From: Oxalobacteraceae bacterium UBA6018 | GTDB taxonomy: Bacteria > Pseudomonadota > Gammaproteobacteria > Burkholderiales > Burkholderiaceae_D | Assembly: GCA_002428015.1 (NCBI GenBank) | Contig: DIZW01000042.1 | Span: 222 to 64,221 of the forward strand | DNA length: 64,000 nt | Direction: 5' to 3' | Position numbers and translations under genes: made by a program | The notes under the pieces: model-generated | Seen by the model: the letters and a program-made list of their open reading frames with translations, nothing else | Told to the model about the DNA's origin: nothing | Database searches by the model: none | In this document: positions 1-64,000 of the stretch, one piece after another | Layout: each line of letters opens with the position of its first letter | Position numbering within the stretch: the first letter of the stretch is position 1

Positions 1-87
1 CGCAGGGCTGCGCAAGGATTTAAGCCTGGCCTAGCGTGTTATCCAGGTCTCTCGCCCCTTTTCGCAATTCACCAGGGAACACAAACA

Positions 88-1117
88 ATGAAAGCACTAG
101 TCCTGAAACGCTACGGCGGCGCAAAGAATGTCGAGTTCGCGGACCTGCCTCGGCCCACCGTCAAGCCGGATGAGATCCTGGTCCAGGTTCCACGCAGCAG
201 GTCTCAATCCCATCGATAACATGATTCCAACGGGGAGCTTCAAACCCATTATCAAACTCCAACTGCCGGCCACCATGGGCAGTGACCTTGCTGGCGTCGT
301 GGTCGACATTGGGAGCCGGGTGACCCGCTTTAAGGTCGGCGACGCCGTATTTGCCAGCACTTTTGACCTGGGCGTCGGCGCGCTTGCCGAGTACGCGGCT
401 GTACCTGAGCGCGTAGCAGCGCTTAAGCCGGACAAGCTGGACTTTGTTCAGGCCGCATCGATACCGATGGTGGGACTCACTTCCTGGCAAGCCTTGGTCG
501 AACGTGCCCAGCTGCAGCCTGGCCAGAAGGTATTTGTTCCTGCAGGTGCCGGCGGGATTGGCAGCTTTGCCATCCAGTTGGCGAAACTGTTTGGTGCCAA
601 GGTGGCGACGACGACCAGCACCGCCAACGTGGAATTTGTGCGTCAGCTTGGTGCTGACGAAGTGATCGATTATAAAAAACAGGAATTTGAAGCGCTGCTG
701 CGCGATTACGACGTGGTTCTTGCAACATTGCGCGGCGGCGAGCTGGAGAAATCCCTGCAGGTTGTTGGGCGAGGCAGCAAGATCGTATCGTTGATTGGCC
801 CGCCGGATGCGGCATTCGCGCGCAACCGCGGGATGAATTTTCTGATGACGTTCGTATTCGGCCTGCTGAGCGGCAAGATCATTCGCCTCGCGAAACGGCG
901 AAAGGCCAGCTACTCCTTCCTGTTCGTGCGTCCGGATGGCCAGCAATTGAGCAAGATCGGCGATCATCTTGCAGCGTCGCGGCTGCATCCTGTAGTCGAT
1001 AAAATATTTCCGTTCACTCAGGCCAAAGAGGGGCTGGCTTACCTCGAGCAAGGCAGGGCGAGAGGCAAGGTGGTTGTGCAGCTCGTGAATTCCGCCGGGG
1101 AAAGGGTGGCCCTGTGA
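88..1117 (+). pseudogene. NADP-dependent oxidoreductase (zinc-type ADH / quinone oxidoreductase family), interrupted by a +1 frameshift near 190
   Basis: ATG at 88 reads MKALVLKRYGG...DEILVQV and stops at 217-219. The 128..1117 frame resumes at 191 with HAAGLNPID, AGAGGIG and GRARGKVV. One extra C in gttccac explains the shift; it could be a sequencing error. Confidence 0.8.
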
Positions 1118-1294
1118 AGCGTCCGTATCGTCTCGCCTGACATGCAACAATCTCAATGTGGCATTTTTTTATGGGATTAAGCGATTCGTCAGTTACCGCG
1201 CCTTGTTTTTTTTAAGTGATTTCTTCCTTCGTTGGCAATCGAATGAGCGTGGCCGGGATTGGGCAAGTGATTGAATTTGAAGGTGTGACTTAAG

Positions 1295-1332
1295 GCCATC
1301 GATGATTAGAACGAATCATCGATGGCTTTTTT
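1295..1332 (+). terminator. Rho-independent terminator
   Basis: 13-bp perfect stem GCCATCGATGATT (1295-1307) / AATCATCGATGGC (1314-1326) followed by TTTTTT. Confidence 0.75.
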
Positions 1333-1511
1333 GTTTTTGGTACTGTATTTGACATGGATATCTCTTTCGGTATCGAATTCGCCAAATAAGTTATTGGCTA
1401 TCTGCTAAGTAAACCTTTACATTTTCCATTGGTCTTGATCGTGCCGGGCACGAGCATATGCAGCTGCGCACCTCATGAAAACGATCATTGCTGCTGAAAG
1501 GAATCGCCTCG

Positions 1512-2909
1512 ATGAAAAGACGTTGGAAGTTGGTCCCGCTGATCGTATTAATGCTTATATCCGGGTCGGACTGGGCGGCCAATCCTATCATCCAGACCAA
1601 CTTCACTGCCGACCCGGCGCCGCTGGTGCACGATGGGGTGGTGTACCTGTATGCCAGTCACGATGAGGACGATGCCGACGGCTTCAAGATGCTGAACTGG
1701 ATGTTGTACTCGTCCACCGACATGGTGAACTGGACCGATCATGGTACGGTCGCCTCACTGGCCACCTTTCCCTGGGCGGTGCAGAGCAACGACGCCTGGG
1801 CGCCGCAAGTCGTCGCGCGCAATGGCAAGTTTTATCTGTATGCGCCGGTCAGTGTCGCGGGCTGGCCCAAGAATGTTATCGGCGTGGCGGTGGCGGACAA
1901 TCCGGCCGGCCCTTTCAAGGATGCGCTTGGCAAGCCGCTGATTGACAAGGGCGAGGGCTTTTTCGATCCTACGGTCGCCATCGACGACGATGGCCAAGCT
2001 TATCTGTATTGGGGCAACCCTGATCTCTGGTACGTCAAGCTGAACAAGGACATGATCTCCTATGCCGGCACCATCATGAAAAGCAGCAGTAAGCCCGCCA
2101 AGTATCAGGAAGGGCCGTGGTTCTACAAGCGCAACGAGCACTATTATCTGGCCTACGCGTCGACCTGCTGTCCAGAGGGGATCGGATACGCCATGAGTAC
2201 CTCGCCGGTCGGCCCTTGGCAAGACAAGGGCGCCCTCATGGCGCCGAATGCCGCGTCGAGCGGCAACCATCCCGGCATCATCGATTACAAGGGACGCTCC
2301 TATGTGTTCGGCTTTAACTACCAACTCAACTTTGCACAGACGCCGCTGCATCGCGAGCGCCGTTCGATCAATGTGGCCAGCTTCAGCTACAACGCCGACG
2401 GCAGCATTCCCGAACTGCCATGGTGGGACCCGCGTGGGGTAGAGCAGGTCGGGCGTCTCGATCCGTATCGCAGGGTGGAGGCGGAAACCATCGCTTGGAC
2501 TTCGCGCATCAAGCGCGACTGGGATCACCCGTTCGACTGGGCGCCAGGCGTGCGCACGGCCAGCGGCCCGGATAAGGGCATGCATGTGGCCGATATCGTC
2601 GATCGCACGTATATCAAGGTCGCCGGGGTCGATTTCGGTGCACAGGGCGCCTCGCGATTTGCCGCGCGCGTGGCCAGCGGCAATAAGAATGGCGGCCAGA
2701 TAGAGATGCGGCTGGGCAGCGTGGAAGGAAAGCTGATCGGAACCCTGTTGGTGCCCGACACGGGGGGCTGGCAGCGCTGGCGAACCGTCGACACCCCGGT
2801 GCATGGCGCCACCGGCGTCGAGGATCTGTTTTTCGTCTTCAAAGGTAAGTGGCGCGATCCGCTGTTTAATTTTGACTACTGGCAGTTCTTTGCAACGCCA
2901 GGACAATAA
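1512..2909 (+). CDS. Secreted GH43 glycoside hydrolase (arabinofuranosidase/xylosidase type) with C-terminal CBM6
   Basis: Signal peptide MKRRWKLVPLIVLMLISG; ANPII..FTADPAP, DAWAPQV, FFDPTV, YQEGPW, NHPGI motifs; C-terminal VEAET...GVDFG...FNFDYWQF CBM6-like module. Start trimmed from 1488 to ATG 1512. Confidence 0.9.
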   Translation: MKRRWKLVPLIVLMLISGSDWAANPIIQTNFTADPAPLVHDGVVYLYASHDEDDADGFKMLNWMLYSSTDMVNWTDHGTVASLATFPWAVQSNDAWAPQVVARNGKFYLYAPVSVAGWPKNVIGVAVADNPAGPFKDALGKPLIDKGEGFFDPTVAIDDDGQAYLYWGNPDLWYVKLNKDMISYAGTIMKSSSKPAKYQEGPWFYKRNEHYYLAYASTCCPEGIGYAMSTSPVGPWQDKGALMAPNAASSGNHPGIIDYKGRSYVFGFNYQLNFAQTPLHRERRSINVASFSYNADGSIPELPWWDPRGVEQVGRLDPYRRVEAETIAWTSRIKRDWDHPFDWAPGVRTASGPDKGMHVADIVDRTYIKVAGVDFGAQGASRFAARVASGNKNGGQIEMRLGSVEGKLIGTLLVPDTGGWQRWRTVDTPVHGATGVEDLFFVFKGKWRDPLFNFDYWQFFATPGQ

Positions 2910-3227
2910 GACACCATGCATGAGCCAATATCGTGGAGGACTGGCAATGCTGGGAATGGGACAGGGACAGCAGTTGGCGCGTCATGAGCTGGGATCCGGT
3001 GGGCTATCCCGACCAGCGGAAATGGCCATGGCGATACACCAGTTGAACATGAAATTGATGGTTCCCATCTGACCCTCGATCGGCAACGACACGGCACTGG
3101 CCCATGAACCGGACCATCGTGTCCAGGGGAGTGCATCGAGTACTACCAGAGCATCGGAAATCGTTCTCTGCCAGAAGCGCGACTTGGGACGCAACTGATG
3201 AAAGTAGCGCTCAAAGCAATGAGCATG

Positions 3228-6200
3228 TCAGTACGCCGCCGCGTCTTCCCAGGCGGGCGCGCCGCCGATCGAGGTTTTCATGATGACCTTGCCCGCGGCT
3301 AGCGCGCGCTGCGGATGGCCGGCCAGCTCATCAAAACCGAGCTCGCTTCCTGGCGCAAAATACAGCCCCATCCAGCCATTGCGCTGCAGCCGCTTTACCT
3401 GGTACAGGCAACGGTCCGCAATGTCGATCACCTGCTCGACGCTGAACTGTTCCGGCGCGTCCAGATTGAACGGGAAGCAGGCAAATCCGATCGAACAGGT
3501 CTTGTGCACGGTGCGGCCCTGGCCCAGCACGAAGGCGTGGCTTTGTACCGCGGCCCGGAAGCGCTCTGCGATCTCGGGCGCCTGCGCGCGGTCGATGAAG
3601 CGGCTCACCACCAGGAACTCTTCGCCGCCCCAGCGCAATACCATGTCGCCCTCGCGGCAAGCATGGCGCAGCAGCGCGGCCATCTGGACCAGTACCGCGT
3701 CGCCGCTGGCGTGGCCATAGCTGTCGTTGACCGCCTTGAAGTGGTCGACATCCATGATGAAGAACAGCAGGTTCTGTTCGCTCGCTCCGAGCGCCGCCTC
3801 GTCACCTGGGCGGCGCTGAAAGGCGCGCACCGCCATCGCGCTGTCGGCCCCGATGCACTTGGACAGATAGCGGCGGTTGTTCAGGCCGGTGAGCGGATCG
3901 CACAGGCTGATGTCTTCCAGCTTGCGATTGCTGCTTTCGAGCTCCACATTCTTGACCGCCAGCTCTTGCGTGCGCTCCTGGACCTTCTGTTCGAGCATGC
4001 GGTTGATCTCGATCTGGCGCAGGACCTTGCGGCGCTGCGAACGCACGAACGCTGCGATGGCGCCGGCCAGCAGCAAGCCATACAGCGTCCAGGCCCACCA
4101 GCTCGCCCACGGCGGCGGCAGTACATGGATGCGCAGCGCGGTCGGGCGGTCGTTCCACAAGCCCTCGTCATTGCTGGCCTTGACCATGAAGGTGTAGTCG
4201 CCCGGGTCCAGATTGGTGTAGGTGGCCGAGCGCCGGGTGCCGACCTCGTTCCAGTCGCGGTCGAAGCCGGCCAGGCGATAGGCATAGCGGTTCTTGTCGG
4301 CGTTGCGATAGCCGAGCGCGGCGTACTCGATCGTAAAGACCGACTGCCGGTAGTTAAGCGTGATCTCGCGCGTCTGTTCGATTACCTGCCGCAGCGGCGA
4401 ACCGGCGATGCCGACGGCGACCGGCTTGTTGAAGATCTGGAAGTCCCGCAACACCACCGGCGGGCGCTGGCCGTTGCTGGTCACGTCGGCGGGGAAGAAG
4501 TGGGTGTAGCCCTGGGTACCGCCGAACACCAGTTCGCCCGAGCGTAGCCGCAGCGCCGCGCCGATGTTGAACTGGTTGCCCTGCACCCCGTCGTTGCGGG
4601 TGAAGGTACGCATCCGCGCGCTGGCCGGATCGAACACGGTCAAGCCGTTGAGCGTGCCGAGCCACAGCCGGCCCTTGGCGTCGCTCACGATCGACACCAC
4701 CGCGTCGCTCGGCAGGCCGTCCCGGTGGCCGTAGCGCCGGACTTGGCCGGTGGCCGGGTCGAAATGGTCTAGCCCGCCGCCACGGGTGCCGAGCCAGAAC
4801 ATGCCGTCGTCCGCCCGGTACACGGCCAGCACGTTGTCGGCCGACACGCTGTGCGGGTCGCCGGGGCGGTGCCGGTAGTGGGTGAACTTGCCGCTGGACC
4901 GATCGAGACTGTCCAGCCCGTTGCCGGTGCCCAGCCACAGCCGGCCGGCGCGGTCCTCGTCGATCGCCCAGACCAAGGGCGAGCCGATGCTGGCGCCATC
5001 GCCCGGCCGCGGCAGGAAGCGCGTGAAGCTGTTCTGGTCGCGATCATACCGGTTCAGGCCGCCGCCGACGGTGCCGATCCACAGCGTGCCGGTGCGGTCG
5101 TTGAACACGCGCCAGGTATCGTTGTTGCTGATGGTGGTGGGGAGATTGTAGTCGACGAAATAGGCACCGGCCTTGCCGCTGCGCGGGTCAAACCGTCCCA
5201 GGCCGCCTTCCCAGGTGCCGAGCCACAGCGTGCCCTCGCGATCTTCGGCGATCGACAGGATCACGTTGGCGCTCAGGCTGCCGGGCTGGTCCGGTGCATG
5301 TTGGTAGACCGTCATGCGGCCGCTGTGCGGGTCGAGCTTGTCGAGTCCGCCGCCATCGGTGCCGAACCACAGGGCGCCGCCGGCATCCTCGTGCAGCGAT
5401 AGCACCGAGCGATGGCTCAGGCCGCCCTCGCGCTTGCCGTAGGAATGGAAGGCGAGCGTTCCGGTGTTCAGGAAGCTGATCCCGTTCGGAAAGGTACCGA
5501 CCCACATGTCGCCATTGTTGTCCTGGAAGATGCTGCGCACGTTGCCGCTCGGTAGAGCGTTCCGGACTTTCTCGTCGGCGCGCAGGTGCACGAAGCTGGT
5601 GGCGCCCGGCTGCAGCACGTCGATCCCCGCCGGCGTGGCGACCCAGGTCGCGCCATCGCGGTCCTGCACGACGGTGGCAATGTTGTTGTCGGTGAGGCTG
5701 CCGGGCTGTTGCGCTTCGTGCACGTAGCGCGCGAACTTGCCGCTGCGCGGATCGAACATGTCCACACCGCCGCCGCCGGTGCCCAGCCACAGGTGGTGGG
5801 CACTGTCGGCGGCCAGACTGGTGACGACGTTGTGGCTCAGACTATCCGGGGCGGCACCGGCCCTGTAGTTGGTAAAGGCGCCGCTGGCAGGGTCAAAGCG
5901 CAGCAGGCCGGCGCCGTCGGTCCCGATCCAGACCACACCCTGCTGGTCCACCAGCAGGGCCTTGATCTGATCCGCGTTCGGTGCGCCGTTGCGGTATGTC
6001 GTGAAACTGTTCCGGTCCCGATTTAAGCGCGCCAGCCCGCCGTAGGTGCCGACCCACAGCGTGCCGGCGCCGTCGCGCCCGAGGCTGCGCACGGTATTGT
6101 TGACCAGGCTGCCGCGCTGGCCGTCGGCATGCTGGAAGCGGGCAAAGCGCTTGGTCGCCCGGTCGAACCGATTCAGGCCGCCATCGGTGGCGGCCCACAG

Positions 6201-6500
6201 ATCGCCGGCGCCGTCTTCGGCGATCGCCCACACGGCATTGTTGCTGATGCTCGTGGCATCGGCCGGCAGGTTGTGGAACACCTCGAACGCGTAGCCGTCG
6301 TAGCGGGCCAGCCCGTCGGTGCCACCGAGCCAGATGTAGCCTTCGTGGTCCTGGTAAATGGCATTGACGGCGCCCACGGTCGCGCCATCTTCGGTCAGCT
6401 TGGCCAAGAACTGGCTGTCGGGCGACGGAACCACCGCAAGGCAAGGCGCGCAGGCGCAAAGCAGTGTGATCGCCCGGATGAAGCGATGGAACAGCGGCAT
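3228..6500 (-). CDS. Membrane-anchored diguanylate cyclase with periplasmic two-component-regulator beta-propeller repeats and Y_Y_Y domain
   Basis: Signal peptide from ATG 6500; many LWVGTxGGL repeats; YRLAGFDRDW..ATYTNLDPGDYTFMVKA (Y_Y_Y); TM helix PWWASWWAW; coiled coil; DPLTGLNNRR, DVDHFKAVNDSYGHASGD, RWGGEEF. Confidence 0.92.
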   Translation of the reverse strand: MPLFHRFIRAITLLCACAPCLAVVPSPDSQFLAKLTEDGATVGAVNAIYQDHEGYIWLGGTDGLARYDGYAFEVFHNLPADATSISNNAVWAIAEDGAGDLWAATDGGLNRFDRATKRFARFQHADGQRGSLVNNTVRSLGRDGAGTLWVGTYGGLARLNRDRNSFTTYRNGAPNADQIKALLVDQQGVVWIGTDGAGLLRFDPASGAFTNYRAGAAPDSLSHNVVTSLAADSAHHLWLGTGGGGVDMFDPRSGKFARYVHEAQQPGSLTDNNIATVVQDRDGATWVATPAGIDVLQPGATSFVHLRADEKVRNALPSGNVRSIFQDNNGDMWVGTFPNGISFLNTGTLAFHSYGKREGGLSHRSVLSLHEDAGGALWFGTDGGGLDKLDPHSGRMTVYQHAPDQPGSLSANVILSIAEDREGTLWLGTWEGGLGRFDPRSGKAGAYFVDYNLPTTISNNDTWRVFNDRTGTLWIGTVGGGLNRYDRDQNSFTRFLPRPGDGASIGSPLVWAIDEDRAGRLWLGTGNGLDSLDRSSGKFTHYRHRPGDPHSVSADNVLAVYRADDGMFWLGTRGGGLDHFDPATGQVRRYGHRDGLPSDAVVSIVSDAKGRLWLGTLNGLTVFDPASARMRTFTRNDGVQGNQFNIGAALRLRSGELVFGGTQGYTHFFPADVTSNGQRPPVVLRDFQIFNKPVAVGIAGSPLRQVIEQTREITLNYRQSVFTIEYAALGYRNADKNRYAYRLAGFDRDWNEVGTRRSATYTNLDPGDYTFMVKASNDEGLWNDRPTALRIHVLPPPWASWWAWTLYGLLLAGAIAAFVRSQRRKVLRQIEINRMLEQKVQERTQELAVKNVELESSNRKLEDISLCDPLTGLNNRRYLSKCIGADSAMAVRAFQRRPGDEAALGASEQNLLFFIMDVDHFKAVNDSYGHASGDAVLVQMAALLRHACREGDMVLRWGGEEFLVVSRFIDRAQAPEIAERFRAAVQSHAFVLGQGRTVHKTCSIGFACFPFNLDAPEQFSVEQVIDIADRCLYQVKRLQRNGWMGLYFAPGSELGFDELAGHPQRALAAGKVIMKTSIGGAPAWEDAAAY

Positions 6501-6718
6501 CGTGATTACCTGGCAAGTGTGGAATATCTGGCAGCACGTATGTATGCCCCATGTGCCGATGCTATCCCAGAGTGGAAGCGAGGGCAAATAGTTATTTTCC
6601 TAAGGGAAACACTATCCGGGGCGGTCAGGGCTTGAGAGCGTATGACCCGGTGAGCCGGCGAACTGCGTGATGCCTTTCCGGCCGGGACCGCCGCTGACAC
6701 CAAATTCGAAGTTGGAAT

Positions 6719-7927
6719 CTATTGCCGGGTGTCCTTGAAGGAGCGCCAGAGAGCCAGGTCGTAGGCGATTTTCAGCGCGCCGCACATTACCAGCGGGGCG
6801 GCGAGAAATCCGGCCGCGAAGAGGCTGGCGCCGATGACGGGGCCGGCGGCGGAAGCCAGGCTTCGAGGAACTGCGGTGAAGCTCGCCGCGGCGGCGCGCT
6901 CGGCCGGTGTCACGACAGACATGACGAAGGCGCTGCGTGCGGGAACGTCCATCGACGATAGGAGAGAGCGGACAATGAGCAGTCCCAGGGCGGGCCAGAT
7001 CGATGGCGCCAAGGCGGCGCCAATGAGGCATAGGCTTGCGGGTATGTGGGTGAACACCATCGTGTTCACCAGGCCGATCCTGCGCGCAAGCGGCGGGGCC
7101 GCAAGTTGCGACGCGGCGGCGCACAGCCCCGACCAGAAGAAGAACTGGCCGGCCGACGCCACGGACATGTCGAACCGCTTGAACAGCCAGAGCGCCAGCA
7201 GGGCGTTGACGACGAGCCCTCCGGCAAACGAGTCGACGGAGAACAGCGCCGCCAGGCGGACGACCATGGGGCGCGACCGCCCGAGGGGAGTCCTTGGCTT
7301 CGGCGCCGCTTCGTGTGGAGCTGGAATTGATCGGTAAAGCATCCACACCGCGCAGCCGATCAGGCCGTACAGCCCGAACATGCAGCGCAGGCCATCGACA
7401 GTCGAGATCCCGGCCGTTGCCGAGATATACACTGGCAGCGCCGCCGCTAAGGCGCCCAGGGCAGCCGACAGCGAGCCAAGCAGGCTGTAGCGGGCGAACA
7501 GTGCGATGCGGGCATCGCCGTCGGCGGACTCGGCCAGGCGCGCGTGCTCGAGCGGGAGGAACACGCTCACGTCTCCTGTGCTGGGGTTGAGGGTTCCGAC
7601 GAAGGCGACCAGGAGCATCGGCCAGAACGTCGACGTGATACCGAAGGCGAAGCCGGTGGCCGCCATCAGCGCTGCGGCGCCGCAGATGAGGCGGTGGTGG
7701 TGGATGCGGTAGCCCCATGCGCCGACGGCCAAGGTCGCGCAGGCCGACCCGAGCAAGGTGGCCGTCGCCAGCACGCCAACCTCCCATGCGCCGAACCCCA
7801 ACGCGATCAGATACGCCGGCAGCAGGACAGCGACGTAGCCGTCGGCGAACGCCCTCAGCGCCCGCGCCAGGAGCAGCGGTAGCGCAGACGCATGGGCACC
7901 TTCTGGAAGCAGCAAGCGGCCGATCAT
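6719..7927 (-). CDS. MFS transporter
   Basis: 402 aa with about 12 hydrophobic segments; LLARALRAFADG N-terminal pattern of an MFS subfamily. Confidence 0.85.
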   Translation of the reverse strand: MIGRLLLPEGAHASALPLLLARALRAFADGYVAVLLPAYLIALGFGAWEVGVLATATLLGSACATLAVGAWGYRIHHHRLICGAAALMAATGFAFGITSTFWPMLLVAFVGTLNPSTGDVSVFLPLEHARLAESADGDARIALFARYSLLGSLSAALGALAAALPVYISATAGISTVDGLRCMFGLYGLIGCAVWMLYRSIPAPHEAAPKPRTPLGRSRPMVVRLAALFSVDSFAGGLVVNALLALWLFKRFDMSVASAGQFFFWSGLCAAASQLAAPPLARRIGLVNTMVFTHIPASLCLIGAALAPSIWPALGLLIVRSLLSSMDVPARSAFVMSVVTPAERAAAASFTAVPRSLASAAGPVIGASLFAAGFLAAPLVMCGALKIAYDLALWRSFKDTRQ

Positions 7928-8435
7928 CGGCCGGCGGCACTGGCAAAAGGCCGATGGGACGCGGTATTTCGACAGGAACGGGTGGGCGGATTTTGTTGAA
8001 TTGGCATACGCGCTAATTTACGGGCTTGCCGAAGGAGTGACAAGCGAAACCGTCCCCGAAGGTGAGGGCAAAAAAGCCGGCCGAACCGATGCCGACGGCC
8101 AGCCTGAACCATCTGGCCAACGGGGAGGGCGCTGGCAGCCATCGCAACGGCAGCAGCCGGAAGACTGTGCTCACGCCTGGCGCCGAGATGCGGCTCACTA
8201 TTCCACGCGACGGCCTGGGCAGCTTCGAGCTCAAGCTGGTGGCGAACCATCAACGGCGGATGGCTGGATTTTACGGCCACGCATTCGGAATGGGCGCGCG
8301 CGGCATGAATCGCCTTCCGATAGCGTGCCAGGAATTAACTCATGTTGGCATTAAGATCACTCAGCCCCTGTTTTATGTAGTGAAATTACGGAGTTCTCCA
8401 CATGAAAAAAGATTTTTGCCGTAAGATTCGGTCTT

Positions 8436-8449
8436 TGTAATCGATAACA
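8436..8449. promoter_or_regulatory. LacI-type operator (TGTAATCGATAACA) upstream of the lacI-family gene
   Basis: One mismatch to the palindrome TGTTATCGATAACA, 37 bp before ATG 8486; the motif recurs at five other intergenic sites. Confidence 0.7.
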
Positions 8450-8485
8450 TCGCTGGCGCCAAGACAGCGAAAAAGGGATCTGACG

Positions 8486-9535
8486 ATGCGTAGCGAATCT
8501 AAGCAAAACGAGCGCGGGGCGGGAGGTGCAACCGTATGGGACGTGGCGAGCAAGGCCGGGGTTTCCGCGATGACGGTGTCGCGGGTAATCAATGGCAACG
8601 CCAGTGTCAGCGAAAAAACCCGTGAAAAGGTCAACCGCGCGATCGCCGAGTTAAATTATCAAGTCAACGTGGCTGCACGCGCGGCGCGCATCGGAACCCT
8701 GCGCGTGGGCCTGCTGTACAGTAACCCGAGCGCCGCCTACCTTAGCGCATTCCTGGTCGGTGCGTTGGGTGAATGCGGGAAGACTGGCGCTCACCTTATT
8801 CTCGAAAACTGCGACAACATCCGCAGCCAGCGCAAGGCCATTGAGCGCCTGGTCGCCGACGGCGCCGACGGTATCCTGGTGCCGCCGCCGCTATGTGATT
8901 CCAAGAGCGCGATCAAGCAGTTGTCCGAGCTGGGAATTCCCACGCTCGCGGTCGCGACGGCGCGCCCATCGCCCCAGATGTCGGCGGTGCGCATCGACGA
9001 TTATGAGGGCGCAATGACGATGACCAATTATTTGTTGTCGCTCGGGCACACGGATATCGGATTCATCAAGGGAGACCCCGAGCACACGCCCGCCCAGTTG
9101 CGCTATCAGGCTTTTATTGACGGCATGCGTCAGGCTGGGCATAACGTTCCAGCCGAGCGCGTCGCACAGGGCATGTTCACCTACCGATCAGGCCTGACGG
9201 CGGCGCGGGAGCTGCTGTCGCGCCCGAATCGTCCAACCGCGATCTTTGCCAGTAACGATGATATGGCGGCCGCTGTGGTGGCGGTCGCCCATGGCATGCA
9301 TTTGCACGTGCCGGACGACGTCGCGGTCTGTGGATTTGATGACACCCCTGTCGCCACGACGGTCTGGCCCGAACTGACCACCATTCATCAGCCGATCACT
9401 GAAATGGCGCGCAGTGCGGTAGCCCAACTGATCGAGCATATTCGCGCACGCCGTTCGGGACAGTCATATATGCCCCAGCATCGGTTGATGCCGTACACGC
9501 TCGTGGTGCGCGAGTCGACCACCGGGCAAGAGTGA
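8486..9535 (+). CDS. LacI-family transcriptional regulator
   Basis: ATVWDVASKAGVSAMTVSRVIN HTH, hinge YQVNVAARA, sugar-binding domain with PTAIFASNDDMA and VAVCGFDD. Confidence 0.95.
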   Translation: MRSESKQNERGAGGATVWDVASKAGVSAMTVSRVINGNASVSEKTREKVNRAIAELNYQVNVAARAARIGTLRVGLLYSNPSAAYLSAFLVGALGECGKTGAHLILENCDNIRSQRKAIERLVADGADGILVPPPLCDSKSAIKQLSELGIPTLAVATARPSPQMSAVRIDDYEGAMTMTNYLLSLGHTDIGFIKGDPEHTPAQLRYQAFIDGMRQAGHNVPAERVAQGMFTYRSGLTAARELLSRPNRPTAIFASNDDMAAAVVAVAHGMHLHVPDDVAVCGFDDTPVATTVWPELTTIHQPITEMARSAVAQLIEHIRARRSGQSYMPQHRLMPYTLVVRESTTGQE

Positions 9536-9558
9536 GGGGCGCTGCGCCACCGTCGCGC

Positions 9559-10374
9559 TTATACCGGGAGTATGCCCTGTAGCGACGAAATGCGCTCCGG
9601 GGACGACCAGGTGCCGATCACGCGAGCGCTGGTGTCAAACTCCAGAAGTTGCTGCCCTTTGTGGCCATTGTCGGCCCCGTGTCCCTGCCAGTTCGCGACC
9701 AACAGGTGGCCGTTTGCCAGGTGCTGGAAGGTCGCGTAGAAAAACGGTGCTACGCGCGCTGACACCTGGGCCGCGGCGCCGAAGCGCCGCAGGACGTTCC
9801 CAGCCCGGTCGAACAAGACCAGGAAGGCGCCGTAACCTGCCGAAACGAGTGTCGTGCCGTCCTGGAGCCGTTCCGCCTTCCATGCGTGTTCTAGGCCGTC
9901 GACGGCGAATCGGCGAATGGCTGTCAACTCTGGCGTCGTTTCGAGGATATGGTCGTTGGTGCACAATAGGTAGCTGCCATCGGGCGTGACGCGCATGAGG
10001 CGGACGTAGTCGCCGTCACGTCGTGCCACGCCCGAAAGGCGCGCGGCGGCGTCCAAAGTCAGCACGTTGACGCCTCCCGACCCATCAAGGTTGAAGCCGG
10101 TTACCAGCGTGCTGCCATCCGCGCGGCGGTGGGCCGATGTGACTTCGGTCCAGCGGTCGCACATTGCCAGCACGCGACCCGTTTCAATCTCCAGCTCGAA
10201 GAAGCCGCGATCAAAACCGACCAGCACGCGGTGGCGGTCCAGGCGCTGCAGATCCCGGGCCAGGGGATAGTCGGACAAGTCCAGCGTCCAATGAAAAGTA
10301 TTGGTGCTCGTGTCGATCAAGGACATCTGTTGACGTCCCTCGTCGATGCCTAAAAAACGGCAAGAAATATTCAT
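9559..10374 (-). CDS. Hypothetical cytoplasmic beta-propeller-like protein
   Basis: 271 aa with repeated short beta-strand units (HAWKAERLQDGTTLVS, FQHLANGHLLVANWQGHG, QLLEFD); no signal peptide. Confidence 0.7.
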   Translation of the reverse strand: MNISCRFLGIDEGRQQMSLIDTSTNTFHWTLDLSDYPLARDLQRLDRHRVLVGFDRGFFELEIETGRVLAMCDRWTEVTSAHRRADGSTLVTGFNLDGSGGVNVLTLDAAARLSGVARRDGDYVRLMRVTPDGSYLLCTNDHILETTPELTAIRRFAVDGLEHAWKAERLQDGTTLVSAGYGAFLVLFDRAGNVLRRFGAAAQVSARVAPFFYATFQHLANGHLLVANWQGHGADNGHKGQQLLEFDTSARVIGTWSSPERISSLQGILPV

Positions 10375-10459
10375 GATTTTTATGAAGGAATGTTGGCATG
10401 GGCTAGCCGGGCACCTCGCGCCGGCAACTTATCCGAATGCTAGCACGTTTTGTGCGGCA

Positions 10460-10473
10460 AGTTATCGATATCT
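10460..10473. promoter_or_regulatory. Weaker LacI-type operator (AGTTATCGATATCT) upstream of the 10374 gene
   Basis: Core GTTATCGATA intact, three mismatches to the consensus. Confidence 0.5.
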
Positions 10474-10550
10474 CAATGGCGCTTCGAAGATCGATTTCTT
10501 GCTGAGTTGCTGCCTGGATGCGTATATTTAGCCCAAAAGAAAGGAAAGCA

Positions 10551-10585
10551 TTGACTTTGTCCAGGGATATTTGTTATCGTTAACT
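10551..10585 (+). promoter_or_regulatory. sigma70 promoter (TTGACT-N18-TATCGT, extended -10 TG) overlapped by operator TGTTATCGTTAACT (10572-10585)
   Basis: -35 at 10551-10556, TG at 10572-10573, -10 at 10575-10580; same TTGACT-N18 layout as the dgoK promoter. Confidence 0.65.
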
Positions 10586-10586
10586 T

Positions 10587-10730
10587 GTTGATGCGATGCC
10601 GGATGTACGGGCATTTCATCGGCCTTAGGATGGCAGCTCGCGCCGCAGTCCTAATGGCGTTGGTCTCTTCCGCGGGGTGGGGTCTCCTCCCGCGTTCGAC
10701 CCGCTCCCTCAGACGGGGCGGGTTTTTTTT
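10587..10730 (+). ncRNA. Candidate small regulatory RNA (~145 nt) with duplicated anti-SD seeds
   Basis: Lies between two minus-strand genes yet has a plus-strand promoter and a plus-strand terminator. Contains stem-loops (ATGCC/GGCAT, TTAGGA/TCCTAA) and the repeats GGTCTCTTCC (10662-10671) and GGTCTCCTCC (10681-10690). No RBS-led ORF is apparent. Confidence 0.6.
10699..10730 (+). terminator. Rho-independent terminator of the candidate sRNA
   Basis: Stem ACCCGCTCC (10699-10707) / GGGGCGGGT (10715-10723) running into T8 on the plus strand only. Confidence 0.8.
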
Positions 10731-10862
10731 CGCCGCTGCGGCGCGCGTCATGCTCATGAGAAGGGGCGTACCGCCGGGCCGCCGTTCTGCCGCCATTGTT
10801 CAAGCCCGTGGCCGCGCCGCAGCGCTCATCGGGGACGAGCCGGCTCCAGCGGACCGTGCTGG

Positions 10863-12512
10863 TCAGTAGGGTCCGGCGCCGGGAGCGGTCAGCCGGAACG
10901 CGAGTACGTCGAGCCAGGATCCCGCGTGCTTGCCGACGCTGAACAGGCCGACCTGGGCGCCGACCCAGGTGCCGCGCGTCACCGGGAAGGGGGCGCCAGC
11001 CGGCTTGAACGTCTTGCCATCGACGCTATACGCGAAGTTGACGAAGGCGTTTTCGTTCATATGCGCGCGCAGCGTCAGCTCCGGCGGCGCCGGCGACAGG
11101 ACCACCGTCGACTGCTCCTTGCAGCGCGCGGCGAACGGGCCACACACCGTCGCAATGAGCTCGGTCACGCCATGCGCCCGGCGCAAGCCTACCCAGGCAT
11201 ACTGCATGCCGTTGACGATCAAGCCGGCACGGTCGCCATCGGTCGCGTGTTCCAGGCGCAGCCGCGTGGTGGCGAGAAAGCGCGCCGCTGGCGCCTTCTG
11301 TGCCAGGATGGCCGGTGAGGCGCGCACGTAATCGTCGGCATCCGCGACGACCTGGGTGTACAGGCGCAAGGTTCCGGGCCGGGCGCTGAGCGAATACCAG
11401 CCCGGCTGCGGATTGCCGCTCCATTGCCACTGCAAGCCCAGATTGGCCGCACGGAAGTCGTCGCTGGTAGGCGGGGTCGCCGTGGCTTGGCCCTGTACCG
11501 GCTTTTCATAGGTAATGACGGGCTCGCCCGTGCCTGGCTTGCGGCCCGGCTGGCCGATGAGTGGCCACCCATCCTTCCATTGCATGGGCTCCAGGTGGAC
11601 CACGCGGCCATAAGGTCCTTTGTCCTGGAAGTGCAGGAACCAGTCCCGTCCGTCGGGCGCGGAGACCCAGGCGCCCTGGTGCGGCCCGTTGACCGGCGTG
11701 TCGCCCTGGTCCAGCACATCGCGCGCCTCGTAGGGGCCGGTCAGCGCGCGTGAACGGAACACGGCTTGCCAGCCCTGTTCGACGCCGCCGGCGGGCGCGA
11801 AGACGTAGTAATAGCCGTTCGCCTTGTAGATCTTCGGGCCCTCCACCGTGTGGTAGCCGGGGTAGTCCGCCCCGCGGATGATGTCCACGCCCGCGTCGTC
11901 GAGCATGCGCGTCGCGCGTGTGTCCATGCGACGCAGGGTGACCAGGTTGTTCTTGCCGGCGCGGCTGAAGGCCCAGGCGTGCACCAGATAAGCCTGGCCG
12001 TCGTCGTCCCACAGGGGGGCTGGATCGATCAGGCCGCGGCCCGCGAGCAGAAGGCGCGGTGGGCTCCACGGGCCCGCGAAATGCTCGGCCTCGACCACGT
12101 AGATACCGGCGTCGGGGTCCGGATAGAAGATGTAGAAGCGCCCGTCATGGTAGCGCAGGCAGGGTGCCCATACTCCCTTTCCGTACTGCGGCGTGGCGAA
12201 CCTTTCCTCCGGCAGTATTCTTGGCAGGGCATGGCCGACCAGCGTCCAGTTGACCAGGTCCGGGGATTCCAGCAGGGGCAGGCCAGGGACGTTGGTGAAG
12301 CTGGAGGCCGTCATGTAGAAGCGGTCGCCAACCCGGATCGCGTCCGGGTCCGAATAGTCCGCATGCAGGACGGGATTGCGGTAGCGGCCATCGCCCAGGT
12401 CGGCGACCCAGGGCGCGTCCGCCGGCGCCGGCGACTGCGCCTGCGCGACCGGGGCGACGACGGCCGACAAGGGAGCGGCCATCGCGGCCGCGAGGACGAT
12501 CCGTATGCTCAC
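10863..12512 (-). CDS. Secreted GH43 glycoside hydrolase (beta-xylosidase-like) with C-terminal beta-sandwich
   Basis: Signal peptide; YRNPVLHADYSDPD, GVWAP, LIDPAPLWDDDG, VEGPKIYK, GPHQGAWV, FHFQDKG-like motifs; GTG start overlapping the GH88 stop. Confidence 0.9.
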   Translation of the reverse strand: MSIRIVLAAAMAAPLSAVVAPVAQAQSPAPADAPWVADLGDGRYRNPVLHADYSDPDAIRVGDRFYMTASSFTNVPGLPLLESPDLVNWTLVGHALPRILPEERFATPQYGKGVWAPCLRYHDGRFYIFYPDPDAGIYVVEAEHFAGPWSPPRLLLAGRGLIDPAPLWDDDGQAYLVHAWAFSRAGKNNLVTLRRMDTRATRMLDDAGVDIIRGADYPGYHTVEGPKIYKANGYYYVFAPAGGVEQGWQAVFRSRALTGPYEARDVLDQGDTPVNGPHQGAWVSAPDGRDWFLHFQDKGPYGRVVHLEPMQWKDGWPLIGQPGRKPGTGEPVITYEKPVQGQATATPPTSDDFRAANLGLQWQWSGNPQPGWYSLSARPGTLRLYTQVVADADDYVRASPAILAQKAPAARFLATTRLRLEHATDGDRAGLIVNGMQYAWVGLRRAHGVTELIATVCGPFAARCKEQSTVVLSPAPPELTLRAHMNENAFVNFAYSVDGKTFKPAGAPFPVTRGTWVGAQVGLFSVGKHAGSWLDVLAFRLTAPGAGPY

Positions 12513-13717
12513 CAGTAGGGCTCCCAGATGCGGGTCAGGCGCGTGAGCGCTTCGAGGTAGAAGTAGTCGCCCCAGATGCAGCTTTCGTCCACGCCGATCC
12601 GGTTTGGCTTGTGGTAAACCGCGTGGCGCAACAAGCCGGTGCCAGGCGCGCCCTCATGGTTGAAATAATGTTCCGACAGGGTCATCACCATGCCGGCGGC
12701 GGCACGTTCGTAGTCGGCGCGCAGCGGATCGAGCAGGGGCAGGCTGCTTGCCAGTTGCAGCAGGCCGCAGGCGGCGATCGCGGCGGCCGAGCTGTCGCGC
12801 TCTTCCGGTCCCTCGGTGAACACCAGGTCCCAGTGGCAGATTCCGTCCGAAGGGAGCCGGTTCAGGTAGTAATTGGCCAGCACCTTCGACAATCCCAGCA
12901 GCCGCGTGTCGCCGTTGTGGCGCGCCACCAGCGGGAAGCCCGCGATGCCCCAGGCCTGCCCGCGCGCCCAGCAGGAATCGTCGGCGAAGCCCTGGTGGGT
13001 CTTGCCCTCGCGTGGCAGGCCGGTGTCGGTGTCGAAGAAGAAGGTGTGGTAAGTGGAGCCGTCGGCGCGCACGATGTGGCGCGCCGCCTGTTCGATGTGG
13101 CGGTCGGCGGCGTCTGAAAAACGCGCCTCGCCGCTGGTGGCGCCGGCCCAGTACAGCAAGGGCAGGTTCAGGTTGCAGTCGATGATCATGCGGCCGCGCT
13201 GGGCCGGTTCGTTCAGGTCGCCCCAGGCCTGGATGATGCCGGCGCCTGGATGGAAGCGTTCCATCAACAGGCCGGCGGCGCCAAGCGCGGCGTCGCGCGC
13301 CTGTTCGCTGCCCGTCAATTGGTAGCCTGCGACGCAGGACAGGCTGTACAGGAAGCCGAGGTCATGGTGGTTGGTCGCGATGCGGTCACGCTGGCGCTGG
13401 TCGAAGCTTGCCACGTGCACGTCGGCGGCACGCCGGAAGTTCGCGTCACCCGACAATTCGTAAGCCAGCCACAGCATGCCGGTCCAGAAGCCGTTGGTCC
13501 ATTCGGTGTTGTCCATGGCCGGGTAGGCGCCGCCTATGCTGGAGGGCATAGGGAAGCGCTGGCCGAAATGCGCGAGGTTGCGGGCCACGGCGGCCAGCGC
13601 TTGCCCGATGGCCCGGTCGACGGCGGCGCGTTCGGGCAGGCGCTGCCACGCGGCGGGCAGGCGTTCGGTGCGCAGCGTTTCCGGAACGGCCAGTGGTAGA
13701 GGTTCGAAGATGCTCAT
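12509..13717 (-). CDS. GH88 unsaturated glucuronyl hydrolase (cytoplasmic)
   Basis: WTNGFWTG, HHDLGFLY, MIIDCNLNL, THQG..DSCWARGQAW, DSSAAAIAACG, IWGDYFYLEAL; no signal peptide. Confidence 0.92.
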   Translation of the reverse strand: MSIFEPLPLAVPETLRTERLPAAWQRLPERAAVDRAIGQALAAVARNLAHFGQRFPMPSSIGGAYPAMDNTEWTNGFWTGMLWLAYELSGDANFRRAADVHVASFDQRQRDRIATNHHDLGFLYSLSCVAGYQLTGSEQARDAALGAAGLLMERFHPGAGIIQAWGDLNEPAQRGRMIIDCNLNLPLLYWAGATSGEARFSDAADRHIEQAARHIVRADGSTYHTFFFDTDTGLPREGKTHQGFADDSCWARGQAWGIAGFPLVARHNGDTRLLGLSKVLANYYLNRLPSDGICHWDLVFTEGPEERDSSAAAIAACGLLQLASSLPLLDPLRADYERAAAGMVMTLSEHYFNHEGAPGTGLLRHAVYHKPNRIGVDESCIWGDYFYLEALTRLTRIWEPYW

Positions 13718-13727
13718 CGGTAATGGC

Positions 13728-14993
13728 TCATTGGGTGAGGTTGGCGCCGTCGGAGGCGATCGCGCCTGCGCGGTCCCGCTTTGGCGGCGTTGGATGTTCC
13801 GGCGGGGTGGGCGCGAGCACGAAGGCCGATACGACTAGGCAGAATGCGCCGGTCAAGGCGAGCAGGAGATAGGTGCTGGGGAAGCCGATCCTGTCGTAGC
13901 CGTAACCGACCAGCGGGGACAGCAGGGACAGGCCGAGCGAGTGTCCAAAGCTGACGCCGACCATGTACACGGTCGACGTCAGGCGCTTGTCGAAGTGATA
14001 GGCGACGTAGCGGAAGATCGACACGACCAGGATCGGCAGTTCGAGCGAATGCAGCAGCTTCATCGCGGAGATCCAGATCGGCCCGCCCGGCAGGCTGGAT
14101 CCGCCGATCCTTAGCATCATGATCGTACCGGCGAGCAGCAGGCCGTTTTTAGCGCCGATGCGGCGCACCACCAAGGGCGCCACGAACAGGCCGCCAGCCT
14201 CCAGAAAAATTTGCGCCGAGCTCAAGTCGCCAAACATGACGGCCCCGGTCTCCTTGTCCGGAAACTGCGCCGCGAAATACCGCGAGAACTGCGAATCGTA
14301 GACGAGGTAGAGGTTGGTCACCGTCAGGATGAAGGCCATGAAGCGCCAGAACGTGGGACTGCGCAGCAGGAGAAGGGCGTCCGCGAGGCGGGGACCGGCC
14401 GCGCTGGCTGCCGTCGTCTCATGCGCGGGAAGGCGCCAGACGGCCAGCATGGCGACGAGCACGAGGCCCGCCCCCGAGGCCAGCATGAAGTTGATATGGG
14501 GATTCAGATTGTACAAGCGGCCCGTCATGAACGCGGCGCTCGCGAAGCCGAGCGAGCCCCACATGCGTACCCGGCTATACTCGAAACCGTAGGCGCGGCC
14601 AATGCGGTCGACGTAGGACTCGACGGCGTAGCTGCCGGCGATGAACGTAACGCCAAGAAAGGCGCCGCCCAGCAGTGCCCCCAGTACCAGATGCGATTTC
14701 AGCAGGGGCGCATAGGCGTACACCAGGAACGGTCCGGACAGCATGCACAGTCCGGCGACCGTCCACAAGACGTTCTTGCGCATCCCGACCTTGTCGGACA
14801 GGTAGCCGTACGCGGGCTGGGAGCACATCGCCGCGACAAAGTTGGTGGACAGCACGATACCGGTTTGCGCGCCCGACAGGTGCAGGTCGGACCCCAGCCA
14901 GAGCACCAGCATCGACATGGTCATGGCCTGGCCAAAGAAGTACACGTACGCGAACGTGCAGAGGAAGCGGAAATGCGATTGCCGGGAGCTCAT
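13728..14993 (-). CDS. Oligosaccharide:H+ symporter (LacY/RafB-type MFS)
   Basis: YGYLSDKVGMRKNVLW, FEYSRVRMWGSLG, KLLHSLELP motifs; start trimmed to ATG 14993. Confidence 0.9.
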   Translation of the reverse strand: MSSRQSHFRFLCTFAYVYFFGQAMTMSMLVLWLGSDLHLSGAQTGIVLSTNFVAAMCSQPAYGYLSDKVGMRKNVLWTVAGLCMLSGPFLVYAYAPLLKSHLVLGALLGGAFLGVTFIAGSYAVESYVDRIGRAYGFEYSRVRMWGSLGFASAAFMTGRLYNLNPHINFMLASGAGLVLVAMLAVWRLPAHETTAASAAGPRLADALLLLRSPTFWRFMAFILTVTNLYLVYDSQFSRYFAAQFPDKETGAVMFGDLSSAQIFLEAGGLFVAPLVVRRIGAKNGLLLAGTIMMLRIGGSSLPGGPIWISAMKLLHSLELPILVVSIFRYVAYHFDKRLTSTVYMVGVSFGHSLGLSLLSPLVGYGYDRIGFPSTYLLLALTGAFCLVVSAFVLAPTPPEHPTPPKRDRAGAIASDGANLTQ

Positions 14994-15139
14994 CGTGCGC
15001 CCCGCGGGGCGCCGCCATCGGATCGATGTGTTGCGGCCCCGCCACGCGGCGGGACCTTTGAAATAGCGAGCATGGTGTCCCCTCAAGGTGGCCGGCCGAG
15101 CCGGCGCATTGTTGTGCACGTTCCGCTCCGGAGCGTGGT

Positions 15140-15179
15140 TGTTATCGATAACCATAGCGCGCCCCCGGCGATTTGTCAA
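15140..15179 (-). promoter_or_regulatory. sigma70 promoter TTGACA-N17-TATGGT with overlapping operator TGTTATCGATAACC (15140-15153), driving permease-GH88-GH43
   Basis: Plus strand tgtcaa 15174-15179 and accata 15151-15156, 17-bp spacer; the operator covers the -10 and start region. Confidence 0.8.
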
Positions 15180-15200
15180 GCGCGTCAGGTGCGCGCTATG

Positions 15201-17090
15201 TCAAGGGGCGGGGCGCAGCCAGATCGCCTGCCCGCCGGACGCGGCCAGGTCAAGCGCCAACACCGTCGACGCATCGACGACGCGGGTGTGGATGCCAACG
15301 TGGGTGCGCGTCGGTACGCGTGCATCGTCCACGTAGAACGTCGCCTCATAGCGCCGGCCAGGCGGCAGGAAGTCGAGGCGCACCGATACATGGCGCGCGT
15401 CGTCGTTGGTGATGCTGCCGATGAACCACTGCTCGCCGCTGCGGCGCGCCACCGTCACGTCCCGGCCGGGGTAGCCATCCAGTACGCGGGTTTCGTCCCA
15501 CACCGTCGGTATCCTGTCCCAGAACGCCAGTTCCGGCTCGTCTTGCGACAATTCCGGACGGTCATACCAGTATAGCGTCTGCAGCGGACTGTAGTAAACC
15601 ACGGCCAGCGCCAGCTGATGCGCGTGCGTCGTCTTGATGCGCGGGTCGTAGTAGCAGATGGTGTAGTCGGCGGCGCCGGCGAGGTAGCGCACGAAAGGGA
15701 GGACCGTGTTGTGGGTGGCGTCGGGCATTTCCTCGTTGCCGCGGATACCTTCCGCCGTCACCAGGTTGGGCCAGGTCCGTTGTTCGCCCGTCGGACGCCA
15801 GTCGTCGTGGATATTGACCATGATGCCAGCGGCCGCGGCCTGCTCGATGGCCTTTTCGATCCACGTGGTCCAGCGTTGCGAGCCCACCTGGACAAAACCG
15901 AATTTCACCCCTTTCACGCCCCAGTCGCGGTAGGTCTGGAACAGGGTGTCCGATTGCGCCAGCAGGGCCTGCTGGTTGACGTATAGCCACACCCCGATGC
16001 CGCGCTCCTTGGCGTAGGCGATGATGGCCGGCAGATCGAAGTCGGGAATCGCCACCTTGGTCGCGTCCGAGCTGAACGAGAAGGCGGGGCCGTACCACTT
16101 CCAGTCGAACAGGACGTACTGGAGCTTGTGGCGGGCGGCGAAGTCGATGTTGGCCTTGGCCGCGGCCGTCGTCAGCGTCATGACGCGCATGATCTTGCCG
16201 GGCTTGATGAAGGACGTGTCGGCGATGCGCGCGGGGTCGTTGAGGTTCAGGATGAAGAAGTTGTTCTCCACCAGCTGGCCTGGGCGGCGCGCGATCATGA
16301 TGCCGCGCCAGGGCGTGGCGAACGGCGAGATCAAGTCGGCCGGGTCGTTCATCGCGGTGACCAGCGTGTCGGGCTTGTCGGGGCTCAGTTTGAACTTGGT
16401 GCGCGCGTAGTCGACCATGCGCGCCTCGAGCAGCGCGACATGCAGGCCGTTGGGCAGCTCCAGCGTCAGCGGACGCTCGGACTGGTCCGGCCAGTCGCGC
16501 AGCGGCAGCAGTCGGTAGGGCCCCTGGGCCCAGCCGTGGAACCAGGCGCGGGTGCCGGCCGGCAGCGCGAATTCGGTATCCTCGCCGACGATGCGGTAGT
16601 ACGACCCCTTCGCGTTCTCCGGAAACGCGAAGCGCAGGGCGACGCCCTCGTCGTAGGCCCGGACTTCGACGGACAGCTTGTAGGTCGGGTTGTCGTCCTT
16701 TTCGAGGTCGACGGTGAGCGCCTGGTAGTGATCGCGAATCCGCGCGCGCTCGCCCGTGACTGGCGTCCAGATGCTGTCGTGGCCCGAGCGGCGCACCCCG
16801 GTCACACGAAGGTTCTCGAACCAGCGGGCGTGGCGGTCGATGGGCAGCGCCATCGCGCTTTCGGACAGGTGGTTGTCCAGCCGCAGCTCCAGCAGCGATT
16901 CGCGGATCACCGGCTCGCCGTCGTAGCTGACCTTGTAGACCAGCGTGCGCCTGCCGTCCTCCGCCATTTTTTGCTGGAGGCCGAGGACGATGTGCCCGTC
17001 GGGCGAGGCCAGGCGCTCGTCCAGGCCGGGCGGCGCACCGTGGGCGCAGGCGCAGGCCACCAGAAGCAGGGTGGCGATCAGGTGGCGCAT
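15201..17090 (-). CDS. Secreted GH97 glycoside hydrolase
   Basis: Signal peptide MRHLIATLLLVACACAHG; LASPDG, FIKPGK, NIHDDWRPTG, AEGIRGNEE, DYTICYY, PTVWDET motifs; real start ATG 17090 inside the 917-aa ORF. Confidence 0.9.
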   Translation of the reverse strand: MRHLIATLLLVACACAHGAPPGLDERLASPDGHIVLGLQQKMAEDGRRTLVYKVSYDGEPVIRESLLELRLDNHLSESAMALPIDRHARWFENLRVTGVRRSGHDSIWTPVTGERARIRDHYQALTVDLEKDDNPTYKLSVEVRAYDEGVALRFAFPENAKGSYYRIVGEDTEFALPAGTRAWFHGWAQGPYRLLPLRDWPDQSERPLTLELPNGLHVALLEARMVDYARTKFKLSPDKPDTLVTAMNDPADLISPFATPWRGIMIARRPGQLVENNFFILNLNDPARIADTSFIKPGKIMRVMTLTTAAAKANIDFAARHKLQYVLFDWKWYGPAFSFSSDATKVAIPDFDLPAIIAYAKERGIGVWLYVNQQALLAQSDTLFQTYRDWGVKGVKFGFVQVGSQRWTTWIEKAIEQAAAAGIMVNIHDDWRPTGEQRTWPNLVTAEGIRGNEEMPDATHNTVLPFVRYLAGAADYTICYYDPRIKTTHAHQLALAVVYYSPLQTLYWYDRPELSQDEPELAFWDRIPTVWDETRVLDGYPGRDVTVARRSGEQWFIGSITNDDARHVSVRLDFLPPGRRYEATFYVDDARVPTRTHVGIHTRVVDASTVLALDLAASGGQAIWLRPAP

Positions 17091-18031
17091 CGTCCGGTCT
17101 TTGACATGCGGGTCGTGACGACGGTGCTCGCCAGCGCGGCGACCTGCCGGACAGTGGGCGGCGCGGCGCCGGGCCGGGTACAGGCGGCGGCCCCGGCCGC
17201 GACGGCGTAGCGCAGGTGCTCGACACCGTCGGCGTCGGGCTGTTCCATCAGACTGAACAGCAACGCCGCGATGCTGGCGTCGCCGGCGCCTACCGTGTCC
17301 GCGACCGTGATCGCGGGTGCCGAGGCACGCCATGCCCCGCCGTTGGTATGATATTCGGCCCCAGCCGCGCCGCGCGTGAACAGGATCCGGGCGTCCGGGT
17401 TGAGCGCTTGAAGGTGGGACAGGGCTGCTGCGGTCTGCGCGGTGCGGAACAGGCCGTGCAGGTCCTCGTCCGACACCTTGATGACGTCCGCCAGGCTGGC
17501 CATCGCGTGCAGCATCCGGTCGTAGCCCGCTTCCATCACGTTGCGGAAATTGGGGTCGTAGCTGATGCTCACGCCGGCGACCTTTAAGCGGACCGCAAGG
17601 TTGAGCAGGCGCGTGGCGAGTGGCTCGCGCGTCAGGCTGATCCCGCCAAAGTGGACCCACCGCGCCGCGCTTTCCCACCCAGATGGAAGCGCGTCGGGCT
17701 GGAATTGCAGGTCGGCGCTGTCGCTGCCGATAAAGAAATAGGCGGGCGGGTCGGTCTCGAAGACCGCCGCCACCAGGGGCGCTCGCGCATGTTGTTGGAC
17801 GAAGCGCGTATCGAGCCCGGCCTGCGTGGCGCTTTCCAGCAGCGTCTGTCCAAAAACGTCGGACGACACGGCGCCGGCAAAGGCGCTCGGCACGCCCAGG
17901 CTCGCCATCGCGCGCGCGACGTTCAAGCCGGCGCCGCCCGGGCGGCTCGCCCATTGGTCCGCGCCGGTCCTGATCAGGTCAGTCAAGGCTTCGCCGGCGG
18001 ACACGAATAGTGGCAGGCCGGGCGCGCTCAC
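17078..18031 (-). CDS. PfkB-family carbohydrate kinase (fructokinase-like)
   Basis: FVSAGEALTD, GGAGLNVA, SYDPNFR, IKVSDED, DTVGAGDA; GTG start coupled to the upstream TGA. Confidence 0.9.
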   Translation of the reverse strand: MSAPGLPLFVSAGEALTDLIRTGADQWASRPGGAGLNVARAMASLGVPSAFAGAVSSDVFGQTLLESATQAGLDTRFVQQHARAPLVAAVFETDPPAYFFIGSDSADLQFQPDALPSGWESAARWVHFGGISLTREPLATRLLNLAVRLKVAGVSISYDPNFRNVMEAGYDRMLHAMASLADVIKVSDEDLHGLFRTAQTAAALSHLQALNPDARILFTRGAAGAEYHTNGGAWRASAPAITVADTVGAGDASIAALLFSLMEQPDADGVEHLRYAVAAGAAACTRPGAAPPTVRQVAALASTVVTTRMSKTGRCAT

Positions 18032-19242
18032 GCTTGGCGCCCCATGGCGTTCAGGACCTCGTAGCAAGCGCCCATCGTGTGGTAGTCGGTCTTGCCCGCA
18101 GGGCTCTTCTGGTCGGACAGTTTGCGGTTGTCGGGGCCGAGGATGCGGTACCAGGCGCCATGCGCGTGATCGACCATGTGCGTCCAGCTGTACTGCCAGA
18201 TCCGGTCGTACCAGTGCCAGAATCGCGGCTCCCCCGTGCGCACGGCGAGCACCGCCGCCGCAGCGAGCGCCTCGGCCTGCACCCAGAAGTACTTGTCGGC
18301 GTCGCAGACACTGTCGTCCGGACCGATACCGTAAACGATGCCGCCGTGGGCATCGTCCCAGGCGTGGGCAAGCGCGTCGTCGAACAGGGCGACGGCACGC
18401 GGCAGCAGCCAGCCGGACGGTTGCGCCAACCGGTCGGCGTGGCGTTCCAGGTTCAGCAGCAGCTTCGCCCATTCCGCGAAATGTCCGGGCTGGTAGCCCC
18501 AGGGGCGGAAGATGTTGGTTTTGTCGTGGCGGTTATAGTCCCAGTCGACCTGCCAGTTGCGGTCGTAGTGTTCCCAGATGCGCCCGTCCGCCGCGCCGGC
18601 CTGGCGCACCGTGATGTTGTGGGCGACCGTTTCCGCACGCAGCAGGTAGCGCAGCTCGCCGGTGCACTCGTATGCCGCCAGCAGGGCTTCGCAGCTGTGC
18701 ATGTTCGCGTTCTGCCCCCGATATGGCAGCACACGCCAGTGCGCGCTGGCCTGGTCGGCGTACAGGCCGTGCTCGGGCTCCCAGAAGTGCGCCTCCATCA
18801 GTTCGTAGGTCTCGGCCACCCACTCGCGCGCTTCCTCGACACCCGCGGCCAGCGCGTGCGAATACGCCAGCAGGACAAAGGCCAGCCCGTAGCAGTGGTT
18901 ATCGGCGTCAAGCCGCGTCGCGCGCTTGTCGCGCCATGCCAGCTCCCACGCGTAGCCGCCCGTGGCCGGGTCGCGGTGGACGTCGCGCAGGAAGGCGACG
19001 CCATGGCGCACGGCCTGCAGATAGCCGTCGTCGGGAAGGTGGCGGTGCGCCATCGCATAATTGAACACGAAGCGGGTGCTGCTCACCAGGTGACGCGTCG
19101 TGCGATCGTAGACGCTGCCGTCGTCGCGAAAGAAATGGTAGAAGCCACCGCTCGGATCGATGCAGCGTGGATGGTAGAAGCGCATCGTTTGCGCTACATG
19201 CGCGGTCAGGAAATCGGGGCTGCGAAAGTTGGGCATGTTCAT
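18028..19242 (-). CDS. AGE-family epimerase/isomerase (mannose isomerase / YihS-like)
   Basis: HLVSSTRFVFNYA, HCYGLAF, YRGQNANMH, PGHFAEW, KYFWVQAE, KSPAGKTDYH. Confidence 0.9.
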   Translation of the reverse strand: MNMPNFRSPDFLTAHVAQTMRFYHPRCIDPSGGFYHFFRDDGSVYDRTTRHLVSSTRFVFNYAMAHRHLPDDGYLQAVRHGVAFLRDVHRDPATGGYAWELAWRDKRATRLDADNHCYGLAFVLLAYSHALAAGVEEAREWVAETYELMEAHFWEPEHGLYADQASAHWRVLPYRGQNANMHSCEALLAAYECTGELRYLLRAETVAHNITVRQAGAADGRIWEHYDRNWQVDWDYNRHDKTNIFRPWGYQPGHFAEWAKLLLNLERHADRLAQPSGWLLPRAVALFDDALAHAWDDAHGGIVYGIGPDDSVCDADKYFWVQAEALAAAAVLAVRTGEPRFWHWYDRIWQYSWTHMVDHAHGAWYRILGPDNRKLSDQKSPAGKTDYHTMGACYEVLNAMGRQA

Positions 19243-20309
19243 GGTCGGCGTCCGTCGGAGGTGGCAAAAATAGGAGGCTGGGCGCCGCTCCAGGCGCCGA
19301 TGCGGTAACGTGTGCGCCAGGGCCGGCCGGCCTGCAATGCGATGCCGGTCCGGTCGGCCAGTGGATGACCGAGCGGTGGCCGTGCGACCTGGCCCAGATC
19401 GAATACGCTGTTGACCGGTTCCGCGCCGAGCGCGAGATGGCGGCCGTCCCATGGGAACTCGGGGCGGCCGCGATTGCTTAGCCAGAGCATCAGGTCGGGA
19501 AACTGGCGCGTGTCCCACCACAAGCCGACGCGTGCGTCATAGTCGAGGTAGTGCAGGCTGAACGGTGCGGCGCGGTCGTTCCCCACGGCCCGCACCTGCA
19601 ACAGCTCTTCGCTGTCGGCGCCCAGTGGCAGGTGGCTCAAGTCGATGGCGCCGTTGGCGCCAGCCATTGCATCGAGGCTTTCCGAGCGCGTGTCGGGCCG
19701 CAGGTGGCTGATCGCGCCGGCACTGCGGCTCGGGTAGGTAAAAATGCCTTCGTGCGAACCCAGTTCAAGCCGCACCCGCCCGTTCGGTTGCGGCAAACGG
19801 AAGGTCGGATGTAGCCCGGCCGGCAATCGCACACTTTGCCTGGACCAGATCACGAGGTCGATGTCCAGGGCGGGCGCATCGGCTACCGCCCGCACATGGC
19901 GCTCGATACGTGCGATGGGCGAGCCTGCGGGATACTCGATCGCCAGCGACACCCGGTCGCTGCTCTGATAGTCGCACTCCCAGCGATGGTTGGAACTGTA
20001 GCCATGGGCCCAGGCGTCGTCGAGTGCCAGCGGTTCCCAGCCGGGCGGCAGGTCCGGCGGCAGGTCGATGCGGCCGAACGGCACGCACGGCCATTCGCCG
20101 CGCATGCGGCGCAGGATGCCGGGAAGGGCGAGCGAGTCGGTGGTGCCGGACCACGGGGCGACATGCATCACTTGCAGTTCGCGTTCCGCGTCGAGCCGGA
20201 AATGCAGGGGGCCCAGCATGCCGCCCAGCGCCTGGACCTCCGCGCGCCCGCAGGACCATTCAAGGCGCCAGCCCAGTGGCGCCAGCGCCGGCGACTTAGC
20301 CGCGGACAT
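19239..20309 (-). CDS. Galactose-mutarotase (aldose 1-epimerase) superfamily protein
   Basis: GEWPCVPFG, WAHG, GLHPTFRLP and LGAEPVNS motifs; ATG 20309 (20318 possible). Confidence 0.65.
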   Translation of the reverse strand: MSAAKSPALAPLGWRLEWSCGRAEVQALGGMLGPLHFRLDAERELQVMHVAPWSGTTDSLALPGILRRMRGEWPCVPFGRIDLPPDLPPGWEPLALDDAWAHGYSSNHRWECDYQSSDRVSLAIEYPAGSPIARIERHVRAVADAPALDIDLVIWSRQSVRLPAGLHPTFRLPQPNGRVRLELGSHEGIFTYPSRSAGAISHLRPDTRSESLDAMAGANGAIDLSHLPLGADSEELLQVRAVGNDRAAPFSLHYLDYDARVGLWWDTRQFPDLMLWLSNRGRPEFPWDGRHLALGAEPVNSVFDLGQVARPPLGHPLADRTGIALQAGRPWRTRYRIGAWSGAQPPIFATSDGRRP

Positions 20310-20327
20310 CGTTCTCACCTTCGGCCA

Positions 20328-21092
20328 TCATCGCGCCAACCATCCGCCGTCGACGGGAAGCACGACGCCGTGCACGTAGTCGCTGGCCCGGCTGGCGAGG
20401 AACACGGCCGCCCCGGCAAGGTCCGTCGGGCGCCCCCAGCGGCCCGCCGGTATCCGGGCCAGGATCTGCGGCGCGCGCGCCTCATCGCTGCGCAAGGCCG
20501 CCGTGTTATTGGTCTCGAAATAGCCGGGAGCGATGGCATTGACGTTGATGCCGCGTTGCGCCCATTCGTTGGCCAAGGCGTGGGTGAGCCCGGCGACGGC
20601 GCTCTTGCTGGCGGCATAGGCGGGCACCCGGATCCCGCCCTGGAACGATAGCAGGGAGGCGATGTTGATGATCTTCCCCCCCGTCGCCAGCATGTGGCGC
20701 GCAGCCGCCTGCGACAAGAAGAACAGCGACTTCAGGTTGGTGTCGAGCACCTCGTCCCAATTGGCTTCGTCGACGTCGAACGCGTCGGCGCGCCGGATGA
20801 CGCCCGCGTTGTTGACCAGGATGTCGAGGCGTCCAAGGGTGGCCACCGTCTGGTCGGCCAGGTGGGACAGCGACGAGGACTGGGACAGGTCCGCCTCCAG
20901 GGCGAGGAAACGGCGGCCGAGGGCGCGCACGGCGGCCGCGGTGTCGCCCGGGTCGCTGCGCCCGGCCACGGCGATGTCGGCCCCGGCCTCGGCCAAGGCG
21001 ATCGCGATGGCCTGGCCGAGGCCCGTGTTCGCGCCGGTCACCAGCGCGACCCGGCCGCTGAGATCGAATAGTTCGCGCATCATGTCATTCAT
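20328..21092 (-). CDS. kduD: 2-dehydro-3-deoxy-D-gluconate 5-dehydrogenase
   Basis: [44 protein letters not shown]; ATGA overlap with the kduI stop. Confidence 0.92.
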
Positions 21093-21937
21093 TTCAGTTG
21101 GCAGATGTCGACGACCTGCATGTCCGTGTAGTCGAGGTTTTCGCCTCCCATGGCCCAGATGAACGCGTAGTTGGCGGTGCCCGACCCCATGTGGATGGAC
21201 CATGGCGGCGACAGCACCGCCTGTTCGTTTTCGATCACGAGGTGGCGCGCGCCGCCTGGCTCACCCATGAAATGAAAGACGCGTTGAGACTGGTCCAAGT
21301 CGAAATAGAAATACACCTCGGAGCGGCGGGTATGCACGTGCGGCGGCATGGTGTTCCAAACGCTGCCCGGCTTCAGTTCAGTCAGCCCGAGCAGCAGCTG
21401 GGCCGATTGGCACACGCCAGGGACGACGTATTGGTAGATGGTGCGGGCGTTTGACGTCTCCAGGCTGCCGCGCTCCAGCGGTACCGCGTCGGCGTGCGTG
21501 ATCTTCTTCAATTCGAAACGTGCGTGGGCCGGGGTGGACGCGAGGTAGAACCGGGCCGGATTTGCGGCGTCGTCCGAGCTGAACTCGACCGATTGGCTCC
21601 CCATCGGCACGTACAGGCCGTCGCGCGGCGCCAGCGTCGTTGTCGTGCCGTCCACCGTCACCCGTCCCACGCCCCGTCCCACGTTGATCACGCCAAGTTC
21701 GCGGCGGGCGAGGAAGGGGAGGACGCCGTCGCCGGGCGTGGCCGCTTGCGCGGGCAGGGAGAGCGGCGTCGCGGTCGGGACCGCCCCGCCGATGACGAAG
21801 CGCTCATCGTGGCAGTAGTTCAGCGTGATCCGGTTCGGGACGATGAGCTCGTCGATCAGGTAGCGGCGGCGCAGGTCGTCGTTGCTGGCCTGGGCCATCA
21901 TGTCGGGATGGGTCGCAAAAAGGGTTTTGTCGTACAT
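21089..21937 (-). CDS. kduI: 5-dehydro-4-deoxy-D-glucuronate isomerase
   Basis: [55 protein letters not shown]. Confidence 0.95.
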
Positions 21938-21976
21938 GGCGTGTCTCCGGAGGGCGCGCCAGGCTTGGTCTGGCGC

Positions 21977-22019
21977 TGTTATCGATCACATTATAGTGGA
22001 TGTCTGCGCAGAAAGTAAA
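21977..22019 (-). promoter_or_regulatory. kduI promoter (TTTACT-N18-TATAAT) with operator TGTTATCGATCACA (21977-21990) just downstream of the -10
   Basis: Perfect TATAAT on the minus strand at 21990-21995; operator has one mismatch to the consensus. Confidence 0.75.
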
Positions 22020-22065
22020 GGCTTAGCCCTATTCCGGTCGGACCAATTTCTGTTGGAAACTGGCC

Positions 22066-22095
22066 TTGACTTTTCTGTTATCGATAACCTATCAT
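22066..22095 (+). promoter_or_regulatory. dgoK promoter (TTGACT-N18-TATCAT) with operator TGTTATCGATAACC (22076-22089) in the spacer
   Basis: -35 at 22066-22071, -10 at 22090-22095. Confidence 0.75.
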
Positions 22096-22142
22096 GCTAT
22101 GTGGTAACCACGCTCAACGACAACAATATCGGGATCCTCAAG

Positions 22143-23078
22143 ATGCAGCAGACAGCCGTGTCGTCCAATCCGTCCGCGGTCCCTGCCCGCGCGAGCTCGG
22201 TCGGCATCGACTGGGGGGCAAGCTGCCGGCGCGTGTACGTGTTCGGGACCGACGGTGCGCGTCTCGCCCTGCACGAAGATCGCGAAGGAACCCTCGCCGC
22301 CCGCGGCAGCATCGCGGTGTCGCTTGACGCGCTGGTTGGCCGGCTGGGAATCGACTGGAGAGTCCCGGTCATTGTCTCGGGTATCGCGGGCTATGGGCAC
22401 AGGGCGCAGCTGGTTCCTTGCCTCGACCTGGAAGTGCCGTTGACCTTGCTCGCTCGGCAGTTGGTGCAATTGGGAGCGCGTCGGATCGCGGTGCCCGGCT
22501 ATGTGCAGGTGACGCCGCACGCCGACGTGATGCGCGGACAGAGCACCCATCTTCTTGGACTTGTCGTCGGCGGGGGCGGAGACGGCTGGGCGGTACTGCC
22601 GGGCACCTACAGCAAGTGGGTCTACCTGCGACGAGGACGCGTGGTCCATTGGCGAACCTTCGTCACCGGTGAGCTTTTCGATTCGCAGCGTCACTTGGGC
22701 ACTGTGGCCCCGCTGCTGGAATCACAATGGTCGGATGATCCGGCAGGGTTCGATCTCGGACTGGAACTTGCCCGCAGCGGCATGTCTCTGAGCCAGGCGC
22801 TGTATTCCATGCGCGCCGCGATCGCCAATGGCGCCGTGGCGGCCGGGTTGGCGGCTCCCATGTTGAGTGGCTTGCTGATCGGCGCCGAGTTCCAGGCGAT
22901 CTGTCAGGCGGGCGTGCGCGACCGAAGCCTGCAACTGATCGCGCATGCCCCGCAGCGTGCGCTCTACGAGCGTGCCGCCGCAGCTTTTGGTTGGGAGACC
23001 GAGGCGCTTGACGCCCACGGCGTGTTCGGCGCCGCGGTGCGCCATTTGGCCCAGTCGGCCGAGGTCTGGACGAGGTAG
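22143..23078 (+). CDS. dgoK: 2-dehydro-3-deoxygalactonokinase family protein
   Basis: GIDWGASC, DVMRGQ (E/Q variant), LPGTYSKWV, TFVTGELF, LSGLLIGAE; start trimmed to ATG 22143. Confidence 0.8.
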   Translation: MQQTAVSSNPSAVPARASSVGIDWGASCRRVYVFGTDGARLALHEDREGTLAARGSIAVSLDALVGRLGIDWRVPVIVSGIAGYGHRAQLVPCLDLEVPLTLLARQLVQLGARRIAVPGYVQVTPHADVMRGQSTHLLGLVVGGGGDGWAVLPGTYSKWVYLRRGRVVHWRTFVTGELFDSQRHLGTVAPLLESQWSDDPAGFDLGLELARSGMSLSQALYSMRAAIANGAVAAGLAAPMLSGLLIGAEFQAICQAGVRDRSLQLIAHAPQRALYERAAAAFGWETEALDAHGVFGAAVRHLAQSAEVWTR

Positions 23079-23264
23079 TTGTGCCCTCGATGACACCAAA
23101 ACCAAGGAGACAAGCCGGAACGCGAACCCGCATCGCGACGACGTTGTCGACACCATGCGCCTGAAAGTCGGTGCCAGCTCGGTATACGGCTCGGAGGAAC
23201 GAACTTGCGTATGCGGGGCCGCTGAACTGGCGGCGTGATCGATCAGGCCGCGCGTGGACGGGGC

Positions 23265-26200
23265 TTACAGTCCCGTGTCCAGCGTGAGCCCCATCAGCCC
23301 GATCACGACGTCATTGGCGAGCGCGCGCACGGTCAGGCTCTTCAACTGGCGGGACGGGTCGAGCGCTACCTCGACCACGGTCGCGGCGCCGCCCTCGACC
23401 GCGCGTCCCGCGCCCTTGAACGTGGCCGGATCGAGCACACGCACGCGCGCCGTCTTCAGGTCCACCCGCACCGGCAGGCGGCCGCACAGGGGAAACTGGT
23501 AGTCGTCGACGAAGTAGTCTTGCTCGATCGGCCACCAGTTTTCCGGGTTGCGCAGCGCCGTGCGCGCCTGGCTGCCGTCGGCGTACGTGATCACGATTTC
23601 GCCGTTGTCGATCCGGCTCTGCATGAAGTTGGTGGAGCCGGCCATCAGCAGGAAGGCGCGGCGCGCCTGGCCGTGCAGCGCAACGGTCGCGGCGCGTGGA
23701 TAGTTATCCCATTGTGAAGTGAAGACGACGTTGTCGCCCGCGCCAGCCGGGATGGCGAAGCGCAAGCCGTTCGGCAGGGCCAGCGTGCCGCCCAGCGCGC
23801 GCAGGCCGCCATCGTCGATGGTGGGCAGGGTGTTCAGGTGGCCGGCCCAGGCGCCGATGCCTTGCGCCGGCAGAGCCAGCGTGACGTAAGGCGCGCGCGG
23901 TGCCTGGTACTTTCCTTCCTCGAAAATGGCGCTCACACGGTCGTTGAACCAGGGCGCAAGGTCGACCGGCGCGGCGCCGATGGGGGCGCCGCCGGTCCAG
24001 TCCGGGCCGAGCAGCGCGCAGCCGCCGGCGTCGCCGTCGGCCGCCTCCGCCGGGCCTTGCCACCAGCTGAAGTCGCCCTGGCGCACTTGCCTGAAACCGT
24101 CGCGCGTGGCGCCGGTGGCGCCGCCACCGGACCGGGCGTCGGGCTCGGCGCCGCCCCATGCGACGTCAATCCTGGCCGGATGGGCGAACGGCACGTCGAT
24201 GCGCAGCCTGGGCGCGCCCACGGCGTCGGGCTCGGCTTGCCAGGCCACCGGCCGGCCGTCGAACCGCACCTGCGCCACCTTGGCGCCGCGGGCCGGCAGC
24301 ACCAGGACCAGGCGTTTGAAGCGCGCGCCGCTCTGGCTGACGGTCCAGCTGTCTTGCCTGCCGGTGCGGCGGTAGGACAGGACCAGGTCCGGATGCGTGA
24401 GCGTGGCGTGGTCCCATGCCGCCGGCAAGCCTGGGCGCAGCGTCAGCACGCCGGCCAGGGCGTCCGGCCGCACGCCGAACAGGCCTTCGACGATGGCGCG
24501 CGACATCACGCCGATGCCGTCGGCGAAATCGCGCTGCGCTTCGCGCCGGTAGACGTCGAGGTAGTTCAGCGTGCCGATGTTTCCTGGGCTGACGCCCATG
24601 TAGAGGCTGGCCAGCATGGCGCCTTTGGCGATGTCGTACGCGGTCTCGGCGCGGCCCGCCTGCCAGTACGCCAGGGCCGTGTGCAGGTTCTCGTCCAACA
24701 CGACGTTGTTGATCGACCAGGAGTAGGGCATCCAATCGGTTTCAGCGAGCAGGTGGTAGGGGCGGTCGGCGGGAACGCCGGGGCCGGTCACGGGGATGGC
24801 GCGCAGGTGGCGGTCAAGATCGGCGGCCATGCGCGCCGCCTCGAACGCGGTCGGCACCCGCGAATCGATGGTGTGATAGAAGGTCCACAGGCCGTAGCTC
24901 GGGTGCAGCGGCGCGCCTCCCAGCAGGTCGCGGTATTCGGCGAACGCGCCGCGCTCCGGCATCCATAGCTGTTGGCGCATGGCGCGCCCGATCGCGTCGG
25001 CTTCGCGCTGGTAAGGTGCGGGATCCTTGCCGATCAGGCGGGCGATCCGCGCCGCCATCGTGTTGTGCCAGGCGTTATAGGCCGACGCGTGGGTCACGCC
25101 GCCGCCGTCGTAATACAGGTCGTCGCTGGCCCAGATGGCGGCGTAGGCGTCATACAGCGGCAGCCGATCCGGGCCGAAGGGGCGCCGGAACAGCCTGCGT
25201 TCCCAGGCCAGGTGGCGCTCGAGCACGGGCCAGACCTCGCGCGCGTAGGCGACATCGCCCGTCCACAGCAGGTGGCGCAGCAGGGCGTCGATGAACACGA
25301 GGTTCATGTCATAGTGCGAGCCGCTCATGGCGCCGTTCGAATGCAAACCTGGTTCGTTGCGCGCGAGCTTGGCCTTGGGGTCGGCGCCCGGCGGTCGCGA
25401 CGGGATCGGGGAGCTGTCCTGGCGCGGCGTCCACACGCCGAAATTGGCGCGCGCGCGATCGTGCCACCCCAGCGCATCGAGCGCGTACGGGCCGCGCCAG
25501 CCGAGCAGCTTCATGCGCCAGGCGATCGCGCCGTGCATGATGGCGTGCTGCTCCTCGTCCCAGACGGCGTCGGCGGCCACGTTGAGCGCCCCCATGGCCG
25601 CGTTCAGCCAGGGATCGGGCGTGTCCACGCGCACCCGGTCGCGCAGCAGGGCGAAATGGGCGCGGGCCTCGGCGAAACGGCGCGCCAGGTCGGCGCCGGC
25701 TAGGCGGGCGAGCAAGGCTGGGCCGGCGTGCGGCGAGCCAGGCGTCGTCTTCGGCGGCGCCAGCGCCGTGACCTGGAGCGCGAGATCGATCGTCTGCTCG
25801 CCCAGCGGCACGGTACCGACCATCACCGCCGGGCCGGGGCCAGCGGCCGAGGACAGCAAGGCCGCCGGGTCGTCCCACAAGCGGGCGTCGGCCAGGCGCA
25901 GTTGCGCGGCGCCGCCGACGGTCGCGCTGACGGTCGCGTGCCGGCCGGCCGCCACGAAGCCGTGTTCGTCCAGCTCATAGCGCGTGTCGCGCGCGAAGTC
26001 GGGCTTGAACTGGAAGAACTGGCTGATCGGCACGCGCTCGCTGCCGATGTCGCCGCCGCGCTGCCCCTTCTGGCCATTGCCCGGGCCGAAGGCGAACACC
26101 AGTTCGGCGCCCGCGGGCAGGTGCTCGCCGCGCACCTGGACGCCCAGGCCTTCGGTGGCGGCATAGGCCACAGCGGCCAGGTGGAGGCGTCCCTGCGGCC

Positions 26201-26588
26201 CCAGCAGCGGGTCGGCGATCTCGTACAGCAGTTCGCCCGGCCGGTAACGCATGGAGATGTTGGCGGCCGCGTGCAGCCAGGTCGTGCCGGCCGCGGTGCG
26301 CAGGCCCAGCCGCAGGTTGCCGCCGCGTCCGGGCAGGTACAGCGAGAACTCCGGCCGGTCGCCGCCGTCGACCCGGAACGCGTCATTGCCGCCGTACAGC
26401 GAGCGGTTGAAAAACTCGGTCCCGTTCTCGATGACGAAATCTTCGCCTTCCGGGTGATAACGCAAGGGCTGGGCCAGTTGGCCGCGCAGGTTAGGATGCA
26501 GCGCGGCGTTACGGGTTTCGGGCGAATCGTCCGCGTGGGCCAGACCCAGGCAGAGGGTGATCGAGATGAGGGGAAAGAGTTTTTTCAA
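23265..26588 (-). CDS. Large secreted putative glycoside hydrolase (DUF4450-like N-terminus, six-hairpin-type middle, C-terminal beta-sandwich)
   Basis: TTG start and signal peptide. LRYHPEGEDFVIENG..FNRSLYG..GDRPEF recalled as DUF4450-like; AIWASD, HYDMNLVFID, DFADGIG in the catalytic-looking region. Family assignment is from memory, not a search. Confidence 0.65.
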   Translation of the reverse strand: MKKLFPLISITLCLGLAHADDSPETRNAALHPNLRGQLAQPLRYHPEGEDFVIENGTEFFNRSLYGGNDAFRVDGGDRPEFSLYLPGRGGNLRLGLRTAAGTTWLHAAANISMRYRPGELLYEIADPLLGPQGRLHLAAVAYAATEGLGVQVRGEHLPAGAELVFAFGPGNGQKGQRGGDIGSERVPISQFFQFKPDFARDTRYELDEHGFVAAGRHATVSATVGGAAQLRLADARLWDDPAALLSSAAGPGPAVMVGTVPLGEQTIDLALQVTALAPPKTTPGSPHAGPALLARLAGADLARRFAEARAHFALLRDRVRVDTPDPWLNAAMGALNVAADAVWDEEQHAIMHGAIAWRMKLLGWRGPYALDALGWHDRARANFGVWTPRQDSSPIPSRPPGADPKAKLARNEPGLHSNGAMSGSHYDMNLVFIDALLRHLLWTGDVAYAREVWPVLERHLAWERRLFRRPFGPDRLPLYDAYAAIWASDDLYYDGGGVTHASAYNAWHNTMAARIARLIGKDPAPYQREADAIGRAMRQQLWMPERGAFAEYRDLLGGAPLHPSYGLWTFYHTIDSRVPTAFEAARMAADLDRHLRAIPVTGPGVPADRPYHLLAETDWMPYSWSINNVVLDENLHTALAYWQAGRAETAYDIAKGAMLASLYMGVSPGNIGTLNYLDVYRREAQRDFADGIGVMSRAIVEGLFGVRPDALAGVLTLRPGLPAAWDHATLTHPDLVLSYRRTGRQDSWTVSQSGARFKRLVLVLPARGAKVAQVRFDGRPVAWQAEPDAVGAPRLRIDVPFAHPARIDVAWGGAEPDARSGGGATGATRDGFRQVRQGDFSWWQGPAEAADGDAGGCALLGPDWTGGAPIGAAPVDLAPWFNDRVSAIFEEGKYQAPRAPYVTLALPAQGIGAWAGHLNTLPTIDDGGLRALGGTLALPNGLRFAIPAGAGDNVVFTSQWDNYPRAATVALHGQARRAFLLMAGSTNFMQSRIDNGEIVITYADGSQARTALRNPENWWPIEQDYFVDDYQFPLCGRLPVRVDLKTARVRVLDPATFKGAGRAVEGGAATVVEVALDPSRQLKSLTVRALANDVVIGLMGLTLDTGL

Positions 26589-26627
26589 GCTGCACCTGGA
26601 CTAGACGATTCGACGAAGCCGCAAATC

Positions 26628-26664
26628 AAAAAAAACTGTGTGCGCGCACTTGTCGCGAACACAG
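26628..26664 (-). terminator. Rho-independent terminator between the TonB receptor and the 26588 gene
   Basis: Minus strand CTGTGT-T-CGCG..CGCG-C-ACACAG followed by T8. Confidence 0.7.
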
Positions 26665-26713
26665 CCCAAAGGAGATCGGTTCAGCGCCGCCGCCGGCGCG
26701 GTGGCGGTCCAGG

Positions 26714-26810
26714 CCACGCCCGCTGCCACCTGCGCCGTCCGTGCGCCTGGCAAGCCAGACCACACCCGCCGCCTGCGCCAGCCGTGTGCCTGGCTTGCCG
26801 GCGGGCGTGG
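26714..26810. repeat. Nested inverted repeat (REP-like, possible mRNA-stabilising hairpin) directly after the TonB receptor stop
   Basis: CCACGCCCGC (26714-23)/GCGGGCGTGG (26801-10), GGCAAGCCAG (26749-58)/CTGGCTTGCC (26790-99), CACAC/GTGTG. Confidence 0.6.
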
Positions 26811-26818
26811 GCCGCCGC

Positions 26819-29800
26819 TTAGAGGGTACGGAAGTTCACGCCGACCATGATGCGCCTTCCCGCATACGCGTAGTCGAGCAGGTTCGGGGTGCCATCGGAG
26901 AACGGCGTGAACTGGCGCTGGCTGTGCGAGGTGGTCACGTTGCCCAGGTTGCGCCCTTCGATGAAGACTTCGATCTGCGGCGTCCACTTGTAGGAGACCT
27001 TGCCGTCGATGAAGCGGGTGGCGTCCGTGAAGTTGGGCGAGCCGGGGTTGTACGGCATGCCGGTACGGCCGCCGCCGACGTTCGGGTAGTTCAGCATGCT
27101 CGTCGACTTGCCGCAGGCGGCGATGCAGTTGAAGTAGGAGTCGACGGCCTGCACGGCGATCCGTGCCGACAGCCGGCCGTCGTCGTACCACAAGGCCAGG
27201 TTGTACGTGTAGTTGGACTCGTTTTGCGGCGGCAAGGGCGTGCCCGTCAGCAGGTCGACGATATTCACCGTCGTCGTGGCCGAGTGCATCTTCGTGTAGT
27301 TGGCGTCGAAGCCGGTATAGCGCAGCAGCCAGGGCAGGAAGGTGAACGCGGTCTTGGTGCTGAACTCGAGGCCCTTGCGGCCCGTCGTGGCGCCGTTCAT
27401 CCAGGTCGAATAGTCGAACAGCGCCTGGCCCAGGGACACGCCGGTCGCGGGATCGACCAGGTTCGTGTTGGCGAACAAAGGCGAACGCGACACGCCTTCC
27501 GCGATCGCGGGGCCGATCTTGCCCTGCTGCCTGAAGGCGGCGATCGATACCATCGTATCCTTGTTCGGATAGTACTCGAGCGACAGGTTTTGGTTGACGT
27601 TCTTTTGCGCCTTCAAGGCCGGGTTACCCACGGTGCCAGAGCATTTTTGCGGGTCGTCCCCCTGGCCGGCGAGGACCTCGTTATACGTGCACGAACCGGA
27701 CGCCAGCAGGCGCGACACGGGAGGGCGGGCGACGGTCTTGGCCACGCTGTAGCGCAGCACCAGCTGGTCCGGCAGCACCCAGGTGGCCAGGTTCAAGCTG
27801 GGCAGGATGTCCGTCGTCTTGGCATCGGTCTGGGTGCTTTGCTGTACCGTGGTGGTCGCCGTGCCGCCGGGCGCGTCCGGGATGTCGGGATTGAAGTTCG
27901 CCGTCTTGGTGATGGAGGTGAAGCTCATCATGCCGGTCCCGTGGACCCGGGTGCGCACGTAGCGCACGCCCACGTTGCCTTCCACATCCCAGCCGAAGGG
28001 CAGGGCGCGGTCCGTGAACGGGATGTGGTCCAGGCCGAAGTCGCCCATCAGGTAGAACGCGTCCGAGCGTTCCTTGAGGTGCTGGGCCGGCTGGTCGTAG
28101 ACCTTGCCGTCGTTGGCGGTGCACTGCTTGACGCAATTGAAGTCGGTGTTGGGAATATTCACCAGGCCGAACAGCTTCTCGACGTCGATCTGGGTCCAGT
28201 TGTCGATCAGGCCGGATGGACGGCCTTTGGCGCCGTAGAAGAATTGCGTCGGTGTGGCCTTCAGGGTCATGGTCTGCTTCAGGAGGGAAGCGAACTGATC
28301 CATCGTCAAGACGGTGGCGCCATCCATCGCCTTGCGGATATCGCCTTTCGGAATCCAGCCGTACACGCATGCGTTGCCTCCGGCCGCCAGCGAGCCGGGC
28401 GTATCGGCGCAGCCGTACATGGTGCTGCGCAGGGTCGGCGAGGGCATCACGAGCGGCGCGACGTAGCCGGCCGTCCCGAACGTGCCGACCGGATTGCGCA
28501 GGACGTAGCCGCCGTTGTTGACGTTCCAGTTGTCATTGCGCGTGTCGCGCAGGTTGTAGCCGGTCTTGAAGCGCTTGAAGAACGGGACCGAATCGGGCGT
28601 CGCCCAGGTGACGTCGATTTTTGCGGTGCGCTCCTCGTTGAAGAACATCGTCGGGACCCAGGTCAGGTTCGGCGAGGACGTGACCGCGTTCTGCTGGGCG
28701 GCCGTGTAGGCGGGGGCGCGGGTGCTGGTGTAGGTGGTCGGGACCACGGCCGCGCTCGCGCCGACCGGGTAGAGCTTGGCGAAGCGGGACAGGTCGGAAT
28801 TGTCGGTCGGGTTAAAGCCCGGGAACGTGTAGCCCCACAGGCCGTTGGGCAACACCTGCAGCGTGCCGGAGCCGTAATAGTCGTTCAGCGTCAGGTCCTT
28901 GACACCCTTCTTGAAATTGGACCGTGCGTCACCGATGAAGAACTCCGAGGTCAGCCCGCCGCGCCTGAAGGCGCCGCCCAGTTGCAGGTAGCGCGCGGTG
29001 GTCACGCCGATGCCATGGCTCTGGCCGGTCTTGGCCACGCCATTGCTGTTGGTATTGTCGAAGGTGTATTTCAGCAGGTGGTGATCGGCGTCGACGACGG
29101 CGGAGCCCGGCTCTACGTTGGCCACGCCGTTCTTCACGCTGAAGTTGCCCATCGAGAAGGACAACGAGTTGATGTCATCATGGCGCTTGTTGTAGCTGCC
29201 CTTGGCGTACACGGTGAGCTCGTCGTTCACCTTGAAGTCGGCGCGCAGGTCGAGGTTCTGGCGGCGGTCGATCTCGCGCCTGACGACGTAGCGCGGGCCC
29301 GACGGGGTGTAGTCATTCCACTGGTTCAGGCAGGTGCTCAGTTCATTGCTGCGCTGGCTCTGCGCGGCGCTGCGCGATGACGCCGAGATCGCATTGAGCT
29401 GGGCCGCGGCCAGGGCGGGAAAGGCCGCCTGGCAGTCGGCCTTGCTCTGGGCGGCGGCCGACCTGGTGATCAGATCGAACGGCGTGGCCGAGTTGAAGGA
29501 GCCGCCGCCGACCAGCGGCGACTGCAGGATCGGCGTGGCGGTCGACGCGTCGGCCCGGTTGACCGTGCCCGGCTGGAAGCTGAAGGTCTTCTGCGGCGAG
29601 TTGTCGAAGTCGAACAGGCGGTAATAGCCCTGGTTGCCGCCGCCGGCCACCTCGGCCAGGTGGCCTTCGTTGTCCAACGTGGTGGTGGAGGCGTTGAGCA
29701 GCAGGCCCAGGCGCCCGTTCATGAACTTGTTCGCCAGGATCAGGTTGGCGTCCGGCTCCCACTTCTTGTTCAGGCTGCCCTGGCTGGCGGCCATGCGCAG

Positions 29801-30763
29801 CGAGGCGAACGGCTTCTTGAAGTCGAGGCCGGTGCGGGTCTTGATCTGGATGCCGCCGCCGAGGGCGCCTTCGGTCATGTCCGCGGTCGAGCCCTTGATC
29901 ACGTCCACGCTCTTGATCAGGTCGGCGGACAACTGGCGGAACTCGACGGCGCGGCCATCGCCGCCGCCGGACATGTCGCTGCCGCCGGCGGACTGGACGG
30001 CCTGGCCGTCGAGTTCGACCCGGGTCAGTTCGGGGCCGTTGCCGCGCACGGAGGCGGTGACGCCCTCGCCGAAGTCGCCCCGGTCCAGCGCGACGCCGGC
30101 CATGCGCGAGATCGCCTCGCCGACGTTACGGTCGGGCAGGGAGCCCACGTCCTCGGCGACGATCGAATCGATCGCGGTGGCGGCGTTCTTCTTGCGCTCG
30201 ATACTCGATTGCTGGGACGCGCGCGTGCCCACCACCATCACCTGCGTCACCGGGCCGGTACTGCCCGGCGCCGCCTGGACCTGCTGATCCGTGCCCTGTG
30301 CCTGCGCCAATGGCGCGCCCATCAACATGACCGCTGCCGATACCGCACAACAGGTCGCTTTTCGTTGGCTGGGAATATCTGATTGTTTCATCGTCTCCTC
30401 CGTCATCTTTGAATCATTCGACGCGTTTTCTCGCTCGCCCGGGGGCCGCTTCAAAATCACGACGGTGCCGCTAGTGCTGACCCTACCGACCAGGTTGGTA
30501 CCTTTAAGCAATCGGTCGACTGCCTCGGAGATGACGAACGTGCCCACCAGTGCATTGGCCCTCACGCCATCCAGAACATCGGCCGCGGCCAGGACGTTAA
30601 CGCCGGCCTGTTTCGCAAACTCCGCAATGGAATGCGTCGCTGCGCCCGCCGGTATGTTGAATGCTTGGGGGACTTCCTGGGAATGCGCGGCGCCCGCGTG
30701 AGCTGCCATGCCCACGGCCAGGACGATGCCCGCCTTCCCGGTATATTCATGCAACTGGGTCAT
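26819..30763 (-). CDS. TonB-dependent receptor with N-terminal STN signalling domain; internal in-frame start at 30391
   Basis: Signal peptide, STN-like AFNIPAG..SIAEFAKQAG..LLKGT, TonB box VMVVGTR, plug DSIVAEDVGSLPDRNVGE..VIKG, C-terminal RRIMVGVNFRTL. Confidence 0.93.
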   Translation of the reverse strand: MTQLHEYTGKAGIVLAVGMAAHAGAAHSQEVPQAFNIPAGAATHSIAEFAKQAGVNVLAAADVLDGVRANALVGTFVISEAVDRLLKGTNLVGRVSTSGTVVILKRPPGERENASNDSKMTEETMKQSDIPSQRKATCCAVSAAVMLMGAPLAQAQGTDQQVQAAPGSTGPVTQVMVVGTRASQQSSIERKKNAATAIDSIVAEDVGSLPDRNVGEAISRMAGVALDRGDFGEGVTASVRGNGPELTRVELDGQAVQSAGGSDMSGGGDGRAVEFRQLSADLIKSVDVIKGSTADMTEGALGGGIQIKTRTGLDFKKPFASLRMAASQGSLNKKWEPDANLILANKFMNGRLGLLLNASTTTLDNEGHLAEVAGGGNQGYYRLFDFDNSPQKTFSFQPGTVNRADASTATPILQSPLVGGGSFNSATPFDLITRSAAAQSKADCQAAFPALAAAQLNAISASSRSAAQSQRSNELSTCLNQWNDYTPSGPRYVVRREIDRRQNLDLRADFKVNDELTVYAKGSYNKRHDDINSLSFSMGNFSVKNGVANVEPGSAVVDADHHLLKYTFDNTNSNGVAKTGQSHGIGVTTARYLQLGGAFRRGGLTSEFFIGDARSNFKKGVKDLTLNDYYGSGTLQVLPNGLWGYTFPGFNPTDNSDLSRFAKLYPVGASAAVVPTTYTSTRAPAYTAAQQNAVTSSPNLTWVPTMFFNEERTAKIDVTWATPDSVPFFKRFKTGYNLRDTRNDNWNVNNGGYVLRNPVGTFGTAGYVAPLVMPSPTLRSTMYGCADTPGSLAAGGNACVYGWIPKGDIRKAMDGATVLTMDQFASLLKQTMTLKATPTQFFYGAKGRPSGLIDNWTQIDVEKLFGLVNIPNTDFNCVKQCTANDGKVYDQPAQHLKERSDAFYLMGDFGLDHIPFTDRALPFGWDVEGNVGVRYVRTRVHGTGMMSFTSITKTANFNPDIPDAPGGTATTTVQQSTQTDAKTTDILPSLNLATWVLPDQLVLRYSVAKTVARPPVSRLLASGSCTYNEVLAGQGDDPQKCSGTVGNPALKAQKNVNQNLSLEYYPNKDTMVSIAAFRQQGKIGPAIAEGVSRSPLFANTNLVDPATGVSLGQALFDYSTWMNGATTGRKGLEFSTKTAFTFLPWLLRYTGFDANYTKMHSATTTVNIVDLLTGTPLPPQNESNYTYNLALWYDDGRLSARIAVQAVDSYFNCIAACGKSTSMLNYPNVGGGRTGMPYNPGSPNFTDATRFIDGKVSYKWTPQIEVFIEGRNLGNVTTSHSQRQFTPFSDGTPNLLDYAYAGRRIMVGVNFRTL

Positions 30764-30819
30764 GTCTCTGTCTCCTGACCTAACCTGATTTTCGGAACTA
30801 TGCTGACCCGTTATAAGTA

Positions 30820-30846
30820 AAGACGCGCGGCGTTCCGGTTTTCCTC
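30820..30846 (-). promoter_or_regulatory. Candidate ECF-sigma promoter GAGGAAAA-N13-CGTCTT upstream of the TonB receptor
   Basis: Near-identical motif GAGGAGAA-N12-CGTCTT occurs upstream of the sigma gene. Confidence 0.55.
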
Positions 30847-30998
30847 GGATATCCGGGGCGACGACGTCATTCGCTCAACAATATGATCGGAGCATAGGGG
30901 GGCGTCCCATCGGCCGACGCGAACGACACCGGGGCCGCGGGCGATTGAGCCCGCCGTTGCAGGGGGAGGTGACGCGGACGGTGCGAACAGTCCATCCG

Positions 30999-31973
30999 TC
31001 AGATGGCGCGGGGATGGGATTGGCTTGCCTGACCAATGAGGATCTTCTCCGCGGTGACGACAACCGGCACATCCAGAATCGTGCTGACGTCTTTTGCGAA
31101 CAATTCAGGCGCGTCCAGCTGATACTGGCCTATCAGGCGTTTGTCGCGCAGCGCGGGATCGACGATCACGATGGTCTTGGCGCTGTAGCGGTTGAAATCG
31201 GCGACCGCTTCGTCCAAGGTTTGACGGGCCAGGACCAGTTTGCCTTCGCGCCAGGCCAGCCTTCGGTTGACCTCGTCGGGCTGGCGCGTCACGGGAATCG
31301 ACTTGGCGTGCCGCGCCAGGAAGGCGTGTTCGCCCGCTGTTACCAGACACCGTTGGGCGCTGCCGGCCTTGCTCCAGACTTCGACCGTACCTTCCGTGAC
31401 CAGCACTTCCGACCCGGCCGCCAGGCGCCGGACGGAAAACGCGGTGCCGACGGCGCGCACCAGCGCGTCGCCCGCTTCGACGATGAAAGGCTTTGATTTA
31501 TCCTTCGCCACCTCGAACCACGCTTCGCCTTGGCGCAGATTGATCCGGCGCTGCTGTGGGGTATACGCCACCTCGACCTGGCTACCGCTGTTGATGCTCG
31601 CGATCGACTCATCCTGCAGCGGCACCCGGCGAAATTCACCTTTCGCCGTGGTCAGCACCGTTCCGGCCTGCATGGCCGAGTAGCCCAATTTGCCGGCCAT
31701 TGCCACCACGCTGGCGGCCAGGCCGCCGAGGATCAGGTTTCTGCGCTTGGGCGCCGGGTGAGCGCTCGTGAATTCTCCTGGATTGGCAGGGAAGGCGCTG
31801 TCGCCGGCCGCCAGGCGCAGCGCGTTATGCATTGCCATGGCCCGGGCATACGCGCCCAGATGCCTGGTGTCGGCCTCGCACCACGCGTCCAGTTCCGCTA
31901 TTTCCGCCTCATTCAGGCCGCGCGCATGTTTGCGCACGACCCAGGTGAAGGCTTGGTTATCTATCGTTGACAT
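30999..31973 (-). CDS. FecR-family anti-sigma factor
   Basis: QAFTWVVR..AELDAWCEAD..HLGAY N-terminus, TM helix, TTAKGEFRRVPLQDES, GEAWFEVAKD, AVGTAFSV, AWREGKL. Confidence 0.93.
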   Translation of the reverse strand: MSTIDNQAFTWVVRKHARGLNEAEIAELDAWCEADTRHLGAYARAMAMHNALRLAAGDSAFPANPGEFTSAHPAPKRRNLILGGLAASVVAMAGKLGYSAMQAGTVLTTAKGEFRRVPLQDESIASINSGSQVEVAYTPQQRRINLRQGEAWFEVAKDKSKPFIVEAGDALVRAVGTAFSVRRLAAGSEVLVTEGTVEVWSKAGSAQRCLVTAGEHAFLARHAKSIPVTRQPDEVNRRLAWREGKLVLARQTLDEAVADFNRYSAKTIVIVDPALRDKRLIGQYQLDAPELFAKDVSTILDVPVVVTAEKILIGQASQSHPRAI

Positions 31974-32556
31974 TGCTCGTCTTCACTGCACGTTTGGTTG
32001 TGGCGCCTGGGCGCTTTTCGTGCGCTGGCCGCATGCCATGCTTGGAAATCATTTCCGACATCAGCCGCATGGCTCTCATCATTTCATGTTCGACCACGCT
32101 GTCGGTCAGGCCCAGGGTATGCGCGGTCTCGTCCTGCGACATGCCGTGCACGCGGCGCGCGCGAAATACCGACTTGCACCGGTCGGGGAGGTTGGCGATC
32201 AGGCCGAACACCCATTTCAACTCGTCCCGTGCGAAGACCACGCGCTCCGGCGACGGGGCGGTGTCCGCGATTTCCAGTTCATCCAGATTGGCCATGGTTT
32301 CGATGCTGACGACCGCGTCCCGCCGGATACGGTCGAGCACAATATTCTTCGCCGTGCGAAAGACGAAGGGCTTGGGGTTGCGCACATGGTCGAGTCCCTG
32401 CATGAGGAGGATCTTGCAATAAGCTTCCTGGATCACATCATCTATCTCCGCGGCGCTATTGCAGACCCGGCGCAGCATGCGGCGCAATTCCGCCTCGTGG
32501 GGCAGAAAATGTAGGGTCAGCCAGTCGACGACCTCGTTGTCCATCCGCTTGCTCAT
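31957..32556 (-). CDS. ECF RNA polymerase sigma-70 factor (FecI-like)
   Basis: DDVIQEAY, FRTAKNIVLDRIRR, LPDRCKSVF..GMSQDETA; overlaps the fecR-like gene by 17 nt. Confidence 0.93.
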   Translation of the reverse strand: MSKRMDNEVVDWLTLHFLPHEAELRRMLRRVCNSAAEIDDVIQEAYCKILLMQGLDHVRNPKPFVFRTAKNIVLDRIRRDAVVSIETMANLDELEIADTAPSPERVVFARDELKWVFGLIANLPDRCKSVFRARRVHGMSQDETAHTLGLTDSVVEHEMMRAMRLMSEMISKHGMRPAHEKRPGATTKRAVKTSNVNDR

Positions 32557-32574
32557 CCGTGGTCCCTCTCTGTT

Positions 32575-32600
32575 AAGACGAACGCCATGAACTTCTCCTC
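32575..32600 (-). promoter_or_regulatory. Candidate ECF-sigma autoregulatory promoter GAGGAGAA-N12-CGTCTT
   Basis: Matches the motif at 30820-30846; both are followed by WAC. Confidence 0.5.
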
Positions 32601-32630
32601 AAGATTTTCTTAAAAGCCCGGCCGGCTCTG

Positions 32631-34448
32631 TCACGCCGAAAATGTTTTGTTGATGACCTTGCCTGCGATGGTCACGTTGCTCAGCACCACGTTGCGGGCG
32701 TTGTACAGGTAGATCGGCTCCTTGCCGTTGCGCGGCGTGCCGAAGTCGCTATCGGTGATCGTCACGTTCGACACCGGCGGGATCGGGGTGCCGGGCGGTC
32801 CGTTGAAACTGGCGGCGACCGGGCCGAGGATGAGCAGCGCCTGCCAGCCGGAAAACTCGCCGTCCGCCATCCTGACGTTGTTGGCGCGCAGGTTTGAAAT
32901 GTGCACCTCCGACACCACGGTCGGGCGGGTGCGCACGCCGTCGTCTTCTGCCGCGTAGTTGCAGTCGATCGTGACGATCGCCCCGGCGCCCGTTGCCAGG
33001 CCCTTGAACGGCTTGTCCGGGTCCGGCGGCGCCACCTTGCGTGCGCGCGCGTCGACCCCGTTGGGCAGGACCACGTCGCGCACGTACAGGTGGCGCAGGA
33101 AGCCGCCGCGGTTCATGTTGGCTTTGAGGCGGATCGCCGAACCCAGCGGAGCGGTGGACCAATGCGCGTTGCGGAACTCGATGCGCTGCGCGTACACGTG
33201 CTCGATCCCGCCGGCCATCTCGCTGCCGAGCGTGATGCCGCCATGGCCGCTGTTCATCACGCTGTCCTGGATGACGACGTTGCGCGTCGCCCCGTACTGG
33301 GTGTCGCGGTCCTTGCCGGACTTGATGGCGATGCAGTCATCCCCCGTGTTGAAGGTGCAGCGCTCGACCAGCACCGTGTCGCAGGATTCGGGATCGAAGC
33401 CATCGTTGTTCGGTCCCAGGCTTTCCATGTTCACCCCACGGATGCGCAGGTTGCGGCAGTCGACTGGGTGGTGCTGCCAGAACGGCGAGTCGGCCACCTG
33501 GTAGCCCTCGAGCACGACGTCGTTGCAGCCGATCAGTTCGATCATGCAGGGGCGCAGGTGGTGGCCGATGCCGAAGATGCGCTGCGCGACCGGGACCCCG
33601 GCTTCCGAGAGCGCGGGAAGGTAGCGCGGGTCGCCGTTCCAGCGCGGGTGGGTGCCCTGGATCCGTGCGCGCTGCTCCGCCGTCAGCGCCGGCGCCACCG
33701 ACTCCAGCGCCGCGTTGAGCGGGTTGGCGGTGGCCGCGTTGACCTGGCCTTCCTTGCGGTCGACCCAGTCCCACCACGGGCCGGCGCCGGCGTCCACGTG
33801 CACGCCGGCCTGGCCGTTGAGCACGCTGGTCCAGTCCTCGCCGGTCAGCGCGATATTCGACGCGTTGCGGGCGTACACCAGCGGCGAATAATTGAGCAGG
33901 TCGTTGCCCTGCCAGCGCGACAGCACCAGCTTGCCGGCCTTGCCGCAGTCGACGTCGCCGTACTTGGCGTAGTGCGCAGGGTCGGCGCTGAAGTAGACCT
34001 GGGCGTTGGCCGCCAGGTGCACGTGCACGTTCGAGCGCAGCACGATCGGCCCCTTGCAGTGCCAGCTGCCGGCCGGGATCAGCACGCGCCCGCCACCGGC
34101 CTGGCTGGCGGCGGCGATGGCTGCGGCGATCGCCGGATAGCAGTCGGGGGCGCCGGCGGCGGGCGTCTGCACCTGCCTGCGCGCGTTGCGCCAGACCGAT
34201 TCGGCAGGCACCAGCGCGCAGCGCTCGGCGCCAAACGCGGTGATCGGGAAATCCACCTTGGGGAAGGTGAGCGGCCGCGAGCAGCGCTCGACAATCTGGC
34301 GCGCGCGCTCCCATGGATCGCCCGGGGCGGCGGCTGCTCCGGCCGACGTGGGCGCGGCCAGGGCGAGCGGCAGCGTGCCGGTCGCCAGCAGGGCGCCGGC
34401 CGCCGTGGTGCCGCGCAGGAAACGGCGGCGTTGTGGATCGTTTGTCAT
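32631..34448 (-). CDS. Tat-exported GH28 polygalacturonase
   Basis: Twin-arginine leader QRRRFLRG; NNDGFDPES, GDDCIAIKSG, GHGGITLGSE, IRLKA motifs; start ATG 34448. Confidence 0.92.
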   Translation of the reverse strand: MTNDPQRRRFLRGTTAAGALLATGTLPLALAAPTSAGAAAAPGDPWERARQIVERCSRPLTFPKVDFPITAFGAERCALVPAESVWRNARRQVQTPAAGAPDCYPAIAAAIAAASQAGGGRVLIPAGSWHCKGPIVLRSNVHVHLAANAQVYFSADPAHYAKYGDVDCGKAGKLVLSRWQGNDLLNYSPLVYARNASNIALTGEDWTSVLNGQAGVHVDAGAGPWWDWVDRKEGQVNAATANPLNAALESVAPALTAEQRARIQGTHPRWNGDPRYLPALSEAGVPVAQRIFGIGHHLRPCMIELIGCNDVVLEGYQVADSPFWQHHPVDCRNLRIRGVNMESLGPNNDGFDPESCDTVLVERCTFNTGDDCIAIKSGKDRDTQYGATRNVVIQDSVMNSGHGGITLGSEMAGGIEHVYAQRIEFRNAHWSTAPLGSAIRLKANMNRGGFLRHLYVRDVVLPNGVDARARKVAPPDPDKPFKGLATGAGAIVTIDCNYAAEDDGVRTRPTVVSEVHISNLRANNVRMADGEFSGWQALLILGPVAASFNGPPGTPIPPVSNVTITDSDFGTPRNGKEPIYLYNARNVVLSNVTIAGKVINKTFSA

Positions 34449-34479
34449 GGCTTGACCCTCGTCTCTAGGCGGCGGCGGT

Positions 34480-36618
34480 TCAAGGCAGCGCCTTGAACCC
34501 CTCGGCCCGCACGGTCCAGCTGCCGTCGGCGGGGAACCCCGGTGCGGGGCGCGCCGGCGCCCCATCCCAGCCGCCCGCCATCATGGCCACGGCGGCCAGC
34601 AGCGCGCCGTTACCCGGGAGGTAGACCGGCAGCTTGGTGTTCGGATTGTGGCCGGCCTGGGTATACGTGTTGTTCGGGCCGTCCGACTTGAGCAGCACGT
34701 CCACGGCCGTCTGCGGTTCGCCCAGCCGCGCCGCCGTCATCGCAATCATCGGGTAGTCCCAGCCCCATATCTTGGTTTTCCAGTCCCATGTGGCCAGCAC
34801 GGCGTGCAGGGTGCGGCGCATGGTCTCGCGGTCCACGCCGTCGCCCGGCAACTGGCCCAGCGCCATCAGGAACGAGGGGTGGTCGTGGCGGCTGTCGACG
34901 TTGTCCCAGGTGTCCGGATGCGACTCCAGCGCGACGTACTTGCCATCTTTTTGCGGCAGCGCCGCCAGATGGGTGCGGCGCCGCTCCCACTCCGGGTCGC
35001 GCGGCAGGCCCAGGCGTTCACGCCACTGCTGGGCGATCTCCAGGCCGCGCGCCCAGTAGCTCAGTTCATAGCTTGGATTCATGCTGGTGGACTGGTCGTA
35101 GATCTCCTGCGCGATCCACAGCGGCGGGCCGAGCACGTAACGCTGGCCTTTCTCGTCCCAATGCAGCATCGAGGCCATGCACTGCGCCGTCTCGAACACC
35201 AGGTCGCGGTAGCGCTCCAGCGTCGCGCGGGTTGGATCGGCGCGGTACAGCAGTTCGGCCAGGTGGATTGGGTGCGGCTGGTTCCAGATGATGAGCGGAT
35301 TGCCGCCCGGGCTCTCACGGCCGCCCGGGCCGGTCATCTTCATCCAGCGCGCGCCTTGCAGGCCACGCTCGGCGGCGACGGCACGCGCCGCCGGCAGCGT
35401 GCGCTGGAACCAGCCCAGCGTGCGCGCCGTGAATTCGGGACGGCCCCACAGCGCGAAGTGGGCCGTATGCCACCACACCATCTCGGTATGGTGCTTGCCG
35501 TACCAGGTGGACGTGGTCAGGCCACTCTCCGAGGCTGGGGTCTCGTCGCCCAACTGGATCGCCGTCAGGTACTGCGACAGCACCACGCGGCGCTCAAGCT
35601 CGGCCGCGCGCGGGTCGCGGCTGCCGCTGAAGTCGATTGCGGCGCCGCTGCGCCAGAAGCGGTCCCAATACGCGCCGCTGGCCTGGAACACGGCGGCGGC
35701 GGCCGGCGCCGGCGCGCGACCGTCGCGAACGAAGGTGATGGTCAGCTCCAGCGCCTGGCCCGACCTGGGGGCGATCTCGAACACGTGGGCGCTCGGATGG
35801 GCGATCGAAAGCGCCGTGCCGCTGGCCAGCGTCATCGCGTAGCGCGCGCCGTCGCGCGTCTCTTCGAGCGCCAGGGTATCGGCGGTTTGCGCCAGCACCC
35901 GGGTCTGGTGTCCGTCCGGGTGCGACCAGTCCAGCGGCGGATTGTGGTGGTCGTTCATCTTGTAGCCGTAGGGCAGGGCGATGCGCAGCGCGACGCGTCC
36001 GCTGGCCAGCAGCGGCGAGCGGATGCGCAGCGCGAGCGTATCGCTGTCCGGGCTGACGGCGCTGCTCACGCTCACCGGCTGGCCCAGGAGCCGCACGCGG
36101 CTGTCAAGCCGTCCATGCCACAGGTCGAGGCGCTGGTCGACGGCGCTCACATCGGCGCTCGACAGCGCGCGCGCGCCGGCGCCCGTCAGCACGAAACCGA
36201 TCTGCGGCAAGGGCTGCAGGTGCGGGTTCTCGCGCAGCCACTGGCCGGCAGCCGTCCTGGTATTGGTCGGGAAGCCGACGGTCTTGCCCCAGGCCGTGTA
36301 GTCGCGGTTCGCGTCACTGAGCTTGTAGCCTTTCGGGTTCGGATCCTCATGCCACGACCAGCGCGCCTGCGTCTCGATCGGGGTGCCCTGGCCGTGGTAC
36401 AGGTCGGGCAGGGACTGCAAGCCGGTCACGTCGGCCGTGAACGCGAAGCGGCCGTTGCCCACGCTGAGTGGCGACATCGGGTCGATCGCGGTCAGGTGCG
36501 GGTTGTGGCGTTCGACCACGGCTTGCCGATCGATCGTGGCCGCGGCGTGCGCGCCCTGCAGCGCGAACAGCAGCGTGACCCAGCCCAGGCCTGGGCGCCG
36601 CGTGAGACGGCCGGTCAT
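34480..36618 (-). CDS. Secreted unassigned six-hairpin-type glycosidase (GH65/GH95-like fold)
   Basis: Signal peptide; IDRQAVVERHNP..LSVGNGRFAFTADVTGLQ; WYGKHHTEMVWWHTAHFALWGR, DHPSFLMALG, WGWDYPMIAMTAARLG, YLPGNGALL. Confidence 0.65.
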   Translation of the reverse strand: MTGRLTRRPGLGWVTLLFALQGAHAAATIDRQAVVERHNPHLTAIDPMSPLSVGNGRFAFTADVTGLQSLPDLYHGQGTPIETQARWSWHEDPNPKGYKLSDANRDYTAWGKTVGFPTNTRTAAGQWLRENPHLQPLPQIGFVLTGAGARALSSADVSAVDQRLDLWHGRLDSRVRLLGQPVSVSSAVSPDSDTLALRIRSPLLASGRVALRIALPYGYKMNDHHNPPLDWSHPDGHQTRVLAQTADTLALEETRDGARYAMTLASGTALSIAHPSAHVFEIAPRSGQALELTITFVRDGRAPAPAAAAVFQASGAYWDRFWRSGAAIDFSGSRDPRAAELERRVVLSQYLTAIQLGDETPASESGLTTSTWYGKHHTEMVWWHTAHFALWGRPEFTARTLGWFQRTLPAARAVAAERGLQGARWMKMTGPGGRESPGGNPLIIWNQPHPIHLAELLYRADPTRATLERYRDLVFETAQCMASMLHWDEKGQRYVLGPPLWIAQEIYDQSTSMNPSYELSYWARGLEIAQQWRERLGLPRDPEWERRRTHLAALPQKDGKYVALESHPDTWDNVDSRHDHPSFLMALGQLPGDGVDRETMRRTLHAVLATWDWKTKIWGWDYPMIAMTAARLGEPQTAVDVLLKSDGPNNTYTQAGHNPNTKLPVYLPGNGALLAAVAMMAGGWDGAPARPAPGFPADGSWTVRAEGFKALP

Positions 36619-38006
36619 CCTTGCTTCTCCGGCGCGCTGACGACGAAGGTCCCGGACGGCAGTCCGTTCACGCGGCTGTCCCCGCCCACCTGCACCGGCG
36701 CATCGGCGGGCAGGCGCAGCCTGGTGGTGCCAAACTGCCAGTCCTGGGCATCGCGGATGTAGCCGCCGCCCTTGGCTTCGATGTCGATCCCGTCGAACCG
36801 GAAGTTCTGCAGCGGCGCCTGCGCGAAGGCTGCCACCTCGAAGGCGGTTTTCGCACCGCTGGCCTTGATGTTCCAGATCTTCACGTCGCGGAAGTGGGCG
36901 ATGCCTTGCTCCGCCGGCACCGGGGTTGCCATCACCTTCCAGTGTTCCGGCACCAGTTTCACGTCGGCCGGAATGCTGGCGTAGCTGTAGGCCGGATTCC
37001 AGTTCATGGTGACGCGCATGACCACCGGCGTCCCCGTCATCGTGATGTCATGCAGCCGGATGTTCTCGCCCCAGCCGCCGCGCGTGTGCGCGGACTTGAA
37101 CAGGATGCCGACCGGCGTGTTCTGGTCGAACGTCAGCCGGTAGGCCTCGATGTTGCGAAACCCGCCCGAGGTCTCGCTGCCGAACACGATGCCGCCCTTC
37201 GAGAAGCGCACCTTGACGTCATGGATCACCACGTCCTCGGTGGGGCGGTTCACGCGCAGGCCGTCGGCGTCGCGGCCCGACTTGAGCACCACCGCATCGT
37301 CGTTGACGGCGATGTCGGCGTTCGCCACCAGCACCTGGCGCGACGAATCGATATCGATGCCGTCGGTGGAGGGCCCATGGCCTTCCTCGTTGTTGTCGAT
37401 CGTGACCCCGTCCACGGTCACTTTGTTCGAGTAGCAGACATGCACCGTCCAGAAGCCCGAGCGGCGCAGCAGCAGGCCGCCGCCGACTTTCACGCCGGAC
37501 GAGTCGAACACCTGCACCAGGCGCGGGCGGCGTGCGTCGTAGTCCGCCGCCCAGCGCAGGCCGCGCGGGGCGTAGTCCTTGCGCAGCGCCCAGTACTGGT
37601 CCCAGAACACCTTGCCATCGCCGTCGATGGTGCCTTCGCCGACGATCGCCGCGTTCTCCTGGCGGTAGACGTTGACCAGCGCCGCCGGCCAGCGCATCTC
37701 GATGCCGGCGATCCGGGTCGGCATCATCGGATAGTCGTCGATGTTGCGCGAGCCCAGCAAGGTTACGCCCTTGTCGAGCTTGAGCGTGACGCCGGATTTC
37801 ACGAAGATGGCGCCGGTCAGGTAGACCCCCGGCGGGAACACGACCGTGCCGGCATGCCCGGCGGCGGCGTCGATGGCGTGCTGCAGCGCGGCGGTGTTGC
37901 TGGTCATGCCGTCGCCCTTGGCACCGTAATCGCGCACGTTGAAGTCCGCTGCCAGGCCGCGCGCGGTCGCGAAGGCGAGAACGGCGGCGATGATCGCTTG
38001 TTGCAT
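36615..38006 (-). CDS. Secreted GH28 glycoside hydrolase (exo-galacturonidase / rhamnogalacturonan type)
   Basis: FNVRDYGAKGDG, GPSTDGIDIDSS, NDDAVVLKSG, GGIVFGSE, GILFKS. Confidence 0.9.
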   Translation of the reverse strand: MQQAIIAAVLAFATARGLAADFNVRDYGAKGDGMTSNTAALQHAIDAAAGHAGTVVFPPGVYLTGAIFVKSGVTLKLDKGVTLLGSRNIDDYPMMPTRIAGIEMRWPAALVNVYRQENAAIVGEGTIDGDGKVFWDQYWALRKDYAPRGLRWAADYDARRPRLVQVFDSSGVKVGGGLLLRRSGFWTVHVCYSNKVTVDGVTIDNNEEGHGPSTDGIDIDSSRQVLVANADIAVNDDAVVLKSGRDADGLRVNRPTEDVVIHDVKVRFSKGGIVFGSETSGGFRNIEAYRLTFDQNTPVGILFKSAHTRGGWGENIRLHDITMTGTPVVMRVTMNWNPAYSYASIPADVKLVPEHWKVMATPVPAEQGIAHFRDVKIWNIKASGAKTAFEVAAFAQAPLQNFRFDGIDIEAKGGGYIRDAQDWQFGTTRLRLPADAPVQVGGDSRVNGLPSGTFVVSAPEKQG

Positions 38007-38344
38007 TGTCTTTCCTTTTGCGGGGAACGCGGGTGCGCTCGGCAGTTTTTAATAAATTATGAACACAGTGTAGTCGTGTTCGTCCGCATTGGAGCAGGGA
38101 AAGCGTCATTGCTCAACAAGGTGATCATCCGGCGCGCGGGCGGCCAGCGATGACGGCGCCCCAGGCCGTTACCATGGCGCGGGTGCGGCGGACGCAGCCA
38201 GGATTCGGCCAAAGACGGCATAAGTATCGAAAAATGATACTTGCGGGGGAGTTCTACGAACCCTTGCAGATCAAAGGCAATCGTCCTCCGGCTTGCTGGC
38301 ATGCTGACAACTCGAGTGATCAACAATACGTGAATGGACGAACT

Positions 38345-39172
38345 ATGAAATTCTTGAAATGGTTAGTGTTTGCGTGTCTCGTCCTGGGGCTCGCGAGTTG
38401 CGCATCATGGCTACCCCAAGGCGGGACAAAGCGCGTGGCCAGCATTGTCGATTATCTCTACCCGGACGCCAAGGAGCCTCCCGCCATGCAGCCGACCGTC
38501 ACACGTCTACGGCTGCCAATCCGGGTCGGAATCGCTTTTGTTCCCGGCGGGTCGCGATCGGCGCTGTCTGAAACTGAGAAGGCGAAGCTGTTGGAACGGG
38601 TCAAGGCTTCATTTTCCAACCGCGCCTATATCGGCGGCATTGAGCTCATTCCCACCGAATATCTTCGACCGCGGGGTGGATTCGCTAACCTGGAACAGGT
38701 GGCGCGGATGTTTAACGTCGACGTGGTGACCCTGCTTTCCTACGATCAGGTTCAGTTCAACGACACCAACGCGCTATCCATGCTGTACTGGACGATCATC
38801 GGCGCCTACGTCATTCAGGGCGACAAATACGATATTCAAACCATGGTCGATGCGTCGGTATTTGATGTGAACAGCCGCAAGCTGTTGTTTCGTGCGCCTG
38901 GAACAAGCCAAGTCAGGGGCAACGCCACCATGGCTGGTTTCAGCGAGCGCGCGCGGGTCGCGCAACTCGATGGATACTCCCAGGCGGTCGACCAGCTCAT
39001 TCCGCGATTGCAGATGGAACTAGACGCTTTCAGGGCGCGGGTGAAATCCGATGCCAATTTCAAGGTCGAAAACAAACCGGGATATAGCGGTGGCGGCAGC
39101 CTTGGCTGGTGGAGCTTGATGATGACTTTTGTCCTCGTCGGCCTCGCATATGGGAAGCGCCGTGCATCGTAG
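38345..39172 (+). CDS. rhlP: Rhombotarget lipoprotein with C-terminal GlyGly-CTERM
   Basis: Lipobox LASC (Cys19); SIVDYLYP, LPIRVGIAFVP, LFRAPGTS; C-terminus SGGGSLGW + hydrophobic helix + KRR. Confidence 0.85.
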   Translation: MKFLKWLVFACLVLGLASCASWLPQGGTKRVASIVDYLYPDAKEPPAMQPTVTRLRLPIRVGIAFVPGGSRSALSETEKAKLLERVKASFSNRAYIGGIELIPTEYLRPRGGFANLEQVARMFNVDVVTLLSYDQVQFNDTNALSMLYWTIIGAYVIQGDKYDIQTMVDASVFDVNSRKLLFRAPGTSQVRGNATMAGFSERARVAQLDGYSQAVDQLIPRLQMELDAFRARVKSDANFKVENKPGYSGGGSLGWWSLMMTFVLVGLAYGKRRAS

Positions 39173-39776
39173 CGCCGCGCCGGCGATCAGCGTCGTGGCG
39201 CTAAGCTGCCTCGGGTTGGCGTTTGCTCCCGCATCCGTCATTCATTGTTTGGCGTTTGATCGCCAGGCGATTATTGCCGGCCAAATCTGGCGTCTGTGGA
39301 CAGGGCATGTAGTGCATTTTTCGGCGCAACACGCGCTTGTCGATACCACCGTTCTTTTTATGCTCGGCGCCTTGGTGGAAAAAGAAATCGGGGCACGACG
39401 CTTAAGCCTCGCATTGTTACTGGGCGCTCCCATCATTTCGATGGGGCTGATTGTTACGGTACCGGGCTTGCAGTTCTACCGTGGCGCCTCGGGGATTGCC
39501 ACCATGGCGGCGATTCTGGCCGGTGTTTTGCTTTGGACGACAAGCGCCGCAAGCAGGATGATTCTCGCTTTTCTGGCCGTTGGACTCGTCATCAAGACCG
39601 TATGTGAAGCCTTCGGCATTTCCGTAGGCTTGTCCAGTCTGCCGCAGAATGTCGCGATAACGTGGCAGGCGCATGTGCTCGGCGCGATCTGTGGGGCGCT
39701 GATGGCTTTCCTGAACCGCAGCCCGACAATTCACTGCTACGGCTCGCCAACGCTACCCAGCCCCGCGCGCCGATGA
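39162..39776 (+). CDS. rrtA: Rhombosortase (rhomboid-family intramembrane protease)
   Basis: GQIWRLWTGHVVH, catalytic YRGASG and AHVLG motifs; GTG start overlapping the GlyGly-CTERM gene. Confidence 0.85.
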   Translation: MHRSAAPAISVVALSCLGLAFAPASVIHCLAFDRQAIIAGQIWRLWTGHVVHFSAQHALVDTTVLFMLGALVEKEIGARRLSLALLLGAPIISMGLIVTVPGLQFYRGASGIATMAAILAGVLLWTTSAASRMILAFLAVGLVIKTVCEAFGISVGLSSLPQNVAITWQAHVLGAICGALMAFLNRSPTIHCYGSPTLPSPARR

Positions 39777-39899
39777 AAGCCGGATCGGCCGGGCACGTAC
39801 GAAGCGACGACCGAACTTTTATGGGCTTGCGCAGTCTGATGACTGAGTATACTTTTCCTTCGCAATGCTCCGCCGTCGACTATCTGAGGGGATGGGAAT

Positions 39900-40118
39900 A
39901 TGTCATCTGAGAGCTATCAAAAGGGCAAATGGCGGGCGGACGTCGGTGTCGAGGAACTGGCAAGTGGAAAGTTTCAAGGTTTTGTCATGCTTGTCCACGA
40001 GGATGGAGCCGCCAATCGCCAGCAAGCCTTGCACAGGGCGCTAGGCGTCTTGGATACCATGGATGCCGCATTGGCCGAAGCGAAAATGCTCGCCCGTCAT
40101 TTGCTGGGGAATCTATAG
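39900..40118 (+). CDS. Small hypothetical protein
   Basis: 72-aa ORF with GGGA upstream and plausible composition. Confidence 0.55.
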   Translation: MSSESYQKGKWRADVGVEELASGKFQGFVMLVHEDGAANRQQALHRALGVLDTMDAALAEAKMLARHLLGNL

Positions 40119-40168
40119 CTCTATGTTGGACTTATTGTCTTGACTGCATTTCCGAACAGGAGGCGAAC

Positions 40169-40702
40169 ATGGCGATTGATGTCGACACTCATCGCGATCC
40201 GGAAGGCTTTCCGGTAGATCATCCGCTGGACGCACTCAAGCGCGATCACGATATCGTGCGGCGCTTGTTCGAGCGCTACCACGAGGTCCCGCAGGCAGAA
40301 GACGAACGCCAAGATATTGCGCGTGAAATCCTGTTGCGGCTGGATCGCCACATGGATATGGAGGAAACCGTTTTGTATCCACGCGTGCGCAGCATCGATT
40401 CCGAACTCGTGCAGCAGTGCGAAGCTACCCATCATCAAACCAGAAATTGCATGAAGCCGATCCGCACAATGGCCGATAGCGCTGAAAAGAGTGCAGCACT
40501 ACTGGATTTGGCCAGCATGTTCGACGTGCACGTCGAGCTCCAGGAGAAGCAACTTTTTCCGCTCGTAATGCAATCGACGCTCGACCTGGTCCGGCTCGGG
40601 ACCGACATGCAGGCGTTTGAGTTAAGCCAGATTGCAGCGGAAGCGCCAGCTTTACGGTCTGGTCAGCGGCCGCCAGGCGGAGGGCGCGCCAACGCGGCAT
40701 AG
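40169..40702 (+). CDS. Hemerythrin-domain protein
   Basis: RBS CAGGAGG; LKRDHDIV, HMDMEETVLYP, HH, HVELQEKQLFP. Confidence 0.8.
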   Translation: MAIDVDTHRDPEGFPVDHPLDALKRDHDIVRRLFERYHEVPQAEDERQDIAREILLRLDRHMDMEETVLYPRVRSIDSELVQQCEATHHQTRNCMKPIRTMADSAEKSAALLDLASMFDVHVELQEKQLFPLVMQSTLDLVRLGTDMQAFELSQIAAEAPALRSGQRPPGGGRANAA

Positions 40703-40820
40703 GCCGGGCCTGTTCGGCGCGGGGGGCGACCAGTCCATATGTCGCGGATGGCGGGCAGCGACGGCTTGGCGCCGGGCTGCCTTTTTCCCCCTAGCAGAAC
40801 GCCAAACAGGGTTCGCAGAT

Positions 40821-40839
40821 GCTGCCAATAATTGGCGGT
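40821..40839. promoter_or_regulatory. Candidate WYL-regulator site GCTGCCA-N5-TGGCGGT
   Basis: Same geometry as ACTGCCA-N5-TGACAGT at 41560-41578. Confidence 0.45.
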
Positions 40840-40867
40840 ATCCATGAGATGTGAGTAAGATTCTGGT

Positions 40868-41590
40868 ATGTCAAGATCAGAACGCCTTCTCCGCCTCTTG
40901 CAGGTTTTGCGAAACCATCGCCGTCCCGTGAGCGGACAAGCCTTGGCTGCCGAAATCGGCGTTAGCATCCGCACGCTGTACAGAGACATCGCCAGCCTGC
41001 AAGCACAGGGCGCCGCCATTGAGGGAGCACCGGGTGTCGGCTACGTCATGAAGTCTGGTTTCATGCTTCCGCCCTTGATGTTTGGGTCTGAAGAACTCGA
41101 TGCGCTAGTGCTAGGCATGCGCTGGGTGGCAGACCGCGGCGACCGTATCTTGGCGAATGCCGCATTGAGCACGCTTGCGAAAATTTCCGACGTATTGCCG
41201 CCTCAATTGCGGCGAGAACTTCAAGAATCTTCGCTGCTCGTGGGTGCCGGACTTAAGACTTCGAGGCATTCGATTGCTCCCGACCTGCTGCGCGTTGCGA
41301 TACGTGAGGAGCGCAAACTCCAGATCACCTACGGCGACGCTTCAGGCGCAGTCTCGCAACGTGTGGTTTGGCCGTTCGCGCTGGTGTACTTCGACCAGTC
41401 GCGCGTGCTGATGTGTTGGTGCGAACTGCGGGGCGACCTACGCAACTTCCGCACTGACCGAATTTCCGAAGCCGCACTACTGGAAGTGGGGTACCCGACG
41501 CACCGACAGGCACTTCTCAGGCAATGGCGACGGTCCCAACCTGCAGTTGATCATTTGATACTGCCAGATTCTGACAGTGACTTCGGATAA
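40868..41590 (+). CDS. YafY-family HTH-WYL transcriptional regulator
   Basis: SRSERLLRLLQVLR, SIRTLYRDIASL, GYVM..LPPLMF, WPFAL, WCELRGDLRNFRTDRI. Confidence 0.93.
   Translation: MSRSERLLRLLQVLRNHRRPVSGQALAAEIGVSIRTLYRDIASLQAQGAAIEGAPGVGYVMKSGFMLPPLMFGSEELDALVLGMRWVADRGDRILANAALSTLAKISDVLPPQLRRELQESSLLVGAGLKTSRHSIAPDLLRVAIREERKLQITYGDASGAVSQRVVWPFALVYFDQSRVLMCWCELRGDLRNFRTDRISEAALLEVGYPTHRQALLRQWRRSQPAVDHLILPDSDSDFG
41560..41578. promoter_or_regulatory. Candidate WYL-regulator site ACTGCCAG-ATT-CTGACAGT upstream of the VOC gene
   Basis: Inverted repeat with one mismatch, inside the 3' end of the regulator gene. Confidence 0.55.
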
Positions 41591-41622
41591 GCTGAACTTC
41601 TCTTTTCACCGTGGAGTTCATC

Positions 41623-41991
41623 ATGAAGTTCGCATCCATCCGCCTCGTCACCAACGAGTTCGAGCGCCTTGTCGCGTTTTACGAAATGCTGTCGGGCCTT
41701 GAGTCCGCGCGCCTTGCCGACGGTTTTGCCGAAGTGCGCTTCGAGGGGGCGGTCTTGGCCATCTCGTCGGAGCAACTGATTCAGCGCTTTAACACCGGAG
41801 CCGCGACAGCTGCTGCCAACCGGTCTGCGATCCTGGAGTTCCAGGTGGACGACGTGGATGCCGTGTGCGAGCGTATGCGCGCTGCAGATGCAGAAATCGT
41901 CATGGCCGCCACTGTCATGCCTTGGGGCAATCGTTCCCTGCTCCTGCGTGATCCCGATGGAAGTTTGGTAAACGTTTTTTCCAAACCTTAA
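41623..41991 (+). CDS. VOC / glyoxalase family protein
   Basis: LEFQVDDVD, MPWGNRSLLLRDPDGSLVN. Confidence 0.9.
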   Translation: MKFASIRLVTNEFERLVAFYEMLSGLESARLADGFAEVRFEGAVLAISSEQLIQRFNTGAATAAANRSAILEFQVDDVDAVCERMRAADAEIVMAATVMPWGNRSLLLRDPDGSLVNVFSKP

Positions 41992-42099
41992 TCCATCACC
42001 GATCGTGAAAATCAACGCGTACTGAGGTGCACTGTCAATAATGGACACGTCCGTGATGACGTACCATCCTCGGTCGGCTCAACTCGGCCGCGGAACGCA

Positions 42100-43731
42100 T
42101 TATTCAGCGCTTGGCGCGGCGCGGTGGTCATGATGCGCAATATGGCTCATCGCGTGTTCGGTGAGCGCGGTGATGGTCAAGCTGGGATTGACGCCCAGGT
42201 TGGCCCCCAGCATGGAGCCGTCGCAGATGTACATATTGTGGTAGCCGAAGACACGATTTTTTCCATCGCATACCCCCTCGGCAGGGGTACGCCCCATCAC
42301 CGCGCCACCCATGCAATGGGCGGTCATCGGAACGTTGAGCAGGATTTCTGTAATTGAAGTTGTCGGCACGCCTCCGGTCGCTCTTGCGGCCTTGATGGCG
42401 AAGTCGTTCGCAGCCGGAATGAAGGTCGGGATGTGGTCGCCATGACTGCTCAACTGCTTGGAGAAAGGCCAGAACCAGCGCCGCTGCAACTTCATCGTCA
42501 GGCTCCCGTCCAGCGTTTGCATGCACAGGAAAATCATCGTTTCGCGGGCAAAGCCGTTCGGGGTCAACACGCGCAAGGTGGCCACTGGCTTGGTCAACAT
42601 GAGTTTGAGTAGGGTGCCCATCCACGTCACGATGCGCGTCCAGCCGGGCCGTCCTAGCGTCATCACGGTGGTCAGCAATCCCATGGCGTCGGAGCCTGCG
42701 GGGTAGCGCACGGCCTCGATATGCGTGTGTTCGTCGATGTAGATGCCGGACCCGATGGCGACGCCGCGGGAAAGGTCTGTCTTCGATCCCGGGAAACGAA
42801 CGCCGATCAGCGACTCGGCGTTCGTGCGGACGTGCTTGCCCAAGGCATCGGAGATGTGCGGCAGCGATCCTCTTTCCTTGAGGCGGAACAGGAGCTCCTG
42901 CGTGCCCAGGGACGACGCGGCAAAGACGATGCCACGGCAGCGGATGCGCCGCCGTTGACCACGCGTTGGACCGGCAAGACTGAGCACTTCCACTTCATAG
43001 CCCGCTGAGCCGTCCGGTTTGCCGGCGAGGGGGACCACGTTCACCACCTTTGTCTCGGCGTGCAGTTCGGCGCCTCGTTTTTCGGCCAGGTACAGGTAGT
43101 TCTTGTCGAGCGTGTTCTTGGCGTTCTTGCCGCATCCGACCATGCAGGCGCCACACCCGACGCAGGAGGTGCGCGCCGGGCCTTCGCCGCCAAAGTAGGG
43201 ATCGGCGTAGGTGGTGCCCGGCTCGGCGCCCAGTTCGCCGAAGAACACGCCGACCTCGGTCGGATAAAATGATCCCTCCGCGCCAACCGCCCGGGCCATC
43301 TCCTTCAAGCGCAGGTCCGCCGGTCCAAGGAGCTGGTTGGTCGTCACGCCCAGCATGCGCTTGGCCGTCGCATAGTGACCGGGCATGACGGCGCCCCAGT
43401 CGTTGAGCCCGGTCCAGCTTCCCTGGCGCCAGACCTTGTCGGGCGGCACCAGCAATGTGTTGCCATAAGTTATAGAACCGCCGCCGACCGCATTCCCATG
43501 CAGGACCACGACATGGCGGAAGAACTGCATGCCGAAGAAACCGTTCAAGCCGAGCGAGGGCCGCCAGATCCACTTGGCGAGCGACCAGTTTGACTTCGGG
43601 AGCTTATCGGGAGTCCAGCGGCGTCCCTGTTCGATGACGCCGACACGGTAGCCCTTTTCGGTGAGCCGCAGCGCGGAGACGCTCCCGCCAAAGCCCGAGC
43701 CGATGACGACAAAGTCGTAGTCCCATTCCAT
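42100..43731 (-). CDS. GMC-family oxidoreductase (cholesterol-oxidase-like)
   Basis: VVIGSGFGGSV, AVGGGSITY, CVGCGACMVGC, TAHCMGG, GVNPSLTITA; start ATG 43731. Confidence 0.88.
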   Translation of the reverse strand: MEWDYDFVVIGSGFGGSVSALRLTEKGYRVGVIEQGRRWTPDKLPKSNWSLAKWIWRPSLGLNGFFGMQFFRHVVVLHGNAVGGGSITYGNTLLVPPDKVWRQGSWTGLNDWGAVMPGHYATAKRMLGVTTNQLLGPADLRLKEMARAVGAEGSFYPTEVGVFFGELGAEPGTTYADPYFGGEGPARTSCVGCGACMVGCGKNAKNTLDKNYLYLAEKRGAELHAETKVVNVVPLAGKPDGSAGYEVEVLSLAGPTRGQRRRIRCRGIVFAASSLGTQELLFRLKERGSLPHISDALGKHVRTNAESLIGVRFPGSKTDLSRGVAIGSGIYIDEHTHIEAVRYPAGSDAMGLLTTVMTLGRPGWTRIVTWMGTLLKLMLTKPVATLRVLTPNGFARETMIFLCMQTLDGSLTMKLQRRWFWPFSKQLSSHGDHIPTFIPAANDFAIKAARATGGVPTTSITEILLNVPMTAHCMGGAVMGRTPAEGVCDGKNRVFGYHNMYICDGSMLGANLGVNPSLTITALTEHAMSHIAHHDHRAAPSAE

Positions 43732-43849
43732 GCAGCGTCTCCCGGTGAAGTGCTCGACAATCCAGCGTGAACGCACGTTCATGCGTTTAGCCAATCAATT
43801 ATCCATCATCCACTGGAACTGTAATTTCTGTGCGGAATATTTAGGTCAA

Positions 43850-44983
43850 TCAGACGCGCGCGAGCCGGCGCCGGGCCATGCCTTCCGCATCGAACAGGTG
43901 CAGGGCGGTGGGCGGAAAGCCGAACGGCAGGGTGTCCCCGACCCGGATAGCCTCGTTCTGCGTCTTGGCGACGAGGATAGGCTGCTGGTCCGAAAACTTC
44001 AGGTGGACGTGGCTCAGTTCGCCCAGTGCTTCGATGTGGATGACGGTGGCGCGCCACGGCCCCTGGCCCAGGACCACATGCTCGGGGCGTATGCCCAGCG
44101 TCACCGCCTGGCCAGGCGCCAGTCCCGCCGGCGTCACCAGGGCGCTGCAGGGCTGTCCTTCGAAGTCGAGCACGACGGCCGCGTCGGCCAGCGTCGCCAC
44201 GGTGGCGGCGAACAGGTTCATGCCCGGCGACCCGATGAAGCGCGCGGCGAACAGGTTGGCCGGATGGTGATAGAGCGCCATCGGGGTGCCGACCTGGGCC
44301 ACGCTCGAGCCGCCGCGCGCCTCGGCCGCGGGACGCAGCAGGACGACCTGCTCGGCCAGCGTCATCGCCTCGACCTGGTCGTGGGTGACGTAGATCATGC
44401 TGGCCGAGGCGACCTTGCGGTGCAGCTTGGCGATCTCGAAGCGGGTCTGGGCGCGCAGCGACGCGTCCAGGTTCGACAGCGGCTCGTCGAACAGGAACAC
44501 CTTGGGCTGCTTGACGATGGCGCGGCCGATCGCCACGCGCTGGCGCTGGCCGCCCGACAGCACGCCGGGCTTGCGCGCCAGGAGCGCGTCGAGCTGCAGG
44601 ATCTGGGACGCCTCGGCCACGCGCCGGTCGATCTCGGCGCCGGGCAGGCCCTTGCGCTGCAGGCCGAACGCCATGTTGTCGAACACCGTCATATGCGGAT
44701 ACAAGGCGTAGCTCTGGAACACCATCGCGAGATTGCGCTCGGCCGGCGGGGTGTCGTTGATGACCACGCCGTCGATCTCGATCGATCCGCCGGAGACCGG
44801 TTCGAGCCCGGCGATCAGGCGCAGCAGGGACGACTTGCCGCAGCCGGAAGGGCCGATGAAGACGCAGAACTGGCCTGCGTCGATGGTCAGGTTGACGTCA
44901 CTGAGCACGCGCGTGTTCTCGTAGGACAGTTCGATATTGCGTAGACACACTTGCGTCATGGGGGAGGGCTCCGGGGTGGGCAT
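43850..44983 (-). CDS. Sugar ABC transporter ATP-binding protein (MalK type)
   Basis: GPSGCGKS, LSGGQRQR, FLFDEPLSNLD, YVTHDQ, TOBE region; 44959 is an alternative start. Confidence 0.95.
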   Translation of the reverse strand: MPTPEPSPMTQVCLRNIELSYENTRVLSDVNLTIDAGQFCVFIGPSGCGKSSLLRLIAGLEPVSGGSIEIDGVVINDTPPAERNLAMVFQSYALYPHMTVFDNMAFGLQRKGLPGAEIDRRVAEASQILQLDALLARKPGVLSGGQRQRVAIGRAIVKQPKVFLFDEPLSNLDASLRAQTRFEIAKLHRKVASASMIYVTHDQVEAMTLAEQVVLLRPAAEARGGSSVAQVGTPMALYHHPANLFAARFIGSPGMNLFAATVATLADAAVVLDFEGQPCSALVTPAGLAPGQAVTLGIRPEHVVLGQGPWRATVIHIEALGELSHVHLKFSDQQPILVAKTQNEAIRVGDTLPFGFPPTALHLFDAEGMARRRLARV

Positions 44984-44987
44984 GGGC

Positions 44988-45824
44988 TTACTTGCTGCCG
45001 CTGGTCTGGTCGTTGAGCGTCACGAAATAGCGGTTGAGCGCGATGTACATGAACAGGATGGGCAGCACCGAAATGATGGAGCCGGCCATGATCAGGTTCC
45101 ACGACGAGGACTTGGCGTACTGCTTGGCCACCGCGTTGAGCCCCTGGGGCAGCAGGTAGCGGTCGACCGAGGAGATGAACAGCAGCGGCTTCATGAATTC
45201 GTTCCAGATGCCCATGAACACGAAGATGGCCTGGGTGGCCAGCGCCGGCCTGGCCATCGGCAGCACGATGCGGAAAAAGCGGCCGAACGGGCCGACGCCG
45301 TCGAGCATGGCCGCCTCCTCGATCTCGACCGGGAAGTTGATGAAGAACTGGCGCATCATGAAGATATAGGCGATCGATACGGCCGAGGTCAGCACCACCG
45401 ACAAGTGGGTGTCCACCAGCCCCATCCTGGCCACGATCATGAAGGCCGGGATCATCGTCACCTGGCTGGGCACCATCACCAGCAACATCAGGCCCTGGAA
45501 GATGAGCGCGCGGCCGCGGAAGCGAAAGCGCGCCAGCGCGTAGCCGGCCATGGTGTTGAAGATGACGTTGAGCAGGGTGACGGCCAGGGCGACCGTCAGC
45601 GAATTCCACAGCCAGTGGGTGAACGAGCCGTGCAGCACGAGCTGGTAGGCTGACCAGTCGGCCTGGGCCGGCAGCACGCTGTCGGCGTTGGCGATCTCGC
45701 GCGTGCTCTTGAGCGAGGTCAGGATCGCCCAGGCGAAGGGCACCAGCGTGAGCAGGCAATATGCGCCCAGAAAACCATACAGACCGGCGCCTTGGAGCAG
45801 GGCGCCCACTTTCCTGTTTTTCAT
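44988..45824 (-). CDS. Carbohydrate ABC transporter permease (MalG type)
   Basis: IEEAAMLDG EAA loop, WNEFMKPL. Confidence 0.93.
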   Translation of the reverse strand: MKNRKVGALLQGAGLYGFLGAYCLLTLVPFAWAILTSLKSTREIANADSVLPAQADWSAYQLVLHGSFTHWLWNSLTVALAVTLLNVIFNTMAGYALARFRFRGRALIFQGLMLLVMVPSQVTMIPAFMIVARMGLVDTHLSVVLTSAVSIAYIFMMRQFFINFPVEIEEAAMLDGVGPFGRFFRIVLPMARPALATQAIFVFMGIWNEFMKPLLFISSVDRYLLPQGLNAVAKQYAKSSSWNLIMAGSIISVLPILFMYIALNRYFVTLNDQTSGSK

Positions 45825-46759
45825 CGGCCGTTCGCTCCATCCGGTTTGACGATGCGGTTGAGGATCAGCGTCACGCAGAAGATGATCAGGGTGAGCACCA
45901 TCGCCAGCGCGCAGGCGAGGCCCATGGTGTTGTAGTTTTTGAAGGCAAAGTGATAGATCAGCAGGGTGAAGGTCAAGGTGGCGTTCTCCGGGCCGCCTTC
46001 GCCGCCGGACAGGATGAACGCCTGGTCGAACACCTGGAAGCAGCCGATCACGCCCATCGTGAGCACGTAGCAGGTGATAGGCGTGAGCTGGGGCACGCTG
46101 ATCTCCCAGTGCTTGCGGAAGGGCCCGGCGCCGTCGAGCACGGCCGCTTCGTACAGCGCCTGGGGGACTTCCTGCAGGCCGGCCATGTAGACCACCAGGA
46201 AGCCCGGGATGGTCGAATACACGTTCATCAGCATGATGATGCCGAGGGCCCATTTCGGGTCGGTCAGGAAATGGATGGTGACGCCGAGATGGTCTTGCAG
46301 CAGATGCACCACCACCCCGTTATTATTGAACAGCCACATGAAGATCATCGTCATCGCCGCCGATGACGTCAGCGTGGGGAGAAACAGCAGCGTCAGGAAG
46401 GCGCGCTTGAACTTGATCCGCCCGTTCAGCAGGCAGGCGAGGAACAGGGCGATTCCCGTCTGCAGGGGGACGACCACCATCACGTAGTGGAAGGTGTTGC
46501 TGCAGGCGGCCCAGAATTTGTCGTCTTCGACCAGGTAGCGCAGGTTGCGCAGGCCGATGAAGCTGTGGCGGCCCGACACGATGTCCATTTTCTGGAGCGA
46601 GACGAACAGCGCGTAGGCGATCGGCAGCAGCGTGAAGATGCCAACCAGTAGCAGGGTCGGCAGCAGGAAAGCGTAGGCGCTGATGGTGACGCCGCGTGGC
46701 AGGCGCCATGTGCGCGCCATGCCGGCGCGCAAAGGCGGGGCGGACGGGGCGCGCGTCAT
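45821..46759 (-). CDS. Carbohydrate ABC transporter permease (MalF type)
   Basis: FIGLRN, LYEAAVLDGA, FQVFDQ. Confidence 0.93.
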   Translation of the reverse strand: MTRAPSAPPLRAGMARTWRLPRGVTISAYAFLLPTLLLVGIFTLLPIAYALFVSLQKMDIVSGRHSFIGLRNLRYLVEDDKFWAACSNTFHYVMVVVPLQTGIALFLACLLNGRIKFKRAFLTLLFLPTLTSSAAMTMIFMWLFNNNGVVVHLLQDHLGVTIHFLTDPKWALGIIMLMNVYSTIPGFLVVYMAGLQEVPQALYEAAVLDGAGPFRKHWEISVPQLTPITCYVLTMGVIGCFQVFDQAFILSGGEGGPENATLTFTLLIYHFAFKNYNTMGLACALAMVLTLIIFCVTLILNRIVKPDGANGR

Positions 46760-47982
46760 TTCTGGCGCTCGATTTCGCGGTTCGATACGGTTTGCGCCTG
46801 CTCGAGCGCCTGCGTCAGCGACTTGTTGCCGTTGAAGGCGGCGAGGAACTGGTTGCCAAAGTTGGTGTTGACGATCGGCAGGCTGATCCCGCGCGACCAG
46901 ACCGTGGCGTAGGCCGCGCCCAGCACGTGCGCCTGCAGTCGCGTATTGTCTTTGATGCGCATGGCGCTCTCGACGCTCCTGCGGGTGGGCAGGGTGCCCG
47001 ACTCGGTGGCCCACAACTGCTGGCCTTCGCCGGTCATGAAGCGGGCGAACTGCAGGCCGGCGGCGCGGTTCTTCGCCTTGCGCGGCACCACGTAGCCGAC
47101 GACGAAGGCCATGGTTTGCCGCTTGCCGTTCACCGTGGGCATTTCGCGGGCGATGAAATGGACGCCGGAGAAGTCCTTCATGAGCGCGGGCAGAATCCAG
47201 TTCCCCTCCATCATCATGGCGGCCCGCTGGGTGCCGAAGGCCGAGCCCGGCCAGTCGGCGCCCAGGTCGTCCTTGGGCGAGGCGAGGTAGTGCTGGGCGT
47301 GGCCGGTCACCAGCTGGTTCAGATAGTCGTAGGCCTTGGGGTTGTTGACGAAATGGGCATTGCCGGCGGCGTCGATGACGGGCTGGCCCGAGCTCTCCAG
47401 CGCCGACAGGTGGCGCGCCAGTTCCTTTTCGACGATCATCGCCGCCACGCCCTTGGGCAGGTGAGCCTGTAAGGTGCGCGCAAAGCGCATCAGCCCCTCG
47501 AAGTCGTGCGGCACGGCGGCCGGACCGAAGCCGGCCTGTTTGAGCAGAACCGGATTAATGTAGAGCGCCAGGGTCGAATAGTCCTTCGGCAGCCCGTACA
47601 GCTTGCCGTCGCCGCCACGGAAGGCGTCGAGGAACTGCGGGTAGAAGTCGCCCGGCTTGTCGACCTTGCCGTCGAGCGGTTCCAGCACGCCGCTCTCGAT
47701 CAGCAGCGGCGCGTCGAGCGCGTCGACATAGCAGACATCGGGCGGATTGCCGGCCGCGAAGCGCGACTTGAGCACGTCGATGTATTTGTCCTCGATCACC
47801 TGCTTGTTGACGGCGATGCCAGTGCGGCGCGTGAAGGCGGCGCTGGCCTTGTCGAAGGCGGCCGCCTCGCCGGGCGAGGAGGCCCAGATCGTCACGGTGA
47901 CCTGGCCGGCGCCGCGCACGCACAAGGGCAGCAGCAGGGCGGCGGCCAGCGCGGCGCGCTGCAGTGTGCGGAAGCGGAGCAT
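46756..47982 (-). CDS. Sugar ABC transporter substrate-binding protein
   Basis: Signal peptide; PPDVCYVD, YGLPKDYSTLALY, AAMMMEGNW. Confidence 0.92.
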   Translation of the reverse strand: MLRFRTLQRAALAAALLLPLCVRGAGQVTVTIWASSPGEAAAFDKASAAFTRRTGIAVNKQVIEDKYIDVLKSRFAAGNPPDVCYVDALDAPLLIESGVLEPLDGKVDKPGDFYPQFLDAFRGGDGKLYGLPKDYSTLALYINPVLLKQAGFGPAAVPHDFEGLMRFARTLQAHLPKGVAAMIVEKELARHLSALESSGQPVIDAAGNAHFVNNPKAYDYLNQLVTGHAQHYLASPKDDLGADWPGSAFGTQRAAMMMEGNWILPALMKDFSGVHFIAREMPTVNGKRQTMAFVVGYVVPRKAKNRAAGLQFARFMTGEGQQLWATESGTLPTRRSVESAMRIKDNTRLQAHVLGAAYATVWSRGISLPIVNTNFGNQFLAAFNGNKSLTQALEQAQTVSNREIERQK

Positions 47983-48046
47983 GCGGTAGCCTTTCGTGTG
48001 CGCTGGGCCAGTGAAGCGGCGGGCCAGGCCGGGCGCGTGGTCCATG

Positions 48047-50044
48047 TCAGTTGTCCATTCTAGCAGCGCCATCGGCGTGCGGCGGCTGCACCGCCAGGTA
48101 CACGGTGCTCCACAGCTGGGCCGCGTTCGATTCGTCGGCGGTGGCGCAGCCCGGGCCGAAGGCGCGCGTCTCGTAGGCGCCCTCGTGCCAGCGCCAGGAC
48201 CACAGCTCCGAGTTGCCGCGCGCCTGGGTGGCCGCGATCGTCGGCCACAAAAGCGCTTCGGCGGCGGCCAGCATCGCCTGCGTGCTCGCCGGCAGGTCGC
48301 GGCGTTGGCGTTGGCGCGCCAGGCCGGCCGCCAGCAGCGCCTGCTGCCAGGACCAGATGACGGCGCCATGGTAGCGGTCCGGGCCGAACATGGGGCGCAC
48401 CGCGTCGCCGGCGTAGGCGCCGTTGGCCACCAGCAGGCCCACGCCGGTCATCAGGCCGGCCGGGAAGGGGCGCATGATGGCGCCCAGTTCCTCCTCGATC
48501 ATGTCCGCCGGCGGCGCCTGCAGCATCAGGGCGAAGCCGAAGTCCGAGTGCATCACGGGAATCGGTGTTCCGTCCGCGTCGAGCGCGATGGCGTAAAACC
48601 GCAGCGGGGCCGGCGCCAGACTGGCCAGGGCCGCGGCCGGGTCCAGCGCGGTTTCGGCGGCATGGACCCGCACGGCCTGGCTGGCCTGGCCGGGATCGCG
48701 CTCGACCTGGAAGTAGGCCGGCGCGTGCGCTTCCCAGGTGCTGGCCATGGCGCCCGCGTCGGCGCGCCCGCGCACGGTGTACGGCACCAGCAAGCCGCTG
48801 TCGGCCAGGGCGGCGATGGCGCGCAGGGCCGCCGGGACCAGCACCGCGTTGACGTTGTACGAGACCGTGCCGCCACCGAGGCCGTCGGCGCTGTCGCGCC
48901 AGTCGCCGGTCACCTGGCCCGCTTTCAGGTGGATCAGGGTGTCGACGCCGGGCTGGCGTGCGAACGGCGTGGCGCGCTCGATGACCAGCTTGAGGTTCCT
49001 GGCCAGGGCCGCGCCGCAGCTCAGGTCCGTGCCGGTGGGCCGGGCCAGGAAGGCCGCGGCGCGGGTGCGGTCCGCGTCCGGCCCGAGCAGGTAGGCGGCG
49101 GCGACCGGCGCGAGCATGAAGTCGTCGTCGACCATCTTGTAGTCGTAGCTTGGGGCGCCGCCGGCGCTGCCGTGCAGCACCGCCCATTCGCCGATGTCCT
49201 CCTCATGGGCGACCGCGCCGTGCGGGTCCAGGCGCGCCAGCACGGCGGCCAGGCCCGCCTCCACGGCCTGCGCGGTCAGGGCCGGCATCAGCAGCAGCAG
49301 CGACATCAGGGTGTCGCGGCCGAAGTAGGTGTTGAAGCGCCAGGAGCCGGCCAGCAGCTTGTCTTCGTAGCTGAGGAAGGCCAGGCTCTGGCGCGCGCGC
49401 AGGCTGCCGGCGTCGCTCTGGCGCAGCAGGGCTGGGACGTTCATCGGCGTGAGCGGCGTTTCGCCGGTCAGCGCCACCAGGCGCAGGCGCAGGCGCTGGC
49501 CGGGTTCGGCGGCGAAGGTGATGCGACCATGCTGGTCGGTGGCGACGCTGCCCGCGATCACGTGCAGCTGGACGGCGTAGCCGGGCGCGCCGTCGACCCG
49601 GTCGCGCGACCAGCTGGCGTGGTGCGCGCCGAAGCCGACATGGTTGTGGGTGCCGGCCGGCAGGCGCGCGTCGATCTGGTAGTCGCGCAGGGCGCGCGCG
49701 CTGCCGAGCACGGCGGCGTGGACGGTCAGGCGGTCGCGGTCGACCTCGAACTCGGCCTCGATGCCGTACAGGGCGCGCCCGGCGGCGTCGCTGGCCTGCA
49801 CGGCGCGCATCGCGTACACCTGGCCCCACGTCAGGGGCGCGGCCTCGGGCGTGAACCACAGGCCGACTGCGCTATTGCCCGCGGGGAAGGCAACCAGTGC
49901 GCGCGCCGCCTCGCCCGAGGTGAGCAGCAGGTGGGCCGCGACGGGCCCCTGGCGCAGGAATTCGTTGTCGACTTGCCCTTCGGCGATCGAGAAACGCAGC
50001 AGCGGCGTGGCGGGGTCGTCTTGCAACGGTAAAATCTGTTTCAT
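48047..50044 (-). CDS. Putative cytoplasmic glycoside hydrolase (amylo-alpha-1,6-glucosidase / six-hairpin type)
   Basis: LLAGSWRFNTYFGRDT, AHEEDIGE, GDWRDS, YHGAVIWSWQQ, SNAAQLWS; no signal peptide; start ATG 50044. Confidence 0.65.
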   Translation of the reverse strand: MKQILPLQDDPATPLLRFSIAEGQVDNEFLRQGPVAAHLLLTSGEAARALVAFPAGNSAVGLWFTPEAAPLTWGQVYAMRAVQASDAAGRALYGIEAEFEVDRDRLTVHAAVLGSARALRDYQIDARLPAGTHNHVGFGAHHASWSRDRVDGAPGYAVQLHVIAGSVATDQHGRITFAAEPGQRLRLRLVALTGETPLTPMNVPALLRQSDAGSLRARQSLAFLSYEDKLLAGSWRFNTYFGRDTLMSLLLLMPALTAQAVEAGLAAVLARLDPHGAVAHEEDIGEWAVLHGSAGGAPSYDYKMVDDDFMLAPVAAAYLLGPDADRTRAAAFLARPTGTDLSCGAALARNLKLVIERATPFARQPGVDTLIHLKAGQVTGDWRDSADGLGGGTVSYNVNAVLVPAALRAIAALADSGLLVPYTVRGRADAGAMASTWEAHAPAYFQVERDPGQASQAVRVHAAETALDPAAALASLAPAPLRFYAIALDADGTPIPVMHSDFGFALMLQAPPADMIEEELGAIMRPFPAGLMTGVGLLVANGAYAGDAVRPMFGPDRYHGAVIWSWQQALLAAGLARQRQRRDLPASTQAMLAAAEALLWPTIAATQARGNSELWSWRWHEGAYETRAFGPGCATADESNAAQLWSTVYLAVQPPHADGAARMDN

Positions 50045-50063
50045 TGATACATTCCAGGACGAT
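50042..50063 (-). repeat. Copy 1 of a 22-nt translation-initiation repeat ATCGT(C/T)CTGGAA(T/C)GTATCAATG
   Basis: 20/22 identical to 52278-52299; ends in the start codon. Confidence 0.75.
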
Positions 50064-50177
50064 GATGGAAAAGCTGGCCGGCGCCGGGCGCCGACCTGGA
50101 TGGGCAACATGAGGGACAAGCGGCGCGGCGGCCTGCCGTGGCGCGACGCTGGCCAATGTTGGGAGCCGAAGCGTGGA

Positions 50178-52280
50178 TCACTGTACGACGTAGTCCTGGC
50201 GCGCCGGGCCGACGCCGCGCAGCTCGATCCGTTTCAGCCCGGTGGGCAGCTTGACCGCGCCCTGGCTGATGCCATCGTCGCCGATACGCAGGCCGCCCAA
50301 ACCGAACAGCAAGGCCTGCAGGGCGCCGCCGGCCCCGGTGACGAAGTAGGGATTGCTGCCGCCGGCCGTCTCGGCCAGGACCCCGAACGGCGCCAGCTCG
50401 TTGGGCTGGTAGCTGCGCTTGAACAGGGCCCAGGCCTGGTCGGGCTGGCCGATGCGGGCGTACAGGGTGGCCAGGATGGCGTGCGACATGGCCGGGCCGT
50501 CCGGCGCCAGGCGACCCTCGTAGTAGGCCAGGTCCTGGGCGATGCGGCGCGGGTCGCGCACGATGTCGAGCGGGTAGGCCAGCAGGTTGGCGTCGGCCTG
50601 CTTGATGGGCACGCCGTCGTAGCTGGCGTTTTCACGCGTGGTGCCGTCGGCGAAGCGCAGGATGGGGATGTTGGCCGCCACCACGGCCCAGTCCGGGTCC
50701 GGCGCCAGGCCCAGCTCGCGCGCGGCCTGGGTGGCATAGCCGAGCACGGTGATGGCCATGCCGTTGGTGAAGGCGTTGTTGTCGATGTTCTCCTGCCACT
50801 CGTTGGCGCCGATCACGTTGTCGATGTCGAAGTGGCCGGGGCCGCGCCGCGTCACCCGGCTGGCCCAGAAATCGGCCACGTCCTTGAGCACGGGGTAGCC
50901 GCGCTCGCGCAGCCAGGTCTTGTCGTGGGTCACCTGGTAGTACTTCCAGAAGGCCCAGCCCACGTCGCCCGTGATGTGCTGCTGGAACGGACCGGTCAGG
51001 GCCCACACCGGGGTCGTCTCCTGGCCCTCGCTGGCCGATTCCCACGGGAACATGGCGCCGCGGTAGCCGTGGCTGAAGGCGTTCTGGCGCGCCGCGCCCA
51101 GGCGTGCGTAGCGGTATTCGAGCAGGGATTTGGCCAGCTCGGGATGCAGGGCCAGCAGCGGCGGATACATCCATAGTTCGCTGTCCCAGAACACGTGGCC
51201 GTTGTAGCCCAGGCCGGACAGGCCCATCGGCGACAGGCTGTAGGCGGTGCCTTCACGCGCGAACGAGTACAGGTGGTACAGGGCCAGGCGCACCTCGCGC
51301 TGGACCCGCTCGTCGCCGGCGATGACGATGTCGCCCCGCCACAGCGCGGCCCAGGCCGCGGCGTGGTCCTGCTGCAGGCGGGCGCGCCCCTGCAAGGCGG
51401 CGTAGATGGTCAGGCGCTCGGCCTCGTTGTGCGGGTCGGCCGTGTGGGCCGAGGAGATCACCGAGCCGACGACGGCAAAGCGGAAAGTCTCGCCGGCCTT
51501 GAGGCGGCGGCTGAACTTGGTCAGGTGGGTGTTGTAGTCCCAGTCCTCGTGCACCAGGGCCGGCCCGGCGCGCTCGTCGAACAGCAGGCTGACCGAGGCG
51601 GCCACGGTGTGCTTGCCCGTCGGGCTCTTGCCGACCGAGGTCATGAGGGGAATGCTGACGTGGGGGCGGTCGATGACGGCGTACAGGTTCTTCACTTCGC
51701 GCAGGATGTCCGGCGCCTCGATCACGGCGGCGGGGGTGACCAGCACATCCTGGCGCGCCTGCAGTTCCACCGTGGCCAGGGCGCTAAAGGGCAGGTTGCG
51801 CAGGGCGGCGATGCTGTGGCGCACGTGCAGCTTGGCGCCCACGTCGAATTCGGTGACCAGGGTGGCCGTTTTCATGTCCAGGCGCTGGCGTAGGTTCGAC
51901 ACGCTGGCGGCGTCGGCGCGCCGTCCGTCGACGTCGAGCGTGATGTTCATGAAGTTGAAGCCCTTCAGGATGTTGTCGACCCGGCCGCGGCCGTAGTTGT
52001 CGAAGGCGCCGTTGAGCACCACCTCCGTGATCTTCATCGGTTCGGGCGAGGACACCAGGCCGATCATGCCGTTGGCGACGCTCACGCCGTGGTAGTGCGC
52101 CGGATCGATCTTGCTGGCCGTGATGGTCCAGTCGTCCTGGCCGGCGGCGCGGGCGAGGGCGCAGGCTCCCAGCAGCGCGAGCGCGGCGGCCGCGACGTGT
52201 TTGATGCCAATGCCGATGCCGATGCCGCTGGCGCGCTTGCGGGCCGCGGCTTGCTGATCCGGTGATATAAGCTGATCCAT
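50178..52280 (-). CDS. Secreted GH65 glycoside hydrolase (hydrolase type; kojibiose hydrolase / trehalase-like)
   Basis: Signal peptide; VANGMIG, GYNGHVFWDSELW, VIGANEW, IKQADANLL, PFGVLAET, FVTGAGG. Confidence 0.88.
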   Translation of the reverse strand: MDQLISPDQQAAARKRASGIGIGIGIKHVAAAALALLGACALARAAGQDDWTITASKIDPAHYHGVSVANGMIGLVSSPEPMKITEVVLNGAFDNYGRGRVDNILKGFNFMNITLDVDGRRADAASVSNLRQRLDMKTATLVTEFDVGAKLHVRHSIAALRNLPFSALATVELQARQDVLVTPAAVIEAPDILREVKNLYAVIDRPHVSIPLMTSVGKSPTGKHTVAASVSLLFDERAGPALVHEDWDYNTHLTKFSRRLKAGETFRFAVVGSVISSAHTADPHNEAERLTIYAALQGRARLQQDHAAAWAALWRGDIVIAGDERVQREVRLALYHLYSFAREGTAYSLSPMGLSGLGYNGHVFWDSELWMYPPLLALHPELAKSLLEYRYARLGAARQNAFSHGYRGAMFPWESASEGQETTPVWALTGPFQQHITGDVGWAFWKYYQVTHDKTWLRERGYPVLKDVADFWASRVTRRGPGHFDIDNVIGANEWQENIDNNAFTNGMAITVLGYATQAARELGLAPDPDWAVVAANIPILRFADGTTRENASYDGVPIKQADANLLAYPLDIVRDPRRIAQDLAYYEGRLAPDGPAMSHAILATLYARIGQPDQAWALFKRSYQPNELAPFGVLAETAGGSNPYFVTGAGGALQALLFGLGGLRIGDDGISQGAVKLPTGLKRIELRGVGPARQDYVVQ

Positions 52281-52299
52281 TGATACGTTCCAGAACGAT
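52278..52299 (-). repeat. Copy 2 of the 22-nt translation-initiation repeat
   Basis: ATCGTTCTGGAACGTATCAATG on the minus strand, ending at the GH65 ATG. Confidence 0.75.
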
Positions 52300-52307
52300 A
52301 AAAAGCC

Positions 52308-52337
52308 AAAAAAACCGGCTGACCCACGGCCAGCCGG
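52308..52337 (-). terminator. Rho-independent terminator between the TonB receptor and GH65
   Basis: CCGGCTG/CAGCCGG stem followed by T7 on the minus strand. Confidence 0.75.
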
Positions 52338-52352
52338 CAAAGGAGGTACTGT

Positions 52353-54848
52353 TTAGAACGACGCGGTGAGGCTGGCCTGCATGTTGCGCCCCAGGATAGA
52401 GCGGGCGAAGAAGTAGTTGCCCGCCAGTTCACTGAAGCTCGAACGGGGATTGCCCTCGGTCAGACCGATCGTGTTGGTCAGGTTCTGCACGCTCACGTTG
52501 AACGCCAGCTTGTCGTTGATCTGATAGCGCGCGCCCAGGTCGAAGGCGTGATACGCCGGCAGCACGATCGTGTTGCCGCCGTCGGCGTAGCGCTTGCCGA
52601 CCTGGTGGAAGCTGACGAACACCTCGCCCTTGTTGTCAGGCAACAGCAGGCTAGGCGTGACGGTGGCGTTGACCTCCGGCGAGCGCTCCGGCTTGCCGCC
52701 GATGCTGGACAGGTCCACCAGCGCGGCCGACGGGCCGGTCACGGAGTCGAAGTGGGTGCTGGCCTTCTGGAACACGCCGGTCGCCGTCACCTGGGCGAAC
52801 TTCACGGGACGCCACAACATATCGTATTCGACGCCGGTCACATTGATGCCGCCGTGGACCTTGGTGTCCAGCGTGTCGCCGGGGAACTGGCGGCTGTAGT
52901 TGAAGTTGTTGAAGTGGGTGCGGAACAAGGTCAGGCCGGTGGAGAAGCCGCGTTGCTTGTAGCGTGCGCCAATTTCCGTGAACGAGATCTTGGTCGGCTC
53001 CTCGCCGCCCTGTTCCTGGTAGCTTTGCGAGTAGCGTGCATAGCCGGCCAGGTAGTCGTTGAACAGGTAGTTGCCGCCGGCGGTGTAGGACGAATCGGTG
53101 CGCGCTTTCTTGGCGTCGACGCTGTAGTTGTCGAACACGTTCAGCTTGTTGTTGACCATGATGTTGTCGGCGTCGCTGCCATCCGGATTGAGCGCGCCTT
53201 CCGGCGTGATTTCCTTGCCGTTCGGGTTCCAGTTGGTGACCTTGGAGCGCTCCACGCGCACGCCGGCGTCCAGGCGCAGCTTGTCGTTGAACTTGAACTC
53301 GTCGTTCAGGTAGAGGTTGGTCGAGCTCAGCTGCTGCTTGCTCACGCCGGTGCCCCATGGCTGGTATTGCAGCACGCCCTGGCTGGTCAGCTGGCCGACC
53401 ACCTGGCCGGCCGGGTTGATGGCCACGATGTCCAGGCGCGAGGGATTGTTTCTCACCTCGCCGAGAAAGCGCATATTGCCGTCGCTGCTGTCCTGGCTGT
53501 CCTGGTGGATGGCCAGCATGCCGACCGTCATGCTGTTGTTGGGCAGGCTCCAGGTCAGGCTCACGTCGTTCATCAGCACTTGCTTGGCGTGCAGCTGGGA
53601 CGAGGACACGCTGTCGGCCACCAGGCCGTTGCCGCCCACGTTGGCCAGGCTCGCGCCGGTGTAGATGACGTGGCTGGCCACACCCTGCAGGGCGGCGCTG
53701 GCGCCCTTGAAGCGTGCCAGCATGGCGGCGACGTCGCTGTTCTTGCCCGGGTCCAGGCGGTCGGCGGCCGACACCAGGCTCGCGTTGTCATAAGTGAAGA
53801 TGGCGTTGAACTGGTTGTTGAAGTCGGTGTAGCGCCCCTTCGACCTGAACGTGACGTTGTCCATCACCTGCTTGTCGAAGGCGTAGCCGATGGCGGTGGC
53901 CTTGGTGTGGATGCCGTCGGTGGCGTTGTTGTCGCGCAGGCCGTTGGACGTGTGGCCGGCCTGGATCGCGTTGTCGAGGCTGATCATGGTGCCGTAGTTG
54001 CCGTCAAAGCCAGGAACGGCTTGCGGGTGGGACGGATTGAGGAAGGGCGTCGGCAGCAGGAAGGCGTTATGGTCGTCGATCACCTTGACATTGAGGTTGA
54101 ATTCGCCGTCGCTGAACTTGCGCCCGATGTAGGCGCGCAGCAGGCCGCCCTTGTCGGTGGTAAAGCCGGTGTTGCGCACGCCGTCGGAGGTGCGCATGTA
54201 GCCGCCGAAGCCGGCATACCAGCCGCCGCCGAGCGGGCCGCCGTAGCGGGCTTCGACCTTCTTGGTGCCATAGTCCGAGCCGGTCACGCGCAGCATGCCT
54301 TCGGCCTCGTCCTTGGCCTTGAAGGTCAGGAAGTTGACGGTGGCGCCGGCGCCGTTGGTGGTCAGGATGCCGGAGGTGCCGCCGCGTACCGCTTCCAGGC
54401 GGTCGATCGACAATTCCATGCGCACCATCTGGTCGGCGAAGCCGGCGCCGTAGAAGATCGGCAGGCCGTCTTCGGAGATCTGGATGAACGCCTGTCCGCC
54501 GCCGGCCAGGCCGCGCACGGAAAAGTTGTTCGATGCTTCGCCGCCCGAGTCCTCGACCATCACGCCAGGAATCAGTTCCAGGGCGGACGCCATGCTGCGC
54601 GGGGCCTTGCGGTCGAGGTCTTCGCGGTCGGCGACGGTCACCGCGACCGAGCTTTCGCGCACCGTACGCTTGAGCGAGGTGCTGCCGGTCACGACCACCT
54701 GGTTGAGTTTGTCTCCTGCAGTATCGCTCGTGGCAGCCGCGGCACCGTCGCTCGGGGCGGTCGCGCTATCGTCGGCGTGGGCCTGGTTGATCACCGTCAG
54801 CACGGCCAGCGTTATGGACGAGAGCAAATACTTCTTGTGGCTTTTCAT
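52353..54848 (-). CDS. TonB-dependent receptor (carbohydrate type, no STN domain)
   Basis: Signal peptide MKSHKKYLLSS..AHA, TonB box VVVTGS, plug LEAVRGG, C-terminal SLTASF. Confidence 0.93.
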   Translation of the reverse strand: MKSHKKYLLSSITLAVLTVINQAHADDSATAPSDGAAAATSDTAGDKLNQVVVTGSTSLKRTVRESSVAVTVADREDLDRKAPRSMASALELIPGVMVEDSGGEASNNFSVRGLAGGGQAFIQISEDGLPIFYGAGFADQMVRMELSIDRLEAVRGGTSGILTTNGAGATVNFLTFKAKDEAEGMLRVTGSDYGTKKVEARYGGPLGGGWYAGFGGYMRTSDGVRNTGFTTDKGGLLRAYIGRKFSDGEFNLNVKVIDDHNAFLLPTPFLNPSHPQAVPGFDGNYGTMISLDNAIQAGHTSNGLRDNNATDGIHTKATAIGYAFDKQVMDNVTFRSKGRYTDFNNQFNAIFTYDNASLVSAADRLDPGKNSDVAAMLARFKGASAALQGVASHVIYTGASLANVGGNGLVADSVSSSQLHAKQVLMNDVSLTWSLPNNSMTVGMLAIHQDSQDSSDGNMRFLGEVRNNPSRLDIVAINPAGQVVGQLTSQGVLQYQPWGTGVSKQQLSSTNLYLNDEFKFNDKLRLDAGVRVERSKVTNWNPNGKEITPEGALNPDGSDADNIMVNNKLNVFDNYSVDAKKARTDSSYTAGGNYLFNDYLAGYARYSQSYQEQGGEEPTKISFTEIGARYKQRGFSTGLTLFRTHFNNFNYSRQFPGDTLDTKVHGGINVTGVEYDMLWRPVKFAQVTATGVFQKASTHFDSVTGPSAALVDLSSIGGKPERSPEVNATVTPSLLLPDNKGEVFVSFHQVGKRYADGGNTIVLPAYHAFDLGARYQINDKLAFNVSVQNLTNTIGLTEGNPRSSFSELAGNYFFARSILGRNMQASLTASF

Positions 54849-54930
54849 GTGAACTCCGTTATAGATTTTATCAAGACTACCCGCCGCTCCGCGACATGTC
54901 ACGGAGTACTTCCAAACTATCAATGTGAAT

Positions 54931-54966
54931 GAACAACCGGTTGTTCTGTGTTGCGCAACCGGTTGC
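54931..54966. promoter_or_regulatory. Tandem LacI-type operators GAACAACCGGTTGTTC (54931-54946) and GCAACCGGTTGC (54955-54966)
   Basis: Perfect 16-bp and 12-bp palindromes sharing CAACCGGTTG, in the divergent receptor/halogenase spacer. Confidence 0.75.
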
Positions 54967-55105
54967 TCAACGTTAGAATTATGCTGCATATCAAAACGGA
55001 AAGCAACGACTTGAATGGAAGCACTGCAACATGTCGCATTTTTTCCAATTCGGCGGGCACGCCTCGTCGCTGTTCTATTAGTCGCAGTTCAACCTGGGAG
55101 CAAAC

Positions 55106-56608
55106 ATGAATGATCCGCGTATTGGCGACATCGTCATCGTCGGCGGCGGCACGGCCGGCTGGATGACGGCCGCCGCCCTGTCCAAGGCGCTCGGCGGCGC
55201 CTGCCGCATCCGCCTGATCGAGTCGGACGAGGTCGGCACCGTCGGGGTGGGCGAGGCGACGCTGCCCCATATCGCCCAGTTCAATGCCTTCCTCGGGATC
55301 GACGAGGACGACTTCGTCAGGAAAACCGGCGCCACCTTCAAGCTGGGCATTGAGTTCGTCGACTGGGACCGGATCGGCCAGCGCTACTTCCACAGCTTCG
55401 GCGCGATCGGGCGCGCGCGCGGCATGGTGCCCTTCTATCACTATTGGCTGCGCGCGGTCCAGGGCGGGGCCCAGCACGACCTGGCCGATTACTGCCTGAA
55501 CATGGCCGCCGCGAGAGACGGCAAGTTCATGCGCGCGGTGGACGCACCCGATTCGCCGTTCGCCACCCTGGCCCACGGTTTCCACTTCGACGCCGTCCTG
55601 TACGCGCGCTACCTGCGTGCCTATGCGGAGCGGGGCGGCGTGCTGCGCTGCGAGGGCAAGGTGGTCGACACGGTGCTGCGCGGCGCGGACGGCTTTATCG
55701 AAGCCGTGGTGCTGGAAGGCGGCGCGCGCGTCGGCGCGGACCTGTTCATCGACTGTTCCGGCTTTCGCGGCTTGTTGATCGAGCAGGCGCTGCACACCGG
55801 CTACGAGAGCTGGGACCACTGGCTCCCCTGCGACCGCGCCGTCGTGGCGCCCAGTGCGCTGGCCGACGCGCCGGCGCCCTACACGCGGGCGACGGCGCGC
55901 CCCGCCGGCTGGCAATGGCGCATCCCTTTGCAGCACAGGACCGGCAACGGCCACGTGTTTTCGAGCGCCTTCATGAGCGAGGATGAGGCCAGCGCCGTGC
56001 TGCTGGCGAACCTGGAGGGCGAGGCGCTGGGCGCTCCGCGCACGCTCAAGTTCGTCACCGGGCGGCGGCGCAAGGCGTGGAACCGCAACTGCTTCGCGAT
56101 CGGCCTGTCGAGCGGCTTCATGGAGCCGCTGGAATCGACCAGCATCCACATGATCCAGTCGAGCATCGCGCGTTTGCTGCAGTTTTTCCCCGACCGGCGC
56201 TTCCAGCAGCGCGATATCGACGAATGCAACGACCAGCTGGCGCGCGAAACCGAGCATATCCGCGATTTCCTGATCCTGCACTATAAGGCGGGCAGGCGAA
56301 CCGACTCGGCGTTCTGGAACCATTGCCGCCAGATGGAGATTCCCGCCACCCTGGCGCGGAAGATGGCCTTGTTCCAGACCCACGGACGCCTGGCGCGCGA
56401 AGCCGATGCGATGTTCGTCGAGGAGAACTGGCTGCACGTGATGGTGGGACAAGGCTTGCGGCCCGGCGGACACCACCCGCTCGCGCACTTGCTGGCGGCG
56501 CCAGAGCTGGAGGCGTTCATGGCCGACACGCGGGCCGTCGTCCGCGCCTGCGCGCAGGCGATGCCCACGCACGCCCAGTTCATCGCTGAGCATTGCCAGG
56601 CCAAATGA
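55106..56608 (+). CDS. Tryptophan halogenase-family flavoprotein
   Basis: GGGTAGW, GVGEAT, FIDCSGF, WQWRIPLQ, FMEPLESTSIH. Confidence 0.9.
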   Translation: MNDPRIGDIVIVGGGTAGWMTAAALSKALGGACRIRLIESDEVGTVGVGEATLPHIAQFNAFLGIDEDDFVRKTGATFKLGIEFVDWDRIGQRYFHSFGAIGRARGMVPFYHYWLRAVQGGAQHDLADYCLNMAAARDGKFMRAVDAPDSPFATLAHGFHFDAVLYARYLRAYAERGGVLRCEGKVVDTVLRGADGFIEAVVLEGGARVGADLFIDCSGFRGLLIEQALHTGYESWDHWLPCDRAVVAPSALADAPAPYTRATARPAGWQWRIPLQHRTGNGHVFSSAFMSEDEASAVLLANLEGEALGAPRTLKFVTGRRRKAWNRNCFAIGLSSGFMEPLESTSIHMIQSSIARLLQFFPDRRFQQRDIDECNDQLARETEHIRDFLILHYKAGRRTDSAFWNHCRQMEIPATLARKMALFQTHGRLAREADAMFVEENWLHVMVGQGLRPGGHHPLAHLLAAPELEAFMADTRAVVRACAQAMPTHAQFIAEHCQAK

Positions 56609-56750
56609 GGCCGGCAGGGGGAGGGCGACGGCCGCGCTGGCGGGGCGCCGCTTGCGCGCCGGTTCCATACCACTATGGCGTTTGCGCTATGATGCCGGGT
56701 TTGAGCAGCTAGCAACTGGCGCTCAGCCAGGCTGGCGGGGAAGGTGGGAA

Positions 56751-57713
56751 GTGAAGATAACGCTGGATCAATTGGCATTGAACCTGGGCCTGTCGAAGGG
56801 CACGGTGAGCCGCGCCATGAACGGCAAGGGCCGCATGTCCGAGGAAACGCGCACGCGCATCCTGGCCGCCATGCAGGAAGCCGGCTACACGCCCGATCCG
56901 ACCGCCCAGGAACTGAGCCGGCGCTCGGGCCACAGCATCGGCATCTCGCTCCAGCAGGGCGGCTTCGGCCCCTACTTCACGCTGTTCTGGCGTGCGCTGG
57001 TGCAGGTGACCAGTGAACGCGGCACCCGCTTCATCGAGATGAGCGAGCCGCTGGACAGCTACGCGCGCCTGCCCCACGCCGTCCTGCTGCACAACACCAT
57101 CGAAGTGCAGGAACGCCTGGCCCTGCTGGCGCGGCGCGGCGTGCCGGCGGTGGTGCTGGGGCATCAGCCTGACACGGCTTTCGTGGTGCCCGACGACGCC
57201 AACGGCGCGCGCGCCGCCACCGCCCACCTGCAGGCGCTCGGACACCGCGCCATCGCCTACGTCGGCATGGCCAGTTCGCAGCAGTCGGACCAGGACCGGC
57301 GCGCCGGCTACCGCGACGCCATGGCCGACATCGGCATCGGCGTGCGCGAGCAGTTCGAGCTCGATGGAGGGTTCACCGTGTTGGGAGGCTACCGCGCGGT
57401 GCGCCGCGCGTGGGAGGAGGGCGTGCGTTTCAGCGCGCTGTTCTGCGCCAGCGACGAAATGGCGGTCGGCGCCATCGGCGCGCTGGAGGATCTGGGCTTG
57501 AAGGTGCCGGACGATGTGTCGGTGGTCGGCTTCGACGGCCTGCCCGGGATGCCCTATGCCTTGACCACGGTGGTGCAGGATATCGGGCGCATCGCCGTGG
57601 AGGCCATTTCGCTGGCCGAGGCCTTGATCGATGGCGGCCCCAAGCGCGAGATCATCGTGCCGGTGACCTTGCGGGTGGGAGCGACGACGGCGCCGCCGCG
57701 GCACGCGCCATAG
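56751..57713 (+). CDS. LacI-family transcriptional regulator
   Basis: GTG start; ITLDQLALNLGLSKGTVSRAMN HTH; FCASDEMA, SVVGFDG. Confidence 0.93.
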   Translation: MKITLDQLALNLGLSKGTVSRAMNGKGRMSEETRTRILAAMQEAGYTPDPTAQELSRRSGHSIGISLQQGGFGPYFTLFWRALVQVTSERGTRFIEMSEPLDSYARLPHAVLLHNTIEVQERLALLARRGVPAVVLGHQPDTAFVVPDDANGARAATAHLQALGHRAIAYVGMASSQQSDQDRRAGYRDAMADIGIGVREQFELDGGFTVLGGYRAVRRAWEEGVRFSALFCASDEMAVGAIGALEDLGLKVPDDVSVVGFDGLPGMPYALTTVVQDIGRIAVEAISLAEALIDGGPKREIIVPVTLRVGATTAPPRHAP

Positions 57714-57755
57714 CAAGGGGCGGCGCGAAAGCGCTACCGGACGCCGTCAAACGTG

Positions 57756-58778
57756 CTAAAAGTGCTTCTTGAGCGCGACGTCGACAAACTCGTTGGTATA
57801 GGTGAGCGCGATCTTCACGTCCTTGTACGCCGGGTTGAATGCCGACAGCACGCCCAGTTCCTTGGCGGCGCCTTCGGCCGGCATGCGGCCATCGTTGGCG
57901 AACATCGGGATCTCCTGCTTGAGGATCGCCAGATAGGCCGCGCGGTCCTTGCCGCTGACTTCAACCGGAATCAGGGCCGCGATCTCCTCGGCGCTGTGGC
58001 TGTTGATGAAGCTGAGCGTGCGGACGAAGGCGTCGGCCAGGTGTTGGGCGATGTCGGGACGCTGCTTGACGCGCTCGCGGTTCATGAAGACTGTACTCGA
58101 CGGGAACAAGGCGCCAAGGTTCTTCCGCGTGCCTTCGACCGTCGTCAGGTCGGCGAACACGCTCGCCGCCCCTTGGGCCAGATAGAAGTCGCCATCCGGT
58201 GTCGGCGCGACGACGACGTCGGCGCTGCCGTCGCGCAGCGCCGCCAGGTTCTTCTCCTTGCCGCCAGCGCCGAGACGCTGGTAATCGGCGATCGCGTGGC
58301 CGCCGGCCAGCACCAGGTAGTTAGCCAGGGTGGTCTTGGACGAGCCGTCGCCGCCGGCGATGATGCGGCTGCCCTTGAGGTCGGCCACGCCGCGGTACTT
58401 GTCGCGCACCCGGTTGGCGACCAGCACCTTGGCGCCCGGCGTCACGCCCAAGGTCACGATCGCTTCCGAATACAGTCCTTTCGACTGGCTGACGATATTG
58501 TGGTGGTAGTACGCGAGCACGGCGTCGACCCTGCCGTCGGCCAGCATCTGGGCATGCGGCACTTCGTCGCGGATGTTCACGATCGTCACGTCCATGCCGT
58601 CACCCTTGAGGTAGCCGAGACGCTCGGCCAGGATGACGGGGAAGTTACGGATCGCCTTGACTTCATCGACCAGCAGCACGATGCGCTTGTCCATGGCGAC
58701 CGCTTCGGGCGCGGCGGCGTGCACCGCTCCGCCGCCGAGCAGGAACAGCAGCGACGCGAGCGCAAATGAGCTTTTCAT
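57756..58778 (-). CDS. Periplasmic substrate-binding protein (NMT1/SsuA-like), without cognate permease or ATPase nearby
   Basis: Signal peptide; LAERLGYLK.DG, ADLKG, FVRTLSFI motifs. Confidence 0.8.
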   Translation of the reverse strand: MKSSFALASLLFLLGGGAVHAAAPEAVAMDKRIVLLVDEVKAIRNFPVILAERLGYLKGDGMDVTIVNIRDEVPHAQMLADGRVDAVLAYYHHNIVSQSKGLYSEAIVTLGVTPGAKVLVANRVRDKYRGVADLKGSRIIAGGDGSSKTTLANYLVLAGGHAIADYQRLGAGGKEKNLAALRDGSADVVVAPTPDGDFYLAQGAASVFADLTTVEGTRKNLGALFPSSTVFMNRERVKQRPDIAQHLADAFVRTLSFINSHSAEEIAALIPVEVSGKDRAAYLAILKQEIPMFANDGRMPAEGAAKELGVLSAFNPAYKDVKIALTYTNEFVDVALKKHF

Positions 58779-58828
58779 GAGCTTCTTTCAGATTAGTTTG
58801 ACGGGGCGGCCCGATGCCGGCGCCGCGC

Positions 58829-60184
58829 TCAGCGCATTTGCGACAGCGCCACCAAGGCCAGCGTGACGGTGAGCGCGCCGCCGATGCGGGTGGCGATTTG
58901 CGCGAACGGCATCATCTGCATCCGGTTCGCCGCGGTCAGGATCGCCACGTCGCCGGTGCCGCCCTGGCCGCTGTGGCAGGCATTGACGATGGCGGTCTCG
59001 ATCGGGTGCATCTTGAGCCAGCGGCCCACCACGAAGCCGGTGCCGATCAGGGTGGCGACGGTGGCGACGATGGTGACCAGGTTGACGACGTTAAAGGCCG
59101 ACACCAGCTTGTCCCACGGCGTCATGGCCACGCCGATGGCAAACAGCAGCGGGTAGGTGACGGCGGTCGAGAAGAATTTGTAGACGACGTGGGAACCCTG
59201 CTGCAGTTGCGGCGATACCGCATGCGACAGCTTGAACACGACCGCCACGAACAGCATGACCACGGGCGCCGGAAAATCGAACAGGCGAGCCGCCATCAGG
59301 CCGACCATGTACAGCGCGATCGCGGTAATGCCGGCGGCGGCGACCTGGCCCACGTCCATCGGCCCTGAAGGCGCCTCGTGGACCGGCGCAAGTTCGTCGG
59401 TTTCATTGGGCTGCAGGCGGCCTTCGCCGCTCAGGTGGGGGTAGCGCTTGCCGACGAAATTGAGCGAGCCGGCGATGACGATGGCGCTCAGGCTGCCCAG
59501 CATGACGGGCGGGAGCACCTGCGCGAATACGTCGCCCTGCGCCACATGCAGGATGGTGGCGTAGCCGATCGACAGCGGGATCGCACCTTCGCCGACGCCG
59601 CCGGCCATGATCGGCACCACGACGAAGAAGAAGGTATGGTAGGCGCCCAGTCCCAGCACGGTGCCCACCAGGGTGCCGACCATGGCGGCGGCCACCGAGC
59701 CGGCCGCCAGCGGAATGAAGATCTTGAGGAAACCCTTGATGAGAATCGTCCGGTCCATGCTCATGATGCTGCCGACGATGATCGAGGCGATGAACAGGTA
59801 CAGGAAATTGGTCTGCTTGGTGAACTCCGTCACGTTCTTGACCACGCTGAGGGGAATCAGGTGGGCGAACGCCAGGTAGGAAGGAATGAAGGTGGCGAAG
59901 ATGGCCGCCGCGCCGATATGGCGGATCAGCGGAATGCGCTTGCCCAGTTCGGCGCAGGTGAAGCCGCCCACCGCGAGCACCGCGATCGACACCGAGATAT
60001 CGGTCGGCACCTTGCCGGTGGCGACGAAGCCGGCGATCAGGGCCACCAGCAGCACATAGACCGGCAGCGGGATGATCCCGATCCTGGTCTCCATCAGCTT
60101 CCACCAGCCGTGCGGCCAGAAGCCGGTGCTGGTGGTATCACTGGTGAGCGGGGCGCGGATTTCGGCGGGTAGCGATTTCATCAT
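58829..60184 (-). CDS. 2-hydroxycarboxylate (citrate/malate) transporter, CitS/MaeN family
   Basis: PIMAGGVGEGAIPLS, GQGGTGDVAIL, MPFAQIATRIGG. Confidence 0.93.
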   Translation of the reverse strand: MMKSLPAEIRAPLTSDTTSTGFWPHGWWKLMETRIGIIPLPVYVLLVALIAGFVATGKVPTDISVSIAVLAVGGFTCAELGKRIPLIRHIGAAAIFATFIPSYLAFAHLIPLSVVKNVTEFTKQTNFLYLFIASIIVGSIMSMDRTILIKGFLKIFIPLAAGSVAAAMVGTLVGTVLGLGAYHTFFFVVVPIMAGGVGEGAIPLSIGYATILHVAQGDVFAQVLPPVMLGSLSAIVIAGSLNFVGKRYPHLSGEGRLQPNETDELAPVHEAPSGPMDVGQVAAAGITAIALYMVGLMAARLFDFPAPVVMLFVAVVFKLSHAVSPQLQQGSHVVYKFFSTAVTYPLLFAIGVAMTPWDKLVSAFNVVNLVTIVATVATLIGTGFVVGRWLKMHPIETAIVNACHSGQGGTGDVAILTAANRMQMMPFAQIATRIGGALTVTLALVALSQMR

Positions 60185-60208
60185 GGTCTCCTGGCCTGTG
60201 CGGCACGA

Positions 60209-61285
60209 TTATTTTGAGTAGGTCAACACGCTGAAGGTGTTCGGCAGGAAGCTGGTTTGGGCCTCCTCACCGTCGCGATACTTCCTGACGTACTGCGCGT
60301 TCACCAGATAGATTTTTCCGCTGCGTTCGTCGAGCACGCCGGTGCGCGCCATCGGACGGGTGCCGACCGTCTCGGCGACCTGGTAGGCGTCGGCGGACAG
60401 TTGGCGGATCACGCTCATGCTGCCATCCTCGCCGTTGGCGGTGATGACCTCCTTGCCGCGCGGGTCGTACATGACTTCATCGACGCCGCGGCCGATCGGC
60501 ACCCACGCCACCTGCTTGCCGCTGGCGGCATCGAGCACCGCCAGGCGCGGGCTGCTCGCCCGGTCGCCGCGGCAGCCGACAAAAATGCGCTGGTTGACGG
60601 GGTCCAGCTCCAACGCCGCCGGCTTGGCGCAGTCCGCCACTGCCACGACGGCGCCGGCCTGCATGGTGCGCGCGTCGATGCTGGCGACCGATCCGTGGTC
60701 GCGCAGCGGCATCACGATGTTGCCCTTGCCATCGGCGCGCGGCGCGTCCACCTTGACGCTGTGCAGGAGCACCGAGCCGGCGGGCTTGCCGGTGCGCGCG
60801 TCGAAGAACAGCACTGGCGTGGTCTTGGTCGCGGGGTCGGCCTCGCCGACGGCGGCGAAACGCTTGCTCACCGGTTCGTAGGTGGCCCCGTCGAAGCCGT
60901 CGGTTGCGCTCTTGTAGCGTGCCACGGTCTGCAGGGTGGAGAGCTTGAACACGATGATGTAGCCGTCGGTGGTGCCGGCGATGCCGCGGTCGAATTCGGG
61001 CGCCAGCGCGGCGGTGTTGGCGTTGCTGGACCCGGCCAGGGTCTTGATCACCTTGCCGGACTTGATGTCGTACACGTGCAGGCCGTCCTGGCGGTGCGCG
61101 ATGAAGATGTGTCCATGCTGCGGGTCGATCGCGTTGTAGTCCCAGCCGGAGTCGCCGCCTGGGATGGTGACGCTTTTTTCCAGGTGATAGGTGCCTTCTG
61201 CGGCCGCCGGCAGCGCGGCGGCGGCCATGCACAGAGCCCCGCAAATGGCGGCGGCGCGGCGGGTTCGTTTCAGTGGTGTGAACAT
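60209..61285 (-). CDS. YncE-like secreted beta-propeller protein
   Basis: Signal peptide; GWDY, PIGRGVD, GTRPMARTGVLD repeats. Confidence 0.75.
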   Translation of the reverse strand: MFTPLKRTRRAAAICGALCMAAAALPAAAEGTYHLEKSVTIPGGDSGWDYNAIDPQHGHIFIAHRQDGLHVYDIKSGKVIKTLAGSSNANTAALAPEFDRGIAGTTDGYIIVFKLSTLQTVARYKSATDGFDGATYEPVSKRFAAVGEADPATKTTPVLFFDARTGKPAGSVLLHSVKVDAPRADGKGNIVMPLRDHGSVASIDARTMQAGAVVAVADCAKPAALELDPVNQRIFVGCRGDRASSPRLAVLDAASGKQVAWVPIGRGVDEVMYDPRGKEVITANGEDGSMSVIRQLSADAYQVAETVGTRPMARTGVLDERSGKIYLVNAQYVRKYRDGEEAQTSFLPNTFSVLTYSK

Positions 61286-61329
61286 ATCGTCTCCTTAATG
61301 CGTGAGAAGGTGGAAGTCCGGGCCGAGGA

Positions 61330-62115
61330 TCAGCCGCCGAAGGGCACGCCGATGATCGCCTTGAGCACCCACCGGTCCGAGGCCGCTGCGTTGCCCCGTC
61401 CGATGCCCAGGTTCAGGTCCCAGTCCCTTATTTTCGTATCGAGCACGGCATACAAGGTACGCGCCTGGCGTCCAAGCGGACCGAGATGGGACAGTTGACC
61501 GATGCCGTTGTAGCTCTCGATACCTATTTCGGTGTCCGGCGCGGTCCGGTAGGCGAGCTTCGCGGCCAGTTCGAGCGTCGTCGGGCTGGGGCTCGGTCCC
61601 GACACCTTGAAGTCGACATTGGCGTTCAGCGCAGCGGTCCAGCGCGCGCCCCGATAGCCGACGATGCCTTTCAATTCGCCGTTCCATGGATTGGGGTCGA
61701 GCCGGAAAGCGACCCGCCCCAGTTCCAGGTTGGCGCCGTAGAAGAAGGGATTGTCCTGCGCCGCCGGCGCGATGAACTTCAGGCGCAGCTTTTCGCCGTC
61801 CACGTGCAGCTGGCCGTCCGGGCCGCGCGAGGACAACAGGTAGGCGCCCAGCTCCAGGTTCGGTGTCCAGCCGTAGGAAAACTCGGGCGTGACGCGCAAG
61901 GTATGGCGCGCGACCTGGGCCCCCGCATAGTCGGCACTGGTGGCGCCTGAGAGCACGTAGTTGGTGTGCACGTCGAGGCCGAAGGCGCCGGGCGCGCTCA
62001 TTTCGTTCATGTAGACCTGGACTTCCTCGGGCGCCGCCTGGCTGGGCGCGGCCGCTGCGGCCAGCAGGACGCTGGCTGCGCAGCGCGCGAATGTCGATCG
62101 TGTGATGGCTGTCAT
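61330..62115 (-). CDS. Putative outer-membrane beta-barrel protein
   Basis: Signal peptide; amphipathic strands (PEFSYG, ELGAYL, WDLNLGIG); C-terminal IIGVPF. Start trimmed to ATG 62115. Confidence 0.65.
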   Translation of the reverse strand: MTAITRSTFARCAASVLLAAAAAPSQAAPEEVQVYMNEMSAPGAFGLDVHTNYVLSGATSADYAGAQVARHTLRVTPEFSYGWTPNLELGAYLLSSRGPDGQLHVDGEKLRLKFIAPAAQDNPFFYGANLELGRVAFRLDPNPWNGELKGIVGYRGARWTAALNANVDFKVSGPSPSPTTLELAAKLAYRTAPDTEIGIESYNGIGQLSHLGPLGRQARTLYAVLDTKIRDWDLNLGIGRGNAAASDRWVLKAIIGVPFGG

Positions 62116-62220
62116 ATTATGTAGTCGGGTCCGCGAAAAGATGGTTACTGGTGTGTGTAGCCTCATCATGCGCGGCTCGCCTAAAGCCATTCTGAAAATT
62201 GGATGAACGCGAATTCAGAT

Positions 62221-63999
62221 TCAGAGGTCCAGCACCAGCTCGGCGCCGCATGCGCGCGAACAGCAGGGCGCGAACTGGTCGTTCCGGGCGCGTTCGGCGT
62301 CGGTCAGGTACAGGTCGCGATGCTCGGGCACGCCCGCCAGGACGCGCGTGACGCAGGTACCGCACACGCCTTTCTCGCAGGAGCGCGGCACCTCGACGCC
62401 GGCGGCCAACAGCACTTCCAGCGCGGTCTTGTCGCTGGCCACGTGCAGTACCTTGCCGCTGGCGGCGAGCCTGATGTCGAAGGGCGCGTCGTCCGCCGTC
62501 CTGGTCGATTCGGCGGAGAAGTATTCCGTGTGCACGTGGCTGTCAGGCCAGCCGTTCTGGCGCGCCGTCGCGCACACCACGTTCAGGAAGCCCGGCGGGC
62601 CGCAGACATACAGGTGGGCGCCGGGGGAGGGCGCGTCCAGCAGCTTGGCGAAGTCGGCCAGCTGCTCGGCCGGGCCGTCGCTGAAGTGGAAGTGGGTGCG
62701 CGCGGCGTAGGGCGAACGGGCGATGCGGTCGCGAAACGCCGTGCGCGCGGCCGTGCGGGTGCAGTAGTGCAGCTCGAAGTCCGCGCCGCGGCGCGCAAGG
62801 TCCTCGGCCATGCTGATCAGCGGCGTGATGCCGATCCCGCCTGCGATCAGGAGCGAGCGCCGGCTCGCCGGGGCCAGCGCGAAGCGCGCCTTGGGCAGGC
62901 TGACGTCGATCAGCTGGCCCGCCCGCACGTCGTCGTGCATGGCGCGCGAGCCGCCGCGCGAGTGCGCTTCGCGCTGCACGCAGATCTGGTAGCGCCGTGT
63001 CTCGCTGGGGTCGTTGCAGAGCGAATACTGGCGCATCCGGCCGTCGCGCAAGAACACGTCCAGATGGGCGCCGGCGCCGAACGGCGGCAGCGGGCCGCCG
63101 CGCGGGTCCTCCAGGTCGAATACGCAGATGCCCTCGGCCTCCACGCTCTTATGCCTCACCTTCAGCGTCAGGCGTCCGCTGGGGCGGCGCCGCCGGCGCC
63201 GCCGCAGGTAGCCGCCGATGCCGCTGTAGGCCAGCACCGGGATGCACAGGGCGCCCAGCATGAGCACCAGCTGACCGGCCGTGCCGCCCACATGCCCGGT
63301 GTGCAGCGACAGGGTCCAGAAATACAGGCGGTGGCCCAGGCTGCTGGCGGCGTAAGGCGTGAAGCGCAGCACCTTGCCGCTGTAGGCGTCCAGGTCCAGC
63401 ATGGTGCGCGCGTTCACGTGGGGGGCGTCGGCGGCGATCAGGTACATCTCCACCGCCGCTTGCGGGCGGCTCGGATAGTGGATCAGCGCCTCCTGCGGAT
63501 GCGGCACCAGCGCCTGCGCGCGTTGCCACAGCTGCTCCAGCGGCAGGCGCGGCGCGCCGGCGGCGGGGCCGGAGCTGGGCGCCTTGGCCGGCTGGGCCGA
63601 GCCGGTCATGCTGTACAGGGCCCGCTTGGACCAGTCGAAGGCCTGCGGCAGGCCGGTCAGGGCGCTGGCAAGCACGATCACGCTGGCGTACAGCCCGACC
63701 GTCTTGTGCAGGCTGGCCGTGCGGGCTGCCCCCTGCAGGCGTGGATTGAAACGCATGGCCCGGCGCAGGCCACGCAGCGAGGGCGGCAGCCACAGGTACA
63801 GGCCGCCGCCGATCAGCACGATGGCGAACAGCAGCGCGCTGGTGCCGGTGATCAGCTCGCCGTTGGGCATGAAGCGGAAGCGGTGAATCTGCTCGAGCGT
63901 GCCCAGCAGGCCGCCCCAGCGGTGGCGCTGACCCAGCACGGCGCCGCTGCACGGGTCGAGATAGACGAAGCCCTGGTCGGTGAAGCGCACCATGGCGGC
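62221..63999 (-). CDS. PepSY-associated TM domain fused to a PDR/VanB-type FMN/NAD/[2Fe-2S] reductase (5' end beyond the window)
   Basis: EQIHRF, SLHKTVG, SGLPQAF-like, SLHTG; then RQYSLCN, AGGIGITP, YVCGP, CEKGVCGTC, PCCS in one frame; no stop before the window edge. Confidence 0.85.
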   Translation of the reverse strand, partial: AAMVRFTDQGFVYLDPCSGAVLGQRHRWGGLLGTLEQIHRFRFMPNGELITGTSALLFAIVLIGGGLYLWLPPSLRGLRRAMRFNPRLQGAARTASLHKTVGLYASVIVLASALTGLPQAFDWSKRALYSMTGSAQPAKAPSSGPAAGAPRLPLEQLWQRAQALVPHPQEALIHYPSRPQAAVEMYLIAADAPHVNARTMLDLDAYSGKVLRFTPYAASSLGHRLYFWTLSLHTGHVGGTAGQLVLMLGALCIPVLAYSGIGGYLRRRRRRRPSGRLTLKVRHKSVEAEGICVFDLEDPRGGPLPPFGAGAHLDVFLRDGRMRQYSLCNDPSETRRYQICVQREAHSRGGSRAMHDDVRAGQLIDVSLPKARFALAPASRRSLLIAGGIGITPLISMAEDLARRGADFELHYCTRTAARTAFRDRIARSPYAARTHFHFSDGPAEQLADFAKLLDAPSPGAHLYVCGPPGFLNVVCATARQNGWPDSHVHTEYFSAESTRTADDAPFDIRLAASGKVLHVASDKTALEVLLAAGVEVPRSCEKGVCGTCVTRVLAGVPEHRDLYLTDAERARNDQFAPCCSRACGAELVLDL

Positions 64000-64000
64000 C

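Follow-up and report, generated by a model that had tools for sequence, protein, structure and literature searches.

In the window, that is, the 64,000-nucleotide stretch of the genome of Oxalobacteraceae bacterium UBA6018 analysed here, the gene for a LacI-family regulator (the 8486 protein, named after its start position) lies beside a gene for a 271-aa protein, two operons of sugar-acid and glycosidase genes, and the gene for a DGOK-family kinase (Table 1). Coding regions were called with a codon-usage model. The genes of the MFS-GH88-GH43 operon overlap or are separated by gaps of at most 10 nt, and those of the kduI-to-GH97 operon are tightly packed. The GH88 protein matches solved unsaturated glucuronyl hydrolases (UGLs) at 1e-112. 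A PDB sequence search with the 356-aa protein of the kduI operon came back empty, and the 271-aa protein has no match in Pfam or NCBIfam; in Duganella (locus L004) the GH88 operon ends with an orthologue of the latter, 64% identical to it. Scans of the window with ARAGORN, and with Rfam at its gathering threshold, gave no matches.

Table 1. Genes, candidate operators and predicted promoters in the window (mismatches are counted against TGTTATCGATAACA).
Feature	Position	Strand	Remarks
Candidate operator O1	8436..8449		TGTAATCGATAACA; 1 mismatch; lacI ATG 37 nt further on
LacI-family regulator, 349 aa	8486..9535	+	HTH_LacI and periplasmic-binding-protein-like sensor domain
271-aa protein	9559..10374	-	family not recognised
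Candidate operator O2	10460..10473		AGTTATCGATATCT; 3 mismatches, weakest copy; 86 nt before 271-aa gene
Promoter	10551..10585	+	TTGACT-18-TATCGT, extended TG; -10 overlapped by O3
Candidate operator O3	10572..10585		TGTTATCGTTAACT; 2 mismatches
Candidate sRNA, ~145 nt	10588..10734	+	predicted; ends in intrinsic terminator
Operon: LacY-type MFS symporter, GH88 unsaturated glucuronyl hydrolase, GH43	10863..14993	-	Pfam
Candidate operator O4	15140..15153		TGTTATCGATAACC; 1 mismatch
Promoter	15140..15179	-	TTGACA-17-TATGGT; O4 covers -10 and start region
Operon: KduI, KduD, 356-aa protein, AGE-family (mannose-isomerase-like), PfkB (fructokinase-like) kinase, GH97	15201..21937	-	Pfam, NCBIfam
Candidate operator O5	21977..21990		TGTTATCGATCACA; 1 mismatch; kduI ATG 40 nt away
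Promoter	21977..22019	-	TTTACT-18-TATAAT; O5 abuts -10
Promoter	22066..22095	+	TTGACT-18-TATCAT; spacer filled by O6
Candidate operator O6	22076..22089		TGTTATCGATAACC; 1 mismatch
DGOK-family 2-keto-3-deoxy-sugar-acid kinase	22143..23078	+	Pfam PF05035; start picked by reading
Further LacI-family paralogue	56778..57713

A preliminary description of this DNA had placed six copies of a LacI-like palindrome with a central CG between these genes. All six sites are present and intergenic, although none is an exact copy of the consensus it gave, TGTTATCGATAACA. The motif is a 14-bp even palindrome, T-G-T-T-A-T-C-G-A-T-A-A-C-A, whose central CG is invariant in all 37 sites that were collected; conservation in these sites is confined to the 14 bp, and the flanks vary. 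With up to two mismatches allowed, the window holds five matches against 0.04 expected from dinucleotide shuffles (none of 100 shuffles reached five), while the intergenic DNA of the whole genome holds 12 sites of at least 20 bits against 0.2 in shuffles of the same DNA. Between 23 and 64 kb no site reaches 14 bits, in agreement with the earlier statement that the 23-38 kb half has no copy.

A scan of positions 8000-23200 for sigma70-like promoters gave six matches, four of which coincide with sites (O3 to O6), as had been described; no good promoter was found alongside O1 or O2. O1 does precede lacI, which implies autoregulation. The 271-aa gene is probably regulated from O2, and the DGOK-family gene is predicted to be transcribed from the promoter that contains O6.

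To rank the sites, the whole 6-Mb Massilia-like genome was scanned with a matrix trained on related genomes only, a scan of the kind that had been proposed earlier. All six sites fall within the top nine: O6 is second, O4 third, O5 fourth, O1 sixth, O2 eighth and O3 ninth. The three sites at ranks one, five and seven are on two other contigs, upstream of a lyase-like gene and of a gene for a TonB receptor, and an additional site below the top nine precedes a second secreted lyase-like protein. The "six-site regulon" of the preliminary description is therefore not supported: contigs C94 and C109 carry at least five more sites, which precede the genes for a TonB-dependent receptor and for two secreted proteins that resemble alginate lyases. 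On C94, the site of the receptor gene is situated just downstream of a promoter, TTGCCA-16-TATAAT. Both lyase-like proteins bear a signal peptide, and a PDB sequence search with the one on C94 matched its accessory Fn3 and LamG domains only. Five lower-ranked matches were rejected as operators: C96:62915 falls within the gspG coding sequence, in a LVVIVIIG stretch; C73:3212 and C75:54455 are inside an FAD-binding oxidoreductase ORF and an integrase gene, respectively; C36:51201 (DJ-1/EAL) has no comparative support; and C123:63438, which has none either, is more than 400 nt from any gene.

The 8486 protein has the domain architecture of the LacI/GalR family, with an N-terminal HTH (PF00356, 9e-19) followed by a periplasmic-binding-protein-like effector domain (PF13377, 1e-37), and its full-length PDB matches include RbsR, PurR and CcpA, at about 1e-47 to 1e-40. 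The sites also have the form expected for this family, being even palindromes with a central CG, located in promoters, one of them before the regulator gene. A named equivalog (RbsR, PurR, CytR, GalR, GntR, CcpA and others) could not be assigned, as all 19 NCBIfam matches are below their curated cut-offs, the best scoring 194.6 bits against the 382 needed for the RbsR type. The nearest paralogue in the genome is on contig C84, at 50% identity.

Where the protein departs from the family is its hinge. The hinge-helix leucine (L56 in LacI, L54 in PurR) inserts into the central CpG, whereas the 8486 protein has the hinge AARAAR, with Ala for the usual Leu or Met. This is unique among the 25 paralogues in the genome, the remaining 24 of which have Leu or Met at that position. 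Compared with operator complexes of PurR and LacI (1PNR, 1EFA and others), whose chains it matches at 1e-46 to 1e-33, the domain architecture and the symmetric central-CpG operator are the same, but the Leu54/Lys55 pair of PurR aligns with Ala/Arg. In the motif-bearing loci the hinge is AARAAR throughout the Oxalobacteraceae and ARATR or ARNTR in Caulobacter, with Thr at the Leu position, while paralogous loci without the motif have a canonical S/R/N-L-A hinge. Judged from sequence, the missing leucine is variation within the LacI/GalR family and not a ground for exclusion. Nevertheless, given that the hinge lacks Leu and yet the CG is invariant, details of the contact may differ from the textbook model, and the Ala-for-Leu hinge of this group may mark another way of reading the central CpG. 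By inspection, the protein also has no C-terminal tetramerisation helix, so that paired sites are not expected to be joined by looping of the LacI type. The centre-to-centre spacings of 99, 112, 146 and 154 bp share no helical phase, and operator looping was discarded on both counts.

In loci of Massilia, Duganella, Janthinobacterium and Caulobacter the palindrome recurs in front of orthologous genes: lacI, the receptor gene, kduI, the lyase-like gene, GH97, GH88/MFS and the isomerase-kinase pair. A site is found before the lacI orthologue in six related loci (L001, L003, L004, L009, L013 and L016), in L001 before kduI as well, and before the receptor orthologue in five, in four of which the sites are paired. 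Where the neighbouring regulator is a paralogue, with an identity of 55% or lower, the palindrome is missing. Among 81 genomes of the family, the four that encode an orthologue of at least 57% identity have 5, 17, 2 and 3 sites, and the other 77 have 31 in total; a few perfect palindromes do occur in family genomes without the orthologue (G003, G075). The sites in relatives were chosen with a consensus derived from the window, which makes this comparison circular in part. When five operator-bearing intergenic regions were searched by blastn against 80 related loci and the genome, only self matches were returned. The intergenic DNA is therefore unalignable and a footprint cannot be read from an alignment; the 14-mer alone recurs. 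Comparative footprinting, phyletic co-occurrence and the unique hinge sequence all back the earlier assignment of the sites to the 8486 protein.

On this evidence we predict, with a probability of about 0.85, that the LacI-family repressor encoded at 8486-9535 has the six palindromes as its operators. In the mechanism that we propose, the dimer without sugar ligand would bind the 14-bp palindrome and block RNA polymerase, given that the spacer between -35 and -10, the -10 element itself or the start site is occupied by them. In this manner it would repress lacI itself, the 271-aa gene, a ~145-nt unit on the plus strand, MFS-GH88-GH43, the kduI-to-GH97 operon and the keto-deoxy-acid kinase gene. 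The same regulator would also govern unlinked genes on two contigs, namely the TonB-dependent receptor with a GH28-like gene and the two secreted alginate-lyase-like proteins. Jointly, the gene products may import and degrade a glucuronate-containing heteropolysaccharide resembling plant gum, an intermediate of the pathway presumably releasing the repressor. Galacturonate, which had been listed among the possible effectors, is unlikely to be the inducer, as the hydrolase belongs to the genuine unsaturated glucuronyl hydrolases of GH88.

O3 may be only an auxiliary second operator for the 271-aa gene, with the plus-strand promoter and transcript being coincidental, and we give this close to an even chance. 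The regulon often has its sites in pairs, at distances of 91-240 bp, and related loci do not conserve the transcript; its fold z-score is only -2.3, and its match to RF02278 (Betaproteobacteria toxic sRNA), at 26.2 bits, is far under the gathering cut-off of 50, ranking ninth in the genome behind six matches above the cut-off and two just below. However, the promoter at O3 has a TTGACT box, an 18-nt spacer and an extended-TG -10, and some 145 nt downstream, where the plus strand has no gene, lies a terminator (10698-10724; a 10-pair stem and a T8 run) that works on the plus strand only. A tentative alternative is that the region from about 10588 to 10734 encodes a repressor-gated, trans-acting sRNA with C/U-rich, anti-Shine-Dalgarno-like stretches and a distant kinship with the "toxic sRNA" family of betaproteobacteria. 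The response of the LacI-family protein to its inducer would then have a post-transcriptional arm as well, which might for instance silence uptake systems that compete.

The preliminary description had further proposed two-tier control, in which the LacI sites govern cytoplasmic catabolism only and the adjacent ECF sigma/anti-sigma/STN-receptor system governs uptake of the same substrate. The two blocks do adjoin in the window, the 23-38 kb region is without an operator, and both pathways lead to keto-deoxy-gluconate by the established routes of pectin and uronate catabolism. Against this, the LacI regulon includes its own outer-membrane TonB receptor and exported depolymerases, the two lyase-like proteins. 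Moreover, GH88 points to unsaturated glucuronate, while the GH28 genes of the ECF block point to galacturonan, and DUF4450, the STN-receptor, FecR, the ECF sigma factor and GH28 of the type in the window are absent within ~10 kb of lacI in all 16 related loci. With the block near lacI in 0 of 16 loci, its adjacency here looks incidental, and the two-tier proposal appears improbable.

Alternatively, lacI might be a bystander and the palindromes the target of some other protein, be it one more of the LacI-family paralogues, which number roughly 25, or a global catabolite regulator at cre-like sites. Paralogues are indeed many, one of them in the window itself; the motif fits the generic LacI-family/cre pattern TGnnAnCGnTnnCA (PMC4052901), and the sole literature match to the exact 14-mer is a paper on Lactobacillus glycogen. 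Yet across genomes the motif follows the orthologue of the 8486 protein and not the paralogues, that orthologue is itself preceded by a site in the six loci mentioned above, the hinge sequence is peculiar to this group, and the regulon is small and functionally coherent rather than global, all of which leaves little room for such a regulator. That the palindromes are chance AT-rich words or small mobile or REP-type repeats without a regulatory role is hardly credible: AT-rich words do concentrate in the intergenic DNA of this 66% GC genome, and several lower-ranked matches are coding or chance (the gspG, FAD-binding and integrase genes), but intergenic shuffles give 0.2 sites against the 12 observed, the flanks beyond 14 bp are not conserved and form no hairpin doublets, the ~12 copies in the genome lie before functionally linked genes and not after genes, and their position at orthologous promoters is kept across two proteobacterial classes. 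REP/BIME elements, which are GC-rich imperfect hairpins with conserved flanks or doublets, present in tens to hundreds of copies after genes, were rejected as a description of these ~12 strong, AT-rich copies with varied flanks.

A repressor of the LacI family over a TonB-dependent receptor, an inner-membrane MFS transporter and glycosidases is known from Xanthomonas CUT loci such as the SuxR sucrose locus, although the substrate and orthologous group are others there, and in the present genome the receptor gene lies apart from that of the repressor. In kind, the system is a routine LacI-family regulon. According to Ravcheev et al. 2014 (PMC4052901), central-CG even palindromes are the rule for 1173 of 1303 factors of the family, 72% are autoregulated, and sites are mostly 30-140 nt before the start codon; the RegPrecise local sugar regulons described there resemble ours in having such a palindrome, autoregulation, sites 30-150 nt before start codons, local transport and catabolic genes, and a motif that belongs to an orthologous group and differs between paralogues. 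The hinge here differs in having Ala where Leu is usual, and neither this orthologous group (Oxalobacteraceae and some Caulobacter) nor its motif was found in the sections of the paper and its supplements that were searched. Searches of the available literature for the motif, in full text, and for a named regulator likewise found no description of the regulon. Another close likeness is to RegR of Streptococcus pneumoniae, a LacI/GalR protein over the hyaluronate/glycosaminoglycan utilisation regulon, which also controls GH88, transporter, heparinase-like and keto-deoxy-gluconate genes in adjacent divergent units (PMC3302838). RegR, however, has a Gram-positive host, PTS uptake and an animal glycosaminoglycan as substrate, as opposed to the TonB receptor with MFS symporter, the plant-type side-chain glycosidases and the spread over three loci seen here.

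With a single regulator, a single 14-bp operator and some eight transcription units at three loci, the regulon provides a testable map of a glucuronate-polysaccharide pathway, as yet uncharacterised, of Oxalobacteraceae and Caulobacter from soil and the rhizosphere. Through the operator that they share, the "missing" depolymerases and the outer-membrane receptor can be located, for which gene neighbourhood would not have sufficed. Finally, the operator and its repressor with the unusual hinge may find use as an inducible switch after identification of the inducer.

All six palindromes of the preliminary description, each of 14 bp with a central CG, are present in the window where they were reported, and none is an exact copy of the consensus. 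Sites with at most two mismatches number five in the window (66% GC), where dinucleotide shuffling predicts 0.04. A consensus scan of positions 8000-23200 found six sigma70-like promoters against 1.9 expected, four of which are those already named as coinciding with palindromes. The positions of O3 to O6 over, between or abutting promoter elements imply that repression would proceed by promoter occlusion. The six-site set is confirmed, and its core interpretation as LacI operators is supported.

Operator-like sites and neighbouring genes (window coordinates unless prefixed by C94 or C109, other contigs of the source genome)
Feature	Position	Strand	Detail
O1	8436		1 mismatch to consensus
O2	10460		3 mismatches
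O3	10572		2 mismatches; covers -10 of TTGACT-18-TATCGT
O4	15140		1 mismatch; covers -10 and start region of TTGACA-17-TATGGT
O5	21977		1 mismatch; abuts -10 of TTTACT-18-TATAAT
O6	22076		1 mismatch; within spacer of TTGACT-18-TATCAT
lacI (regulator)	8486-9535	+	
271-aa gene	9559-10374	-	unknown family; convergent to lacI
Downstream operon	10863-14993	-	LacY-type MFS symporter, GH88, GH43
Upstream operon	15201-21937	-	KduI, KduD, 356-aa unknown protein, AGE-family enzyme, PfkB kinase, GH97
Operator-like site	C109:34795		104 nt before gene of 1562-aa exported protein
Operator-like sites	C94:67489, C94:67635		before 983-aa TonB-dependent receptor, then GH28-like gene
Operator-like site	C94:75066		120 nt before gene of 730-aa alginate-lyase-like + LamG protein

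Scored with a matrix of the six sites, the source genome (6 Mb in 137 contigs, from a Massilia-like member of Oxalobacteraceae) yields 61 matches of at least 14 bits. The best 15 of the 61 are all intergenic by gene call, though non-coding DNA makes up 16% of the genome; one of these, C96:62915, actually lies inside gspG and was rejected. At 20 bits or more, intergenic DNA holds 12 sites versus 0.2 after shuffling of each intergenic region. With a second matrix, trained on related genomes only to avoid circularity, the window sites take ranks 2, 3, 4, 6, 8 and 9 in the genome, while ranks 1, 5 and 7 are new: the C109 site and the C94 pair before the receptor gene. On C104, a GH51 arabinofuranosidase gene also has a site ahead of it, though a weaker one. 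The 1562-aa protein joins an alginate-lyase-like N-domain, homologous to that of the C94 lyase-like protein (23% identity, 5e-11), to F5/8-type-C domains. Given the sites on C94 and C109, the regulon therefore spans three loci and has 11 sites or more; the original six stand, their number as a limit does not, and the regulon is larger than was stated. Its predicted scope includes outer-membrane uptake and secreted enzymes.

The intergenic region of C94:75066 carries a second LacI-type palindrome, ATGTTAGCGCTAACGT (11181-11198 of locus L083; about 75180 on C94), some 15 nt ahead of a gene for a P-loop kinase (shikimate/gluconate-kinase type); a different LacI paralogue, GntR-like, seems to have its operator here. 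A pair of Reg_prop/Y_Y_Y/GGDEF sensor cyclases, paralogous to one another, adjoin regulon-linked genes: one at 3228-6587 (-), 2 kb from lacI, the other on C104 (603-3779 of locus L087), beside a DEAD-box helicase gene and the GH51 gene with its weak site.

The lacI product is a standard LacI-family protein that reaches none of the named equivalogs, and its recognition helix, MTVSRV, is common to paralogues. Its hinge is AARAAR, with Ala and Arg at the positions of PurR Leu54 and Lys55; among the 25 LacI-family genes of the genome it alone lacks Leu or Met there, and the Ala is a mild oddity because the CG is invariant in the sites. All motif-bearing Oxalobacteraceae loci have ARAAR and those of Caulobacter ARATR or ARNTR, whereas motif-free loci show ARSLA or a similar sequence, a pattern that ties the motif to this group of proteins. 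The window also holds an unrelated LacI-family gene (56778-57713, +; 26% identity, hinge AQELS), with no TGTTATCGATAACA-like site nearby.

The regulator as query returned 80 loci. The palindrome, usually in several copies, was found in 14 of the 15 with a match of at least 56% identity (11 of 12 in Massilia, Duganella, Janthinobacterium and 'Burkholderia sp. LMU1', and all three in Caulobacter), the sole exception being a 3.4-kb fragment, L012; the 65 loci whose paralogues are at most 55% identical essentially lack the palindrome. When loci were annotated against window proteins, sites preceded orthologues of lacI in six and of the C94 receptor in five (paired in four), and also lay 5' of kduI, C109 lyase-like, GH97, GH43, MFS/GH88 and isomerase-kinase orthologues. 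In relatives the regulon extends to genes for GH127, GH35, GH2, another PfkB kinase and a heparinase-II/III-like protein. Intergenic DNA around the sites is unalignable between loci, conservation being limited to the 14 bp. A reading of the palindromes as REP-type repeats fails. In a search of 81 family genomes, an orthologue at least 57% identical was present in four, which hold 5, 17, 2 and 3 sites at no more than one mismatch; in two of the four, a site and the regulator gene are about 2 kb apart. The other 77 hold 31 in total, at most two each. Since related genomes are not independent samples, these counts are given as a pattern, without a statistic. The genome with 17 sites, G027 (660 contigs), has six paralogues 57-72% identical to the regulator, which points to an expansion of this kind of regulon there or to a mixed assembly.

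In the window, a 207-bp gap containing O4 breaks a long minus-strand gene array into two operons, and kduI is flanked by a divergent DGOK-family kinase gene. The AGE-family enzyme is closest to D-mannose isomerase and the PfkB kinase is fructokinase-like. Solved structures of unsaturated glucuronyl hydrolases match the GH88 protein at 1e-112, and the uronate handled is therefore unsaturated glucuronate. Read by eye around 14990-15073 (-), the MFS operon leader of about 150 nt shows two GC-rich hairpins and an upstream ORF of 27 codons, which has GAGGGG as ribosome-binding site and a TGA stop that overlaps the MFS start (ATGA); this may reflect translational coupling or a leader peptide. Immediately 5' of the lacI promoter region lies a Mutator/IS256-family transposase fragment (8062-8424, +; PF00872 profile positions 55-115 of 379), a remnant that may mark a rearrangement by which lacI came to lie here.

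The genes on both sides of O3 are on the minus strand, and the promoter beneath it is on the plus strand. About 145 nt downstream, a 10-pair hairpin with a T8 tail would function only on the plus strand. A repressor-gated sRNA from this promoter is plausible; alternatively, O3 may serve the 271-aa gene as an auxiliary operator. The candidate transcript (fold z = -2.3) is weakly indicative of a structured RNA. Against the betaproteobacterial toxic sRNA family RF02278 it scores 26.2 bits, below the cut-off of 50, and ranks ninth in the genome, after six copies above the cut-off and two just below (on C89, C130, C71, C65, C87 and other contigs); the candidate is not conserved among related loci.

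As previously described, the 23-38 kb half lacks the operator, and the matrix scan found none across 23-64 kb. The two-tier control drawn from this, with LacI governing catabolism and cell-surface signalling governing uptake, is unsupported: the LacI regulon already includes a receptor and secreted enzymes of its own. In the 16 related loci that were annotated, no ECF, FecR, STN-receptor, DUF4450 or GH28 gene lies within 10 kb of lacI. The simplest reading is that the LacI regulon and the ECF block are two independent polysaccharide systems, chance neighbours in this genome.

The regulon's architecture lies wholly within LacI-family norms (PMC4052901), and RegR of S. pneumoniae is a functional analogue of its regulator (PMC3302838); the literature searched contained no account of the orthologous group or of the palindrome. 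Three Caulobacter loci (L013, L014, L016) resemble the window in regulator (56-58% identity), MFS (60-62%) and GH88 (63-68%), and share the operator, shifted towards TGATATCGATATCA. Closer betaproteobacterial genomes lack all four, which suggests horizontal transfer of the module between Caulobacter and Oxalobacteraceae. The gene set of this genome or its relatives (GH88, KduI/KduD, lyase-like proteins, GH43, GH51, GH127, GH97, GH35 and GH2, with the mannose-isomerase-like enzyme and fructokinase-like kinase) would suit, at low to moderate confidence, a plant gum that contains glucuronate and bears mannose and arabinose/galactose side chains, of glucuronomannan (gum-ghatti) or arabinogalactan-protein type; candidate inducers are mannose, a keto-deoxy-uronate or KDG, and an unsaturated glucuronyl disaccharide.

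What the first reader, a model, noticed from the sequence alone, without database searches (positions are those of the whole stretch)
10551..10730. Candidate repressor-controlled sRNA with twin anti-Shine-Dalgarno seeds inside the glycan locus
Both flanking genes are on the minus strand, yet the spacer holds a plus-strand TTGACT-N18-TG-TATCGT promoter overlapped by the regulon operator and a plus-strand-only terminator about 145 nt later. Between them are two hairpins and a direct repeat, GGTCTCTTCC / GGTCTCCTCC. This resembles transporter-repressing sRNAs such as AbcR1/2. The seed is complementary to RBSs in this window: 9 nt at the internal TonB-receptor start (30393-30401), 8 nt at the citrate/malate transporter (60185-60192), 7 nt at 30770-30776 and at 61289-61295. 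It could be a sugar-induced post-transcriptional switch that silences competing uptake genes. Anti-SD matches are easy to obtain by chance, so the targets are hypotheses.
Basis: partly seen in the sequence, partly recalled or inferred. Interest (0 to 1): 0.88.

Follow-up and report, generated by a model that had tools for sequence, protein, structure and literature searches.

The report
Sugar-repressor-controlled anti-ribosome-site small RNA candidate
A gap between two sugar-degrading genes of a Massilia soil bacterium probably holds a roughly 145-base regulatory RNA gene, switched by the locus's own LacI-type repressor and built like the known "toxic"/double-hairpin small RNAs of Betaproteobacteria, but it is found in this genome only and its expression could not be checked.

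Summary
These are a plus-strand promoter (TTGACT-18-TG-TATCGT), a LacI-type operator over its -10, hairpins, the GGTCTCYTCC direct repeat and a strong plus-strand-only terminator. The promoter-operator layout matches three other promoters of the same local regulon.

The 3' half copies the design of Betaproteobacteria toxic/double-hairpin sRNAs (Rfam RF02278). It has an unpaired CU-rich seed, a hairpin with a second CU-rich motif and a terminator. Its GUCUCCUCC 9-mer is identical to the 5' seed of four of the six to eight canonical RF02278 copies in this genome. It still scores only 26 bits (cut-off 50) and carries an extra 75-nt 5' domain, so it is a variant and not a proven member.

No homologue was found in 35 other species of the genus or in metagenome contigs. 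Two other Massilia genomes have analogous units (operator, CU-rich motif, terminator) beside the same 271-aa gene.

The ribosome-binding-site matches in the window are no more than chance. The ORF shows no coding signal.

Verdict: a plausible, lineage-specific variant of a known sRNA kind. The scan has found similar anti-Shine-Dalgarno sRNAs on other DNA before.

The parts
10551..10580 (+). Sigma-70-type promoter TTGACT-N18-TATCGT. The TG at 10572-10573 acts as an extended -10. The predicted transcription start is about 10587-10589.
   Evidence: the only promoter-like site in 9500-12000. It has the same -35 hexamer and 18-nt spacing as the regulon promoter at 22066-22095.
10572..10585 (.). LacI-type operator TGTTATCGTTAACT, overlapping the -10 and the start site of the candidate sRNA promoter.
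   Evidence: The same palindrome sits at 8436 (upstream of lacI), 15140, 21977 and 22076, overlapping or abutting promoters.
10460..10473 (.). Weaker operator-like site AGTTATCGATATCT (3 mismatches), 86 nt upstream of the 271-aa ORF. It probably serves the divergent minus-strand gene.
   Evidence: By analogy, operators lie close upstream of orthologues of the 271-aa gene.
10587..10731 (+). Predicted ~145-nt non-coding transcript.
   Evidence: Promoter and terminator. Fold. No coding signal. No Rfam family at gathering score.
10589..10658 (+). 5' domain of two hairpins (10589-10621 and 10622-10658). It has no counterpart in canonical RF02278 RNAs.
   Evidence: inverted repeat I1. No Rfam hit, even at E<=10.
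10662..10671 (+). Seed 1, GGUCUCUUCC, in the single-stranded linker. This is the accessible anti-Shine-Dalgarno motif.
   Evidence: Opening cost 2.1 kcal/mol. Direct repeat D1.
10671..10694 (+). Hairpin 3. Its loop and 3' arm carry seed 2, GGUCUCCUCC (10681-10690).
   Evidence: Opening cost is 10.7 kcal/mol for the whole seed and 4.1 for GUCUCCU. The 9-mer GUCUCCUCC is identical to the 5' seed of four canonical tsRNA copies of this genome.
10698..10731 (+). Intrinsic terminator: 10-bp G+C-rich stem plus U8. It has no U-tract on the minus strand.
   Evidence: The arm TTCG-CCCGCTCCC resembles the terminator of tsRNA copy C87.
8486..9535 (+). LacI-family repressor gene, the presumed regulator of the operator set.
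   Evidence: Pfam LacI plus Peripla_BP_3. Operator at 8436-8449 just upstream.
9559..10374 (-). 271-aa gene of unknown function, divergent from the candidate sRNA. Its orthologues are the anchor of the two analogous units in other Massilia.
10863..12512 (-). GH43 glycoside hydrolase, convergent with the candidate sRNA. It is the last gene of the lacY-like/GH88-like/GH43 operon, whose promoter at 15179-15151 carries an operator.

Best explanation
The spacer holds an independent gene for a ~145-nt non-coding RNA.

Transcription (inferred): it starts about 10587 from a sigma-70 promoter whose extended -10 lies inside a LacI-type operator. The RNA should therefore be made only when the local LacI-family repressor (8486-9535) is released by the inducing sugar, together with the lacY-like/GH88-like/GH43 operon. 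It should end at the strong terminator at 10698-10731.

Structure: the RNA has a lineage-specific 5' domain of two hairpins. Its 3' module follows the plan of Betaproteobacteria toxic/double-hairpin sRNAs. That module has an unpaired CU-rich seed (GGUCUCUUCC), a hairpin presenting a second seed (GGUCUCCUCC), a short linker, and a terminator with a U8 tail suited to Hfq.

Action (inferred, by analogy with NcS27 and its siblings): the seeds pair with GGAGGAGAC-type Shine-Dalgarno regions and lower translation of a set of mRNAs. This would add a sugar-specific input to a seed the cell already uses in six to eight constitutive family copies.

Shown here: the sequence anatomy, the regulon-typical operator placement, seed identity with canonical copies, and the lack of coding signal.

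Not shown: transcription, repression by LacI, Hfq dependence, and any particular target.
For: - The only promoter-like site and the only terminator-like site in 2.5 kb lie on the same strand, 145 nt apart, opposite to both flanking genes.
- Strong T7+ terminators are rare: 217 in 12 Mb of strand.
- The operator is real and clustered in this locus.
- Its overlap with the -10 and start site mirrors the lacY-operon promoter at 15179-15151 and the promoters at 22019-21990 and 22066-22095.
- RF02278 is the best Rfam hit: 26.2 bits, ninth best in a genome with 6 copies above cut-off and 2 just below.
- GTCTCCTCC occurs only 28 times on both strands of the genome. Four occurrences are canonical tsRNA seeds and one is this element.
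- A model built from the genome's own tsRNAs ranks this site first in the window. It also ranks the two positional analogues first in their loci: 21, 15.2 and 13.5 bits, against a background maximum of 12.1 bits (apart from one canonical tsRNA at 60.8 bits) in 95 kb of other loci.
- There is weak sequence similarity to tsRNA copy C87 (z 3.3, p 0.004 before correction for 8 comparisons).
- Seed 1 is accessible, with an opening cost of 2.1 kcal/mol.
- The genome encodes Hfq.
- The ORF has no coding signal and no relatives.
- Literature: double-hairpin RNAs carry two unpaired CU-rich stretches that cover ribosome-binding sites. NcS27 has a longer precursor that is processed, and it affects carbon-source use (PMC5688073, PMC10987360).
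Against: - No homologue of the 146-nt RNA or of the 488-nt spacer in 35 other species of the genus, by BLASTN, by a single-sequence covariance model or by an operator-seed-terminator pattern.
- No paralogue in the own genome.
- No true match to the twin-seed pattern in metagenome contigs. So there is no covariation and no evidence of purifying selection.
- The Rfam score is well under the cut-off. Plain terminators preceded by a GUCUCC-like word score 23-24 bits.
- The operator is the most degenerate of the five main sites (2 mismatches). Its own TATCG core supplies the -10, so only the -35 is independent evidence for a promoter.
- The minus strand folds at least as significantly (z -5.3).
- Seed 2 is largely base-paired.
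- No expression data.
Confidence: 0.55

Rival explanations
1. This is a relic or a fortuitous assembly. A decayed copy of a tsRNA gene (seed plus terminator) happens to lie next to an operator that really serves the divergent 271-aa gene. The plus-strand 'promoter' is a by-product of the operator's TATCG core. Any transcript has no function.
For: - No conservation in any searched relative or in metagenomes.
- tsRNA genes come and go in these genomes. A canonical copy sits beside lacI in one Duganella locus and is missing in its close relative.
- In L058 the operator lies in the spacer of a promoter that points at the 271-aa gene.
- The RF02278 score is in the range of plain terminators.
Against: - A 5/6 -35 hexamer at 18 nt with an extended -10, identical in hexamer and spacing to a bona fide regulon promoter.
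- The terminator, both seeds and the hairpin between them are intact.
- A separate, nearer operator-like site (10460) is available for the 271-aa gene.
- Two other Massilia genomes also keep an orphan terminator and a CU-rich motif at the same relative place.
Confidence: 0.22
2. The transcript is real but acts in cis. It is fully complementary to read-through RNA from the lacY-like/GH88-like/GH43 operon into the 271-aa gene. By convergent transcription or duplex-directed cleavage it would uncouple or tune expression of the 271-aa gene, rather than acting on distant ribosome-binding sites.
For: - No minus-strand intrinsic terminator lies between GH43 and the 271-aa gene, so read-through across the spacer is likely.
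- Both promoters carry the same operator and would fire together.
- The minus strand of the region is also highly structured.
- In Duganella and Pseudoduganella the 271-aa gene directly follows GH88 in one operon.
Against: - It does not explain why the RNA carries two copies of the very seed used by the trans-acting tsRNA family.
- It does not explain why L037 and L058, which have other upstream neighbours, keep similar units.
- The two roles are not mutually exclusive.
Confidence: 0.13
3. The region encodes a small protein, from the 10585/10591-10869 ORF on a nearly leaderless mRNA.
For: An ATG at 10591 lies 3-4 nt from the predicted start site, and the frame stays open to 10869.
Against: - GC by codon position is 0.68/0.62/0.71, unlike real genes of the locus.
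- No Pfam family.
- No translated match in 40 relatives.
- The frame runs through the terminator, so a terminated transcript would have no stop codon.
Confidence: 0.03

Closest known systems
Betaproteobacteria toxic small RNA / double-hairpin RNAs (Rfam RF02278; B. cenocepacia ncS03, ncS05, NcS27, ncS62)
   Same: - Same host class, and six to eight canonical copies in this very genome.
- Same plan: an unpaired CU-rich seed, a hairpin with a second CU-rich stretch, a short linker, then a terminator with a U-tail.
- Identical 9-mer seed GUCUCCUCC.
- NcS27 also has a longer primary form, and it affects carbon-source utilisation (PMC5688073, PMC10987360).
   Different: - 26.2 bits against a cut-off of 50.
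- The seed is internal, behind a 75-nt two-hairpin 5' domain.
- The first hairpin is G+C-rich and unrelated in sequence.
- The promoter lacks the family's ...GCAGCATAAT... motif and instead carries a LacI-type operator.
- It is a single copy and is not conserved in congeners.
AbcR1/AbcR2 and MmgR (alphaproteobacterial CU-rich sRNAs; MmgR = Rfam RF00519)
   Same: Anti-Shine-Dalgarno CU-rich motifs in unpaired regions, and repression of transporter or metabolic mRNAs (own knowledge). MmgR gives a weak hit of 19.1 bits.
   Different: They come from a different bacterial class. The RF00519 score is far below its cut-off of 41, and no AbcR-type family appears even at E<=10. The resemblance is in mechanism only.
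Spot 42 (E. coli spf) and other sugar-responsive sRNAs under a carbohydrate regulator
   Same: An sRNA whose promoter is directly controlled by a sugar-sensing transcription factor and which represses secondary uptake and catabolic genes (own knowledge).
   Different: Spot 42 is repressed by CRP-cAMP, is conserved in enterobacteria and uses other seeds. Here the input would be a pathway-specific LacI-family repressor inside a glycan locus.
NmsR sibling sRNAs of Neisseria meningitidis
   Same: [quoted passage not shown] They are cited as structural analogues of the double-hairpin RNAs in PMC5688073.
   Different: They are tandem siblings that target TCA-cycle genes. No sequence relation was tested here.

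Membership tests
Rfam RF02278 (Betaproteobacteria toxic sRNA / double-hairpin RNA) | Covariance-model score at or above the curated gathering score (50 bits) | tested here: not met
   26.2 bits at 10681-10731. The genome-specific model R2 gives 21 bits. Canonical copies in the same genome score 51.9-64.5 bits.
Rfam RF02278 (Betaproteobacteria toxic sRNA / double-hairpin RNA) | Unpaired CU-rich seed of the type UGUCUCC(UCC), complementary to ribosome-binding sites | tested here: met
   Seed 1, GGUCUCUUCC, is unpaired (opening cost 2.1 kcal/mol). Seed 2 holds GUCUCCUCC, identical to the seed of four canonical copies.
Rfam RF02278 (Betaproteobacteria toxic sRNA / double-hairpin RNA) | Second CU-rich stretch presented by the first hairpin, followed by a terminator hairpin with a U-tail | tested here: met
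   Hairpin 10671-10694 carries GGUCUCCUCC in its loop and 3' arm. The terminator is at 10698-10731 with U8.
Rfam RF02278 (Betaproteobacteria toxic sRNA / double-hairpin RNA) | Short (~57-70 nt) RNA that starts at the seed and consists almost only of two hairpins | tested here: not met
   The predicted RNA is ~145 nt, with two extra 5' hairpins. Processing to a short form, as reported for ncS27 (PMC5688073), cannot be tested here.
Rfam RF02278 (Betaproteobacteria toxic sRNA / double-hairpin RNA) | Shared upstream promoter motif of the family copies | tested here: not met
   Most canonical copies in this genome have ...GCAGCATAAT(G/T)... (or a close variant such as GCATAAT) ending a few nt before the seed. 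The candidate has TTGACT-18-TATCGT with a LacI-type operator.
Rfam RF02278 (Betaproteobacteria toxic sRNA / double-hairpin RNA) | Expression as a discrete sRNA; growth inhibition when over-expressed | not testable with these tools
No wet-lab data.
AbcR1/2-type and MmgR-type alphaproteobacterial sRNAs | Match to the family's covariance model | tested here: not met
   RF00519 (MmgR) scores 19.1 bits against a cut-off of 41. No AbcR-type family is listed at E<=10.
LacI-family repressor regulon of this locus | Palindromic 14-bp operator with a central CG, repeated at promoters of the locus and upstream of the repressor gene | tested here: met
   TGTTATCGATAACA-type sites at 8436, 10572, 15140, 21977 and 22076. 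Five of the 19 genome-wide sites lie within 14 kb. They overlap promoters.
LacI-family repressor regulon of this locus | Binding of the repressor to the 10572 site and repression of the plus-strand promoter | not testable with these tools
   Needs a gel-shift assay, or a reporter in a lacI mutant. The site has 2 mismatches and is the weakest of the five.

The most novel reading that the evidence does not exclude
A pathway-specific LacI-family repressor directly switches a toxic/double-hairpin-type anti-Shine-Dalgarno sRNA. Arrival of one plant glycan would then both induce its own utilisation genes and dampen translation of mRNAs with GGAGGAGAC-type ribosome-binding sites, such as competing uptake systems. 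Such modules would have been recruited repeatedly next to the same operator and the 271-aa gene in separate Massilia lineages. This would be the first defined transcriptional input for this sRNA family, whose regulation the Burkholderia literature calls unknown.
Probability: 0.3. Interest if true: 0.6.

Novelty: new variant of a known kind. Interest (0 to 1): 0.4.

Why it matters
Double-hairpin or 'toxic' sRNAs are widespread in Betaproteobacteria and influence carbon-source use. What controls them is described as unknown (PMC5688073). A family-like RNA with a readable LacI-type operator over its promoter, inside a glycan-utilisation locus, would give a simple genetic handle on that question. 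The handles are the inducer, a lacI mutant and an operator mutant. They could test how a specific sugar signal is passed to global translation control.

The importance is limited for three reasons. The element is a singleton without conservation. The mechanism class is familiar, and this scan has met similar anti-Shine-Dalgarno sRNAs with Crp-type inputs elsewhere. No expression evidence is available.

Tried and rejected
- Conservation by BLASTN of the RNA and of the whole spacer: no hit in 35 congeners and no paralogue.
- Single-sequence covariance model R1: the best foreign hits (27.9 bits and lower) were gene 3' ends or coding sequence, not homologues.
- Twin-seed pattern in metagenome contigs: 111 stretches, none with a matching terminator or similarity.
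- BLASTN of the L058 analogue among 61 genomes (relatives of G077, G077 itself included): nothing credible.
- Family-wide operator-seed-terminator pattern: one search was mistyped (YTCTCY instead of GTCTCY) and failed its positive control, so it is void. The corrected pattern, run in the genus only, hit only the own genome.
- Energy-based target prediction over about 4,100 crude gene starts: the real seed performs no better than shuffled seeds, so no target list is offered.
- Enrichment of seed matches at gene starts in the window: not significant.
- Classifying 'orphan' terminators genome-wide: not usable, because my crude gene set is incomplete.
- Coding reading of 10585-10869: rejected.
- AbcR/MmgR membership: rejected.
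- tRNA or tmRNA: none in the window.

Full report
**What is in the sequence**

The 488-nt spacer 10375-10862 lies between two minus-strand genes. One is a 271-aa ORF with no Pfam family (9559-10374). The other is a GH43 glycosidase (10863-12512), the last gene of a lacY-like/GH88-like/GH43 string. A LacI-family repressor gene lies at 8486-9535.

In 9500-12000 the consensus scan finds exactly one promoter-like site and one terminator-like site, both on the plus strand:
- The promoter is TTGACT-18-TATCGT with an upstream TG, at 10551-10580.
- The terminator is a 10-bp stem with 7 G-C pairs followed by T8, at 10698-10731.

The plus-strand RNA 10586-10731 folds into four hairpins: 10589-10621, 10622-10658, 10671-10694 and the terminator. 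The energy is -66 kcal/mol, z -2.4. The direct repeat GGTCTCTTCC (10662) / GGTCTCCTCC (10681) is real, with spacing 19.

**The operator and promoter**

TGTTATCGTTAACT (10572-10585) is a two-mismatch copy of the palindrome TGTTATCGATAACA. One-mismatch copies lie at 8436 (just upstream of lacI), 15140, 21977 and 22076. A three-mismatch copy lies at 10460. Only 19 sites with two or fewer mismatches exist in the 6-Mb genome, and five of them are in this 14-kb stretch. This is therefore a local regulon.

The other sites sit in recognisable promoters:
- 15179-15151(-), TTGACA-17-TATGGT, with the operator over the -10 and start site.
- 22019-21990(-), with the operator just after the -10.
- 22066-22095(+), TTGACT-18-TATCAT, with the operator in the spacer.

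The candidate's layout is of the same style. It has the same -35 hexamer, the same 18-nt spacing and the operator over the -10 and start site.

One caveat applies. The -10 is supplied by the operator's own TATCG core, so only the -35 and the TG are independent evidence for a promoter.

**Is the promoter-terminator pairing more than chance?**

Hairpin-plus-T7 terminators are rare in this 66% G+C genome: 217 on both strands. One placed 145 nt downstream of a promoter on the same strand, opposite to both flanking genes, is unlikely by chance. I estimate a probability of roughly 0.003-0.02, depending on whether genome-wide or intergenic density is used. This is my inference.

On the minus strand the hairpin has no U-tract. 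No plus-strand gene ends nearby, so the terminator most simply ends a transcript that starts in the spacer.

**Not a protein gene**

- The ORF 10585-10869 has G+C by codon position of 0.68/0.62/0.71, against 0.69/0.51/0.85 for GH43.
- It has no Pfam match.
- It has no translated match in 40 relatives.
- It runs through the terminator.

**What it resembles**

No Rfam family reaches its gathering score in the window. At permissive thresholds the best hits all fall on 10662-10738. They are RF02278 Betaproteobacteria toxic sRNA (26.2 bits, cut-off 50), anti-hemB (19.4) and MmgR (19.1).

The own genome holds six RF02278 copies above cut-off and two just below. The candidate is the ninth hit. The canonical copies read:
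- a 5' seed, UGUCUCCUCC;
- a hairpin whose loop holds a second CU-rich stretch;
- an AUUC-type linker;
- a terminator.

The candidate's 3' 70 nt have the same order of parts. Seed 1 is in a single-stranded linker, with an opening cost of 2.1 kcal/mol. Seed 2 sits in the loop and 3' arm of a hairpin, with an opening cost of 10.7 kcal/mol for the whole seed and 4.1 for GUCUCCU. Then come UUCGA and the terminator.

The 9-mer GTCTCCTCC occurs 28 times on both strands of the genome. Four occurrences are canonical tsRNA seeds, one is the candidate, and several others are the antisense of ribosome-binding sites. The terminator arm TTCG-CCCGCTCCC and the motif CTCCTCC are shared with the C87 copy. A global alignment to that copy beats 99.6% of shuffles, which is p 0.004 before correcting for eight comparisons.

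There is a counterweight. Ordinary gene terminators preceded by a GUCUCC-like word score 23-24 bits with the same model. The covariance score alone therefore proves nothing. The candidate also has a 75-nt 5' domain and a different promoter.

I file it as working like a double-hairpin sRNA and possibly descended from one. It is not a demonstrated family member.

The literature supports the functional analogy:
- These RNAs carry two unpaired CU-rich stretches that cover ribosome-binding sites.
- ncS27 has a longer primary form that is processed.
- Over-expression of ncS27 slows growth, and NcS27 affects use of several carbon sources.
- What regulates these RNAs is stated to be unknown (PMC5688073; PMC10987360; also PMC7011215 for Herbaspirillum).

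**Conservation**

This is the weak point.
- BLASTN of the RNA and of the whole spacer finds nothing in 35 other species of the same GTDB genus, and no paralogue.
- A covariance model built from the single sequence and its fold gives only spurious hits.
- The twin-seed pattern has no true match in metagenome contigs.
- The operator-seed-terminator pattern hits only the own genome within the genus.
- A family-wide run of that pattern was mistyped and is void.

No covariation analysis is therefore possible.

**Positional analogues**

Orthologues of the 271-aa gene exist in about 30 Oxalobacteraceae genomes, and record titles name the genus of the closest ones as Massilia.

Two of them have a comparable divergent unit next to a TGTTATCGATAAC-type operator. 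They are L037 (Massilia sp. LC042) and L058 (a Massilia MAG, the same genome as G077). Each unit is a short structured stretch with a CU-rich word, ending in an orphan hairpin with T8 that points away from the gene. The CU-rich word is UGUCUCCU in a loop in L058 and CCCUCUCCUC in L037. The two share their terminator sequence, but neither aligns with the window's RNA.

A model built from the window genome's own tsRNAs ranks exactly these three places first in their sources: 21, 15.2 and 13.5 bits. In 95 kb of fourteen other loci nothing else exceeds 12.1 bits, apart from one canonical tsRNA.

On the tree of the 271-aa protein, L037 and L058 fall in one small clade. The window is the basal branch of another clade whose eight other members lack the unit. 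So the pattern is either old with losses or arose twice.

The analogy has limits. In L058 the operator lies in the spacer of a promoter that points at the 271-aa gene, and I could not find a convincing promoter for its divergent unit. The analogues are therefore suggestive support, not proof.

**Targets**

- Genome-wide, seed words of the AGGAGAC, GGAGACC or GAAGAGAC type occur at 111 of about 4,100 crude gene starts. The window's three hits are matched or exceeded by 6 of 57 comparable 64-kb bins.
- Duplex energies of the real seed region against all gene starts are no better than those of shuffled seeds.
- The seed is that of the canonical tsRNAs, so any target set would overlap theirs.
- No specific target is supported.

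**Most likely mechanism**

I put 0.55 on the following chain:
1. The LacI-family repressor occupies 10572-10585 and blocks the plus-strand promoter.
2. The inducing sugar releases it.
3. A ~145-nt RNA is made and ends at the terminator.
4. With Hfq, which is encoded in the genome, its exposed seed 1 and, after opening of hairpin 3 or processing, seed 2 pair with strong GGAGGAG(AC)-type Shine-Dalgarno regions and lower translation.

Everything after 'the repressor occupies' is inference from anatomy and from the family's literature.

**Rivals**

- A non-functional relic or chance assembly, in which the operator really serves the 271-aa gene (0.22).
- A cis-antisense or convergent-transcription role against read-through from GH43 into the 271-aa gene (0.13). 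No minus-strand terminator separates these two genes, and they are adjacent operon partners in Duganella.
- A small protein (0.03).

**Novelty and score**

The kind of element is familiar. Earlier reports of this scan describe several anti-Shine-Dalgarno sRNAs whose closest known relative is also RF02278, some with Crp-type promoters. I did not re-test those.

The new points here are the LacI-type operator on the promoter, the position inside a glycan-utilisation locus and the composite architecture. Without conservation or expression data I rate it a new variant of a known kind, interest 0.4.

Noticed in passing
G000 contigs C89:45976-46040(-) and 46218-46279(-), C130:73981-74040(+) and 182362-182426(-), C71:2332-2396(-), C65:13197-13263(+), C87:58822-58882(+), C117:25775-25837(+): The window's genome holds six canonical RF02278 toxic/double-hairpin sRNA genes above the Rfam cut-off and two just below. 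Two of them lie in tandem about 240 nt apart on C89. Most share a ...GCAGCATAAT... promoter motif ending a few nt before the UGUCUCC seed.
   Followed up: partly
L040:5285-5347 (+) (Duganella sp. CT11-25); compare L041:5100-5300: A canonical tsRNA gene (60.8 bits with the own-genome model) lies about 400 nt upstream of, and divergent from, the lacI orthologue of this regulon. It is about 145 nt beyond the conserved AGTTATCGATAACA operator. The close relative Duganella hordei keeps the operator but has unrelated sequence in place of the sRNA gene. tsRNA genes therefore appear to be gained and lost quickly near this regulon.
   Followed up: partly
window 10326-10374: The ATG at 10374 of the 271-aa ORF has no Shine-Dalgarno sequence upstream. 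The in-frame ATG at 10326 (codon 17) is preceded by GAGGGA, so the real start may be 16 codons downstream.
   Followed up: no
window 13728-15179: The listed TTG start of the LacY-like ORF (15179) coincides with the -35 of the operator-bearing promoter at 15179-15151, and the Pfam LacY match begins at residue 66. The real start is probably well downstream, and this promoter probably drives the lacY-like/GH88-like/GH43 operon.
   Followed up: no
L035-L045 and L054 (Duganella / Pseudoduganella loci): In L038-L041, L043-L045 and L054 the 271-aa gene follows GH88 directly in the same orientation with no spacer. In L037 it is followed co-directionally by the lacI orthologue. The gene therefore belongs to the same pathway. 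The window's GH43 and its 488-nt spacer between GH88 and the 271-aa gene have no counterpart in these loci, so they may be an insertion, although L035 also carries GH43 and GH88 in another arrangement.
   Followed up: partly
G000 C16:15176(+) and C16:15280(+): Two nearly identical hairpin+T7 terminators, about 100 nt apart (…AACUGCAUGGUUU(C/G)(G/C)GCCAUGCAGUU), turned up among terminators with no co-oriented gene upstream in my crude gene set. They may mark a tandem pair of small genes.
   Followed up: no

What the first reader, a model, noticed from the sequence alone, without database searches (positions are those of the whole stretch)
26819..30763. One gene, two TonB receptors: internal RBS, ATG and second signal peptide after the STN domain
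After the N-terminal signal peptide and STN domain, codon 125 (30391) is preceded by GGAGGAGACG and begins a second complete signal peptide, MKQSDIPSQRKATCCAVSAAVMLMGAPLAQA-Q, followed by the TonB box. The gene could yield a 1314-aa signalling isoform and a 1190-aa transport-only isoform, or record the fusion of an STN module onto an older receptor. The first 124 codons look less GC3-biased by eye. The internal RBS is also the best in-window match to the candidate sRNA seed, which would allow isoform-specific control.
Basis: partly seen in the sequence, partly recalled or inferred. Interest (0 to 1): 0.8.

Follow-up and report, generated by a model that had tools for sequence, protein, structure and literature searches.

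The report
Receptor gene with embedded second start
A pectin-locus outer-membrane signalling receptor gene of an Oxalobacteraceae bacterium still carries, between its signalling domain and its transport part, the complete ribosome-binding site, start codon and export signal of a plain receptor, so one gene may make both a signalling and a transport-only receptor; this has not been shown by experiment.

Summary
The gene at 26819-30763 (-) encodes SP1, an STN domain, a linker, GGAGGAGACG-ATG (codon 125), a signal-peptide-like segment H2 (cleavage AQA|Q), a TonB box, a plug and a barrel. It lies behind an ECF sigma/FecR pair in a pectin locus.

SD+ATG alone is at chance level. The support comes from comparison.
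- The Met+H2 element occurs in 37 of 64 STN-bearing relatives, down to 37-50% body identity.
- It evolves at the rate of working signal peptides in STN-less paralogues.
- In all 15 orthologues it lies in the lowest-GC3, nearly least-structured mRNA stretch of the gene.
- Natural deletion derivatives (L018, L094, P0031) keep the same promoter and leader, have lost STN, and use this ATG and H2 as their only start and signal peptide.
- Other lineages have deleted the element and are pure transducers.
- Six unrelated STN receptors, one from Verrucomicrobiota, show the same layout.

Best reading: an old fusion onto a complete pre-receptor whose internal initiation region is still maintained, most likely giving two isoforms (about 0.5). 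A tolerated relic remains possible.

The sRNA link is not supported. GC3 is lower as claimed (0.73 vs 0.91), but this is not exceptional. No expression data could be obtained.

The parts
31957..32556 (-). ECF (FecI-like) sigma factor gene
   Evidence: Pfam Sigma70_r2 and r4_2; NCBIfam sigma70-ECF at 66 bits
30999..31973 (-). FecR-like anti-sigma / sigma regulator gene
   Evidence: Pfam FecR 72.9 bits and DUF4880 31 bits
30817..30846 (-). Putative ECF-type promoter GAGGAAAACC-N-CGTCTTTAC, followed by the conserved leader AACGGGnCAGCATAGTTCCG
   Evidence: Read. Conserved in L001, L002, L018 and L094, including in front of the STN-less derivatives. Its function is inferred.
30761..30776 (-). First Shine-Dalgarno (AGGAGA, 30771-30776) and ATG1 (30761-30763)
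   Evidence: SD pairing -7.4 kcal/mol here and about -9.5 in orthologues.
30680..30763 (-). SP1: first signal peptide, residues 1-28, predicted cleavage AHS|QE
   Evidence: Sequence. The AQE motif is nearly invariant in 21 homologues. No SignalP was available.
30440..30673 (-). STN signalling domain, residues about 31-108
   Evidence: Pfam PF07660 at 28.0 bits; FecA N-terminus hit over residues 14-99. AF2 pLDDT is 70-81 with beta-alpha-beta elements. Codon-position diversity of 0.18/0.10/0.42 shows purifying selection.
30392..30439 (-). Hydrophilic linker that doubles as the internal translation-initiation region; SD GGAGGAGAC lies at 30393-30401
   Evidence: Lowest GC3 of the whole gene across 15 orthologues (0.54 against 0.875). 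A-ending rare codons are conserved. The 51-nt window centred on the ATG has MFE -4.8 against a gene mean of -14, rank 23 of 1297. Homologous to the 5' UTR of the STN-less genes L018, L094 and P0031.
30389..30391 (-). Internal in-frame ATG (codon 125)
   Evidence: A Met is present in 37 of 45 relatives that have H2. It is the only start of L018, L094/P0032 and P0031. NCBI annotation chose it as the start in three genomes (P0034, P0042, P0052).
30299..30391 (-). H2: second signal-peptide-like segment, residues 125-155, predicted cleavage AQA|Q
   Evidence: n-region carries K126, R134 and K135. Its hydrophobicity equals that of working signal peptides of STN-less paralogues, and the Hessa sum is about +3, so it is not a membrane anchor. 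P131, R134 and A140-A144 are invariant in 21 sequences. Codon-position diversity is 0.18/0.08/0.45.
30248..30298 (-). Unconstrained low-complexity spacer, residues 156-172
   Evidence: Diversity of 0.46/0.51/0.57 at codon positions 1, 2 and 3, with many indels
30221..30247 (-). TonB-box-like strand TQVMVVGTR, residues 173-181
   Evidence: V175, V177 and V178 are nearly invariant and R181 is invariant. The TIGR01782 match starts at residue 174.
29855..30193 (-). Plug domain, residues 191-303
   Evidence: Pfam PF07715 at 48.5 bits
26819..29854 (-). Large beta-barrel (TonB-Xanth-Caul type) and stop codon
   Evidence: TIGR01782 at 406.6 bits over residues 174-1312

Best explanation
The gene encodes a glycan-type TonB-dependent transducer, the outer-membrane sensor of an ECF sigma/FecR cell-surface signalling system in a pectin/rhamnogalacturonan locus.

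It arose when an SP1-STN module was joined in frame to the 5' leader of a complete pre-receptor gene. The old leader, Shine-Dalgarno, ATG and Sec signal peptide (H2) now lie between the STN domain and the TonB box.

This internal initiation region is still maintained. Most likely ribosomes start at two sites. ATG1 gives a 1314-aa precursor that is exported via SP1; H2 is too weakly hydrophobic to stop transfer and ends up as a periplasmic linker. ATG125 gives a 1190-aa precursor in which H2 acts as a normal cleaved signal peptide. Its mature form begins at Q156, lacks STN, can transport and cannot signal.

Shown: the anatomy, the homology, the conservation, and natural derivatives that rely on each start alone. 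Inferred: that both starts are used in this organism, and that the ratio of the two forms matters.
For: (1) Anatomy and context.

(2) Homology to real N-termini. The STN-less genes L018, L094/P0032 and P0031 have the same promoter and leader. They then run directly into the same linker, RBS, ATG and H2. L094 keeps 57 nt of STN remnant in frame. In these genes the 'internal' start and H2 are the only start and the only signal peptide.

(3) Conservation. Met+H2 is present in 37 of 64 STN-bearing relatives. This includes deep homologues with 37-50% body identity and 39-49% STN identity, in which H2 is still 64-88% identical.

(4) H2 evolves at the same rate as the working N-terminal signal peptides of STN-less paralogues, 0.50-0.80 against 0.53-0.78 identity in matched body-identity bins. 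It has the same hydrophobicity. The codon pattern shows protein-level purifying selection, while the stretch after the predicted cleavage site is unconstrained.

(5) Nucleotide-level marks of an initiation region. The seven lowest-GC3 windows of 1281 lie at residues 116-120 in 15 orthologues. A-ending rare codons are conserved, although 4-fold sites are near saturation in deep pairs. The window centred on the ATG ranks 2-33 of about 1300 for weakest mRNA structure in all 15 orthologues.

(6) In this genome the internal SD (-9.5 kcal/mol, 5-nt spacing) is stronger than the SD of ATG1 (-7.4).

(7) NCBI annotation chose the internal start in three genomes, although the full ORF was verified open in D. 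callida (L001/L004) and in L009 for P0042, and for P0052 only in a sibling strain (L015).

(8) The design is resolved in both directions in nature. Some lineages have pure transducers with the element deleted, in two cases next to a separate STN-less receptor (L002, M. terrae L087). Others have STN-less receptors.

(9) A FecA mutant lacking the signalling domain is fully transport-competent (Harle 1995, as cited in PMC11658791).

(10) The same layout recurs in 6 unrelated STN receptors among 41 full-length representatives, one of them from Verrucomicrobiota.
Against: No protein, ribosome-profiling or RNA data exist.

SD+ATG is at chance frequency in the window.

The strong SD is confined to the WIN/L003/L004 clade and its deletion derivatives L018 and L094. 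Twelve of 15 orthologues have a weak SD.

Twenty-seven of 64 STN-bearing relatives lack the Met or H2, so a short isoform is dispensable.

A shallow clade (L021, L031, P0025, P0028) keeps H2 without the Met, which hints that H2 may be retained for another reason.

Loss of the initiation region happened mostly by deletion, so there is no gradual-decay clock. L014 is the one point-mutated intermediate.

Related sequences are not independent, so the counts overstate the support.
Confidence: 0.5

Rival explanations
1. Silent relic. The fusion is real, but only ATG1 is used. H2 and the old RBS are translated as a harmless periplasmic linker. They persist because deletion is the only easy way to lose them, and because the N-terminal region tolerates AT-rich codons.
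For: The element has been deleted or has degenerated in 27 of 64 STN-bearing relatives without loss of the gene. An own-genome paralogue, L084, joins STN directly to the TonB box. Most orthologues have a weak SD. The whole of codons 1-124 has lowered GC3, as do some other genes in the window. H2 has a positive predicted insertion energy, so it would pass through SecYEG harmlessly.
Against: H2 is more conserved than the STN fold and the barrel at deep divergence, and it shows the codon pattern of strong protein-level selection. The adjacent spacer is free to vary, so the linker as such is not constrained. The minimum in GC3 and in mRNA structure sits exactly on the Met in all 15 orthologues, and low GC3 persists there in the 4 deep homologues although synonymous sites are near saturation.
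Confidence: 0.28
2. H2 has a role inside the full-length protein. It could be a hydrophobic helix that tethers or positions the STN domain, contacts FecR, TonB or a chaperone, or slows export. The internal Met and RBS would then be incidental.
For: The five consecutive invariant residues AVSAA, together with P131 and R134, go beyond what a generic signal peptide needs. The clade L021, L031, P0025 and P0028 keeps H2 after deletion of the Met-bearing linker. H2 is Leu-poor and rich in Ala, Met and Cys, unlike the paralogues' signal peptides.
Against: AF2 gives a lone low-confidence helix (pLDDT about 35) with no docking. Working signal peptides of STN-less paralogues are just as conserved and share the AVS.A motif. 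The Met-less clade is very shallow. Many functional-looking transducers lack H2 entirely. This reading does not explain the nucleotide-level marks of an initiation region.
Confidence: 0.12
3. Mis-annotation. The true gene starts at ATG125, and the upstream 124 codons are not translated here.
For: NCBI annotation calls the internal start in three relatives. The Pfam STN score is 0.4 bits below the gathering threshold.
Against: The ORF is open and the STN part shows clear purifying selection at codon positions 1 and 2. AF2 folds it with pLDDT 70-81. ATG1 has its own SD and a conserved SP1. The FecR and sigma genes lie directly upstream. A conserved ECF-type promoter lies upstream of ATG1.
Confidence: 0.03

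Closest known systems
FecA / FpvA / FoxA-type TonB-dependent transducers (cell-surface signalling with a FecI-like ECF sigma and a FecR-like anti-sigma)
   Same: The order is signal peptide, STN signalling domain, TonB box, plug, barrel. The sigma and FecR genes are adjacent, and an ECF-type promoter lies in front of the receptor.
   Different: [quoted passage not shown] Here about 65 residues intervene, and they contain a complete RBS, ATG and signal peptide. The barrel is of the large TonB-Xanth-Caul glycan type. The locus is pectinolytic (GH28, DUF4450), not an iron locus.
STN-less TonB-Xanth-Caul receptors of Oxalobacteraceae (TIGR01782), including P0031, P0032/L094 and L018
   Same: From codon 125 onward the window gene is the same protein. 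L018 is 83% identical and P0031 84% identical over the stretch from about residue 117-125 into the plug/early barrel, with the same leader, RBS, ATG and signal peptide.
   Different: They lack SP1 and STN. L094 also lacks fecR.
In-frame internal-initiation isoform genes of bacteria (ClpB-93/79, IF2 alpha/beta, CheA-L/S; cited from my own knowledge)
   Same: One ORF and two in-frame starts. The short form lacks an N-terminal regulatory domain.
   Different: Here each start would be followed by its own Sec signal peptide, so both products are exported. No product has been detected. I found no report of this for a TonB-dependent receptor.
SusC-like transducers of Bacteroidota with an STN domain (glycan-responsive ECF/anti-sigma pairs)
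   Same: Glycan-linked trans-envelope signalling through an N-terminal STN domain.
   Different: The phylum and the barrel family differ. I did not test SusC-like proteins for internal signal peptides.

Membership tests
TonB-dependent transducer (cell-surface signalling receptor) | N-terminal STN signalling domain (PF07660) ahead of the TonB box | tested here: met
   PF07660 scores 28.0 bits against a cut-off of 28.4, so it is borderline. The FecA model aligns over residues 14-99. Relatives carry PF07660. AF2 pLDDT is 70-81. The region is under purifying selection.
TonB-dependent transducer (cell-surface signalling receptor) | Plug domain and TonB-dependent beta-barrel | tested here: met
   PF07715 at 48.5 bits; TIGR01782 at 406.6 bits against a cut-off of 310
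TonB-dependent transducer (cell-surface signalling receptor) | Cognate ECF sigma and FecR-type regulator encoded next to it | tested here: met
   Window 30999-31973 and 31957-32556, same strand. The same synteny is seen in L001, L087, L089 and L090.
TonB-dependent transducer (cell-surface signalling receptor) | Substrate-dependent induction of the sigma regulon through the STN domain | not testable with these tools
   This needs genetics and reporter assays.
Sec (SPase I) signal peptide, applied to H2 (residues 125-155) | Positively charged n-region, uncharged hydrophobic h-region of about 10-17 residues, small-x-small cleavage motif | tested here: met
   K126, R134 and K135; h-region CCAVSAAVMLMGAPLA; cleavage motif AQA|Q. 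The Kyte-Doolittle 12-mer value is 2.18 against 2.05 for the paralogues' signal peptides. SignalP was not available.
Sec (SPase I) signal peptide, applied to H2 (residues 125-155) | Sits at the N-terminus of a translated product | tested here: inconclusive
   True for the derivatives L018, L094/P0032 and P0031. Unknown for the window gene itself.
Dual-start (in-frame internal initiation) isoform gene | In-frame start codon with a ribosome-binding site in an accessible mRNA region | tested here: met
   GGAGGAG lies 5 nt before the ATG and pairs at -9.5 kcal/mol. MFE rank is 23 of 1297.
Dual-start (in-frame internal initiation) isoform gene | Start and RBS conserved among relatives | tested here: inconclusive
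   The Met and the unstructured AT-rich context are conserved in 15 of 15 orthologues, and Met with low GC3 in 4 deep homologues, whose mRNA-structure rank is weaker at 108-255 of about 1340. The strong SD is present in only 3 of 15. The element is lost in 27 of 64 STN-bearing relatives.
Dual-start (in-frame internal initiation) isoform gene | Two protein products detected | not testable with these tools
   No proteomic or ribosome data.

The most novel reading that the evidence does not exclude
Embedding a complete, still active start and signal peptide between STN and the TonB box is a general, recurrent design of TonB-dependent transducers across phyla. Here it appears in 8 of 41 full-length representatives: 2 of the H2 family and 6 unrelated, one of them from an Opitutus MAG. 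Under this reading, one gene supplies both the few signalling receptors and the bulk transport-only receptors. The start-site ratio sets the gain of cell-surface signalling. Lineages repeatedly resolve the design into two genes, or into one function only.
Probability: 0.25. Interest if true: 0.8.

Novelty: new variant of a known kind. Interest (0 to 1): 0.58.

Why it matters
Cell-surface signalling receptors must both sense and import their substrate. It is not known how cells balance the number of signalling-competent receptors against transport capacity.

A conserved internal start and signal peptide would give a simple gene-level answer: two receptors from one mRNA. It would add an exported-protein example to bacterial in-frame isoforms.

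It also shows how transducers are built and dismantled in nature. An STN module is joined to the leader of a finished receptor gene, and later deletions remove either the STN or the internal start.

There is a practical consequence for annotation. Pipelines truncate these genes at the internal start, as seen in three NCBI records, which hides the signalling domain.

The claim can be tested directly with a C-terminal tag, N-terminal proteomics or start-site profiling.

Tried and rejected
(1) I tested whether SD+ATG is significant on its own. It is not: 12 matches against 11.6 expected.

(2) I tested whether H2 is a weakened signal peptide, selected so as not to stop transfer. This is rejected. 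Its hydrophobicity equals that of the paralogues' signal peptides (KD 2.18 against 2.05, p=0.12; Hessa sum about +3 for both).

(3) I tested whether the lower GC3 of codons 1-124 marks foreign origin. This is not supported, because several other long ORFs in the window show similar N-terminal deficits. Some of those may have over-extended starts.

(4) I first read the high GC3 of Met-less homologues as amelioration. I withdrew this, because the alignment shows that the AT-rich stretch was removed by deletion. Only L014 is a point-mutated intermediate.

(5) I tested the sRNA link. The 9-nt complement is real. But the sRNA candidate was not found in 80 family genomes. The only other GGAGGAGACGATG in the genome is not a receptor start.

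(6) AF2 on residues 1-320 with 21 sequences shows no docking of H2.

(7) An Rfam scan of 26000-33000 found nothing relevant.

(8) Four literature searches found no report of internal starts or second signal peptides in TonB-dependent transducers.

(10) I looked for a rule that transducers lacking H2 always have an adjacent STN-less receptor. It holds for L002 and M. terrae, but not for P. aquatica or G005. It is therefore only a tendency.


Full report
**1. What is there**

The ORF at window 26819..30763 (-) is 1314 aa. Its domains are as follows.
- Pfam finds STN at residues 55-105 with 28.0 bits, against a gathering score of 28.4.
- Pfam finds Plug at residues 191-303 with 48.5 bits.
- NCBIfam TIGR01782 (TonB-Xanth-Caul) covers residues 174-1312 with 406.6 bits.
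- The FecA model aligns with residues 14-99.

Directly upstream on the same strand lie a FecR-like gene (30999-31973) and an ECF sigma gene (31957-32556). A GH28 gene lies beyond them, and a DUF4450 protein lies downstream. This is therefore a FecIRA-type cell-surface signalling unit inside a pectin/rhamnogalacturonan locus. The closest named relatives are from Massilia, Duganella and Pseudoduganella, all Oxalobacteraceae.

The sequence ...AAG ATG ACG GAG GAG ACG ATG AAA... places GGAGGAGAC at 30393-30401 and ATG125 at 30391-30389. The peptide that follows is MKQSDIPSQRKATCCAVSAAVMLMGAPLAQA|QG. A variable spacer comes next, then TQVMVVGTR.

**2. Is it more than chance?**

GGAGG-N4-9-ATG occurs 12 times in the window against 11.6 expected, so the RBS and ATG alone carry no weight.

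Within the gene, the internal SD pairs with the anti-SD at -9.5 kcal/mol. That is the best of the 26 in-frame ATGs, lies in the top 1.3% of in-frame positions, and is stronger than the SD of ATG1 at -7.4.

The real evidence is comparative.

**3. Homology to genuine N-termini**

The 5' UTRs of other STN-less paralogues, read in frame, give MEETM, LEETM or METTM before their start. GGAGGAGAC-ATG is therefore the ordinary RBS of this receptor family.

Three STN-less genes have the same promoter and leader as the window gene:
- L018, from a MAG;
- L094, which encodes P0032;
- P0031, in L002.

The shared upstream sequence is CCGATCATATTGTTGAGCGAATG ... GAGGAAAACC-N-CGTCTTTAC ... AACGGGnCAGCATAGTTCCG. 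In these genes it runs directly into AATTCAAATATAACGGAGGAGACAATGAAAAAATC... This matches the window's internal AATGATTCAAAGATGACGGAGGAGACGATGAAACAATC....

L094 fixes the direction of change. After the leader it keeps ATG1 (MTRLH) and a 57-nt STN fragment (EFRKQAGINIPAAADIPDG), then the linker, all in frame over 123 nt. fecR is reduced to remnants. L018 has lost the whole module.

These STN-less genes are therefore deletion derivatives. In them the 'internal' RBS, ATG and H2 are the only start and the only signal peptide. By homology, the element is a competent initiation region and export signal.

Gene finders see it the same way. NCBI calls the internal start in three records: D. callida (P0034), a Massilia MAG (P0042) and Massilia CFBP 13647 (P0052). 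The full STN-bearing ORF is nevertheless open in D. callida (L001/L004), in L009 for P0042, and in L015, a sibling strain of the P0052 genome.

**4. Conservation**

I classified 64 STN-bearing relatives.
- 37 have Met plus H2.
- 8 have H2 without the Met.
- 19 have no H2.

In a 21-sequence alignment with 53-85% identity, P131, R134 and A140-V141-S142-A143-A144 are invariant.

Against four deep homologues (L089-L092), body identity is 37-50% and STN identity 39-49%, but H2 identity is 64-88%. All four keep a Met with low-GC3 codons around it. L089 even keeps GAA GAG ACA ATG AC.

Nucleotide diversity at codon positions 1, 2 and 3 was as follows.

| Region | Position 1 | Position 2 | Position 3 |
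|---|---|---|---|
| H2 | 0.18 | 0.08 | 0.45 |
| STN | 0.18 | 0.10 | 0.42 |
| Spacer after the predicted cleavage site | 0.46 | 0.51 | 0.57 |

H2 and STN are thus under protein-level purifying selection, and the spacer is free to vary.

When pairs are matched for body identity, H2 evolves at the same rate as the working N-terminal signal peptides of STN-less paralogues, 0.50-0.80 against 0.53-0.78. Those signal peptides share an AVS.A core with H2. H2 is also equally hydrophobic, and its predicted insertion energy is positive, so it should pass through the translocon rather than anchor.

**5. Nucleotide-level marks of an initiation region**

Mean GC3 across 15 orthologues is 0.875. The seven lowest 15-codon windows of 1281 all start at residues 116-120, with values of 0.54-0.60. 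Nine AT3-rich columns cluster at residues 110-129.

The third-position A is kept even where the amino acid changes, for example ATA, GTA, GCA and ACA at residue 120. Meanwhile 4-fold sites in the body approach the identity expected from composition in deep pairs: 0.52-0.64 against 0.39-0.48.

The 51-nt window centred on the ATG folds at -1.4 to -5.6 kcal/mol, against a gene mean of -14 +/- 5. It ranks 2-33 of about 1300 in every orthologue.

There are three caveats.
- Homologues without the Met lack the AT-rich stretch because it was deleted, not because it decayed. L014 is the one point-mutated intermediate.
- The strong GGAGGAG is limited to WIN, L003, L004, L018 and L094. The other 12 orthologues have GGAAGAG or GGATCAG, pairing at -3.2 to -3.5 kcal/mol.
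- In the four deep homologues the ATG-centred window ranks only 108-255 of about 1340 for weak structure.

**6. Evolutionary pattern**

In a tree of receptor bodies, three kinds of gene interleave within the window gene's clade:
- STN plus H2 forms;
- STN forms without H2;
- STN-less forms, with either an H2-type or a canonical signal peptide.

N-terminal modules are therefore gained, lost or exchanged repeatedly.

Two loci carry the 'two-gene' version, in which a transducer without H2 is followed in tandem by an STN-less receptor. These are L002 (P0026 followed by P0031) and M. terrae L087. This is not a rule. The window's own genome also has a transducer paralogue without H2 (L084).

**7. 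Generality**

I searched 1.84 billion representatives with residues 1-185. Of the 41 full-length STN-bearing hits, 8 have a Met plus a signal-peptide-like segment between STN and the TonB box or plug.
- Two belong to the H2 family.
- Six are unrelated in sequence. Examples are P0173 ...NMKKQTNATGKFLAGLLAVLGTASAPNVSAQ|E, P0174 ...PMKKRISLALLAGWLIAGTPAATAQ|S, P0148, P0214, P0155 and P0266.

P0174 comes from a Verrucomicrobiota (Opitutus) MAG. There, the window on the internal Met ranks 14 of 1144 for weakest structure, although no SD is present.

**8. Mechanism**

Best reading (about 0.5): both starts are used.
- ATG1 gives the transducer. SP1 is cleaved and STN lies in the periplasm. H2 is translocated as a linker.
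- ATG125 gives a pre-receptor whose H2 is cleaved at AQA|Q. The result is a receptor without STN.

FecA lacking its signalling domain is fully transport-competent but cannot regulate (Harle 1995, as cited in PMC11658791). A short form should therefore transport without signalling.

The rivals are as follows.
- A silent relic (about 0.28).
- A role of H2 inside the long form (about 0.12). This is hinted at by a shallow clade that keeps H2 without the Met, and by the invariant AVSAA. AF2 shows only an undocked low-confidence helix.
- Mis-annotation of ATG1 (about 0.03). This is contradicted by selection on STN, by SP1, by the promoter and by the FecR context.

**9. The sRNA add-on**

The candidate at 10551-10730 contains GTCTCTTCC and GTCTCCTCC. 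The internal RBS is the only other GGARGAGAC in the window. However, 0.6 matches are expected by chance. The candidate was not found in 80 other genomes of the family, whereas the internal start is conserved across genera. I do not regard isoform-specific sRNA control as supported.

**10. Limits**

No SignalP, no expression data and no reads were available. The relatives are not independent. Four literature searches found no precedent, but the library is incomplete.

**11. Verdict**

The feature is real and conserved. It is a TonB-dependent transducer that still contains the working-looking front end of a plain receptor. It is a new variant of a known kind. It is of moderate to high interest, because it is directly testable and appears to recur across phyla.

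Noticed in passing
L001 4521-4901 (Duganella callida SPVG01000005.1) and L001 4641-8573: The public annotation starts the receptor at the internal ATG (P0034, 1190 aa). It also calls a 126-aa antisense ORF over the STN-coding region. The full ORF from MTQLHEY is open, so the STN domain is hidden by the annotation. The same truncation is seen in P0042 and P0052.
   Followed up: yes
L094 5528-6003 (JGI 3300057020 contig): This is a dismantled signalling unit. The sigma gene is intact. fecR is reduced to short remnants. SP1 and most of STN are deleted, but ATG1 and a 57-nt STN fragment remain in frame with the receptor.
   Followed up: yes
L087 3789-11355 (Massilia terrae) and L002 992-8579: In both loci a transducer without the internal signal peptide is followed in tandem by an STN-less receptor. 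In L002 the second gene has its own copy of the ECF-type promoter and leader.
   Followed up: partly
window 30817-30846 (-), and the homologous sites in L001, L002, L018 and L094: GAGGAAAACC-N-CGTCTTTAC and the leader AACGGGnCAGCATAGTTCCG are conserved upstream of both STN-bearing and STN-less derivatives. This is probably the ECF sigma-dependent promoter and the 5' leader.
   Followed up: partly
STN-less paralogues, e.g. L028, L029, L043, P0050, P0054: The N-terminal signal peptides of this receptor family are unusually conserved (R-L-S-Y-A-V-S-L-A-L-A-S-L-V-A; 53-78% identity at 45-95% body identity). This suggests an unknown constraint on signal peptides of these large receptors.
   Followed up: partly
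G000:C55:2410-5796 (L084): The same genome holds a second FecR-linked STN transducer of the same family. In it, STN is joined to the TonB box by a short linker with no internal Met or signal peptide.
   Followed up: partly
window 10590-10735 (+): The candidate sRNA with seeds GTCTCTTCC and GTCTCCTCC and a terminator-like end was not found in 80 other genomes of the family, including 2 of the same genus.
   Followed up: partly
L095 2501-5983 (Opitutus sp. MAG, CAMBVX010000154.1): This is a Verrucomicrobiota STN receptor with an internal MKKRISLALLAGWLIAGTPAATAQ after STN. Its STN module has GC3 of 0.84 against 0.61 for the body, the opposite of the Oxalobacteraceae case.
   Followed up: partly
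Protein-representative hits P0124, P0126, P0128, P0134 and others (about 100-170 aa): Many very short STN-only proteins were found. They may be contig-end fragments or stand-alone SP-STN genes. I did not examine them.
   Followed up: no
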